DNA of 64,000 bases from Eledone cirrhosa (lineage: Eukaryota): assembly GCA_964016885.1 (NCBI GenBank), contig OZ024743.1, positions 43,276,001 to 43,340,000 of the forward strand. The letters are read 5' to 3'. Each line of letters starts with the position of its first letter. The first letter of the stretch is position 1. Made by a program: the position numbers and the translations under genes. The notes beneath the pieces are model-generated. The model did no database searches. It had not been told where the DNA came from and saw only the letters and a list, made by a program, of their open reading frames with translations. Positions 1 through 64,000 of this stretch are shown piece by piece.

Positions 1-1134
1 TGCACCTCACTCTCAATGATCATCTCCACACATTTTTCCACAGCAAAATCAATGTTAATGGGTGGGTACAGTGATACCACATCCATACTGCCTATTATGC
101 AGTTGGATAGGTTCCTGTTTTTGTTGCACTCTCTGATTCTGCTGAGGAGGTCCTCTGTACTGTCACATACATCTGGGGTCATCTTGATTATGGGGTGTAT
201 AACCATTGAGAGGAAGTAGATCCTGTTGTTGCTAGCTATATTTGCTCCGCATTCAGGTCTTGTTGATGGTCTTGTTGTCGGGTCATCGACTGTCTTGTGA
301 TCTCTGCGGACCCATACAAGGAGGGTATGCCATTATTAGACGACTGGAATTTGTTGGCCGTGCATCTGCATGGCTTTAGGATGTCGGTCCACATCATCAT
401 GTGAGCGTTGAGGATTTTCTCTCTTCCATCATGTCTATTGACATCCTACCAGACTTATCCGTGGGTAGACATACTAGCTCACCATCCCTTGTGCGCTGCT
501 TGAGGCTGACCAAGCCTTCTACATGTTTCCTCCCATGTGGTTGGACTTCTGGTCTGCTCTGTCTCTTAATATACCGGTCTACTATTTGTCTAATCTTATT
601 TCTAGCTATGGTGAACTGTGCCTCTGTCTTGGCATCTATTTGTTGTGGTATGCAAACCCTTTTATTAAAGGGTAACCTTGTAGGATAGATATTACCCATC
701 TTATATGTTTTGTCAGCTGGGTTGAAGAAGAGTTTCTCTAAGGGGTTGTCATTATATCTATCGTCGTAGTTGTGTGGGTTGCTAATATTGTTATTATGGT
801 GGTTGTTGCTGTTCCTATCATTAGCATTATTATTATTGTTATGATTGCTAGATATATTGTTGCTGTGATTGTTATATGTATTGTTGTTGTTTTCTCCACA
901 GTTATTGTTGTTGTTACTGTTATTTCTACCGTTGTGGTTGTTACTTTTATGGTTCTTGTTTGTGTTGTTGTTGTGTCTATCATTAATATTGCTACATATA
1001 TTATTTCTATTATTACCACTGTGGTTGTTGTTGTTGTTATTCGTAGTGTTACCGTTATTACTTATGTGGTCGCTGCTGCTATGTCTGTCGTTAATGTTTC
1101 TATTATTACCACTGCAGTTCTCTGCTACAACCAA
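1..1134 (-). mobile_element. Penelope-like element, N-terminal region and RT (degenerate, runs off the window start)
   Basis: ORF 397..1134 has an Asn-rich leader then GLVSLKQRTRDGELVCLPTDKSGRM, typical of the PLE pre-RT region. Manual minus-strand translation of 1-300 gives HPII..TPDVCDSTEDLL...IGSMDVVSLYPPI (PLE RT motif DVxSLYP). Confidence 0.8.
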
Positions 1135-2190
1135 AGAGATAGAATCAGAGTATACGAAGGAGCCACGGAGAAGTATAAGACCCTCATAGAACTGGACATG
1201 AAAGGAATTTGCCCATTATACAGGAGCAAATCATGGAATAGCTTAGATAGGACTAGACATAAGTTAGGGAAAGCCACCTCATGGTACGACAACCAGAGAT
1301 ACCAGAGTGTCATGTTTGTGGACGCTACCCCTGCATGGAAATTAGCTAACCAATGTAGAAAGGCCCTGAGAAAGACTCACTTAAAGATTAAGGTGGTAGA
1401 AAAGCCAGGAACCACCATAAAATCCCTGATCAGCCAAACCTACCCTTTTAAGAAAACCCACTGTACTAATAGGAAATTTATCATTTATCAGATAAACTGT
1501 AAAACTAGAAACGTAGTCTATAGCATAAGATGTACAGACGGTACTTGCAGAAACATGACAACAGCATACATAGGCGAGACGGCTTGTAGCATAGGTGAAA
1601 GGATAGACCAACACTGGGGGGAACAACAACCTGACCTAAGAGAAGTATAAATAAATAAATAAATAAATACATACACAAGCACAATAACAACAAACAAATA
1701 TAAACACACACTAGTAAACTAAGGTAGAATACAATAACCAATACACAGTCACCCAAACACGAACACACATCAAACAAAAGACTATACACACACGCAAACG
1801 CATGCGCAGAGAAGACAAAAATAAACAAATAAATAAATAAATAAACAGAGTAAATAAAGATGGCGTAAGCATACAATGCAACGGGAGGAAACATAATAGC
1901 ACCACTGACTATGTTGCAGATGTGCAACGAAAGAACTTTGTTAGACTATATAATTGTTTGTGTCTATATTATAACTGTTTGTTTGACCGTTGGTCAGTCA
2001 ATGGCAACATTGAGGACCGAATAAATTAAATTAACCGATATAAAAGACACAAAAATGAAAACCAACAAAACAGTGACTTTGTTCTGTTATTAATTCTGGC
2101 AATATTATTACACAAATATGACCCTCCTCATGTATAACAATATTTATTTCGACACAAGATTTCATATAAAAAACCTCGCAAAACTCACAT
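1125..2190 (+). mobile_element. Penelope-like element 3' part: GIY-YIG endonuclease plus 3' UTR, inverted relative to the RT piece
   Basis: ORF 772..1650 C-terminus CPLYRSKSW...VMFVDATP...KVVEKPG...CKTRNVVYSIRC...YIGET..SIGERIDQH matches the PLE linker and GIY-YIG domain. The 3' limit is approximate. Confidence 0.8.
1896..1949 (+). ncRNA. degenerate minimal hammerhead-ribozyme-like motif in PLE 3' UTR
   Basis: CTGACTA(T)-GTTGCA gatg TGCAAC-GAAA: perfect stem II, but G8 is replaced by T and stem I is poor. Confidence 0.4.
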
Positions 2191-2471
2191 ATATATAGAG
2201 AGAGAGTTAGATCGATAGATAGATAGATATATTTCTATTTATTGCCACGAGGGCACAATCGAAGGGGACAAGTACAAGGAGGGGGGGGGGGAGTTTACAC
2301 AAAGAGGCAAGTAAAGAAAACAAATAACAAATATAAAACAAAAAAAAATAAATATAAAATTAACAATAAAGTCATTAATAGGGAGGACGCACACACCCTA
2401 AAAAACAGTATGCAACACTTCTCCTCAGGAGCACAGAGAGAGGGTGCTCCCTCGTTCCTTCATCTTTCCAC

Positions 2472-5400
2472 CTACAGGCTGATGTAGAGAGAAGGCCCAT
2501 TCACACCGGCCATTCTCTCCACTTTCACCCACCTTTCATAAAAACGACTGGGGTGGAGCACCTCTCTCTCCATCCTGATCCTTCTTCCGAAATGATATCG
2601 GAAGAAACGGAGCAGTTGTTGGCCAGAGAGAAGGGTGCCTGACCTCAATCCTTTTAGACGCGTCCACCATACAACCTCTTTGACCATGGCTATTACGCAC
2701 AGAAACACCACCTCTCCTTGAATTTTGAAGGGGAGAGGCGACTTAATCGTTACAATGGCCTCAGTGGTCAACCGGATCGGTCCCACCCGTGACAGCAGTC
2801 GTTCGACATAGCCCTACAGATCGGCTTCGCCCGAACAGTGTACCATTGCGTGTGCAACGGTTTCCTCTTCGCACACGCATCTGGGACAGATCTTTTTGGC
2901 GGAGTCCCTACCCGGGCACACGTGTCTAGAACTTTTCTCGAACGGGTAGAGCCCCTCGGTATTACTGCCAGGCCAGGGACTTCTGGAAGTTGTCCATAGG
3001 TCCCGGGCTGAATGTCCTTCCGAACAGGCTGGCCAGTTCATCTTCCTCCATGTCTAGGGCTTCTCCGAGGGCGTCGTCGCACCTGTTGCGTACCAGCCCT
3101 CTATATAGAATGTCGAGGTGGATCTCCACTGATAATCGGGTCTGCCTGCCAGAGGGCCGTCAGCGCCTTGGCACACTCAGTGTGCCAGGCGCCAAGTGTT
3201 CTCGGTCTTTGCTTGACCCAGGATTGCAACTCGGTGAGTGAGACGAGTCTGGGAAAGGTTCGTCTCACAAACGGGGCCTACACCGGTTGACCGGTGAGTA
3301 ATACTTGGAGGTGCCGTAGCCTTAATGCGTGTTTACGCATCATTAGCCACGGCATCCCCAGCCCTCATTTCGAAGGGTGTTGACAGCAGATGGATCTCCT
3401 CACCAAAGGATCCCGCTTCTTCCAAAGGAATTGGAAGAGTTTGCGCTCCATCTTGGCGAGGGTTTCCCTTGGGTAAGGCACGACGGTCAGTCGGTAGTAG
3501 ATGACGGACTCTATATAGGTATTCGCCACCTTCGCCCGACCTTTCAGGGATAGTTCGCAACTGGCCTACTTCTGGGTCAGAGCAAACACCCTGTTCGTAA
3601 CCTCACCCCAGCTCTTGCTACCTGGAGGTCTGGTCCGAACCAGACACCGAGCAACTTCACCGGGCCCTCCGTCCAGCGTCCGACGACGCCATCGGAGGGC
3701 ATCGGTTTGCTCCTCCTCGTGCCGAGTTACAAACCTATTGACTTGTCCTGGTTCAGATTAGCCCCATAAACCTTTCGTACTACTCCAGTAAGGTGCCGAT
3801 CATCCCGATTTCGGAGGCCGTCGACACCATTACTGTCATGTCATCGGCGTAGGCCGACACGGCTTTCCGCTATCCCGGTTCCAAAGGGATGCCCTGCAAC
3901 AACTCCAACTTCCGCAGTAGTGGCTCGAGAGACAATACATACAGAAGGAAGGAGAGAGGGCACCCTTGTCGGATGGAACGCGCGATTTCGAACGGCTCAG
4001 AGAGGTAGCCATTCACCTTGACTCTAGAGCAGATGCGGCTGCTGAGCATAACTTCGATCCAGCCCCTGAAAACGGGTCCGAAGCCTGCCGCCGCTAGCAC
4101 CGCATCCAGGTAGCCATGGTCGACCCTATCGAACGCCTTAGATTGATCCAAGTTGATCAGGGCCCCACGAACGCAGCGTTCGATCCCAACCCTCTCTATG
4201 ATGTATCGCATGAGGTTGGGTTGTCATGGATGGACCTGGATTGGATAGCACATGTCTGCGCATCTCCCACCAGGTTGCCCACGACAAGCGCCAACGTCTT
4301 TGCTAACACCTTGGCCAAAACCTGTAACTCTATATTTAGCAGAGTTATGGGCCTGAAGTTACTTATTTCGTACCCTTGTTCTTGTCCTTCCTCACTAGCT
4401 GACTACGCCCTTGGTCACAGAGCAGGGAATTCTCCCGTTCTGTTGCCAGTTGCAGTAGACCGCCTCGAGGAGATCGGGGAACAAGTCCGGCATAGCTAGA
4501 TATAGTTCGTATGGAAGACCATCGAGACCCGGGGATTTGCATTTGCCGCTTTCGCTCAGCACGTCCTCTATCTCAGCGGCTGAAATCGGCTACACGCAAG
4601 ACTCCGCCTCCTCGCCCGAAAGACGCGGCAGGCCGTCGAGGTATGGACCGAAGTCCACTTCCCCAACCGACTGCCCGCCCCTTCCGAACAATCGGGCAAA
4701 GTGCCTTTGAAAGGCCTCACACATCTGCTTAGGTTCAAGGACCGCCCGTCCATCCTGGTCTCGCAAAGGCCGGATGGTGGATTTAATTCCACTCTTGACT
4801 TCTGTCACGCGGGCCCAGCTAACAGCTTTGGTCCCCTCGTTTCCTAGAGCACGTATTTTACTTCGGACAACGCAGCCTTCGTGCTTCGCGTCGAAAAACT
4901 GGCTCAAAGCCGTTCTCGACGCTAGCACTCTGTCCACGTCGCCGCTTCTAATTGCCTCTTCTACTCTATCTATCAGCTCCCTTTCCTTCCTATTCCTATC
5001 CGCGGCTAGAACCTTACTAAATACTATCGAGACAAATCTAATCTCTCTCTTTAGAGATACCCTCTACCTGCTGTTGACGATCGCTCCAGTCAACCGCTCC
5101 TTAACTAACGTACTAATCTGGTCCCTGTTAGATTTACTTGCCTGGAAGGATAAGTTCAGCTTCCAGTAACCGGGACCCTGTCTATGCGTTCTATCAAGGT
5201 TGACCATGCAGGTCACTAACTTGTGGTCTCAATAGCCAACCATGAGCATTTCTGGACAACTTAAAAAGTCCTTGTCCTTATTTCTAACTAAGAACATATC
5301 TAGGTACGATCTAGATTGACCACTGCAGTTTGTCCAATACTTGGTTGGCACAGTCAGAAAATATAGTCGAAATATATCGGCCAGGTCAAATAAGCCGAGT

Positions 5401-5904
5401 AACTCCTTGAGGCTGTTACACCCCTCTCTATTGGGACATGCTCCTGCATAGTCCCAACGTGCATCCAGGATATCATTCCAGTCACATACTAAAAGCAGGG
5501 AACGTGACGTCCCTAGAAAAGACTCCAGACGTTGGAAGAAATCGGGCCGCTCTGTCACAAAAAGGGCATATGCGGCTAACAGCATAAAGGCTCCACCTTC
5601 ACCACTGCCAAGATACAGCACCACCAGTCGACCCCCTTGGGCCAAGTGAACTATCTGTGTGGCGAGAACCAGATGTTTTTGCAGCAGAACGACACCCACA
5701 CCCCCACCTCCGGGCTGGCAGAGAGATGCGTGCACCTCAAAGTCATCAAAGATGGGAGGCTAGCTGTCTTACGCTGTTGATTCGGGCCTCGCAGATAACC
5801 ATCATATTTATAGATCGTGACCTGAGGTCATTTAGAAGCATTGCTTTCTTCCAAGGTGAGCCCAGGCCACGCGCATTTAGACACCCTACTCTCAACACAG
5901 CCAT
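2472..5904 (-). pseudogene. Tx1 ORF2 (APE-RT-zinc finger), multiple frameshifts and stops
   Basis: ORF fragments 5746..5928, 5229..5735, 4590..4937, 3870..4211 and 2472..2786 align in order with the 1068-aa ORF2 at 32723..35929. Confidence 0.9.
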
Positions 5905-5928
5905 GTTGGTGGTAAGGAGAAAAGGCAC

Positions 5929-7699
5929 TTACCTCACTGCGTCCCGGGGAGCGGGCCGCTCAATTTCCATGAGGATGGGGGATGGGTTGCTGGGTGGGGT
6001 GGTGGTTTGTGGAAGTGCTGGGACATTAGTGTGTTGTGGGGTTGGGGTGTTTGTTGTTGAGTGGGTGTCTGGGTAGGGGGTGGGGATATTTTTTAGGAGG
6101 ACGCGGTTGATTGACTTGGTACATCGGGTCCTCCGTGAAATTTATTTTCAATGTTTTAAATAAGTTCATTGGGACTTTAATCATTTTTAAATGAGGTAGC
6201 CCCACGGCAGTTAGAAAGTTAGGCCCTTCAGTTTGGACCCTAGGGTTTGATGAAATTGTGTTCATTAGTTCGTTGTTGTTTGTGTTGATGTATGTATATT
6301 GTAAAGTCTTTTTTTGCGTTACAGTTTGTATTGTGTGAAGAGGAGGGGTGGTTTGTATATAATTTGTTTTCTCTTGGGGAGGGTTTATGTTAATAAGTGT
6401 GTCTGTGGTGCGCCTCATCTTCTTTCTTTTTACTATTTGGAAGGGATCTGTTTCGTCTTGCGAGGAAATGGGTTCGTCTTCCTTGTTGGATGGGAGGGGT
6501 ATATTTTCTGGTAGTGTTTGCGGTGTGTGTGTTTTTGTATTTGTTTTGCATGGGTAGGGTTGGGTGGGACAGTGTTCTGTGTTGTTTTTTCACGTTTGTT
6601 GTTGTTGTGGTGGTGGTGTTGTTGGTTTTTGTTGTTGTAGTTGTGGTTGTTTTTGTTGTTGTTGTTGGGGTAGTGGTGATGTTGGTTGTTTTTGATGTTT
6701 TTAGGGTGTTGGTAATAATGTTTTTTTCGGTGTAAGCTGGGGACAGGCAGCCATCAGGTGACCACTGTCGCCACATAGGTAACAGGAGGGACGCCTACCC
6801 TTCACATTAATGTTGAGGTGGGTACGGTCATCCAGCATGACGCCTTCAGGGATTTAGGCGATACGTTCTGGCCTTATTTGGGTCAGAACTTCAATGCTCG
6901 TTCCACTGAACGCTTCCACGTTGAGGAAACCAGTTAGTAACCACCAGTAGTCTATGTTTGGGGTGATAGTGCTTATCCAAATTCTTTGCTTTTTTTTACC
7001 CATGTAGGTTTGAAAAAAGGTGTAATGCGTGGAACGAATTGCCGACACAGAGTATCTTTTCGCCGCCAAATCATCTTTCATCAATATGGATAAAGTCCCA
7101 TAAAGTTTATCCTTTTGTATGAAAATTATAGCTTTCATAGCCTCTTTCAGGACCAACTGAATTTCAGCTTGAGACGGGTGTGTTGGTTTTCTTGTTTTGT
7201 TGACAATTGTACGGAATACACCCGTTCGTAATTCCGTCTGTTTTATAGTCCTGGGGGCGAATTGATGGAAAAAGATCCATTTTCGCCATTTTTTTTTGGC
7301 TTTTTCAAGCATTTCCTTAGCATTTGTTATATCCTCAAGCACATAGGTGACTGATTTTTTAGCAGTCTGTGCAAAGGATATTTTGTTTACGTCGTTGGTG
7401 TTTGAGTTGTTCTGTTTCTCGTTGTTCTGTTTCTCGTAGTTTGAGTTATTTTCATTTTTGTTGTTGTCTTTCTCATTGGGTGTGTTGGTTTTCTTATTGT
7501 TAGTGTTTCCGTTGTAATTAATTGGTATTGCACCCGTATTTACTTGTTTGTCCGGCATATCGCCTTTTACACTGTCTTTTAAAACGTTGACGCGGGAAAG
7601 CAAAGCGCTTTGTACCGCTTGCTTCTTTCTTTCTTCTTTCTTAGTGAGCGTGGCGTTTTCCTTCATTCGGGCTACAGACATGGCGTCAATTTTTGACAT
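5929..7699 (-). pseudogene. Tx1 ORF1 (gag-like), frameshifted
   Basis: ORF pieces 6854..7765, 6390..6776 and 6026..6418 are homologous to ORF1 at 35963..37870 (Asn-rich N-terminus, SFA motif, YGTLSIL, YMGKK, WWLL). The last frame ends ...MEIERPAPRDAVR*. Confidence 0.8.
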
Positions 7700-7893
7700 G
7701 TGAGTCAGCAAAACATTTTTAGGAGTAGTTTTTACCCCCAAACGGGGTAAAAATAAGATGACCACCCGTTTACAGATCTAGCCGAGTGGTCAAAGGACAC
7801 AAAGCAACACAATAAAGAAACGAGCACTTACTGTCAATAGGTAAACATTCAAAAAGGCAGGCGCCGGTGTTGTACGCGTCTATACTATGCGAG

Positions 7894-7894
<1 letters not shown>

Positions 7895-7973
<79 letters not shown>

Positions 7974-8373
7974 CTATAATACGAAGAGGGTGTTTAACTC
8001 CAACACGCTCCAGTATTTTAATCCTTATATATATAGATAGATAGATAGATAGATAGATATGTATGTATGCATTTAGGTATGTATACATGTATATCTCCGT
8101 GTAAGTATGTATGTGTGGGCATAATCTCTATTTGCAGAGGTATGTATGCGAGTAACCGTTGTTATCCTTGTATGTGCGGAACTGTATTTTGCAAATCATA
8201 TATGTACACATACGGTTGTATTATTACACGGAGTGAATGCATATATTACAAGCTAAACATCTAGATTGCTTTGCAATAGCGCTGTACCCTTCAAGAACTG
8301 TAATTAAGATTTCATATACATATATATATATACATATTATCCACACATGCATATGCATACAGAAACACACAGA

Positions 8374-8410
<37 letters not shown>

Positions 8411-8422
8411 GTATATATATAC

Positions 8423-8506
<84 letters not shown>

Positions 8507-8610
8507 GTGTGTGTATGTGTGTGTCTGTGTGTGTGTAATATATATATATGTGTATCTGTGTGGGTGTGGGGACGTATAAGTGTGTGTGGATGCGCGTGTG
8601 TATATATTAA
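7895..8610. repeat. (TA)n, (GATA)n and (CA)n microsatellite cluster
   Basis: Directly visible. Similar clusters lie at about 17560-17690, 18320-18720, 19130-19310, 24810-25040, 49750-49880 and 52445-52710. Confidence 0.95.
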
Positions 8611-9259
8611 ATGTGTAACTCAGTAAATTATTGCTACTCAATTACTGCTGGAAACAAAATATAAGTACGTATTGAATTCATTTCATTATACGTTATATAG
8701 CACACGGATTGTATATCATCTATTTTGGATGGCTGATTGAAATCAAATTGTTTATAGAGAAATATGGTTTATTTAGAAATTGAAGAGGAAATGTGGGAAA
8801 GTGGATACATTGGAAATATAAGAACAATATGCCTTATTATTCAATGAAACTGCAGATAATAAAAATAATTTTTAATATTTGTTACGATATTGTGTTTTAT
8901 AATGATGCATTGTTTTAGTGTATTAAAACAAGCCGAAAACGTTGTTATATATATATAATTATATTGCTTTGCAAATACTTGGGCAATTACATTTACATAT
9001 ATTCTGGTTGATATGAGAAGCATATTATAATTGTTTAATTGTTATAGTTTGAATTTGAAGATTTGTTAATTAATGAGGGATATGGAATGTACTGTTTTTC
9101 ATTAATAAATGTTTGATACTTTTGATTTAACAGGACATTTGGAACATAATTTTGGTATTGGTTGTTTTAATTCAAGCAGCATATCAGAATACACCGCAAG
9201 TCTGAGAGATTATGAATTATCAAAATTATATTACGTTTCAATTATATCTTTCCTCTCAG

Positions 9260-9296
9260 GTTGCTTCTGCTAAGTAATTAATTATTATAAATGCAG
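9260..9296 (+). other. candidate host-gene exon (5' UTR plus ATG CAG)
   Basis: Acceptor atctttcctctcag|G and donor ATGCAG|GTAAGT. All three frames carry stops before the ATG at 9291, which fits a start-codon exon. Confidence 0.45.
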
Positions 9297-9570
9297 GTAA
9301 GTTTGAAAATTAGAAGATAATAGAGAATCATAAATATAACTTATTAAATTCTTAATAAAGGTCTTGGAGAAATTTCATAACACATAAAGAAATTGAAATT
9401 TACTTCATACTTTATTGCAAATATGTATGAATATTTATCAAATATATTTGACATCATTGAGACAAACCAGAAATGGGGTTACGAAATCTGAATTTTCAAA
9501 AGTGTATATTGACGTAAATGTGGAAACCGTTGGTGGTTCGGGGTTAAATGTTTCGTTATAATAATAATTG

Positions 9571-9742
9571 TTTCTACTTTTTGGCACAAAGCCAGCAATT
9601 ACCAGTACATTACTGGTACATTATTTTATCGACCCCATAAGGCAAAGTTAGCCTCGCGGGATTTGTACTCAGAATGGCAAGGTCCATAATTCTATGCTGC
9701 AAATCGTGGTGTTCGAACTTCTACCGATACTGCCAATCCATA
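9571..9742 (-). mobile_element. tRNA-derived SINE with conserved central domain (gcctttcatcc..ggggtcgataaaataaagtaccag)
   Basis: Same family at about 14185-14280 (+), 19455-19636 (-), 19666-19850 (+), 28665-28850 (-), 53800-53960 (-) and a partial copy near 62330-62400. Several copies have a box A/B-like head (e.g. gagttcaaat). Confidence 0.8.
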
Positions 9743-10156
9743 ATAATAATAAGACATTGTGTGAGATAAACCTCCAGAAATAATTTGAAAAATCTGCCAT
9801 TTAATCCATCAATATAACCGACCACGCCTGAATACTTAGAATGGATATTAACGTCATATTCTTAATCCAAATAAAATTGTAATAGTCAAGTAAAGATCTT
9901 CTAGTATGGCAGATAATGTCAATCACAATGGCATATTTATGGGTGTGGTTGATATTTCTTTGGTTTGTATGGTTGTGCGTATTGGATCTCCGATTAAATT
10001 AAGTATATTAATGTTGTATAACAGACTTGAAGCAATGGCCGTTTACTGATCTTCACTTCTATCCGATTTCTCTGATAATGGGATGAGGTGAACTAACCCT
10101 AATATGGAATGATTACGTCGGATATATTATTTATTACATGCGTACATCATCAACAT

Positions 10157-10630
10157 CAGTCCCTTGACTTCTGTAGTCGTCGGGGGATCCTACTGCAGAA
10201 TGACCACACACTCAAAATAGTCTATCCATGGCGGGTAACAACACATGTGATGTCGTAATTTGCGTCCATTCTTTGAAATTGACCAACCAGCTTTTGAGTT
10301 TTTGAGTGTCCACTTTCAACGGTGCCTTGCATCCTGGTCTTGCACAGGCTGTCATGTCGTGTGACGTAGACAAACCACGACAGTTTGCTCATCTCGAGAC
10401 TGGTGAGGAGGAGTTCCTGGTGACCAACAAAACTGTTAACCTTACTCCACAGGTAATCAATTATTTTATATTCCCAATAGATAACCACGTACAACATTAC
10501 GTCAATCACAAGAATTTTGATGTTTTCATATAACTTGGATATAATCCGAATCTAACCTTTGGAAAAAACCTGGTAGGCTTACATGGTGGCACATATCATC
10601 TTTGGTTTGTTACTTATTCGGGTCACTTAG
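10157..10630 (-). mobile_element. RTE-type LINE 3' fragment
   Basis: KLSWFVYVTRHDSLCKTRMQGTVESG resembles the RTE C-terminus (WFGHVTRHDSLSKTILQGTVEG). Limits approximate. Confidence 0.7.
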
Positions 10631-10850
10631 CAACTAATTAATCATACACATTAATTTTTATATATACACATTACTTCATCTTTCGTTTCGTAGATAACCA
10701 CAGGAAAATAAAAAAAGAATCATTTAAAAAATACAGAAAAGCAGGTGTTATTGGAAGGTCCATCCCACAGTGATGTTAACGTGTAAACAAAAGTTTTCAG
10801 AAATGTGAGAAAGAAAAAAAGCATATTTTCCCTTTCATTGATATACGTTA

Positions 10851-11442
10851 CTAGCTGAGGTACCCAGCTTAACCAGGGTTAACAAATGATAAGAGAAGAC
10901 CGACAGAAGAGAAAACGCCTGTATTGAATGCATTGTCTTGTTTCCAGTGTGTGTGTATTGTGTGTGTGTATGGTTGTGTGTGTTTGTGTATATATGTGTG
11001 TGTGGGTGTTCGTGCGTGTGCGTGTGTGTGTATATATATATATATATATGTGTGATGTGTGTGTATTAGGCATATATATATATGTGTATCTGTGTGTGCA
11101 TGTGTGAGTGTTCGTGTGAATGTGTGTGTATGTGTGTGTCTGTGTGTGTGTGTGCGTAAACCACCGTTGGAATCGGAGACATAGGCCGCGAAACAAGATC
11201 ATCACTGACAACGAACTCGAGAGAGATTCCCTTATGGTTGATTCCCAGTCTGCTAGAAATAGCAGTCAGGTTAGTTAGCATACGTGGTATGTCTTTCTTC
11301 TTCTTTGGTGTTATACAATTAGTATCAATAAACATTCCTGGATATACTGTCATCCCAATCTTGTACATAGTTTCCGATTGTCACTTCGTTTTTTTCGTAT
11401 GATACGCGAAGGGACCAACCAACAAACATCTCTCTTTTATAT
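10851..11442 (-). mobile_element. non-autonomous Helitron-like element
   Basis: Minus-strand 3' end is a CCC..GGG hairpin (ccctggttaagctggg) followed by CTAG|T at 10851. The 5' region reads atataaaagagagatgtttgttggttgg; there is an internal (CA)n. Confidence 0.5.
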
Positions 11443-11829
11443 CTCTTTTATTTGTTCATTCAAAATATGTTTCAGCTAATTCTGTCGTACAATATACATC
11501 AGCAATCGTTATCTAATGTTTAAAACGTATGGATAGCTGTGATATATGTACGATATCAATCAAAATCGATATGAGAATTGAATACCATACTTAAGCGCCA
11601 GTAATCTTGCTAAGAACCTGCAGATAGAAATGTTAATAAATACAACATTTGGCTTGGGTAAACTCTAAGATGTTCTTTCATTGTAGGTTTCCTTTCTCAG
11701 CCAGTACGTTAAAGAAAATTGATAGTTACAACAATAAATGTTGAACAGAGAACAACATGTTTAACAAACTTTACAATAATGTGTACACCCATAATGGAAA
11801 TTCCAAGTAACAGAAAATACATAAATAAC

Positions 11830-12015
11830 ATTCTTAGAGCCTCAGAATATACAATATTTTTTGTCGGCTCTCGGGAGCAAAGATGAAGAGATTGTTTGGC
11901 GAGCTCACCCCAGAGCATCCTACATACATTTGACGATGTTTTTCCCAGATGAAGGCCAGCCACATTTAGGGTTTGACCTTGAGCTTTGTTAATGGTAATC
12001 GCGAAGCTTAGTCTC
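11830..12015 (-). pseudogene. Helitron PIF1-family helicase C-terminal fragment
   Basis: Manual translation RLSFAITINKAQGQTLNVAGLHLG...QMYVGCSGVSSPNNLFIFAP...TKNIVYSEAL matches PIF1 helicase motifs V-VI of Helitrons. Confidence 0.8.
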
Positions 12016-12065
12016 TCTGTTGCTCTAGTAACATTTATTTCTTCTGCAAAATCTGATATCGTGGC

Positions 12066-12270
12066 CAGGCTAGGACTTTGGGTGGCATATCGGCAGTAAC
12101 AATGAGGATAAGCCGTTTGTGTGCTTTCGTGAAATAAATACGTTTGTTATAACATTTTTTCTTCTGGAAAATTTGATCCTGCGGTCAGGCTAGGACTTTT
12201 GAGTGGCATATCGGCAGTAACAATGACGATAAGCCGTCTGTGCTTTCGTGAAATGAATACGTTTGTTTAT
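12066..12270. repeat. two-copy tandem repeat, about 120-bp period
   Basis: aggctaggactttg..ggcatatcggcagtaacaatga..tacgtttgtt occurs at about 12067 and 12187. Confidence 0.9.
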
Positions 12271-12336
12271 ACTTTGTTTTTGCGAATGCAAAAACATTTG
12301 CACACGAATATATAATTATATATATATATATATATA

Positions 12337-12500
12337 TTAAAATAACAGATTAAAGTTTAAGCAAAGAATTGCTGCGTTCACGCTTAACGGGATCTTCTGA
12401 AGCTAAACAAAATCAATCTATGAACGCAGAAGTAAATATTTCGAAAAACGTTGCAACTGAAAGAAAACAGGAAGATGATACTTTGGTTCGTGAAGACGTT
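12337..12500 (-). mobile_element. isolated PLE 3'-end fragment (paralog of about 23775-23946)
   Basis: Its reverse complement matches 23775-23946, including the CAGAAGA hammerhead-like motif and the (TA)n tail. Confidence 0.75.
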
Positions 12501-12509
12501 AGGTATGTT

Positions 12510-12720
12510 GTATAACCGGAAGTGTTGACATTTGAAAATTTTAAAGAAGTGAATATTTAAATAATGTCGTTAATCTTTTAACAAAATTCATTAGACAAAA
12601 ATACCCTCACTTTCTTACTTGGAAAAAGTTACATCTATGGTGCAAATTTGGTGCCGTTTGTTCCAGCCGCTTGGCGGAAAGGTTGTTACTTACATACAGC
12701 CGTAAGCTTTACAATATAGA
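12510..12720 (-). mobile_element. Helitron-like 5' segment
   Basis: The minus strand begins TCTATATTG at 12720. It shares aaccggaagt..gacatttgaa..aagaagtgaatatttaaataa with 14079-14130, which lies in an element with a hairpin+CTAG 3' end at about 13808. Confidence 0.45.
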
Positions 12721-13487
12721 TTTATAAATTGTAAACGGCAAAAATAGTTCGGCTAGTCTTCCTGTAACAACATATAAAGAAATCTAGGCAGCCAAAAGAA
12801 CAGATTTTCTAATAATATAAATGTTAGTGAATGTGCTTTAATACTACACAGTCAATGTAAATGCACGAACAGCAAACCTCCAAACAAGTATTACTGAGGA
12901 AAATGTTCTATTTTTGAGGTAGAAAATCGGTCATAAAACCTTGCCCGGTACCCTGTATATTTGTTTTGGAAAGGGTAATAAGCCTCTTTCGAAGGATTGC
13001 GAAATAGTGTTCAAATATTACAATTGTTTTCCACCTACCATCTGTAGCGCTACTATTTGTATCGCTTAAGATGCCATAATTCGTTTTGCAAATTAAAATG
13101 TAATTAGAGATGGAATTGGTGTAAAACCGTTTGTTGGCTTGGTTGATGAACTCACATGTTTATTTGTTTTTTCTAACTGAATTAAGAAAATATGCTAATG
13201 TTTTCAACGTTAGCTCATGGTCTTTACACTGTTCTGGAATGTGTTTATAATTGCTGTGTATTTGAAATTTTCAATTAGAAAGAAAACAGCATCTACAAGC
13301 AGATGGAAAAATCGTAAATTGGGTGGGAATATTTGAAAATGAGGTCCTATTGAAGTGCATTTTTCTAGGGAACAAAATACATTCTTGCTACATCATTTGA
13401 ATCATAGTATATGTTGAAAACTAGGCAGAAATAAAAGGATATTATTTCCATTGACATACATGTTATTATTTATATATAAACAATGAA

Positions 13488-13560
13488 ATATAAAATCATG
13501 GAATATAAATCATGGATTATAAAATCATGGAATATAAAATCATGAAAAATAAAATCATGT
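13488..13560 (+). repeat. 15-bp minisatellite (ATAAAATCATGGAAT), about 5 copies
   Basis: Directly visible. Confidence 0.9.
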
Positions 13561-14437
13561 ATTGCTCACTTATCACTTTATTTGAATTTAGAAATAACAA
13601 GATGGTTTCCCATTGTTAAGCCTTATTTGATGTTCCTATAAACTAGAGAGTCATTGGTTGTATTAAATAATTTTACTATAATATTAAAGAGTTTTTCTAT
13701 AATATGGATATTAGAAAACGGCTACATTTTATGAATTTCGAAATTTAAATAAAAGGATAAAATTAAAACTATTTAATATATAGAAACTTGTGTAAATATT
13801 ATACATACTAGCAGAAAAACCACCTAACGGGTGGTTTTCTGCTAGCCTATATAGTGTGCATATTAACATTATACGGAAGTATATATGCATGTCGATATGA
13901 TACATCAAATAAAATCGTAATTGACAATATACACAGTAATTAAACGAAGACTGAGTTACACTGTCGCAGGTAATCAGAAACATAATCCATGATATATTAA
14001 AAAAGACAATTTTATATATAAACTGCATTAGGAGAAAATTGTGACGGAAATATATGAATGTTTATTTAAGCAATCGCTAACCGGAAGTCTTGACATTTGA
14101 ATATGTTAAAGAAGTGAATATTTAAATAACCAATAAAATATATTTAATCAAAAGCTATGAAATTTAGCAGATACATTATGTAATATTAACTTTGCCTTTC
14201 ATCCTTACGGGGTCGATAAAATAAAGTACCAGTAATGTACTGGGTAATTGCTGGTCTTGTGCCAAAAGTAGAAACAATTATTTATTCAAAGTAATCCAAC
14301 TTATTTTACAAACGGGATAAAAAATTATATTCTGGTTGCAGTCCCGCACTACGTTCTTTATTATAGTTAAGATTTCAATTCAGTAAATGTAAAAGACGTT
14401 GATCATGAACAGTCGTTGGAGCTCCAGATTAAAAGTC

Positions 14438-17400
14438 CCTGAGTAAATTTAATAATCCCAAATCTTGGTTGTCCATCGTAAACGATGATGACATCTTCTT
14501 TATTGTTGTACCCGTCTGCCGTGGGCACGAAGGTGGCTGTGGAGGCCAATCCTTGACGTGTAGGTCCGGTGACAGTGGGGGCAGGTGAAGAGACCGGAGT
14601 CGCTTGGGGCAGCTGCTGATGCATTTCTCCCCTTTTCACGGGCCTCAGTGACCTCTGCCCGTCTCTTCTCTTCAAAATAGTCTTTGGCGCGTCTGGTAAG
14701 GGCATGCCACTCAGTTCTGTCCTGAACATGGTACTCGAGGTGTTTTGGGGCAATTCCAGTGTTGTTGATATTGGACTTCACACAGTCTTTCAACCTCTTG
14801 AGAGGCCTGCCCTGCTTTCGTTTCCCCGAACAGGGTTTCCCATGCATCAGTTGCTTCGGAAGTCTGTGATCGTCCATCCGGATGACATGTCCCACCCATC
14901 GAAGTCGGCTCTTCAGTATCCTGGCGTTTATCTCTTTGTCGAGGCTTCTATCGCTGCTGATGACAATGCCAATGTACTTGAAGTCGTCCACCGTCTTTAG
15001 CTGGGTGCCTCCGATGGAGATGGAAGGAAGGTGGGCAACGGATGCAGGTGCAGGCTGTAACATAACCTCAGTCTTTCCAAGGCTAATTGTGAGACAGAAG
15101 GGGCAGGAGGCCTCCGCGATCTTGTTAACGATGACTTGTAGGTCAGACCCCCTGTGGGCAATGAGGCCACAGTCGGCAGCAAAAGGTGATTCCAGTACGA
15201 TCCTCTGCACGGTCCTTGTCTTGGCCATCAGGCGCCGCAGGTCAAATAGGGAGCCGTCCAGTCTGTATCGCAGATACACGCCATGCTCGAGGTCACTGAC
15301 GACATGATAGACCAGGCAGGTGAAGAACAGGTTGAACAGAACGGGAGCCAGCACGCATCCTTACTTGACGCTGCTTGTGATTCTGAACGGCTTCGATTCC
15401 TCTCCGCCAGAGCGCATCTGCCCGTCATGTCGTCATGGAATTGCCGTATCAGGTTTACGAACTTGGTCGGGCATCCAAACTTCGACAGGATCGACCAGAG
15501 GGCCTCCTTGTTGACAGTGTCAAAGGCTTTCGTCAAGTCTATGAAGACGGCAAAGAGGTCCATGTTCTGCTCGACTCACTTCTCCTGCACCTGGCGTACA
15601 TAGAAGATCATGTCGATCGTGCTACGGTTTGGGCGGAACCCACACTGGGCCTCAGGCAGGTTGTCCTCCGCGATGCTGTCGATGATGCGGTTGATAATGA
15701 CCCGAACTAGGACCTTCCCAGCGATGGACCGGAGAGAGATGCCCCGATAGTTGCCACACTCAGTTTTGCTGCCTTTGTTCTTAAAAAGCGAGACAACTGT
15801 GGCATCCCTGAAGTCTTTGAGCACCTCTTCTTCCTCCCATATGCTGGCGAGGAGGGTGTGGAAGTCCCCCAGAGAAGCTGGATCGACCGACTTGAAGATC
15901 TCGGCAGGAATCCCGTCCCTCCCAGGAGCCTTTACTCAGCTGGGATGGTTGATTGCCTTCGTGACTTCATCCAACGTGAGAATGAGGTCGAGGCTGCCAA
16001 CTACGGGTTTCTGTGGGATCTGGTCGAGGGCAGCAGGGTCGACAGTGTAGGGCCTGTTGAGCAGGTTGCTGAAGTACTCTCTCCACATCGAGTTGATGCA
16101 GCTCTCCTCCTTCAGCAGGGTCGAGCCGACAGCAGACAGGAGTAGTGTAGTGACAGGCTTGGGGGTACGTAGACGTCCCCGATGGTGTTGAAGAATATCC
16201 TGGAGTTCTTTGTGTCAGCGTATCTCTCAGCATTTTCGACCTTCTTTTCGCACCACCCGTCCTGAATTCTGTGTAGCGCTGTTTGGGTCTGCCTCTGGAG
16301 GTGTTTAAAGCGATCGCACTTCGAGGTGGAGGAGCTGTCATTCTGCCACTCAAAGAAAGCCCTTCTCTTTTCGTCCAGGAGTTGTCTGATGCGCTCATCG
16401 TTTTCATCTAACCAGTCCTGGTTGACTCTCTTCCTCGTCCCGATGGTTGTCTTGGCTGACTCTGTCACCAGCGACCTGAACTGGACTCACTGTTGAGTTG
16501 GGGGTCCGGTCAATGGTCCATGGGCAGTCAGCCGGCCGTCCAGGTCTTCCGCGAACGCATCACGATGCTCTGTCTGCTTGAGTCGTGCGACGTCGAAATC
16601 TGGCCTACAGTCTTGCGATGCGGCGGGGTGATGTGCAGTGACAGGATGGTTGGTCCAACACTCTGCACCACGCATGGTCCTGGTGATTCTGACGTCACGA
16701 AGGTCCCTCCTGCGGCATATGGCAAAGTCAATCAGATGCCACTGTTTGGATCTGGGGTGCATCCATGTCGTCTTGAACTTGTCTGCCTGGCGGAACAGTG
16801 TGCTGGTAAAGGTGAGGTCGTTCTCGGCGCAGAAACTCAACAGTATGAGGCCATTAGAGTTCAGCCTCCCAGTGCCGTGAGGTACCAGTACGCCCCTCCA
16901 GTTGCTGCTGTCAGACCCGACTCTTGCGTTGAAGTCCCCCAGTAGGATGAGTTTATCGCTTGGGGGCACGCCCTTCTAGAGTGCGTTGATTTCCCCGTAG
17001 AAAGTGTCCTTTGCTTCATCGCTGCAGGTGAGTGGGGGCGTACGCGCCAAATATGTTCGGGTTTAAAAACCCATTATCAAGGGAGAATCACATTGAGAGG
17101 GATTAAGGACCGCAGATGACTCGTTAGGAAGGCAGATTTAAGGTAAATGAAATAAAAAGACGTTAAATTTCCGAGAAGTTGATGTTAACATGCTCTTTAA
17201 TAGGGGAATGCAATGTCGAATAGTGCAGCCTATGGAAAATAGATTGCACCTGTTACATTCCAGCCTGTAGACTACCTGCCTTGTTAACAGCAACTTCTCG
17301 AAATGTTAACGTATTTTCGTTTGATTTAACTTAAATATGCCTTCCCAACAAGTCATCTCCGATTGAGCCTTTAAATCTCTCACTGGGATTCTCCCATGAA

Positions 17401-17450
17401 AATGAGTTTATAAATGCGAAAATATTTGGGAACATAAAAATTTGCTAAGG
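14438..17450. repeat. long imperfect inverted repeat (foldback/MITE), left arm split by the RTE
   Basis: 17047-17191 is complementary to 17282-17430, and 14438-14463 continues the match with about 17425-17450. Confidence 0.75.
14464..17046 (-). mobile_element. RTE-clade LINE, 5'-truncated, frameshifted, 6-bp TSD CCAAAT
   Basis: APE (LLGDFNARVG, TWMHPRSKQWHLIDF), RT (NYRGISL, QCGFRPNRST, FIDLTKAFDTV, FAAD) and a C-terminal C2H2 finger (CPHCHRT..GLHSH). CCAAAT occurs at 14458-14463 and 17047-17052. Confidence 0.93.
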
Positions 17451-17560
17451 TAAGATTCTATTGTTATCTTGTCAATTTTAATTTTCTTGTGCATTGTATT
17501 CCCAAATATTAAAATGTGTGCTTCCTATTCAACAATACTTTAAGCAAACTACAACGATAT

Positions 17561-17595
<35 letters not shown>

Positions 17596-17634
17596 ATGTG
17601 TGGGTGTGTGTGTGGGGGGGGGGGGGTATGTGTA

Positions 17635-17666
<32 letters not shown>

Positions 17667-17691
17667 GATATATATATAGATATATAGATAT

Positions 17692-18300
17692 GTCGGGTCA
17701 CTCTTGAGTGCTACTGGTAACATGTAACCCAGTACAACCTGTCGCATGGTCGGATCGTCGGCGACTAAACAAGCAACCCCACCAAATTTACTTGGTGGGG
17801 AGGGTGATTTTGAACACCCTGCAAGACAAAAAAACAAAACCTGACAAAGGGTGGAAGAACTCATAGGGGTCAACGGCCATCCAAAAGTGTGTAAATATGT
17901 ATATACACATGTACATTTGTATGTATATGGATATGTGTATATACATGGGTGCATATGAGCGGGATATAGAAATAGTCGGGCTGGACACCCGATCGCGCGG
18001 TATAAACCACTGGGAGTGAAGGACCCCTAGCCTTTGTCAGGGCATTCTTCTAGGAGAAGGCAACTCAGGAAACTGGGATAATTCCGATATAACATCTGCG
18101 ACTAAGTAGTTACCGATGATGTTGATCTTTTCTTCTTTTCGGGTTATAGCTACTGTCGCTCAGAGAGTGGGATTGGCTCAGTGCACAATCTTTCCTCACT
18201 AAAAAAAAATCTTCACGCGCAGGCATTGCACGATAGAATTAGTTAATAGTTATTAATAATGGTATATTGTGCAATGGTCATACTCGATAACGAGGGGCAG
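17692..18300 (+). mobile_element. RTE-like LINE 5' UTR / non-autonomous remnant
   Basis: GC-richer island with ggca..ctaggagaaggcaactc, a motif I recall from RTE 5' regions; interrupted by a microsatellite. Confidence 0.35.
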
Positions 18301-18456
18301 CCATCATAAATAAAAGAAAATATATATATATACATATGTATGTACGTATGTATGTACGTATATATATATATATATATAAATAAGCACACATATATATATA
18401 TATACGCACATATACATATTTATATACATGTATATATATCTTCTATTTATATATAT

Positions 18457-18487
<31 letters not shown>

Positions 18488-18513
18488 CATATATATATAT
18501 ACATATATATATG

Positions 18514-18545
<32 letters not shown>

Positions 18546-18632
18546 CGCACATATATATATATTTATATACATGTATTTATATCTTGTATTTATATATATA
18601 TATACACACACACAAAAACACACACACATCTG

Positions 18633-18673
<41 letters not shown>

Positions 18674-19151
18674 ATACGTGTGTGTCGGTGTGTGTGTTTG
18701 TGTACGTGCTTGCATGTGTGTTAATGTGTATGTAAATGTATTTACGTTTGTGTCACTGTATCAATGACATGCTGATAACTATTTTCTTTTATAGAATCCT
18801 GTCTCTTGATGTTTGAGAACAAGTCCTGGGAAAGCCTCTATTTATTTAGATGTGAATAGATGTGAATACATAGCTTTGACAAATTTAAATACCATTATTG
18901 CATTCAATATTTCTGAAATCAATAATGTGTATATATATATATATGTGCGTGTGTGTGTGGGTGTAAATTACACGCTGTTACTTCTGAGAACAATTTGTGT
19001 GTATATTAACACACATATATTATTTAATCAAATGCATTATTAATAAAACATAGGACGTCATACTAAATGACAGTGTGTGGAGGAATATATTAGACTGGGA
19101 TATAATATAAAACACGTAGACACACACAAATATACTCACACACGCACACAC

Positions 19152-19186
<35 letters not shown>

Positions 19187-19242
19187 TAAAGAGTGAGAGA
19201 GAGAGAGAGAGAGAGAGTGATAGTTAGAGAGAGTGAGAGAGA

Positions 19243-19316
<74 letters not shown>

Positions 19317-19454
19317 GTAAGGATGTAATTGAAGAAGAAATATATAATAACATATATGTTTGTGTAGTCTGGAATGCATTGTTTGTTGTGTGAACTAGCA
19401 ATCTTTTGAATTTATAGACGTAAGACAAAACAATCATTTTCCTAGAGATATAAT

Positions 19455-19850
19455 TATTTCTACTTTTGGCACAAGGCCAGCAATTACCAAGTACATTACC
19501 GGTACTTTATTTTATCGACCCCGTAAGGATGAAAGGCAAAGTTAACCCCGACAGGATTTGAACTCAGACCGTAAAGGGACATAATGCTAGAAAGCATGAC
19601 GTCCAACCCTCTACCGATACTGCCAGTTTACCGCCCTTTTACCTAGAGATATAATGCGTTCTCAGGGCGGTGGATTGTCAGTATCGGTAGAGGGTCTGAC
19701 GCCATGATTTGCAGCAAAGAATTACTGCCCTTTATGGTTTCAGTTAAAATCCGGCCGACGTTAACTTTGCCTTTCATCTTTACGAGGTCGATAAAATAAA
19801 GTACCAGTAATATACTGGGATAATTGCTCGTTTGTGCCAAAGTAGAAACA
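19455..19850. mobile_element. head-to-head pair of the same tRNA-SINE family
   Basis: Copies at 19455-19636 (-) and 19666-19850 (+). The first has a TSD cctagagatataat at 19441-19454 and 19642-19655. Confidence 0.85.
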
Positions 19851-22079
19851 ATTATTATGAAACTAGTCAAGTTGGTACACTCGCACAATCGTTACTGCTT
19901 CGTTTAAATGCTTAACAGCAGTCTTTCTTATTCTTCATGGTTTGAGTATAAATCTCACTGAGGTTAAGTCTGACTTATATCCTTTCGGTGGCAAGCCAGA
20001 AATATATATTAATAAAAGAATATTACCGATTAAATGTATACGTTTAATCTCTAATATGGCGATAAATCATGAATAGTTATATATACTAATGGTAATACCA
20101 TAATGCATTATAGAACAATACCACAATGCATTATAGAATAATGTCCTTATTAAAAAAGAAAAAGTAAAATATAGACTAAAAAAAGGAGAGAGATGAAAAT
20201 TCAATATGAAAACGTGAAGGGAGGAGCCAAATTCTACACTGATGGTTGTTATAACTGTGATACGTCCACATATAATGTTTTGGAGGTAAGTCTAAAACGT
20301 TTAAAGTCTGTCTTAAGCCAGAAGGCTCATTTGGCCGGTGCTAATCGTGGTTTCATGGTGTGAAGCGACTGAGAGTACAAGATTCCCCGCTAGACAGGAC
20401 GTCAATCCATCGCAGGGTTAAACCTCCAGTTATTGCTGGATATAGTTACTTATATTCGTAAGTTTAGACGTTCCAATGTAGCTTAACCGAATTGCTTAGA
20501 GTTATGTTCCGCAAGGTATCGGTCTGGTTTAATTACACAGCGTGGCAGCATTGTTATGTCCCATTTGCTTAGAGTTGTCTCAAATTTTTTGGTCCAAATT
20601 ACTAAAGAGGGAAGCGTTTGGAAGCGTGTCAAATGGAATGTACTTGGAATTCAAATAATTAACATTGTGATATTGTGTTTTTCTGAATCTTCCTGTGTCT
20701 GTGGAATAGTGAGCCACGTAATTTAAAGTTGTTACTATAATCAAACAACTGGAACATACGCCGTCGAAACCGACGGAGATCGACACCTGTATATACAAAC
20801 ACAACTGATATCATCTTTGATTTTAACTTTTCTAGAGTTGACAAATTAAACATCGAATTGTGAAATGTCTACATCGATTTATCAAATCTATGAACCTCCA
20901 AAATAATAAAATTAACTCTTTCATGGAAAGCAATTAAGGGCACAGATGTTATAATATAAAAATGCAGCTTCAGTAATTTAAGTGGGCGGGGGATAATGAT
21001 GTTATATATGTAGTATAACGCGTTGGAGTCAATAATCGTAATTTCCGAGTGATATTTATCTCGTCACTTGATTGTAATGTGACTGTGTCAAGAACACTTG
21101 ACTCTCATTAAAAGTTTATATCACCGCTCTCATCAGCAACATGGTTCTGCAGTTTGACAGCTGTTTCAATATTTTCCAATATTCTCATATCATCATACAC
21201 AATTAAATTAAATTAAATCAGTATCTCTATCATGTCACTAGAGGAGAGCATAATGAATATAGAAGTTGTGAAAAGTTTAGGATTCCTTACAAATATTGAA
21301 AATGTATTCAAAGACACACAGTCACGATCTCCAATATGGCATGGTTCCATGCCTTATTATGGGCCGGCGTCAAACCAGGTCAGACCAATGTCTGGGAGGC
21401 TTTCCTCCACAGGGTTCAAGTAAGTGTTGACCTAATTTCCTTCCCATTTGCGGGCTCCTTCTACCTCGATCGGGCCATCCGTTCGATGATACCCCACCGG
21501 TCTCTTTGTGGACATGCTTAGAACATGACTAATCATCTTCTACCGTTCTAAATTGATTAGTAGTCCCTTCTCCGTAGATCAATTGTGATATGATCACACC
21601 AAGAAACCTTACATATTGCCCTAAGCTAACGTCTATTTTATAAATCTGCTGTTGTGTAGTTGCTGGAAGCTGTATGTGGCATACGTCACTTTAGCATGCA
21701 TTGTGTCTTGGCCAATGAAGAGTTCGACCGTATAGCGAGGATTCTGCCCAGAATCTGACCATAAAAGCATCGCTTTGTTTTCTTTTTTAATGTTGATCTT
21801 AGATACAAAACATGAGCTGTCGTTGCTGCTGAAACACATATTCGCGCCGTGCACTTTAGCATTATATATATACATACGCATACACATACATATACACATG
21901 CACACATAAACACATGCACACAAACACACAACCAAACACATACATACACACATATATATTCATATGTATATACATATATCTATATGCATATAGAGAGAGA
22001 GAGATGAATATGAATTGATGCAGTAATATCCAATTAGTCCACTACTCACCAGAGTACTCGATCTTGGGGTAATAGGGTG

Positions 22080-23946
22080 GGTAATAAGAACAACTCATTC
22101 GGATCTAGCTGTTGAAATAGCAGTTCAGCAGACGGTGTCTCGAAACCTGTTTTCAACGACCATTCCACTTATTACAATGAAGCTCTTGCTCGAAGTGGAT
22201 TTGTCGATAAGGTAACATATACAGAGTACAAAAATAGACCTAGAAGAAATAGATCCCGTCGCATGTGTTGGTATAACCCACCATATAATATGGAGGTGGC
22301 CACACCATTAGCTAAGATCTTTCTTTCCCTTATTACGGAGCATTTTCCCCCTACATAAAAATATAGTAACATTTTTAATAGAAATACTATTAAAATTTCT
22401 TACTCTACGAATCCTAACCTTGCACATAACATCACAGCTTCAAATTTAGCTAAACTACCTAGCCGTAGGAACACGTGCAACCCTGTAGTTAGTACTAACT
22501 GTAATTGTAGGAATCGGGTTGATTGCCCCTATCCGGCAAATGCCTATCTAGTAACATTGTCTACAAATGTAAGGTTGTAACACCCACGTACAGTAGGGCC
22601 TACATAGGGTTAATCCCCAATAGATTCTAGCAGCGTCTTTACATTCATACCCATTCTTTTCGTTACCCTCTAAGAAGGAATATGACGTCACTTTCAGCTT
22701 ATATTTGGAGTCTAAAAGACAACCACACCCAATATAAGTTACACTGGGAGATCCTAGCTAGGGCTAGATCGTATAACGGAAATAAAAGACCATGTGACCT
22801 CTGCGCCGCTGAGGCCCTGGAAATACTCTACACCACATCTTAAACAAAAAATCTGAGGCAATTTCGGCTTGTAAACATAAATTGCACAAAACTTTCCTGT
22901 ATTACAGCCCCACGTTATACCCTAACGGATAGTACCATCTATACGTGGATATTTTACGTCTTGATGTGGGAGCTAAGTATATGTTTTGTTTATACCATTA
23001 CCTATTTGCATAGGTAAGTATACATTACTCGTATGTTTTGTGAAGGTACGTATACCTTCTCGTACGTATATTTGATTGTTTATGTTATGGCGTATAATTT
23101 TTATATATTCTGGTACATATGGTATGGCTTTGTGTATACGGGAGTTTTGCGTCTGTGTGAGTATGCTGGTTCGTACGTATGTAGGGTGTGTGTATATGTG
23201 TACATCATGTTTTGGTTGACTTACGTCTCCGAACATTCATGTATTTACATGTAGGTATGTGTGTGCGCTTGTTATATACGTATTTATTTATTTATATACG
23301 TTTATATAATTATTTATTTATTTGTATACACGCATACACACACACACATATTTATATGTGCGTGGTTTTGTATACCTATGGTAAGTGTTTTGCGTATGCT
23401 TGTGTATGTACGTATTTGTTTGCGTGTATGTATTTATTTATTTCTATTTCTTCTGTATTGTATTTATTTACTTTGTTCTTAACTCTGTAGCGAAGATTCA
23501 TTCGGTCTCCTTGTTAGAATTTTAATCTACGACTTCTGCTATACAATTTACGTGGTTTTGTCTTTGCGTGCTATTGTTCTCTACGCTCCACATATGACGT
23601 ACTATCTTCGTTTTTTTCGTTCATTGCCAGATAACGTCTCTATGAACCACCTAAGAGAACATTAGTCTACGACCTCTTTTATACCATAAACGCGGTTCTG
23701 TCTTTGCGCGTAATTGTTTTTCACCGCTCCTATTAATGACGTATTATATTCGTTTTTTCCCGTTCTTTGCCAGCGAACGTTACCACGAACCAAAGTATCG
23801 TCTTCCTGTCTTCCTCCGGTTGCAACGTTTTTTGAAATATCCACTTCTGCGTTTACAGATTGACTTTGTTAGTTTCAGAAGATCCCGTTAAGGCGTTAAG
23901 GGTGAAAGCAGCGATTCTTTGCTTAAACTTAAATCTGTTATTTTAA
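22080..23946 (+). mobile_element. Penelope-like element 3' half (RT thumb, GIY-YIG, 3' UTR), 5'-truncated and degraded
   Basis: Manual translation YNEALARSGF..WYNPPY..IFNRNTIKISYS..NCNCRNRVDCP..CLSSNIVYKCKV..YIGL..TSLSAYIWSLK..WEIL..CDLCAAE; ends in (TA)n. Confidence 0.85.
23871..23929 (+). ncRNA. type I hammerhead-like ribozyme with variant core CAGAAGA
   Basis: Stem I AGTTT/AAACT, core CAGAAGA (23876-82), stem II CCC..GGG, GAAA (23904-07), stem III AGCAG/TTGCT, N17=U. Confidence 0.55.
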
Positions 23947-24806
23947 TATATATATATATATATATATAAATTTCAAGTTATCAATAATGTAGTGATAATA
24001 TATCGTCACGTTAGAGGTGAACAGCGTACGTGTAGGTTTGCTCAACGAGTATAAATTATATTCCGGAGAAAATGTAGAAAAGATGAATATAAAATGAAAG
24101 TGCTTTTATAAAAGAATTTATTAGGTATTGACATATGTTTCTGTAACCGACGGAATACCTATGTATCTCTGCTTGCGTAATCATATAATGTTAGCAAGTA
24201 TTCGATGGCAAATGTATAATCAGTTGTCACTTCATCAGAGATATTGGATAAATTGGAAAAAAATCAGAAAAATTGAAGTATATATATGAGTTGTAAGAAA
24301 GGAACAGAGGGGTTAGTATATGACAGGTGGCAATTCAATTTGCTGGTAAACAAGTATATAGAAGGTTTTAATGAGAATACAATGAGTATATGGCTTATTT
24401 TATCTAAATAAGAATTTTTGGGAGTGCCTATTTTAATCTATATTTGACCAATTGAACTTGGATGTTCCTTGTTGAAAATCCAAGTTTCCGCTTCTGTGGT
24501 TTACCATTCGATTAATTGGTGAAATATATTTTTTGATGGAATATATACAGGGTAGATTAATCATATTATAGGGTATCTATTTTTGAAGTTCTGGTCAACT
24601 TTACTTAGTTACCTACCTAGCTATGTGTGGTTACACACTTGTAAAAATTATCTCCTGTGATTATTCATGTTTATTTATATGTTAATCAATTTCTAGTTAT
24701 TACAAAATGCTCGGACCTACCCGTTAGGGTGATATGGCGCATGTCTTTCTGGCATGACACCCATAATTTTGATTTAGAGTAAATTCATTTGATTTATCTT
24801 AATTTT

Positions 24807-24845
<39 letters not shown>

Positions 24846-24994
24846 GATTTATATATATATATATACATATATGTATGTAGATTTATATATATATATATAT
24901 ATATGTATGTAGATTTATATATATATATATATGTATGTAGATTTATATATATATATATATATATGTATGTAGATTTATATATATATGTATGTAG

Positions 24995-25041
<47 letters not shown>

Positions 25042-26384
25042 TTTAATACCCAACCCATACATCTTTACGGAACTTATCTGTCACTGTAAATTTGTAATGC
25101 GTTTTTGATCTCTTATTTAGAGTATCATATAATATAGTATATTATAATATGTAAGCAATTATATGTTTATCTATTATTAAATATACCTACTGCGCTTTAA
25201 AATCTAAAATTTAAAACAGATTCAAACTTATATATAAATGTGAATTTTTGGTGCGTTTTTTATCTCATATATAATATAATGTATTATAATATGTATGTAA
25301 TTATATATTATATTTTATATATTTTTAAATATACCTACCGCATTTCTATATCCATGATTCAAATATAGAGAAAATATCCAAACTAAAAATTATTATAGAC
25401 ATTATTTTGAACTCTGAATTATCCATGCACTTATTATTGTTTTTCTTATATATATATATATATGTATTTAAATGTAACACGTTGAACTCTATTTTATAAA
25501 ATTATAACCGTTATCATTTACCTAAAGTATAATGCACCACTAATACCTAATATATATCTATATATACCTCCCTATATCTTCCTATACATCATTTTTAGTT
25601 AACTTCTAAATTTGTTGATTATGTATATTCTGAACTAAGAATAATTAATGCATTTACACCCTGTTATATATAGGTGTATATTTAACCTTAACATGCCTCA
25701 ATCTATTATGTTATTTTTATTTTCGTTATTACTTACCTAAAATATACTGGCTCATTAATATATATCTATACACATAATCGTTATTTAAATATTTCTAACA
25801 ATAAGTACTTCAAAAGCTTTACATACCTAATATGTTGGTATCTTTGCTAAAGTTTAAATTTAGGAAAATAATCAATAGTATAAAATTTCATTCTTGATGT
25901 GCCAGCTAAATCCTTTAAATATTACCCTCATAAAACTCAGAAGCTTAGAAATGTCAACACACTTATAGAATTTATAAAACTAATATATAAATAACCAGCA
26001 AACAAATCCCGGAATCTTGATTCTTCACCCTAAAATTATAAATTAAATATTTTCAAAACTAACCGTTTAACTTTCGGGAAAATCTCCTTCTGCATATATC
26101 GCCCCCCCCCCCCTATTTTTCCCTCTCTATAAATCCTTTTCCAGGGGCTATCACTGGCTGTTATGATTCATGAGATGTTTTCCTAGATAAATTGTAATAT
26201 CATACATTTTAAAATCTCTATAACTGTTACATTAAGCAACGTTTGTCTTACTCACACATTCTCTATTGAATTTATTACGTTTTCGCATTTTCTCATAATT
26301 AGGGTATACAAGTTAAATTTTCTCTTAGGCTAATCACTACCTTGATTAAATCTTAACCATTTAACATCTCAAGGTATATCATGT

Positions 26385-26454
26385 ATCATTATATTTTGTC
26401 TGATGAGGACGTACTGTTGTACATCTGAAATATGTATAATAAAATGTAATTGAT
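26385..26454 (+). ncRNA. minimal type I hammerhead ribozyme (canonical core)
   Basis: Stem I ATATTTTGT/ATAAAATGT (9 bp, extendable), CTGATGA 26400-06, stem II GGACGTAC-tgtt-GTACATCT, GAAA 26427-30, short near-palindromic stem III ATATGTAT. Predicted cleavage after A26438. Confidence 0.8.
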
Positions 26455-26485
26455 CAAAAGAGCATCTATTATATAAATATTTGTA

Positions 26486-26548
<63 letters not shown>

Positions 26549-27696
26549 CTACATACATACATACATATATACATACATTTACGTATGCATATATAGCTCT
26601 GCATTTATACATTTGTATATATACATGCATTTATATTTAAGTGTGTAAGGATGTTGATATGTCTATGTCTTCTTTTTTTGGTAATGAGAAGATTTTGTCG
26701 CCAGATGTTATTACCTATGGCGATTAAATACCACAGCTCTGACTGAAAGCTGACCAGGTTCTCAACTTCATCAAACACTAATGCCGGCCTGTGTGTGTAT
26801 ATATGAGTGTGTGTGTATGTATGTGTATATATGTGTGTATGTATGTATGTATGTATGTGTGTATGTTCCCCACCATTGCTTCTTCTTGTCATTTCTGTTG
26901 AAGTAGCCCTTACTTTCATTCTCTTTGATTTATTTTGATTTTCTTTTATCTCCCTAGGGAATTCGTTGACAAGCTTCTTTAATTTATTTTCTTTGATTTC
27001 TTCATTCAAATCACTGACTGTCTAAGAGACGTACAAATATGACTTATAAAACTTACCAAACTAATGTTGCTTCTAGCGCCCTCAAAGTTTCATAACGCCC
27101 CCTACTGCATAACGCCCCCTTACTGCATAAAACCCTCCTGGAACTACAACCCCCCTCCCCTGGTGGGAGGGGGGGGGGGCATATGGCCGCCGTTGAGAAC
27201 CTTTAGTCTAAAGAGAAAAAGAAATTGCATTGAAAGATACTTGGCAGGTAAGATCATGGTAGTATTACTCTTCAGCTTATATAATCCCATCTGTAACCTC
27301 AGTATTGCAATTTTGTTCATTTTGAGGATTGAGATGACATAGAAGATAATGACTGAGTTAATGATGTTGATAAAATAGGATGTTGACATTTCTCTATCAG
27401 TTGGATCTTTTAAAAATGTTAGATTATACATAAGCACTCTGTAAACATTATTACTTAGTTTAAAACATGTAATTTGAAATAATGTTAAACGAGAATGCTA
27501 AAGACGAAATGTAGCTTCCGGCATAATTTCATAAAATATGTAAAAGTATATCACGTTTTGTAAACATTTTAAATTTTCTAAAACATTATATAAACGCATT
27601 AAATTCTTTTCTCAATCGAACTCATTTATTGGCCATTCAAGGCAATTTCTTTAGATACATAAATATGTACATATCTGGAATAAAGAAATATGTATT

Positions 27697-27731
<35 letters not shown>

Positions 27732-28049
27732 TCGGATTCAGATTTGCACTAAGACAGGACAAACAAACAAATGTGGTAGTCATTCTACACTGTAGGATGC
27801 GAGAAATATATTCTTGTGTTCAGAGTGGACTCAATTACGATATTAGAGAGAACACAATGAATATGATATTCGAATTACAGTAAATGACAACAACAACGAG
27901 TACAAATACGAAAAGAGAAAGTGTGTGAGAGATAGATAGATATATAGGTAGATACATAGATACATAGACAGATATATAGAGAATACTATATGTAGGCTTA
28001 AGTGAATTTTGTTTCCAATGTAGATAAACTCATATTTAACAGTGTATTG

Positions 28050-28570
28050 TTTTCTGTCACCCATTGCATAACAGAAAGCAGATCTTGTTCAAGGCATACA
28101 TGGTCCTTCAATCTGTTGGAGACCTTTGGATCTTGGAGTTATCTGCGAAGATTTTTGTTTTGGTATGCTTAATGAAGATACATGAACCCATCACATTACT
28201 CTTTGGGATAACCTTACTGACTTTAATTGAACATGATCGTACACATTTCATCATAAAGCCCTGTTTACTCTTCACGACAATCCATTCAATCTAACTTTCC
28301 ATAAATTCTTTAACAGCTTGCTGCGATGAACATTGTCAAACGCCTTGCTAAATGCAACGTATATAAAATGTTTTTGAGCCTTCTTGTAGATGCTTTAGTG
28401 TGCCATGGAAATGATGCAGAATCTGCGTTAAGCAGTCCCTATCATCATGAAAGTCCTGCTGTCTAGATTGGTGCCTGGCTGGAATTTAAGTGATCGTTGC
28501 TTTAGACGAAGTAAGATTTTCGGGATCTCAACACTCTCTCAAATTAATGGATATGAGGTGGGAGTGAAAT
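28050..28570 (-). mobile_element. CR1/L2-type LINE RT relic
   Basis: Degenerate FSKAFDNVH..KLL and KIFADNSKI motifs on the minus strand. Confidence 0.55.
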
Positions 28571-29030
28571 CGGACGTTAATTCACTATCCAACCTTCCCA
28601 ATAGCTAAACCACTACCACAAAGCAATTACCTATAACATTTCACTGTACAAAAAAAAAAAAAAAGTTCTACTTTTGGCACAAGGCCAGCAATTATCGCAG
28701 TGTATTACTGGTACTTTATTTTATCGACCCCGTAAGGATGAAAGGCAACGTTAACCTCGGCGGGATTTGAGCTCAGACCATAAAGGGCCGTAACTCTATG
28801 CTGCAAAGCATGGCGTCAGACCCTCTACCGATACTGCCAATCCACCACCCTAAATATAAAAATGATAATAAATCGAGAAAAACGTAACTTTCAAAGTTCA
28901 ATGTGAAGACAATATTATAATTTACTGAAGAAACTAGATTTGACAAAGAACCACTCTTGAAGAGCGAAAATAGGTATACAAAAAAGAATTCCAGACAGGG
29001 AAGTATGTAGGCGCATGGAGCAAACAATAT

Positions 29031-29136
29031 ATATTACTTCGGCAATACATTCACTAATATAGGTACGCTGCAGAGAAATTTAGCATGATCCCCGCCCCAG
29101 CATGATATGTATATTCCCGAAGCGATCAATATTTTA
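29031..29136 (+). pseudogene. RNU6: U6 snRNA pseudogene (full length, diverged)
   Basis: cttcggca.tacat..actaa.at.gg.acg...cagagaa..ttagcatg..ccc...catga.a.g.a.att...gaagcg.tc.atatttt is colinear with U6. The ACAGAGA box is mutated to GCAGAGA. Confidence 0.85.
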
Positions 29137-29141
29137 TATCA

Positions 29142-29330
29142 AGCAGGAGTAAGTAATTGTGGTTAAGAAGATCGCTTTCCATGCATGTGATTTTGAGTTC
29201 CATCACACCGTTATGGAGCAGTTTCCACTGATACAGTCACCGGCTGACCAACACATTTTGAGGAAAATTTGTAAAACCAAACACATGTCGAAAATCATGT
29301 GAATATGTGCTTGTATGTGTCAAATAACGT
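29142..29330 (+). mobile_element. tRNA-derived SINE (second family), degenerate
   Basis: Box A-like tgtggttaag and box B-like gagttccat. A related fragment lies at about 20490-20620. Confidence 0.55.
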
Positions 29331-30841
29331 AACAGTTTAACAAGAGATTTCTGGATAAAATAGTTACTCTTTCGACATGATTTTCTACATCCCTTGATGG
29401 TACCATTCCAACATGGACATAGTCTAATGACTGAAGTAGTTAGAAAATAATGTATGTAAATTCAGAAATCCCAGAATAATGTGAACTATTTCATTATTAT
29501 CAGAAATAATTTATGAACATTGAATAGATAGCGGCAGATTTTGTGAGCAGATATAGATTTATAATTAAGGCATGGAGCGATTATAGACAAAGTTTAATTG
29601 CTAAAACTAGTTCGTTAATGTACCTAACATATCGATTATGGAAACATCATTATAGTTGACGTATGGATCGATATAATATAAGTTACCAAAGTTGTGACAT
29701 TAAATATGATGTCATGCATAAGCTAGCAATAGCTATTTAAAAAAACCAAGATAAACAGGGGAAATCTCAATTGAAAACTACTCCACCATCGGAAGAGGGT
29801 AAACCAGAATTGATATTTTTCAATCTAACCATTCATTTCACATCTCTCTGCCAGCGCTAAATATCATATCTATGTGCACTTCCTCTGGAAGCAACAATCC
29901 TGCTCAATTTTCCTCGTATGTCATCGCCCTTTATTCTGGTAATAAATAGCAACTTACTTTAATGCATAAGAAGCATATATCCGATAGGCTATTTTGGCAT
30001 AATATGCGGATGTCTAATATGTGCTAAGACCAATTCCCAACACAATGAGAAGAAACTGTTAATTATATTTAACTGTATTCAGAACAATAGACAGAAAGCT
30101 TACAAATGACAAATCGATTGCAGTGGATGTAGTTCATGTATACCAGTTAAATAATAAAAGAAAATAGAAAAAAGCACAATCAAAACTGTATGATGACAAA
30201 ATGTTTAGGAATACGAACAATTTTCACATGGAACTATATATCTTTAACAATCATGAACCTGAAAAGTATAGTATTATTACAATATGTTTTTACTAAATTT
30301 CATGTGTCGTAACTCAAACAAATTAAACTTATTCAGCATAATTATACACGGAATCTAAAATTAATTATATGTCATATATATTAAGACAAACGTTTGGGGA
30401 GTGTATGTTTTTGATTTATTTTATCCAACACAAAGATTTGTATTGGAAAAGTAAAATGCGAATACTTTACAAAACAATTTGCCTGCAAGCATAATAATCC
30501 TTCACATTTCATATTTCAAAGAAAGGTGACTGAAATATATTTACAGAGAATTGTAGAAGATTGAGCTCTACTACAGAGACATATGCCTTATAACACATCA
30601 TATATATTTTTTTATTTGAATCAATTGTATATTTCGGATAAAATATTGGTAAAACTGACATGTGGATGGTACACATATGTGATTATGCTTGTGCGTGAGA
30701 GAGAGAGAGAGAGAGAGAGAGTCAGTCAGTCAGAGACAACAGTAGTATTAATAGATGTAATGGCAACTTTTATATAAATACCAGATAGTTATATATTTTG
30801 GTTCCTTTAGCAATCTACTCGGCGATAAATTTGCATAAGTG

Positions 30842-30907
<66 letters not shown>

Positions 30908-32070
30908 ACACGTGCTTTCCTCCTTGACAATTTGTTTTTGTTTCTTCCTCTTCTTACTCTTGTATATAACTTCTATCTCTCCCTATATTTTCTGGTGAAA
31001 GACTAACTTCGAAAGGGTTGAGAGCTTATTCTACTATATCAAACGTTAAAATCATATCTTTCATCTATTTACTGAATCATTCCCTGTGTTTCCTTTTCCT
31101 AATTGAGTTTTCGAATAGATATTCATACATACACACTAACTTCCCACATATATACCTGATAACTAAAAACCCCTTCGATATCATGAAACCCATTAAACCA
31201 TGGTTTTCCTTGGGTGTCAGTAATACATAGCAGTAATCATTTGTATTATGATTCGTATATCCATTGGTGGTTTCTAGATGGCGAGCATTGCTGTGGGGAT
31301 GCCATGAAAACTCCCATGTTTCTAGTAATGAACTCTATATATTTTCACTTCGCTTTCAACATTCTTGTACATTATTCTCATGTAGATGTTTATGCATCTG
31401 CCTTGGCATCTTCTCTCATACCAAAGTTTTAGGTTAATATTTAGTTCAAGAATAGTTTCGATGCGGTTTCTCCATATACATCCTATTTCTCTGTTTTATG
31501 CTTTGTGAAATCTTTAAAAAAAGACAGGGAAAGAAAATTGTCCTACTGTCTTTTAATTAGATTTTATCCTACAGTAGATATTCTATAGTCCTACAGCAGA
31601 TATTCTATAGTCATTACCTATTTGCAATGTCCGCCAGCTTTCTTATGTCTCAGTGAATTTTAAATGCAGTTATAAATGATGCTTGTACTCTTGTCTCGGC
31701 TTAATAATTATTTTAACGTCCAATTGGGAATATTTCAATTATAACTTATTATGCAAAAACTGGAGTATATATTGCTATTACCTGAATGTTTAGCAGTTAG
31801 CAGTGTGTTAATTATTAATAAGACTGTAATATCTTTCCTATCATTTCAGTGTCTGTGTTTTACGATGTCTAGACATTAATACATTTAAATATATGTACTT
31901 AATATAATTATCGTATCTATATTGCTTTATGTATCAATATGTCAGTGTTTTCTTCAATTATTATTTTGCAATGGTGGCAATCGAAATTTTGGAAAACAAA
32001 TTAATAAACGTTGCAAAAAGTGTTAATTTTGCAAACGTTAACATCAGTCTGTCATAGATATCTACTACTA

Positions 32071-32113
<43 letters not shown>

Positions 32114-32208
32114 GCTGCTGCTGCTACTACTTCTACCACCACCACCACGATATTGTTTGATTTTGATATTCACGTTGTAACAAATAAAATCTTAAAGTCA
32201 TTCGCTTG

Positions 32209-32240
<32 letters not shown>

Positions 32241-32510
32241 ATAATAATAATAATAATGATTTCATTTATTGGCCACAAGGGCCGACATATAGGGGACAAC
32301 ACAATAGACAGGGACAGTGGGGGTTTACATAGAGATCGAGTAAGTATAAATAACAAAAAAACAAAATAACAATAAAAATACAACAATGAAAGTTCCCCAA
32401 TAAGAGGGATCACCACCCAGGGTTGACTCAAGCACCCCACCAGTCCTGAGCCACCCGACGCTCCTAGGGCACCCGGGAAGGGCACCCCTCTCCTTCTCGA
32501 ATTCACCAGC

Positions 32511-35500
32511 CTACAGGCGCATGATCAGAGTAGGCCCACTCACGCGGGCCATTCTCGCCACATTCACCCACCTTTCAGTAAATGTACTGGGGGGCAGCAC
32601 TTCTCTCTCCACCCTCACCTTCCTTTCCAAGTGAAACTTGAAGAAGTTGATGAGGGATTGGCCGAAGAGAAAAGTGTCTGTCTTCAGTCCTTTCAACCTG
32701 GTCCACCATGCAACCTCTTTCGCTACTGCCACCAGGCAGAGGAAAATTGCCTGCCCTTCCTGACCAAAAGAAGGCGGCGGTCAATCTTCACTATGGACTC
32801 GGACGATAGCCGGATCCGTTCTACACGCGACAATAGCTGTTCGACATAACCCCACAAGTCAGCAATGCACGGACACTGGACGAGTGCGTGCAGAACGGTT
32901 TCGTCGCTCTGCGCGCATCTCGGGCAGGTTCGTCTGACAGCACTTCCGTGCCTGTAGAGTTTATCCCGAACCGGCAGCGCCCCCCGGTAGCACTGCCAAG
33001 CGAGGGATTTCTGGAAGTTATCCATCGTCCCCGGCTCGAAAGTCCTCCGGAACATACTGGTCAGTTCTACTTCGTTGACGCCCAGAGCCTCTCCTAGTAC
33101 GTCATCGCACTTGCCCTCCACTAATCCTCTATAGAAATCTTGAGTGGAAGTTCCACTGACCGCATTGCCCACCTTGCAGAGTGCAGTGAGCGCCTGGCAA
33201 CATTCCAGATGCCAGTCGCCCAGTCTCGGTCTCTTCTTGACCCAGGACTGCAGCTCAGTCAAAGAGATGAGCTGCGGAAAGGCCCGTCTAACAAACGGCG
33301 ACCACACCTGTTCACCGTTTAGGCAAAATATCTGGAGATGTCGCAGCCTCAGCGCATGTCTGCGCATCATTAGCCACGGCATGCCCAGCCCTCCACGAAG
33401 AGGGTGCTGGCAGCAGATGGACCGCCTCACCAACGGGACCCGTCCCCTCCACAAAAATTTGAAAAGGAGCCGTTCCAAATTGGCGAGGCGTGGACGGGGG
33501 CAAGGCACGACGGTCAGGCGGTAGTAGATGACGGACGCGATGTACGCGTTCGCCACCTCCGCCCGCCCTTTCAGTGATAGCTTTCTCTCAGCCCATTTCT
33601 GGGTGAGGTTGGCTATCCTGCTCGTCACCTCGTCCCAATTCTTATCCACCTGGAGGTCTGGTCCGAACCAAACCCCGAGCAACTTTACCGGTCCGTCTGT
33701 CCAGCGCCCAACGACGCTGTTGGACGGCATGGACTTGCCTCTCCAGGTGCCGAGCTGCAAGCCCACCGACTTTTCCGGGTTAAGTTTTGCTCCCGTCAAC
33801 CTTTCATATTCCTCCAAATGGGTGCGGATCACCTCGATTTCCGAGGTGTACGACACCATCACGGTGATGTCGTCCGCATAAGCGGACGCAGCCTTTCTAC
33901 GTCCCGGTTCGAGCGGGATGCCCTGCAACAACTCCAGCTTCCGCAGTAGAGGCTCAAGAGTCAATACGTACAGAAGTGAGGAGAGAGGGCACCCTTGACG
34001 GACCGATCGAGAGATCTGAAACGGTTCCGAGAGGTGGCCATTAACTTTGACCACCGAGCGGATGCCGCTGTACATTGCAGCGATCCAGCTTCTGAAGACG
34101 GGGCCGAAGCCAGCCGCCTCGAGGACAGCCTCCAAGTACCGATGGTCGACCCTATCGAATGCTTTCGATTGATCTAAATTGATCAGAGCCCCACCGAAGC
34201 CAGGTTTGCACCCAACCCTCTCTATGATGTATCGCATGAGGTGGAGGTTGTCGTGTATGGACCTGGTCGGGATTGCGCAAGTTTGCGCCTCCCCAACCAA
34301 ATCTTTGACGACAAGCGCCAATCTTTTCGCTAACACCTTGGCCAAAATCTTAAACTCTGTGTTGAGCAGGGTTATGGGCCTGAAATTATCTAGTGTGTCC
34401 CTCTTGTTCTCGTCTTTCCTTATCAGCGTCACTACGCCACGGCTCACAGAACTGGGAATGCTCCCGTTCTGCTGCCAGTTGCAGTAGAGCGCTTCGAGGA
34501 GATCGGAGAACAAGTCTGGCATATTTACGTAAAGCTCGTAGGGCAGACCATCCAAACCGGGTGACTTGCGACTCGAGCAGCCGACAAGGGCGTCCTGAAT
34601 TTCGGCTGATGTTATCGGCTCTTCGCAGCGCTCAGCGTCGGCCGTCGAGAGGCGTGGCAAGCCGTCGAGGTAGGGACTGAAGTCCGCCGCCGTCTCCGAC
34701 TCACCCATCCTCCCGAACAATCGAGCAAAGTGCTGGCGAAAGGCCTCACACATCTGCTTGGAATCGCTCAGTTCGTGTCCATCTCGATCCGTCAAAGACC
34801 GAATTGTGGTTTTATTTCCACGCTGCGTCTCTGCAAAGCGAGCCCATCGGGCAGCTTTGGTTCCCTCGTTCCTCAGAGCACGCGCCTTAGCTCTGACAAT
34901 GCAACCTTCGTGTTTCGCATTGAAGAAATGGTCTAGTGCCATTCTCGCCGCTAGCACGTCTGTTGCAATGCCACTACAAATAGCCTCGTCTAACTTAGCT
35001 ATCAGCCCCTCCTCTTTTCTATTTTTCTCTATTGCTACTTCTTTGCTAAATCCTATCGAGGTTGCTCTAATCTCTCTTTTGAGTGCCCCCCACCACCTGT
35101 TGTTGACAACCCCCCCTGTCAACTTTTGCTTAACTAAGTTGTTGACCCGGTCCCTGTAAGCTTTACGTGCCGGAAACGACATGTTTAGCTTCCAGTAGCT
35201 AGGTCCTAACCTACGTGTCTTATCTAGGTCGACCATACAGATCACAAGCTTGTGATCTGAATAGGCAACCGTTTTAAAATGTGGACATCCTACACTATTT
35301 CTATCTCTTTTCCTAATGAAAATCCTATCTATGTACGATCTAGATGACCCTATGCGATTGGTCCAGGTCCATACTGGCGCATTAGGGAAATCTAGTCGGT
35401 ACCTGTCAGACAGTTGAAACTGGCTGATCAGGTACTTGAGGCTTTTGCACCCCCCGCTCCTATCAGATACTCCCACACAATCCCAGCGTGCTTCTAAGAT

Positions 35501-35929
35501 GCCATTCCAATCCCCTATTAACAGTAAAGGGCGAGACGCAAGCAGAAAGTTTTCCAGGCGCCTAAAGAAGTCCGGCCGACCGGCCCCAGTAGGGGCGTAG
35601 ACGGCCACCAGTCTAAAGGCACCACCTTCGCTATTGCTCACGTCCAGGACCACCAACTTTCCGTCAGGATCCCGGAAGATTGACCTTACCTCGAGATCCA
35701 GACATTTCCTAAACAGCACAGCCACTCCACCTTCCATTCCCGGCCGACTAACAGATGCAAAGATCTGATAATCGTCGAAAATCGGCGCCAGTGCGCGTGT
35801 GTCGGAAATTCTGGTCTCGCTGATGGCAATTACATCCATTCCTAGTGACCTGAGGTCGTTGAGCAAGTGACCTTGCTTCCAGGGCGACCCCAGGCCACGA
35901 ACATTTAAACTTCCTACTCTTATGGCCAT
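32511..35929 (-). CDS. Tx1 ORF2p: APE endonuclease, reverse transcriptase, zf-RVT (one frameshift near 32785)
   Basis: SLNVRGL, ISETR, GDWN, SDH; SPGLDG, NFRPITLLN, DQSKAFD, RQGCPLS, YADD; CPRC..ETVLHALVQC. The tail continues in ORF 32511..32732. Confidence 0.95.
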
Positions 35930-35962
35930 GCTGGCAGGATGAATGGGAGAGGAAAGGTTTAC

Positions 35963-37870
35963 TTACCTTCCGGGGTCTTGTGAAGGTCGGGTGGTTCGAC
36001 CTCCATGGTTTGTGGGGTTTCTTTTGGGAACCCCTTTAATAGTCTTGACGTGGGTTTTACGTTCGGGGTTCCCACATCCCGAGGAAAGCTCTTTCGAATT
36101 TCTTTGTATGAAGCGCAGCGACATTCGCATCAGAAGCAAATTATCTGGTACGCGAAATGTGCTCGCTTCAAATGTTTCCCCGTCTTTTTCGATGTTTGTG
36201 CTTCGTGCTACATGGGCCATCAATTCCTTGTTGGCCCTTCTGGCAAGCACGAAGTTTTTAATGTTTTGTTGCTCGGGTTTTATTTGTTCGTGTGATTGTG
36301 GTGGTGATAGCTTTGTTAGTGTTGTTTCTATTGTGTCTGCGTTTGTTGTGGGTGGGGTGTCTGTAGTTTCTGATGTTTGTGTGTCTATTTGTTCTTGTGT
36401 CTGTTTAGCTTGTTTGCGTTTGGGGGATTTTGGTGGTTGTGTTGGTGATGCTGTGGGGAAAATGTTTGTGTGGGTGGTGTGTGTATTTTTTTTTGTGGGG
36501 GTGTTTGTGCTTTGTGGATTTCTTTTTTTTTTGTGTTTTGTTTTTTGTATTTTGGGGGACTTTGGTTTTCCCTCATCTTCACTGCTGGAGGATGAGGGGT
36601 CTGTGGCTGTGAGCGTGTTTGTGTCTGAGTGAGTGTTTATGTTCTTGTTCGTGTGTGTATTTTGGGGGGGAGGGGGGATGGGAGAGCTTTCCTCGTTTCC
36701 CCCCTGGGTGTGCAATTTTGGTGGTTCCATTGTTGACGGTGTTGCTGGTGGTCCTTGTCCCGGCGTCGCCAGCAGTGGAATCTTTCGACCCCTTGCGCTT
36801 TTCGGCAGTTGAGGGCAGAAGGCTCGCAAGTGTGTCGTTTCCCCACAAAGGAAACAATGCGGCCTTTTGCCCTCAGTCATTATATGCAACATCCTCCCGT
36901 TTTGGAGGCGGATGTGGTCCGGGATTGTTTTTACGTTTTCGGGTCTGATTTGGAGCAGTATCTCCAGATCAACCCCGGACCAGTCGTCCCTGGCAGTTCT
37001 CGTTGCCTCTACCGGGACTGTATCCGTTCCTTCCACGATTACGCAACCCAGGAGCCACCACATATCAAGTCCTGGTGGAATCCTGGGAATGCGCACACGT
37101 GCTATTCGTTTTCCCATGTGGGAGGGGTACATTATGACCTTGCTGGTTTTGCAAGGGGTCATTGAATGCTTCACAGCGAGGGCTTCAGACTTGAACAGCA
37201 CCGAAACGGTGCCGTATTGCCTGCCCCTCTCTATGAAGTCTGTGTCCTCTCTGATGTATTTCAGTGCGGCTTCTATGTCAGCTTGGGCGATTATCGCTGC
37301 CCTCTTTGTCTCTACTGAGATGCATCTGAAATGCACCGTTCTTTTTTCCACTGCCTCAATGGCTTCTGCCGGGACAGTTAAGTTTGCCCAGGTCTGCTCT
37401 TGATTTATGATTTTCCAGGCCTGGGCCAACTTTTCCTCTCTGTTGGTTAAGTCGATGCTGTAGCATGGTCTCCTTTTAGCCGCTGCCACAGCAGCGAAAG
37501 TGTTCTTGTTGGTGTTGTCACTGTTGTTGTTCTTGTTGGTGTTGCTGCTGCTATTGCTGTTGTTGTTCTCCCCTGTGTCGTGGTTACCCTCTGTGCTGTT
37601 GGCCTTGTTGGTGCTGTTGCTGTCGCTACTATTACTCTCTCTGCTGTTCGTTTTGTTGGTGCTCTCGCTATTACCACCTTCTGCGCTGTTCGGCTTGTTG
37701 GTGTTAGTGTTGTCGCTGTTACCACCTTCCGCGCCGCTCGGCCCGTTGGTGCTGGCACTGTCGCTGCTCACATTCGTGCTGGTGGCGCTCCTCGCCTCAC
37801 CTCTCCTCTCAACGCTCAAGTCGCCGTTGCACGACAGCAGGCCCGCCTCTAGGGGGCGTGGCTCCGCCAT
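35963..37870 (-). CDS. Tx1 ORF1p: Asn/Ser-rich N-terminus, RRM-like region, CCHC zinc knuckle, Thr/Pro linker, C-terminal domain
   Basis: CFLCGETTHLRAFC fits CX2CX4HX4C. A 1-nt frameshift near 36110 is probable: the other frame gives YKEIRKSFPRDVG, matching YTNIKTKFPNAVG of T3, and ends ...KTPEGK* at 35959. Confidence 0.9.
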   Translation of the reverse strand: MAEPRPLEAGLLSCNGDLSVERRGEARSATSTNVSSDSASTNGPSGAEGGNSDNTNTNKPNSAEGGNSESTNKTNSRESNSSDSNSTNKANSTEGNHDTGENNNSNSSSNTNKNNNSDNTNKNTFAAVAAAKRRPCYSIDLTNREEKLAQAWKIINQEQTWANLTVPAEAIEAVEKRTVHFRCISVETKRAAIIAQADIEAALKYIREDTDFIERGRQYGTVSVLFKSEALAVKHSMTPCKTSKVIMYPSHMGKRIARVRIPRIPPGLDMWWLLGCVIVEGTDTVPVEATRTARDDWSGVDLEILLQIRPENVKTIPDHIRLQNGRMLHIMTEGKRPHCFLCGETTHLRAFCPQLPKSARGRKIPLLATPGQGPPATPSTMEPPKLHTQGGNEESSPIPPPPQNTHTNKNINTHSDTNTLTATDPSSSSSEDEGKPKSPKIQKTKHKKKRNPQSTNTPTKKNTHTTHTNIFPTASPTQPPKSPKRKQAKQTQEQIDTQTSETTDTPPTTNADTIETTLTKLSPPQSHEQIKPEQQNIKNFVLARRANKELMAHVARSTNIEKDGETFEASTFRVPDNLLLMRMSLRFIQRNSKELSSGCGNPERKTHVKTIKGVPKRNPTNHGGRTTRPSQDPGR

Positions 37871-38103
37871 GTTTTTTTGAGAAAAAAATTATTATTTTTT
37901 TCAAAATAAAGTTCAAATATTTGGGCCAAAAGGCCCAAATATTATGAGTTATTCCTTCACAGGATACAAATTAATGTCTTATAATGCTTCAGCGGTACAA
38001 AAAATAAACAATTCTCTACAATTAATCCTCAAAAATTGCTTACTCACGGAGCTTCAAAAAACGTACATCCACTTTCGTCAATAATAATAATAATAATAAT
38101 AAT

Positions 38104-41100
38104 GATTTCTTTATTAACCACAAGGGTTTACATAAAGTAGACATTAAGGACAGTGCAGGACAATACAGGACGGTACAAATAGGCATTTCTGAGTGTAAAA
38201 AACAAAAACAGAGGATGTAACAAAAAATAACAATGAAAAATTCCCCAATAGGGGGGGGGGGGGACTTCGGAGGGACATTTGTGGAGAAAGCCCAGTAAAA
38301 GGCCACAATGACCCTGACCAACAACGCAAGTGCCCTCTCCCAGTTTTCCACCTTTAATTTACAGATATATACTCAGAGTAGGCCCATTCACTCGGGCCAT
38401 TCTTGCTTCTCTCACCCATCTTTCAACAAAATGCTGGGAAGAGAGCACTTCCCTCTCTACTCTGATTTTCCTTTTCAAATGAAATTTGAAAAAGTCAATC
38501 AGAGCAACACCGAAGAGGTAAGTGCTCGTCTTCAGCCCTTTCAAACGTGTCCACCATACTATCTCTTTCGCCATGGCCACCAGACAGATAAAAACTGCCT
38601 GCCCTTCCCGGCTAAAGGAGGAGGGCGGGGCAATCCTCACGATGGACTCAGATGATAGCCGGATCCGTCCTAAACGCGACAGCATGTGTTCGACATAAAC
38701 CCACAAGTCAGCAGTTTTCGAACACTGGACGAGTGCGTGCAGGACGGTTTCGTCGCCCTGCGCGCATCTCGGACATGCCCGGCTGACGGCACTTCCATGC
38801 CTGTAGAGTTTATCCCGAACTGGCAAGGCTCCTCGGTAGCACTGCCAGGCCAGAGATTTCTGGAAGTTGTCCATAGGCCCTGGCCCGAAAGTTCTTCCGA
38901 AGAGATTGGCTAGTTGATTTTCGTCGACGCCTAGAGTTTCCCCAAGTACGTCGTCGCCCTTCCTCTCCACTAATCCTCTATAGAAAGCCGAGGTGGAGTT
39001 TCCACCGATCAGATTGCCCAATTGGTCGAGGGCTGTGAGTGCCTGAAGACATTCCAGTCTCCAGGCGCTCCCTCTCGGTTTCGCTTGACCCAGGACTGCA
39101 GATCCGTCAAGGAAACGAGCTGGGTAAATACGAGTCTAGCAAACGGCGACCACACCTGATCACCGTCGAGTAAGAGGTGGAGATGTCCAAGCCTGAGCGC
39201 ATGTACGCGCATCATCAGCCACGGTATGCCCAGCCCTCCACGTAGCGGGTGTTGACAACAGATGGACCGCCTGACCATCGGAGCGCGTCCCTTCCACAAA
39301 AAGCGAAAGAGCAAACGCTCCAGCACAGTTAGGCGGGGCTTAGGACAAGGTACGACGGTCAGGCGGTAGCAGATGACAGACACGATGTACGCGTTAGCCA
39401 CCTCCGCTCGACCTTTCAGGGACAGCTTCCTCTCCGCCCATTTCTGGGTGAGAGAAGCCACCCTGCTCGTCACATCGTCCCAGTTTTTGTCCGTCTGGAG
39501 GTCCGGACCGAACCAGACCCCTAGCAATTTAACCGGTCCGTCCGTCCAGCGTCCGACGACGCTGTTGGACGGCATGGACCTGGCTCTCCAGGTGCCGAGC
39601 TGCAGGCCCACTGACTTCTCCTGGTTGATCATTGCTCCTGTCACCGCTTCGTAGTCTCTTAGTGTAGTGCCGATCGCCTCGATGTGTTTGGCGTTAAAAA
39701 ACCACTACGGTGACACGGTCCGCATATGCTGACACGGATCTTCCGCATCCTAGTTCGCACGGGACGCCCCTCAACGTCTCCAGTTTGTGCAGTAATGGCT
39801 CGAGAGTCAATACGTACAAGAGGGACGAGAGGGGACATCCTTGGCGGACCGAGCGCATGATGTTTTAACAGTTCCGACAGGTGACCGTTCACTCTCACCA
39901 CAGAGCAGATATCGCTGTGCATGGCAGCGATCCAGCCTCTGAAGGCGGGCCCAAAGCCAGCCGCCCTCAGGACTGCCGCTAGGTAACGATGGTCGACCCT
40001 ATCGAAAGCTTTCGACTGATCTAAATTGATCAAGGACCCACCCGTGCCAGGTTCCCTAGGTACCCTATCTACGATGTATCGCATGAGGTGGAGGTTGACG
40101 TGGATGGATCTGCGGGAATGGCACATGTCTGCGCCTCTCCCACCAGACCACCAACGACAAGCGCCAACCTCTTTGCTAGCACCTTGGACAACATCTTGAA
40201 CTCTGTGTTTAGCAGAGTTATGGGCCGGAAATTATCTATGTTATCCCCCTTGTTTGGATCCTTTCTGAGCAGTGCCACCGCTCCTCGGCTCACAGAACTG
40301 GGAATTCTCCCGTTCTGTTGCCAGTTGCAGTAGACGTCCGCCAAGAGGCCTCAGAACAAGTCTGGCATCTGTACGTAAAGTTCATAGGGCAGACCATCCA
40401 AACCAGGCGATTTACCCCTTGTGCAGCCAGTCATTGCCTCCCTTACTTCAGCGGCTGTTATCGGCTTTTCGCAACACTTCGCCTCAGTGGCCGAGAGCCG
40501 CAGCAGTCCGTCGAGGTAGACACTAAAGTCCATCCCTCGACCCGGCCCACCGCTGCCCCCGAACAGCTGAGCGAAGTGTCGCTGAAAAGCTTCACACATT
40601 TTCCCGGGATAGAGTAGCATGCGCCCGTCGTGGTCCACCAAAGACCGGATCGTAGCTTTGTTGCCACGACGCGCCTCCGCCACTCGGGCCCATTGAACGG
40701 CTTTCGTCCCCTCGTGTCTGAGAGCACGCACCCTAGCTCTGACAACGCAGCCTTCGTGCTTTGCATTGAAGAATTGGTCAAGGGCCAATTTCGCCGCAAG
40801 CACGTCGGTCTCAATGCCTTTGCTAAGCGCCTCGTCTAATTTTCTAACTAGATCTCCCTCTGCTCTATTTTTCTCTATTGCTAAAGCCTTACTAACCCTA
40901 ATGGATTCTATTCTAATCGCTCTTTTCAGAGCAAACCACCAATTGTTGTTGACGATGGCCCCCGTCAACGCGCGCTTAACTAGTTCGCTAATCCGGTCTC
41001 GGTAGGCCTTGCGCGCTGGTAGGGACGCGTTTAGCGTCCAGTAGCCGGGTCCTCGTCTATGAAGCCTATCTAAGTCAAGCACACAGATCACGAATTTGTG

Positions 41101-44100
41101 GTCCGTGTAGCTGACTATCTTGAATTGTGGACAGCCTATGCTAGACCTATCTATTTCCCAACAAAATACTCAATCTAGATATGATCTGGATGACCCTATG
41201 CAATGTGTCCAAGTCCACATTGGCACATTCGGGAAATCCAATCGGTACCTGTCAGACAGTTCAAAACGCCTGAGCAGGTTGGTGAGGCTCTTGCACACTC
41301 CACCCCTATCCGCTAATCCCACACAGTCACAGCGTGCATCTAAGATCCCGTTCCAGTCGCCCACTAACACTAAACAGCGGGACGTTCCAAGAAAGTTCTC
41401 CAGACGCCGGAAGAAATCAGGCCGCTCTGCTCCTGTCGGGGCATAGACGGCCACTAGCCTGAAAGATTGCCCGTCTCCGCTGGTCACGTCCAGTACCACC
41501 AGCTTACCCTCTGGGTCCAGGAAGATGGCCCGTATGGCGAGATCCAAACCTCTCCGAAAAAGCACAGCAACTCCTCCCCCGATCCAGGACGCCTGGGTGA
41601 TGCGTACACATCGTAGCCGCCGAAGATCGGTGCGAAGGCCCGTGCTTAGGAGATTCTGGTCTCGCTGATTGCCACTACATCTATGTTTAGTGACCTGAGG
41701 TCGTTGCACAGGTGACCCCGCTTCCATGACGACCCCAAGCCACGCACATTTATGCTGCCTATTCTGAGTGAGGTGCAGGATGGTTTCGTCGTCCTGCGCG
41801 CATCTCGGACATGCCCGGCTGACGGCACCTCCATGCCTGTAGAGTTTATCCCGAACTGGCAAGGCTCCTCGGTAGCTCTGCCAGGCCAGAGATTTCTGGA
41901 AGTTGTCCATTGTTCCCGGCCCGAAAGTTCTTCCGAAGAGATTGGCTAGTTGATTTTCGTCAACGCCTAGAGTTTCCCCAAGTACGTCGTCGCTCTTCCC
42001 CTCCACTAATCCTCTATAGAAAGCCGAGGTGGAGTTTCCACCGATCAGATTGCCCGATTGGTCGAGGACTGTGAGTGCCTGAAGACATTCCAGTCTCCAG
42101 GCGCTCCCTCTCGGTTTCGCTTGACCCAGGACTGCAGATCCGTCAAGGAAACGAGCTGGGTAAATACGTGTCTGGCAAACGGCGACCACACCTGATCACC
42201 GTCGAGTAAGAGGTGGAGATGTCCAAGTCTGAGCGCATGTACGCGCATCATCAGCCACGGTATTCTCAGCCCTCCACGTAGTGGGTGTTGACAGCAGATG
42301 GACCGCCTGACCATCGGAGCACGTCCCTTCCACAAAAAGCGAAAGAGCAAACGCTCCAGCACAGTTAGGCGGGGCTTAGGACAAGGTACGACGGTCAGGC
42401 GGTAGCAGATGACAGACGCGATGTACGCGTTAGCCACCTCCGCTCGACCTTTCAGGGATAGCTTCCTCTCCGCCCATTTCTGGGTGAGAGAAGCCACCCT
42501 GCTCGTCACCTCGTCCCAGTTTTTGTCCGTCTAGAGGTCCGGACCGAACCAGACCCCTAGCAATTTAACCGGTCCGTCCGTCCAGCGTCCGACGACGCTG
42601 TTGGACGGCATGGACCTGCCTCTCCAGGTGCCGAGCTGCAGGCCCCCTGACTTTTCCTGGTTGATCATTGCTCCTGTCACCGCTTCGTATTCTCTTAGTG
42701 TAGTACCGATCGCCGCGATGTGTTTGGCGTTCGACACCACTACGGTGACATCGTCCGCATATGCTGACACGGATCTTCCGCATCCTAGTTGACGCGGGAC
42801 CCCCCTCAACGCCTCCAGTTTGTGCAGTAATGGCTCGAGAGTCAATAGGTACAAGAGGGACGAGAGGCGACATACTTGGCGGATCGAGCGCATGATGTTA
42901 AACGGTTCCGAAAGTGACCGTTCACTCTCACCACAGAGCAGATGTCGCTGTGCATGGCAGCGATCCGGCCTCTGAAGACGGGCCCAAAGCCAGCCGCCCT
43001 CAGGACTGCCGCTAAGTAACGATAGTCGACCCTATCGAACGCTTTCGACTGATCTAAATTGATCAAGGACCCACCGGTGCCAGGTTCCCTAGCTACACAC
43101 TCTACGATGTATCGCATGAGGTGGAGGTTGTCGTGGATGGATCTGTCGGGAATGGCGCATGTCTGCGCCTCTCCCACCAGACCACCAACGACAAGCGCCA
43201 ATCGCTTTGCTAGCACCTTGGCCAAAATCTTGAACTCTGTGTTTAGCAGAGTTATGGGCCTGAAATTTGCCGGGGATCGAGTAGCATGCGCCCGTCGTGG
43301 TCCACCTAAGACCGGATCGTGTCTTTGTTACCACGACGCGCCTCCGCCACTAGGGCTCATTGAACGGCTTTCGTCCCCTCGTGTCAGAGAGCACGCACCC
43401 TAGCTCAAACAACGCAGCCTTCGTGCTTTGCATTGAAGAATTGGTCAAGGGCCAATTTCGCCGCAAGCACGTCGGTCCCGATGCCTTTGCTAAGCGCCTT
43501 GTTTAATTTTCTAACTAGTTCTCCCTCTGCTCTATTTTTCTCTATTGCTAAAGCCTTACTAAACCTAATCGATTCTATTCTAATCGCTCTTTTAAGAGCA
43601 AACCACCACTTGTTGACGATAGAAACCGTCAACGCCCGCTTAACTAGTTCGCTAATCCGGTCTCTGTAGGCTTTGAGCGCTGGTAAGGACGCGTTTAGTT
43701 TCCAGTAGCCAGGTCCTCGCCTATGAAGCCTATCTAAGTCACGGACACAGATCACGAATTTGTGGTGCGTGTAGCTGACTATCTTGAATTGTGGACAGCC
43801 TATGCTAGATTTATCTATTTCCCTACAAAATACTCTATCTAGATGTGAACTTGATGACCCTATGCGATTTGTCCAAGTCCAAATTGGCACATTCGGGAAA
43901 TCCAATCGGTACCTCTCAGACAGATCAAAACGCCTGAGCAGGTTGGTGAGGCTCTGGCTCCCTCCACTCCTATCCGCTAATCCCACACAGTCCCAGCGTG
44001 CATCTAAGATCCCGTTCCAGTCGCCCACTAACACTAAACAGCGAGATGTTCCAAGAAAGGTCTCTAGACGCCGGAAGAAATTAGGCCGCCCTGCTTCTGT

Positions 44101-46652
44101 CGGGACATAGACGGCCACTAGCCTGAAAACTTGTCCGTCTCCGCTGGTCACATCCAGCTCCACCAACTTACCCTCTGGGTCCAGGAAGATGGCCGGTATG
44201 GAGAGATCCAAACCTCTCCGAAAAAGCACAGCAACTCCTCCCCCCGATCCAGGACGGCTGGGAGATGCGTACACACTGTAGCCGCCGAAGATCGGTGCGA
44301 AGCCCCGTGCATCGGAGATTCTCGTCTCCCTGATGGCCACTACATCTATGTTTAGTGACCTGAGATCGTTGAGCAGGTGACCCTGCTTCCATGACGACCC
44401 CAAGCCACGTGCATTTATGCTGCCCATTCTGAGTGAGGTCATGTTTAAAATGGTGTGGAAAAGATGGGAAAGACCACTTACCGTACATTTCGTAGAGGAA
44501 GGATGGTTTCGCCAACCCTTTTCCGTTGAATCGTCCCTTCGGCTGGTCGTCGGCTCTTCTATGAGTATGTCCGAATATACTCTCCGGTTGAGAGCCCTCC
44601 TAGGTCTCTGAAATCACCAACTGCATTGGGAAATTTCGTTTTAATGTTTGTGTATTGTTTCTGTGCTATTTTTACCAGTCTTATGTTCGTTGGCGTTTTG
44701 ATTGGTGCTGGTATTATGTAGTCGTGCTGGGAAATGTCTGTGTGTTCAATTATGTAAGTCATTAGTTTCTTGTTGTGTGTATTTACTGCCGTGCAGTTGT
44801 TTTTTCTGAGGGTGGGGTGTGGTTCTGCTATTTTCTTGTCGTTGTTGCTGGGTGTGTTTTGTTGTTGTGTTTGCGATGTTGGTGCTTGTGGTGGTGGTGT
44901 TGAAGGTGTTGTTGTTGTTGGCGGTAGGGTTGTCGCCGGTGGTGATGGTGGTGCTAGTGTGGGTGGTGATGGTGTTGGTGGTGTTGCTGCTGTGAGTCTC
45001 TTTGCAGTAGCCTTTACCCTATTTTCATTTCTTTCCTCCCTTTTCGAAGGCGACGATGCGCTGCTTCTGCGTTTGTGCCTTCTTACGAACTTTTGCCATC
45101 CCTCTCCCACCTCACACTCCATGTCTGATTCTGTGAGGTCGGGGAGGGGTACCAGCCCCACTCTTTCACTTGTTGTTGTTGGTGATGTTTGAACTGGAGT
45201 CTCTGTTGCAGCTGCATTTGGTATTGTTGTTGTTGTTGTTAATACCTCAACTGCTGCTGCTGTTTTTTATTTCCGTGGCGTGGGTATGGGTGCCACGGAC
45301 CTATCATTCCTGGTTGCCGCTTGTCCTGTTGCTGGTAGCCGTGGAGCCGGTTTCGGAAGGAGGGGGGTTTTCTCCTTTCTCAGGGTCTTCTCGTTGCAGA
45401 AGGCCCTGAGGTGAGTCTTCGATCCACAGCGAAAGCATTTCGGGCGTTTGCCCTCAACACTTATGGGCAGTTGAGTGCCGTTATCGAAGTCTATCACATC
45501 CGGGATAGCTGCGATGCACTCCTGGTTGGTTGGGATTAACATCTCAATGGAGGTGCCGACCCAATCTTCTCTTACTTTTTTCTGTACTTGCAGTACAGTT
45601 GTTTTGTCCTCGATTCCGACGAGGACAGACGCGGCCAGCCAAGAAGGGGCCATCCCGGGGGGGGGGGGGTCAGTTTGACCCTCAAAATGTTTTGCCCGCA
45701 GTAGGAGGGCACCAACACCATTTCCTCGCTCCTTAGGGTCACTAAGGATTGAGCCTTTGCCTCCTGGGGTGTGGCAAAAAGTACGTCTACGGTGGCATAT
45801 TTCTTTCCTCGGGGGATGTGCGTTTTCCGCTGCCACACAGACCCCAAGGCTTTTTGTATTTGAGCCTCTGTGGCTCTTTCAACCCTACGGGATTTTGTAC
45901 TTACTGTACGGTACGTGACCGTACAGTGCTGTTGGTTTTCGAAAAATTTTTCGGCTGCCTTGCAGATTGCTCGGTGTCCGGTTTTTGTCACCATCTTCTT
46001 CGCTTCCTCTAATTCCTCATTTGTTATGAGGATGGTTTCCAGGTTCTTTGCGATACCTGCAAACGAGATTGTTTTTTCTTTGCTGCTGCTGTTGTTGTTG
46101 TTGCTGCTAATGCTGTTGTTGTTTATGCTGCTGCTGATGCTATTGCGGCTGCTACTGTTGTTTTCCTTGTCACTGTTGCTGCTGTTATTACGGCTGCTAC
46201 TGCTATTATTCCTGACGTCAGACGAATGAAATGGGTTTTCGTATTTCCCGCACACCTTTTTCGTCGTTGTCGTCGTGGAGAAATCTTGCTCGCTTTGCAC
46301 GTGACTTTTCTTTTCTGGCGTCGCTTGCGAAAGAGAAGGGAGGGAGAGAGACAATCTTCTCTCTGCTGTAGTGACGATTGAAGAAGGAGAAGACGGAATG
46401 AGTGGGAGTGACCTATGAAAATTCTTTTTCGTAGCCATGTTTTTTTTTGTTTAAAATAAATATTGGGCACAAAACCCCAATAAGCGTTTATTTAACCCCG
46501 AAGGGCCAAATAACGGGCAGAAAGACCCCTCTCACGAGGAGGAGGGTGTTTTTGTCTACAAGTTGGTTAAAGTTTTAAACAATTCACAATTGTTATAGCG
46601 GTCAACATTTACAATACCTTACAGTGCCGAGCCTCCGTCAACCATAGCATTC
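38104..46652 (-). mobile_element. L1/Tx1-clade element copy T3 with near-complete ORF2 duplication (degraded)
   Basis: ORF1 pieces 45572..46438, 45267..45836 (CFRCGSKTHLRAFC) and 44559..45161. ORF2 copy a spans 44442 to 41774 and copy b spans 41773 to 38359. (AAT)n lies at 38080-38103 and 46653-46673. Confidence 0.93.
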
Positions 46653-46679
46653 AATAATAATAATAATAATAATACCACA

Positions 46680-46707
46680 ACTGCTACTACTACGACTACC
46701 TCTTCTT

Positions 46708-46769
<62 letters not shown>

Positions 46770-46885
46770 TCTTCTACTAATACTACTACTACTACTACTA
46801 TTTCTACTACTGCTACTACTACTACTACTACTACAGCTACCACTACTACTGCTACTACTACCTCTTCTTCTACTACTACTACTAT

Positions 46886-46942
<57 letters not shown>

Positions 46943-46966
46943 CCCTGCTACTACTACTACCCATTA

Positions 46967-47028
<62 letters not shown>
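46680..47028. repeat. (TAC)n/(GTA)n microsatellite (also 32066-32238 and 48632-48895)
   Basis: Directly visible; flanks the T2+T3 array on both sides. Confidence 0.95.
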
Positions 47029-47519
47029 GATTGCTTTAGATTTGGTCTTTATGAACAAGTACATGTGTGTGCGTGTGCAAACACCGCCGCAATTACATAA
47101 ATATACACTCAGACATACATTCACACAAACACACACATACATTCGCACAAACACACACATACATTCGCACAACACACACATACATTCACACAAACACACA
47201 CATACATTCACACAAACACACACATACGTTCACCCATACACACATACATTCACACAAACACACACATACATTTCACACAAACACTTACACATATAGACAG
47301 CATAACAAATGGCGCCAGCCGCTATTTTGCTATAGTCATTTCACCACCTCCGTCCCGTCCCTTCCTTTTACACACACACACATTCACACAGGCAGCAGGC
47401 GTAAAGAGAGGGGAGTGGTCTGAGGAATCAAACTACTCCTCTCTCTTTACATGTTGTGACAGAATTGCAGAAATCGATATATAGATGACACCTAGCTTTT
47501 TGTCAAGTTTGGCGACAAT

Positions 47520-47975
47520 TTTTCTCAGCTTAATCATTTTCTGTGTAGACAGATTACATATGGCATAGTATACTGTATATTATTAACCATCTTGCCAACA
47601 ACACCCTGAGTACCTTTTTGATTTCCCTGTGTCTAACACACGTGGGGATCATGCCAACAAAGTCAGAAAACAGCACAGCTCCCATGAATTTCGGAAACAT
47701 TTTTTCACACTCAGATTTGCTGAGCATAGAACAAACTCCCTGCATCAGTTATTAGCTGTCGAGACACTGCATCCTTTAAAACGTCCATGCTTCCTGAGAT
47801 TTGCCAACACTACACCTAATATTACCCTTCCATACACATGCACACATGTATATCATGACTCATAGACTATTCACTTCCCTGACATTTATATATTATTCTA
47901 TGTACTATACATGCACCTTTGATTAGTTGTAGTGCACCCGAGCACTGTACACAATAATTTCATTATTATTATTAT
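47520..47975 (+). mobile_element. CR1-type LINE 3' end
   Basis: NTRG.HANKVRKQHS..FRKHFFTLR...NKLP resembles the CR1 C-terminus; ends in (ATT)n. Confidence 0.65.
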
Positions 47976-48630
47976 GATTAGCTACGTATCTCAAGCTGCC
48001 TTATCCTAGGCTGCCTGCAATTCCCAAGTTCCCGGGTAATGTACTGCTGAGTTCGTAGACTTCAGTGGTCATATTGAAGGAGGATCAAGTTATATTTGCT
48101 TTTTCGATGTTATGCATCTACATAGCTGCTATTTGTATGTTTTGCTTTGTATCTTATAATTTCTCAGTTTACGCATTCTAGATTTAGAAGGCTGTTTGGC
48201 CAAAGTTAATTGTCGTAGACTTTTGCCTCGAATATGTTATATAAGCTCTTTTTATGCCCCTAGATTTGGAATAAGAGGTTTGCCTACATCTTCAGCCCAT
48301 AAAGTTATGTAGAAATAACACATGACTCCTGTTATTTTTTGCTTCCCCCACTGCATCCCGATTTTTAAAAAAGTGCTCATAAATGTTATTGCTGTTACTT
48401 TTTACGAGACTTAACACTGATTCCTGTATCGCTGATTCTGTTTGTGAAGTACAGTATACTTCTGCAACTATAGTTTGGTATATCCCTGTTTGTGTAGCAA
48501 CGTATAGCCTCACATGTAATAATTCAGATTAAGAACACTGATTCAGCACTATGATTCATTAGTTTTTCGTGGGAATAGTCTGACTAATGGATTTCTATAT
48601 AATATGTTAACCTCCTGTGATTACATACCA

Positions 48631-48708
<78 letters not shown>

Positions 48709-48713
48709 TGGTA

Positions 48714-48831
<118 letters not shown>

Positions 48832-48858
48832 GAGGAGTAGTAGTAGTAGTAGTAGTGA

Positions 48859-48896
<38 letters not shown>

Positions 48897-49749
48897 CAAG
48901 CGAATGCCTTTAAGATTTTATTTGTTACAACGTGAATTTCAAAATCAAACAATATTGTTATCGGTGCGGGGATGTCACTGTCAGCGATATTGCATGTCGT
49001 TCAATCGTAAGGAATGCAGCTAACCATATTTGGGAAGTTTTGAAACGGCCAAGCTGGAAGTGTGTAATTAATTAGTCAGTTAATTAATGTTACAATCATT
49101 TTTGCTTTGTTTTCCTTCGCCGAAGGATGTGTTTTTTAATATTGCAGTTATCGTTGTTATTTTTGGCAGCTTCTGGAGGCTAACAGAACAGCCGGCAACT
49201 AATGTTCTGTTAATTATGAATTCAGCAGTTAGCAAAGTATTAGATAATAATTTAATATTATATTTGTTGTTCATAAATGAATATTTTAAATTAGTATTTG
49301 AGAGATGTTTTTCCTTTGTAAATCTGATTTCATGAGTAGTTTCAAAGCGCAAGTATCGTGAAAGTGTTAATAATTTGTTCACGTATTACATCAGTCAAGG
49401 CTACATTGCGGCGCCAAAAGTACGTGTGTTATAATAGGGAACTGTGGGAGAGGTAGATGGACATCCAATTAGAGAAAAACTGCATATTTATTTCAAAATA
49501 TATATAAATACTAGGCTGGAATATGATATGATGTTATATAAATATATAATAATGTACGCATGAATCAAATATTTGTATTTATTTTATATTTAAGTTTCTC
49601 TTAACAAATGGGGCAGATTACTGGGATGGCAGATATATATCTTTGAGAGAACATATTATGTCTTCGTATTATGTTTGGAAAAACATTCTCAGCTGATGTA
49701 ATGACATCGTTGATTAGTATTTATTGCTTCCAAGAATAGTAAGCTATTG

Positions 49750-49819
<70 letters not shown>

Positions 49820-49826
49820 AACACAC

Positions 49827-49883
<57 letters not shown>

Positions 49884-50174
49884 TGTATATATTACTGAAA
49901 CTTATCATGGGTTGTATGCCGTAAAAATGAAACAAAATATATACCACTAAACGGCTTAATGTTTTCTTTGAATTAGCATTAAAAGAATATCAAATAAGCT
50001 CCGCTATTACTGGCTATATAAAGCATTTCAACAATGAGAGCCTTCTGATTTGTCTTTATATAATATTTCATCAAAGACATTAACCCTTTTCACAGAGACT
50101 GCTTAGTTCCACCGACGTCAGTGGGTATCTACGAATGCATGAACATGTTGCAGTTAAATGATATAATATATAAC

Positions 50175-51497
50175 TGTCTAACAACTAGGGCGGGTAATAT
50201 TCCCGAGATCCATGGACGAGTTCTCTCCAGCGGTCTCTGTCCCTCATTATCGCTGTCATGTCCTGTGCCTCCAACAGACCAGTGTCTGTCCTTAGGGCAT
50301 CAACATACGTTAACCTTAGTCTTCCTCTTCCAGTGTGTCCATGTAGGGGCTCCCAAAGTAGCACTGAGTGCAATGTCAACTCTGGATGTCGGTGAGCATG
50401 TCCAGCTAAACTCAGTCTCTTCTGTGTCACTTTTCAGCTGACTTTTGGGAGGCTCCCATACAGCTCTGAGTTTTTCATCCTCAGTGCATACTGATTAATG
50501 GTCAGAGCCATCCTCAGCATTCTCATGTAGCACCCATCCACCATCTGAGTGAGTTTCTTGGTGAGTGTCCAAGTCTCAGACCCGTACATAAGTACACATT
50601 CCACTACAGCAATGAAGAGGCGGATTTTCAGGTCTTTATAAAGGTCCGACTTCCACACCGATATCAAGCTGTGGCACACCGCCCAGACCTTGCTCTTCCT
50701 CTCAACCACATCATCTTCTGTATTCCCAATCTTTGTTCCCAAATACAGGAAGTCCTCAACCAATTCTAGCGGCTCCGCGTTTACATTAGTGATCCCCTCT
50801 AGTTTCTCAACATTATCTACCAGATATTTTGTTTTAGTCTCATTCATTCTCAGTCCCACTCTCATCGACACAATCTCAACCTCCTGCATCAAATCTTCTG
50901 TCTCCTTCGCTGTATTTGTCACCAAAATATGTCGTCGGCAAATTCAGCATCCGATATCTTGTTCGCCCCAACTCTCCTGCTCTGAGCCGGTGCTACAGTA
51001 AAGCCAGAGTCCTGGTTCTTTTCCAGTGCATGGCGCATACAATAGTCCACTACGATGATAAAAAGGTAGGGAGCCATGTATCTCCCTGGAGCACTCCAGC
51101 CAGTATCTCAAATAACTCTCTCATCCCATCAGGTGTAATGACTTGGGCTTTGGTGTTGGTGTAGAGCAGTGATATCAGGTCCACTATCTTCTTGGGGATT
51201 CCATAAGCCTGTAAGATCTTCATGAGGCAGTGACGGTCCAGAGAATCAAAGGCCTTCCTAAAGTCACTGAAAACCATGACCACAGGAAGGCACTTTGCAC
51301 CAGCTCCCTCTAATATCCTCCTCATCATCAGGATGTGACTGGTGGTTGATCTTCCCTCTCTGAAGCCGTTCTGGTTGTCCCTGAGCTTCTTCTCCATCTC
51401 AGGCTGGATTCTTAATAATCATCCTGTTGAGGGTCTTTGCCAGAAGTGACGTAGTTATTGGTGTTAGAGAGATCTCCCTTCTTTGGCACTGGGACGT
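50175..51497 (-). mobile_element. RTE-like LINE RT and 3' portion (second fragment at about 53170-53410)
   Basis: NQNGFREGRSTT, DFRKAFDS, GVLQGDT, FLYLG, LMYGSETWTLT, LAGH..RH, GRGRLRLTY. Confidence 0.88.
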
Positions 51498-51608
51498 TAA
51501 ACTAAAATGTATTGAATGGTCATTTTAATTTGGTATTTATACATTTTAACGGAGAAAAGCGATATATATATATAAATATATACATATATGTATATATATA
51601 TATACATA

Positions 51609-52444
51609 TATTATATATAGAGTTATAAACTCAAATAGTCTTTTACAATTAAATAGCTCAAAGAAAGGAATATTTCTGAGCCGTGTAATACAAATGAGTA
51701 TATGATAGGGATAAACACTGATACATATATACATGTGTTTGCATTGCAAATGACCAAGTTAGCTAGATTGAAAAATACTAATTAAAATAATACGGTTTGC
51801 CTGTCTCGGTTTAAAATAATAAATCAATAAAAACAAACCTATACTGGCAATAGCCGTGATACCTGGACACATTTTAAATTTGTTTCGCAACAATTGAGTG
51901 AAATTTCCTATTCCTGTGCTCGTCTGCAGGTATCCAGAAATTGGTAAGTTTCACTTCAAAATACTTAAGAAGACTGAGAGAAATGTGTTGTTTAACGCAC
52001 ATGTGTCGCAGAGTCTAGCCCGTCCTATACTCGTGTCGCTAAAAATAGCAGCCGGTTTTATGGGACTAAAAATTAGCTCAACGCATGGAGCCGAGAATAT
52101 TATATATAGAGTTATAAACTCAAATAGACTTTTACAATTAAATAGGTCAAAGAAAGGAATATTTCTGAGCCGTGTAATACAAATGAATATATGATAGGGA
52201 TAAACACTGATACAAGTATACATGTGTTTGCATTGCAAATGACCAAGTTAGCTAGATTGAATAATACTAATTAAAATAATATGGTTTGCTTGTCTTGATT
52301 TCAAATAATAAATCAATAAAAACAAACCTATATTGGCAATAGCCGTGATACCTGGACAAATTTTAAATTTTAAACTTTAAATTTGTTTCTCAACAATTAT
52401 GTGAAATTTCCTATTCCTGTGCTGTGCTGCAGGTATCCAGAAAT
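51609..52444. repeat. direct duplication of about 335 bp (51609-51942 and 52098-52444)
   Basis: Both copies run from tattatatatagagttataaactc to ctgcaggtatccagaaat with few mismatches. Confidence 0.9.
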
Positions 52445-52528
52445 ATATACATATATATATGTATATATATATATATGTATATACATATATATATATGTAT
52501 ATATATACATATATATATATGTACATAC

Positions 52529-52678
<150 letters not shown>

Positions 52679-55420
52679 ATATATATATATGTATATATAT
52701 ACATATATAAATAAAGACTGAGTGAAAGATAGAGAGAGGGCAGACATAGTGATGTTCAAATATATAGTTATAAGGAGTGATGGACAGACAGATACGGAAA
52801 TGTAAATGATGCAAAACAAAATTGCATTTATTGAGGACATACAATACAATATCCCCCGGATTACGGACCAGCAATTGAAAAACTTTAGTTCCGATTGATT
52901 AAACAATTAAATGGACGTAAGGGGAAGCTATAGCAAAACAAATAATTGTACATATAATTGTTGAATCTTTAGTATATTACATTATTGTTATAATATATAT
53001 ATGAGAAGAAATAATGTCTATGCTGCGACGACTGGGACACTCATTCTTTCAAGAAAGCCTACGCAGTGCACTATGCTTGTGTATGGAAGTGCACTGAAAC
53101 AGCTGGAGATTTTTAAGTAGTTCCGGTTTTATTTTCAGGAATGTTTAAAGAAATGTTGGGGCATCGACATATGTGAAACTCGGTCATCCTCTTCCAGTTT
53201 GGCCATGCAAGGGTCCCACAGGAGCACGGAGTGTAATGTAAACTCTGGATGTCAGTGAGCATGTCCAGCTAAGCTCAGTCTCCTCTGTGCTACTTTCGAG
53301 CTGATTTTTGGGAGGCTCCCGTACAGCTCTGAGTTCTTCATCCTTAATGTATACTGATTAATGTTCAGAGACATTCTCAGCATTCTCCTGTAGCACCCAT
53401 CCACCATCTTATAAATAAAATTACGAATAGAAAGAGCCGAATTGAGTTCATCCTAATGAGTTTCGATTATCATAACTTAATATGGTACGAAGCTTGGAAA
53501 TCTGTTAGAGTCGCTATTTCTCTGAATCAGGAGATCACAGCGGCAATACATCATACACGTGGCTAGATATTTTTAGGAGATCTATTTTAAAAGAAAAACT
53601 AGTCAGTAGGAGACCAGGAATTATATCATGAAGAAGATGTTTGAATAAGATCCGTGAGCTCTTTTCGATTGGCTCAGTGATATATTCAGATCAATTGTAT
53701 CAACGGAAAATGATTACTTCTAATAGGACTCATTGTAAAGCATGCTCTGCTCCCACGACACTCCGACGAATATGTAAGAATATAATAATAATAATAATTG
53801 TATTCTACTTTTGGCACAAGGCCAGGAATTACCCAGTACATTACGACCCCGTAAGGATGAAAGGCAAAGTTAACCTCGACGAGATTTGAACTCAGACAAT
53901 AAAGGGACGTAACTATGCAGGAAAGCATGGCGTCCAACTCATTACCGATACTGCCAATTCCGAAAGATAATACGCATTTAAGAGACAACAACAAAGCCAC
54001 ACAATGTCTATAAACAAAAGCACATACCGGATCGGTCGTCGCCCTTGACAACAAGGGCTACGTCTCTCGGGGAAGAATCAGCCTATCGTTGAAAAGCCTG
54101 CAGCTAGAACGAGCTCTTCTCCATGAAAATGGACACTTGATGTAAATGGCCACTTCAACGAGAATAATCTCAACCCAGGACTTTCAATTTCAGTCCCACA
54201 AGGAAGACAATATAACTTAACGTATCATATGGATTCCAGAAGAATATATAAAAATGATAAACGCATGCTTTCACTCATCTGGCAAACCATCGGAGTCAAA
54301 ACACACATTGATTTCCTTTAGGGTATGGAGGGAGAGGAATCCAGAAATGTGACCAGACCCGGGCGAAGAGAAACTTGCAAATGTAAGAAGAGATATGTTT
54401 AGAAACAAGTGACTCACAGATACAGTGTTGATTGAAATGAAGAATAATGTTGAACAAAATTTGAGAAAAATATTGAAATGTATGTGACAGAAGAGACACC
54501 ACAAAACGTATTGACTATGTTGTACCCAGGAGAGATTTCACGGAACATTGGGGGTATCAGAAACACGACAGTGTAGGGTTAAGCTGAAGGACTGATTGAG
54601 AATATGGATGAAGGTAGTTCTACTCATGAAAACAAAAATCAGATAGAACAAAAAGACAACACAACATTCTGAATTAAATTGTAACAAAATCATCAGTATG
54701 TGTGAAAGAGTGGCATTGCAACATTTACAAGCAACAACCAGAAAAAAAAAAAAAGAAAACTGGAAATCAGGCTGTTAAAACAATAATTGGAGAGATGGAC
54801 CCTGATATATCAGACGTGAATGATTTTATTTATGCAGCAGCAGCAGTGATAGAAATGACGTGTGAGTTAGGGAAAAGCGAAATGAACACAACACTTACAA
54901 AAATCCACTCTGAAAGATAAATATTGAGAAAGTAATTGAAATCATGATGGGAGAAATATCGATCTTGGATGGAGTATGTGCTGGAAAATCTGTCAAATCA
55001 AGATAAGGTAAGAAACGGGATTAAGAAATATAAAGTAATATCAAAACCTGATATTCCATCAATCGAAGGAATCATGAACTAGAAGTTCAACTGAAAGGTC
55101 AAAGAATCAGACGATTTAGAAGGGGAAATATGTGTTGCGGGTAAAACAAGCTATTTAAATCAGATGAAGAACGTTTTACATGTTGGAGCACATACAATTC
55201 AGGTAATGGAACCTCCTTCAATTCATAAAATTGAAGAATTTAGGAAAACGGTATGGTGTAAGAAAAACCTCATAATGCAAACGCAAAATGGATAAACAAC
55301 ATGGAAGAAGGATACAACAAAGTTGGATTTGACAAGACAACTATGGAAGAACTACAGCTGATTCTTAAAAAAGCAAACACATGGAACTCAGGCATTGATA
55401 AATTGCGAAACCTGTGATTA

Positions 55421-57593
55421 CACTGGTCTGCGATGTTTTCAAGGTCTAACATATAATACATGATTTTAGGCCAGTTTTTTGCACTGAATCCAAAAATCAT
55501 GCCCATTTCACTCAATCAGATCAGGTTAATGAAATATTAGCACATTAAAAATATCCTAAATTCCGATCTATTTGTAGGTGAATAAAACGCAATATTGAAA
55601 ATATTAGACTGATTTATTCACAGAAGGCTCACAAAATATTTTGAATAGATAGCAAGAAGAGTATAATGAACTAAGGAAGCTACTCATGGATGAATGGTCT
55701 CTTCAGGGACTTCTGTTTGTGCTGAGCAGACTGCGCATCCCTCTTTAGGCACCAGCAGTATTCGGCCAGAAAGTTGACATCCCATCGGCCTTGATAGCGT
55801 TCCTCCATAACACTGATATCTTGGTGAAAGCGCTCACCATGTTCTTCACTGAAGTCTCCACAATTCTCTGGAAAATAGTCCAGATGAGACCGGAGGAAGT
55901 GCATTTTCACTATCACGCGCGCACCAAGTTGGCGGAAATTCTCCATTAACTCATCAACCACCTTCTGATACTGGGAACTGCTGTGGTTGCCAAGGAAGTT
56001 TGCAATGACTGACTTTAGGGACAGCCAGGCAGAGAGTTCAGCAGGATTCAGTGCATCATGAAAACTAGTATCCTTGATGAGTTCCCTTATTTGAGGACCA
56101 TCAAATATACCTGCCTTAATTTTCTCCATGCTTTTTCGTTGAAACTTCTGATGGAGGAAAGTAAATCCTCCACCTTCCCTGTCCAATGCCTTTACAAAGT
56201 TCTTCATGAGACCGAGTTTGATGTGAAGGGTTGGAAGCAATATCTTGCTCGGTTCAACCAGAGAGTGGGACATAACGTTGTGTCATCCATGGCCACTCTT
56301 GTCTGACATAATGCTGGTAATCAGCACGGCTATCCCATAAGCACAGAAAGCATGGATACTTTGTGTAACCACCTTGAACTCCTAGGATGAGTCCAACAAC
56401 TTTAAGATCTCCACAGATCAACCATTTATGTTTCTGGTAGTTCAGAGCAGACAACAGACGTTCCATGCTTTTGTGGGATTCTTTCCTTTCAACTGAGTGC
56501 CCAACAGGGATCGATAAAAACTTGTTCCCGATATTCAGAAGAACTGCTTTGAGACTTCTGTCAGATGAGTCAATGAAAAGTCTCCATTCCATAGCATAAT
56601 ACTTCAGACCAAGTAATTCAATCAGGTCAGCAATATTGCTACAGTAGACCAGTGAAGATGCTTCATCAAACATGAATAATTTTCTATATTCTCTCTCGTG
56701 GTCCCGATACCAATAGAATGTTGTTCCTGGCGCCAGTAGACGTTTCTCTCGAAGACGAGAACCCAGTAGCTGGGCAGACTCCTTTAAAAGGTTCAGGTCT
56801 CGTGTCAGGTCATTGAGTTCGGCTTGGGTCAAAGGCACCGGTTGGTCGTCCTCTTCTGACCTGTATTCATCACACTTAGCTGTATCAATCATGTCACTAG
56901 ATTCGGAATCAGAACTAGATTCCATGGTGACATTTGGCTCAGGAACAGGAAGATCGGGGCCATGGGGGACTGGCCTTATGGCAGAAGGAACATCAGGGTA
57001 TTGAACATGGTGCTTGTTCTTGCGATTGATGCCTTTTAGATTTGTCATGCAAAAGTAGCAGTCGGTAACGTGATCTTTCCCTTCGCTCCACACCATTGGG
57101 ACAACAAATGGCATACTCTTCCTTTTCTTGTTCCTCCAATCCCGTAAGTTCCCTACATATGTTTTGCAGCAGATATGGGGAGCGAATAGCTTATCCTGGT
57201 CCCCTAGTTTGACTCCAAAGTAAGCGTGATATGCCTTCTTCACAAAATCCGTGATTTTTGCTTGACGCTCTGGAAGAACCACATGTCCGCAGATGTAACA
57301 GAACCTATTAGGATGGTTTTTACACTTCCGATCCATGTTTCTAGACGTGAAAAGAGAAATAAAAATAATTATTAGAGGTTACCCATGACCCTGTTTTGCA
57401 AAAGCAAAGCCCATAAACGCTTGGATTGCGATATTTTAGAAAAATATGCTGGAAAAGAAATAGACTATATCTTAGAAACCAGACCTGACCCAGAAAAATA
57501 AACTGTATTTTTGAATTCAGCATGCAACAAGGGTCCTAAATCATTTGGAAAACCCTTGACCTTTTTAAAAAAGTTTTGATATGCAGACCAGTG
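55421..57593 (-). mobile_element. Chapaev3-type (CMC group) DNA transposon, complete ends
   Basis: Perfect 11-bp TIRs CACTGGTCTGC (55421-31 and 57583-93) and a 3-bp TSD TTA on both sides, enclosing a transposase. Confidence 0.85.
55680..57336 (-). pseudogene. Chapaev3-type transposase, broken once near 56280
   Basis: ORFs 56254..57336 (FCYICG, GDQDK..APHICC, CYFC, WRLFIDSS, CGDLK, CFLCLWDSR) and 55680..56273 (LHIKLGLMKNFVKAL, KMHFL..H, SEEHGERFHQD). Confidence 0.85.
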
Positions 57594-58424
57594 TTATCTG
57601 CTCTAATTTCTACCATCATATCAAATCCTGAAAAAAACTCTTGATTGGTTTGCACATTATTGCTTATATCGAGAGAGATAATTATCCCCCCAAATCGTCG
57701 TTCAATCACTTGCCTTCCCAGAACATGTCTTAAATTACCTTCAAATTTATGGATGAACATTCTCTTTTCCATATTAAAGCAGAAAGGTAGTCTCCGCGAA
57801 TTTTACGTGTGCAAATACTAACCTATTAAACGTATGATACTGGAGAACTGTCATAACATATATAGAAATAAGAGTAGTGCTTTCATTGACTAAAAGAAAG
57901 CATTTTTCAGTGATCACCCCCTCATGGATTTTCAAAATGAGGATGTTCCGAATATTTACCAAGTAATATCAAACTTCCTGAAATACAACATGTCTATATG
58001 GAATACCAATCTATCATTTCCACACAGTGGTAGAACTATACATTCCAGCAACATAATTATAAACTATTGTAACTGTCATGGTGATTCGATTTCTCCTGAC
58101 ATTTTGCATTGCACTTACACTGCTCTCTTTACGGCCCAGAAATCAAAATATAGCTACAAAATACATCGCAAAAACCATAAGTCACCTGTTTTATATGGAT
58201 GACTTGAAGCTGTATGCCAAAAATGACAGCGAATTGGAAGGACTAATTAAGACAGTTAAGGTTTTCAGCGACGATGTAGGGATTGAATTTGGAATGGAAA
58301 AATGCGCCAAAGCAACATTCAAGGTAGGCAGAATGACATGCACAAATTCAATGGAAATAGATGTAAATACAGAAAATAAGGAACTAGAACAGAAACAATC
58401 CTACAGATATTTAGGAATCAATGA

Positions 58425-59100
58425 AGGCTTTCGACAATTTGTTCTCTTTTTGTGTAAAGCCCAAGGTAATGCATGGCCTTTTTTTGCTGCTGCAGCAACG
58501 AAAGAGTTCTTCTTGTCTATTTTGCTGTAACCGGTTCAGTGTTGGTGATGTTATCGATGTTGGTGTTGTCGTTGTTGGTTGTGTTGTTGTCGGTGTTGGT
58601 GTTCTTGCTGTTGGCGTTGTTGAAGTTGGTATTGTTCTTGGTATTTGTTGTCGTTGTTATTTTTACTTGTGTCATTGTGATGTTGTTGCTATCGTTGTTC
58701 ATGTTGTTTGTGTCAGTGTTGCTAAATTCTTTGTTGCATGTTGTGTCTGTAATTATTTTTGTCCATAAATGCGCTTGTCCCCCATCCTCTCAACGTTTAA
58801 GTCGCTATCACAAGAAGGCAACATAGTATTGGGTCCATGTTTCGTCCATTTTTCTAAATAGGCAAGAAATGTACAAAATTCAAACATTCGGTAAAAAGAA
58901 AACGAAATATTATAAATGTTTCCCTTTACAGGGCACAGATGGGGGTGCTAAGACCCTTATTCAAAAATAATATAACAATTAATGCGAACGAAAACCTTTT
59001 GAATTGCACTATCTTTTCGGAACTCAAATGACATATTCTTCACCGAATATGGACCTGGGTGGTCATTTGAACGGAGACTGCCTCACCCCGAGCTCTCCAA
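58425..59100 (-). mobile_element. Tx1 5' fragment (5' UTR plus ORF1 N-terminus), copy T4
   Basis: CDSDLNVER, an Asn/Thr run and KNSFVAAAAKK.PCITLGFTQKENKLSKA match T2 ORF1 CNGDLSVER...KNTFAAVAAAKRRPCYSIDLTNREEKLAQA. The 5' limit is approximate. Confidence 0.75.
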
Positions 59101-59149
59101 GTTACCCACATCAAACTCCACAAAAGTAAAAATGTAAAAGAAACACATG

Positions 59150-61785
59150 AACCCGGGAAAAGTATAAAGAAGAAATATACGCTTATTCCTATACATTAGG
59201 TAAGCCATCTCAGGAGAGACACACTGCAAGTTCTTACAAAATTTACAAATTCTTACAAATTCTTACAAAAGAACTCTAATTGGATGAAAACAGATTAGCA
59301 AATGTTAGGAGAGATATCTGCCGAAATAATATATTCCAGATACGGAAACACTTGCAATGAGGTAGGAAATGAAGAATCAGATAAATAGAGTAGCCAGCCA
59401 CAAGTCTTAATGGAAAAGTTGTCATCTGACAAAATCAGGCAAAGGATTCAAGAAGTAAAGAATTCTAATGGACCCGATGAAAATAACCTAGGAAGTGGAT
59501 TAGAAACAGAATTTGAAGACCAGGAGGTATTTGCTGAGAAACTGAGTCTATGATAGAAGGGAAGCAGAACATTCTGAAGCAGCTAGTAGTTGTAATACAA
59601 ACCAAAATATAAAAGAGACATTTTTTTTCTAACTAAAGCAATCATAGAAAATTTAGAACCTGATCATATTCAGTCAGATAAAATTATTTACGTATCCTTT
59701 AGGGTAATGGAAAATAGATGTATGCCTAAAACGAAAGAAAAAAATAATAATAAAACAAAGAAAGCCAAACATAAGAGGAAAGCCACAATTGAGAAGAAAA
59801 ATTGATAATGAGATTGAATCGATGAAAAACAGTAGCGGCACTCCGTCGGTTACGACGATGAGTGTTCCAATTTATACGATCAACGGAACAGCCTTTTGTG
59901 AAATTAACGTGCAAGTGATTGTGCATTCCTAAAATACGCGTATCCATAACGTAATTCTCAGAGAGATTCAGCGTGAAACAGAATGCGACGTGGCTGGTCC
60001 TTTGAATTACAGCTACAACTTATTTGAGCTAGCTGAGTGGACATGAACAACGTGAAATAAAGGGTCTTGCTCAAAGACACATCCAGACACCGGTAATTGA
60101 ATTGACGACCTTATGATCTTAAACCGAATAGCCAAACCACAAAGCCACGTGCCTTCACATTCATATTGAATTAATGGTAGGGGAAATTTCAGTATTAAAT
60201 TAACTAAGCTCTGTAAATAATGTAAAATCCATTAAAGGAAGAATGTTAAAGTGAAAATATAAATTTTCATCAATAAAATAAATGAAAACTTTGGTGAAAG
60301 AAGTGAAGGCATATAATGAGATTGTCGATTGGATCAAACGAACAGAAGAATCCTTAAAAAATTGCAACAATAAGCATAGGAAGAAATATCAATAGCAGAC
60401 ATAAGAACGGCACTCACAAAAGTTCATAAGTTAAAATCACCTGATAAAGATAGTGTGCCAAATTTCTGGCTTTCATCGTACACAAAAAGTATGTCCAGCA
60501 GTTTAATGAAATTATGAAAGATTCTGAAAAAAGACCTGACTGAATAGCAAGTAGTATTACTTACTACCACAGGATCATAAAACCACAGATCAATAAATCG
60601 ACCTATAATTTGTTTAACATATATTCTTATGTATGAAACATACATTTATGGCAGAGGACAATATTTATTCTATTGAACAAAACGTGTATAGGAGATTACA
60701 AGCAGTTCTGTAATCTGAGCTACAAATACCTTAGCAATTCCAGTTGTTAGTTATACATTTAATGTGTTGAACTGGAATATCAGTGATATAAAAAGAATTG
60801 ACACAAACATTCGTACATTGCTGACTTGTAATACGATGCACTGCCCAATGGCAAACGTGGAGCAGATTCACCTTCCCAAAACTCAAGGATGCCGAGGCTT
60901 GACCCATTTTATACTGTCTAGCAAAACGACAAGAACGGGACTGGTCACCAATCCCGGAGCAATACATGAATGGATGCTGTACTTCGTTGAAAAACATGAG
61001 AGTAAGAGGAAGCACCATTTTATTTTGAAAGAGAGAAACCAATTTGCTACTGATTTCATCACTGATAACCAGACTGAACAGATCGAGCGCACGGTGGCAA
61101 CTGTTGTTGCAACGGAAGTAAGATTAATAGTAAATAAAGAAGTGAGTGAACAACTAGCATCTAGTTGGGTGCAGAAACCAACCTGTACATGGCAATATGT
61201 GACCAGCAGGAAACACGCTGATGTTGAGCAGGAGCATATCCGTCACTGGGTACGTAGTTCAGAGCTAAACACATGGAGTGAATACTTCATCTTAGCTGCC
61301 CAATATCCAAGCTTCTTAATTCGGGACTATTAAACTAATGTGTTGAAAAATGGAGTAGATCCAAAGTGCCAATGCTGCAAAGATGCGATTTAATCAGTGG
61401 AACACGTCATCACTTCATCACTGGGTGTAAAAGTTTAGCACAAGTTGAGTATAAATCAAGGTATGATAGAGCTGACCATTACTTACACTCGTTAATATAT
61501 CGGTATTACAAAACAAAACTGCTGACAAGTTGTATAAGCATCACCCTTAGGCTGTAAATGAGGGAGAAAATGTAACGATTTAAAAAACGTTCCTGTACAT
61601 ACAGAGAGAACCATCAACACACAGATTATAGTAAATGACGAAAATAACAAAGTATGTTTATTGATTGATATGAGCATCACATATCATCACGAAGAATTTG
61701 AAAAGTACAAAATATTTGCCGATTAAAATTGAAAGAAATGTGCCAGGCATCTACAGGCGATCGCCTGTAATTGTGAGAATACTAG

Positions 61786-61790
<5 letters not shown>
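59150..61790 (+). mobile_element. second R4/Dong-like LINE relic followed by (GAA)n
   Basis: IKRIDTNIRTLL..HCPMANVEQIHLPKTQGCRGL..EYFILAAQ, then KCQCC..HFITGCKSLAQVEYKSRYD (zinc knuckle before an RLE nuclease). Confidence 0.65.
59960..60160 (-). mobile_element. tRNA-derived SINE inserted in the LINE relic
   Basis: Minus-strand head gtgaaggcacgtggctttgtggtt..gtcaattcaattaccgg followed by gtgtctttgagcaagac. Confidence 0.55.
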
Positions 61791-61817
<27 letters not shown>

Positions 61818-61960
61818 AGAAGAAGAAGAAGAAGAATAAGAAGAAGAAGAAGAAGAAGAAGAAGAATATCATGATGATGATGATGATAATGGTGACATTT
61901 GTCTACATATTTAAAAGTGTATATGTATATACATTGGCGCAGTCTCGATTAACCGCTGTA

Positions 61961-62029
<69 letters not shown>

Positions 62030-64000
62030 CGTTATTATTCATTTCAACCGTGAAGCGTACTTCTTACTATATACATTCATCAATTGACTACTACCAGGAC
62101 CGTTAATTAGATGTAAATTCATAGATCCATTTCGGGATACGACGCAGCGTGAATGGGTATTTGTGTCCATTAAATACGTGTTTACTTTAGCTTGTTTAGA
62201 AGATAATGATTTCATTACAAATCCTTAAATCCCGGTTTTAAATATACTCGTCGTTCAATCTAGGAGCTGAATATTTTGAATACTACAGAAACCTTCTCTC
62301 AATGGTTAGGAGTGCGGAAGATATACTGGACAGGTAAATTGTCGACCTTAAATTGATGAATGGCGAAATTGATTTCAGTTGGATTTGAACACCAGAACTA
62401 TTTCCTTCCAATCCACTTCTTACGTCTTTGCCTATTTGCCGCTTATTTTGAAGCATAAGGCGGAGTCAATACAATATATACTAGTCACGTAATGGTATTG
62501 ATATAATCTATCACACACATCAGAGATGAGTTTTGGCCCTGTGATATTTCAGAATTTTATCGATTATACCGACTCCTCAGAAAAAAAATCATTACATTGA
62601 ATTTATTTCAACAGGTGCATTCAAAGGGAAAATATCTACAACAGATATTTCCAATATAACTTGTCACAATGTATGTTCCATGTGGTTAATGGTTACTGGG
62701 AATGAGTTAAAATCTCATGTAAATTAAGGCAAGTAAAAAGAAAATAACAATTCAAATCTCATGCATTTAGCGACATATTTAGCACGTTAAAACTTGTTCA
62801 TGTGTTGCAATGCATTTAAGTATAATAATTGATGGTGACTTATTGAAATTTATCAATTATTGATCGCAAAATGCATGTGCTCTTAGAACGTATGCTTCAA
62901 TGATTACTGGATTTGTTGGATATTATGGCAGTTTCTCGATATAGATTATTAGAAAGTGGTCAATAAATGCATTTTCTTTCATCAAATTCTAACTACTAGC
63001 AGAAACCTCTATATATGCAAATCACATAATTTCATTGACAGTGCGTTGTGATATTCATACATACATCTTCCTCTAAATGTTAAAATATTTACATTATATT
63101 ACTAGAATATGTTATGTCATCTATGCCTCTTCATAATAAATATTATGATATGATATAGTAGTTATATATACACTTTCTTTTTGAATAAAGAATAAATCTC
63201 AAATTGTGTTCCCGACATCTCAAAGATATTCTGCAAAATATTACTCTATTTATGACAAAATATGTCTGATAGTCGCCAAATATGCGATGAACAGTTAAGA
63301 CATATATGTGTGTATATGCGCGCGACTTTGTATGTAAATATAGCCTAAATATTTCGAGAATCGTAGGCTGAAATGATCAGAATAGATTACAGATAACAAT
63401 GAATAGCAACAGAGTTATTCAAGTGAAATAAAACAAAGTTATGAACAATACAGTTCATGCAAATTCTATTTTAACTTTCTTGTGCTATAATTCATGTATT
63501 GAATATACTTAATGTATCACAATATTCAATCTGTTTATACGCTCGTATTACACTCGTTAAAATCACGTATTGTTCTTGTTTTCAATTAATATATGGCAGT
63601 ACTTCTGTTAACTTCTTTGTTTAGTTCCGATGGTATTATAGTAAGTCTTCTAGATGGATTTCATTATCAAATGCTGTTTGAATATAGAGTACAGTGTATT
63701 GGGTGTTGGTAGAAGTGAAAATATGCTAGTTTAGCTTTAATAGTTAAAATCTATTTTCCTCACTTTTGGAACCAGCTCGTCTATTATGGCTGCAGTATGC
63801 CAGCAGTTTTTAAACAGTGATTTACCGAATTGCATAATATATCCAACGATTCTTACGTTCATATTACGTCCGAAGGAAAAATATCATTGAATTATAATTG
63901 AATGCAATGTGGTTTGACAGGAAGTATACATTTTCATCGAGACCCCAGCGGTTGGTTGTTAATGTCATCCACGTCTAAATACTCAGACAATGAAAGATAA

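Follow-up and report, generated by a model that had tools for sequence, protein, structure and literature searches.

A 5' splice-site sequence is conserved at the end of ORF1 in a microsatellite-targeting clade of L1/Tx1-type LINEs, and the sequence comparisons make it very probable that this donor is real and under selection. There is about an even chance that part of the LINE RNA is spliced from this donor to an AG at the ORF2 stop codon, in which case the whole of ORF2 would be an intron.

Elements in the window

The window, that is the whole 64-kb stretch of Eledone cirrhosa DNA analysed, contains three such elements, T1, T2 and T3, with the following features.

32262..38079, minus strand: T2, full-length L1/Tx1-type LINE of ~5.8 kb in an (ATT)n repeat (ends read by eye)
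38042..38047, minus strand: T2 5' UTR, 5'-proximal donor-like hexamer; the ORF1 start has no conserved AG before it
35959..37870, minus strand: T2 ORF1, RNA-binding-type domain and CCHC knuckle (636 aa in intact copy L031)
35961..35969, minus strand: T2 5' splice-site consensus where ORF1 ends, phase 1, putative first intron base 35966
35930..35960, minus strand: T2 spacer, pyrimidine-rich; the T2-family version terminates with an acceptor-like AG right before the ORF2 start
32511..35929, minus strand: T2 ORF2, 1139 aa long when intact, encoding APE endonuclease, RT and zf-RVT
32511..32535, minus strand: T2 putative acceptor from the ORF2 TAG stop, of moderate score (rank 16 of 264)
32262..32510, minus strand: T2 3' UTR, putative exon 2, with poly(A) signal at 32270-32265
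2472..5932, minus strand: T1 putative intron, donor phase 2, in a decayed copy of an older family (~89% identity to best relatives)
38352..44481, minus strand: T3 span from donor 44481 (phase 2) to AG 38352 (7 nt past the TAA stop)

By ORF1, ORF2 and end features the elements are L1-group APE non-LTR retrotransposons. ORF2 matches PF03372, PF00078 and PF13966 (APE endonuclease, RT and C-terminal zinc region) and its nearest solved relative is L1 ORF2p (E 9e-57 vs 3e-22 for R2). A Pfam search with ORF1 alone gave no match; look-alike proteins bear zf-CCHC and ZCCHC3-type RNA-binding domains. LTRs are absent, and a poly(A) signal, a simple-repeat tail and 5'-truncated copies are present. With this LINE anatomy the host element is not an LTR Ty1/Copia element, so its likeness to copia concerns the mode of working only. 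(ATT)n flanks 20 of 20 T2 copies and (ATCT)n is the target of the other clade; a preference for repeats, which counts among the criteria for the Tx1 clade, was accordingly observed. The Tx1 label itself, which follows the first-pass annotation and element anatomy, is an assumption of ours. The microsatellite-targeting APE LINEs Kibi and Koshi belong to the Tx1 clade. Like the present elements they have two ORFs and insert into short tandem repeats; the targets (ATT)n and (ATCT)n set the present elements apart, and splice sites go unmentioned in the available part of their description (PMC3812793).

The T2 family is young (copies 98-99.7% identical) and counts 343 copies, and the clade that includes it gave 12,301 ORF2-start matches in the genome. 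T1, T2 and T3 are related and not independent (~70-76% ORF2 amino-acid identity). All six sites proposed in the first-pass annotation (donors 35966, 5932 and 44481, AGs 32511, 2472 and 38352, minus strand) lie where it placed them; the putative intron spans are 3456 nt in T2 and 3461 nt in T1, both as it had given them, and 6130 nt in T3. The T3 span consists of two T3-family ORF2 copies joined together, the first broken off near 41773, so that donor and acceptor of T3 in the window come from separate insertions. T2 ORF2 falls entirely within the putative intron, the window copy being 1 base short at 32781. ORF1 of the same copy is frameshifted by 1 extra base at 36116, which is missing from other copies in 49 of 49 alignments there. 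The T2-family ORF1 therefore ends in ..TPE-G-K-stop and has a phase-1 donor, as the earlier frame repair had assumed. Phase 2, assigned earlier to T1 and T3, was likewise recovered at family level, and in both families the ORF1 stop lies within the donor. T1 also has a 5'-proximal donor-like site at 7831.

Conservation of the ORF1-end donor

All 14 families carry the donor 25-55 nt upstream of ORF2, with the consensus G/GT-RR-GT (slash, exon end; +3/+4 being AA, AG or GA), and it was also found at 28 of 30 loci chosen by the ORF2-start motif alone. On the tree, in which family k filled 42% of columns, it was kept across at least four changes of ORF1 frame and occurs in phases 0, 1 and 2. Positions -1, +1, +2, +5 and +6 are invariant in nine control families, compared with 52 of 200 four-fold sites and 64 of 180 two-fold sites that do not vary; for +1, +5 and +6 alone this gives a rough P of 0.024. 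The GGTAAGT-type 7-mer is not enriched across the window (12 observed vs 8.1 expected), so the donor signal is one of position and conservation and not of number. Judged from these alignments a stop codon alone fails to explain the conservation; for the donor, this test named in the first-pass annotation gave support. Wider family searches recovered the same clade again.

Homolog searches with ORF1 gave no matches, and a profile-free search gave 231, of which 150 were listed. ORF1 proteins at 28-47% identity end in G-K-stop or G-K-S-stop, or have G-E or G-K at the place of the donor, as is expected from donor read-through. A RefSeq ORF1 of Octopus sinensis (P0007, XP_036364761.1), known from its protein model alone, ends in G-K-K-W-K-Q-N-stop, and the likeness of this ending to the W-K frame with which the 3' UTR begins in the T3 and g families speaks for splicing. 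Its G-K may also be read-through of an unspliced donor, and no member of its family above 40% identity was found in the Eledone cirrhosa genome. The endings of two further proteins (P0101 and P0107) were set aside, being compatible with spliced and unspliced readings alike.

The putative acceptor and competing readings

Sequence support for the acceptor is weaker than for the donor, as the first-pass annotation had cautioned. Thirteen of 14 families end ORF2 with TAG, and the one with TAA has an AG 7 nt downstream. By an ad hoc, untrained score the ORF2-stop AG ranks 1-4 of 259-282 AGs in 8 families; the remaining 6, which include T2 and T3, have it at moderate scores, with ranks of only 16-66. 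No conserved branch point was established across families. Joining donor and AG places a stop in the ORF1 frame no more than three codons past the junction in 10 of 16 subfamilies (against a background of 193/2816 = 6.9%; 7 copies with a non-homologous or recombinant 3' end left out), in a post hoc test that weakens to P of 0.0007-0.11 when families are grouped by clade. For 6 of 16 subfamilies the spliced frame would be longer by 5 to >70 residues. Most families have predicted spliced endings of R-stop, G-stop or V-stop. The in-frame Trp claimed earlier for all three elements appears in T2, with a predicted G-W-stop, and is not general. On the T2/g/k side five families have a phase-1 stop, for which three different codons occur at two positions. 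The conserved terminal TAG and the nearby stops are compatible with acceptor use and do not prove it. A contig of sequencing run X4 starts at 32574 and pointed to another acceptor at 32572, which was rejected because other families share sequence from ~32577.

Under the proposed mechanism U1 would bind the ORF1-end donor, and splicing to the ORF2-stop AG would remove ORF2 and leave a short ORF1 message that retains the two UTRs; the unspliced RNA would serve as the source of ORF2p and as template. This would provide an excess of ORF1p over ORF2p without a long 3' UTR, and the spliced RNA would rarely be retroposed because no ORF2p would be made from it in cis. The broader proposal, that in this octopod L1/Tx1-type clade ORF2 is a retained intron whose donor and stop-codon acceptor co-evolved with the ORF1 frame to yield a dedicated ORF1 mRNA, hangs evenly in the balance. 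Donor conservation, the terminal TAG and the nearby stops speak for the intron reading, and the genomic copies do not: precisely ORF2-less retroposed copies, named beforehand as a test, were not found in pattern searches of the genome with families T2, A, T1, T3 and i. For T2 the genome contained 0 exact junctions, 0 of 343 copies with a non-T at +2 after the exon end, two +3 variants that were both point mutants, and 0 cases of foreign sequence ahead of exon 2. Junction matches for families A, T1, T3 and i (0, 1, 7+13 and 2; copy totals uncounted) were all slips, deletions or truncations. A locus joining mid-ORF2 to the T3 acceptor (L181) lacks the donor at its break and was rejected as a microhomology deletion.

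The joint 35967-32510 was absent among the 15 joints listed (2092 more exist) from contigs of 4 of 5 runs of unrecorded kind. One of unrecorded kind, X4, has unbroken contigs over the donor (35435-36010) and over the TAG (32270-32574). Its ORF1 contigs are ~9x deeper than the donor-crossing contig, which was discounted as a sign of splicing because contigs show no RNA level, the run is possibly not RNA, and the A-rich ORF1 would be enriched in just this way by oligo-dT capture. A metagenome scan gave 2 weak loci, neither with a usable ORF junction.

A splicing-independent function of U1, unconsidered in the first-pass annotation, is a serious rival. It is possible that the donor, together with the 5'-proximal site, binds U1 snRNP without splicing (telescripting) and that the TAG is merely a stop codon; the poly(A) signals of ORF2 and of the A-rich ORF1 would then be kept from causing premature cleavage, giving full-length RNA. 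In most families whose 5' end is readable, a second donor-like site lies 25-70 nt from that end, with no conserved AG ahead of the ORF1 start, and a donor without matching acceptor favours a splicing-independent role. Of 16 representatives 12 have poly(A) hexamers 70-360 nt ahead of the ORF1-end donor, the failure to find spliced retrocopies in the genome agrees with this reading, and in Arabidopsis EVD U1 plays the same second role, its site also preventing premature termination (PMC5580714). However, ORF2 has only 0-2 poly(A) hexamers per family, and telescripting explains neither the tie of the donor to the last ORF1 codons nor the ORF1-frame stops just past the ORF2 TAG. It is also compatible with splicing, as EVD does both (PMC5580714).

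It is unlikely that the donor pairs elsewhere, with a host exon, a downstream tandem copy or an AG within ~35-55 nt, in the spacer or where ORF2 begins, or that a 5' UTR donor is joined to the spacer to give an ORF2-only RNA. Human L1 does produce spliced ORF2-only RNA (PMC2896524), the elements occur in tandem arrays, and an AG just before the ORF2 start is top-scoring in the T2 and i families and second in k, but most families have no such AG before the start codon. Acceptor-blind searches of the genome from the donor side gave no joined copy; the 5'-donor search gave 0 and the spacer-acceptor pattern search 1 candidate match (L242). Introns of 36-55 nt are, moreover, short by animal standards. 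That the motif lacks any U1 function and resembles a donor by chance, being an Arg/Gly codon with a stop kept by descent or a re-initiation signal for translation, is very improbable. The families do have a common ancestry, the window shows no enrichment of the 7-mer and +2 to +4 form a stop in phase-2 families, the three variants being exactly the three stop codons, but families in phases 1 and 0 retain the motif although it does not act as a stop there, the untranslated +5/+6 are invariant though spacer length and sequence vary, and the G-K/G-E endings of the related ORF1 proteins suit donor read-through.

Known systems and biological meaning

Excision of ORF2 would resemble Drosophila copia and plant Ty1/Copia elements, in which a retained intron removes the pol functions and the short RNA encodes structural protein; in copia the intron is ~3 kb and the normal 3' end is kept (PMC5580714, PMC11835246). 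Those are LTR elements with a single gag-pol frame and proven junctions (PMC5580714, PMC11835246), whereas the element here is a bicistronic LINE with a predicted junction, an ORF1 with its own stop and a putative acceptor that is the ORF2 stop codon. Human L1 SpORF2 and SpIRE arise through functional splice sites of both kinds within an L1-group element, among them a 5' UTR donor, but these products lose the 5' UTR or ORF1, retain ORF2 and leave spliced genomic copies (PMC2896524, PMC5860796); here ORF2 would go and spliced genomic copies were not found. HAL1 (half-L1), ORF1-only and derived from an L1-group element, is like the putative product but constitutes a separate non-autonomous genomic family (PMC5753468), and no ORF1-only family with such junctions was found here. 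A LINE intron spanning ORF2 was not found described in the literature covered, which took in few subscription papers or Repbase reports; in a review of non-LTR protein biogenesis the string 'splic' never occurs (PMC3894237).

The ORF1p:ORF2p ratio of LINEs is usually discussed as a matter of translation. If the intron reading is true, the short RNA would be the LINE counterpart of the copia gag RNA, and RNA-seq counts over ORF1 or the 3' UTR would overestimate mobilisation-competent RNA. Even under telescripting, LINEs with two selected U1 sites would allow telescripting as a strategy of transposons to be tested directly. Neuronal expression of LINEs is being discussed for the same animal group (PMC13282606), and an ORF2-spanning intron would add a switch at the RNA level that host splicing could tune tissue by tissue.

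LINEs of the window and their predicted splice sites

Three L1/Tx1-type LINEs (T1, T2 and T3, which also name their families) lie in the window, all on the minus strand; we provisionally assume Tx1 rather than L1 as their label. T2 is complete, with ORF1, ORF2 and a 240-nt 3' UTR that carries a poly(A) signal; it is flanked by (ATT)n at both ends, and 37 nt separate its donor from the ORF2 start. Its ORF2 contains APE, RT and zf-RVT domains, the closest solved relative being human L1 ORF2p, and named homologs of ORF1 are found in Octopus and Argonauta. The T2 family is young: the exact ORF1-end 16-mer occurs in 343 copies, and ORF2 is open over 1129–1139 aa in 18 of 20 fetched copies. The ORF2-start motif of the clade gave 12,301 matches. 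Insertion targets differ by clade, the T2/T3 side lying in (ATT)n (loci L031-L050) and the side of T1 and families e, f, h, i and l in (ATCT)n (L127-L160). About 10 T2 copies form a head-to-tail array, spaced ~5.83 kb apart with short (ATT)n between them (G000:C1:423,365,000-423,418,500; L041), and different families also succeed each other within the same repeat.

The first-pass annotation had read each ORF2 as an intron running from a donor at the ORF1 end to an AG at the ORF2 stop. All six of its sites were found where it had placed them, and its frame repair of T2 was correct, as the extra base at 36116 is private to the window copy and the family ORF1 ends with a phase-1 donor. The 6130-nt span in T3 is not one intron because T3 in the window combines two copies; donor–AG spacing is ~3.46 kb in intact T3-family copies.

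Features of the window
35966 to 32511, minus: putative T2 intron
5932 to 2472, minus: putative T1 intron
38352-46652, minus: composite T3 element; its first copy has lost an internal part of ORF2 near 43264 and breaks off near 41773, and a second ORF2 and 3' UTR follow
14400-17000, minus: decayed copy of a LINE from a different clade, presumably RTE-like, 23–26% identical to T2 ORF2
55680-57378, minus: a 374-aa and a 200-aa frame that overlap, with a Cys-rich N-terminus, tentatively taken to be transposase-like
About 58480-59080, minus: 5' UTR and ORF1 start of another element of this clade (read by eye), truncated by an RT fragment on the opposite strand
742-1650, plus: frame whose C-terminal part resembles an endonuclease remnant, presumably GIY-YIG (Penelope-type)

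Conservation of the donor at the end of ORF1

Loci were sampled by the ORF2-start motif alone, and 40 stretches picked to span motif variants, together with one T2 copy, resolved into 14 families. All 14 carry a 5' splice-site consensus 25–55 nt upstream of the ORF2 start, and 28 of the first 30 loci likewise have one ahead of their ORF2. Where the donor is in phase 2, the motif contains the ORF1 stop, which could account for positions +2 to +4, but the motif is also retained in phase 0 (family f) and in phase 1 (T2, T2b, T2c, g and a young i subfamily), with at least four phase changes on the ORF2 tree, the T2c phase being assigned by homology. ORF2 codons of nine families served as a neutral control: 52 of 200 four-fold sites and 64 of 180 two-fold sites did not vary. 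In the same families donor positions -1, +1, +2, +5 and +6 were all invariant; +1, +5 and +6 alone give a rough product of 0.024, a calculation that leaves out the frame changes. ORF1 proteins of 28–47% identity, known as protein only, terminate in G-K-stop or G-K-S-stop or run through G-E or G-K at this point, endings that appear to match translation of a phase-1 donor. Conservation beyond the stop codon, which the first-pass annotation had named as a check, is supported, and judged from sequence the donor is very probably real and constrained at the nucleotide level.

In young family f (L108, L112, L134-L136, L157, L212, L214-L218, L220, L230, L241), the phase-0 ORF1 reads across the donor and stops at a TAG overlapping an ATA at the ORF2 start, where there is no ATG. 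The arrangement suggests that stopping and restarting are coupled there, on a non-AUG codon.

Acceptor evidence and the search for spliced genomic copies

For the acceptor, the evidence is no more than suggestive. Of the 14 families, 13 end ORF2 with TAG and the exception has an AG 7 nt downstream, but this amounts to a single change at a two-fold site and is not statistically significant. When AGs are ordered by an ad hoc score, the one at the stop ranks 1–4 among 259–282 in eight families of one clade, but only 16–66 in the T2/T3 clade. Frame matching offers a better, though still only suggestive, clue: joining donor to AG brings in a stop, in the phase of ORF1 and after at most three added codons, in 10 of 16 subfamilies (with R-stop often regained) against a background of 6.9% at other 3' UTR positions, with P from 0.0007 to 0.11 when families are collapsed to clades in this post hoc test. 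The young i subfamily has moved to phase 1, the phase in which a stop comes at once in its 3' UTR; in the remaining six subfamilies splicing would add 5 to >70 residues. A RefSeq Octopus sinensis ORF1 model, known as protein only and of a family absent from this genome, ends G-K-K-W-K-Q-N-stop, resembling the W-K frame at the T3 and g 3' UTR starts and the W-K predicted by the first-pass annotation.

A spliced RNA, retaining the 3' UTR, might be retroposed in trans. Whether started from the donor, the acceptor or the junction, searches of the T2, A, T1, T3 and i families recovered no precisely ORF2-less copy, a check the first-pass annotation had set, and this counts against the intron. Each of the 25 matches came down to a point mutation, a slip, a deletion or a truncation, the denominator being counted for T2 only (343). 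A strong preference of ORF2p for RNA in cis would account for the negative result, but human L1 leaves spliced genomic copies where ORF2 is retained (excerpts of PMC5860796).

A strong acceptor-like site also lies right before the ORF2 start in T2 (35932-35931), i (L143-L146, L158-L160) and k (L149), and with a 5' donor it could yield an ORF2-only RNA; a retrocopy search on it gave one candidate match (L242).

Candidate roles of the donor and known systems

With the donor conserved, the acceptor suggestive and no spliced copy found, an ORF2-spanning intron, spliced from the ORF1-end donor to the ORF2 stop AG in part of the transcripts, is plausible but unproven; it is the likeliest reading, at about an even chance. 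Rather less probable is that U1 guards against premature polyadenylation without splicing. It is favoured by the poly(A) hexamers common in ORF1 and by a second donor-like hexamer: most families whose 5' end can be read have one 25–70 nt from it, with no conserved AG ahead of the ORF1 start. The pattern fits splicing-independent U1 action, and a retrocopy search from this second site gave no match.

5'-proximal donor-like sites
38047 (T2) and 7831 (T1), minus; also L127, L129, L132, L133, L135, L150, L153, L159

Pairing of the ORF1-end donor with another acceptor is improbable, and a motif with no U1 role at all is very improbable. Splicing to the stop AG and U1 protection can coexist by analogy with Arabidopsis EVD, where a single U1 site serves both splicing and protection from premature polyadenylation (PMC5580714, in part).

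Description of ORF2 as an intron was not found in the literature, subscription journals and Repbase being outside coverage, and a recent octopus repeat annotation with 13 recently active L1-Tx1 families nowhere contains 'splic' or 'intron' (PMC13282606). Intron-bearing transcripts are reported for L1, Tad, kangaroo-1, Penelope and Athena, and the introns of TART are antisense (excerpts of PMC1636488). L1-group splicing on record in excerpts of PMC2896524 and PMC5860796 takes out the 5' UTR or ORF1, whereas here ORF2 would go; HAL1 is a separate genomic family with ORF1 only (PMC5753468, in part). Under the ORF2-spanning intron reading, U1 would bind the ORF1-end site, some transcripts would be spliced to the stop AG to give an ORF1 message of ~2.4 kb, and intron-retaining RNA would produce ORF2p and serve as template. 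In its working, ORF2 as an intron in these LINEs would parallel the gag-only RNA of copia, a family to which they do not belong (excerpts of PMC5580714 and PMC11835246).
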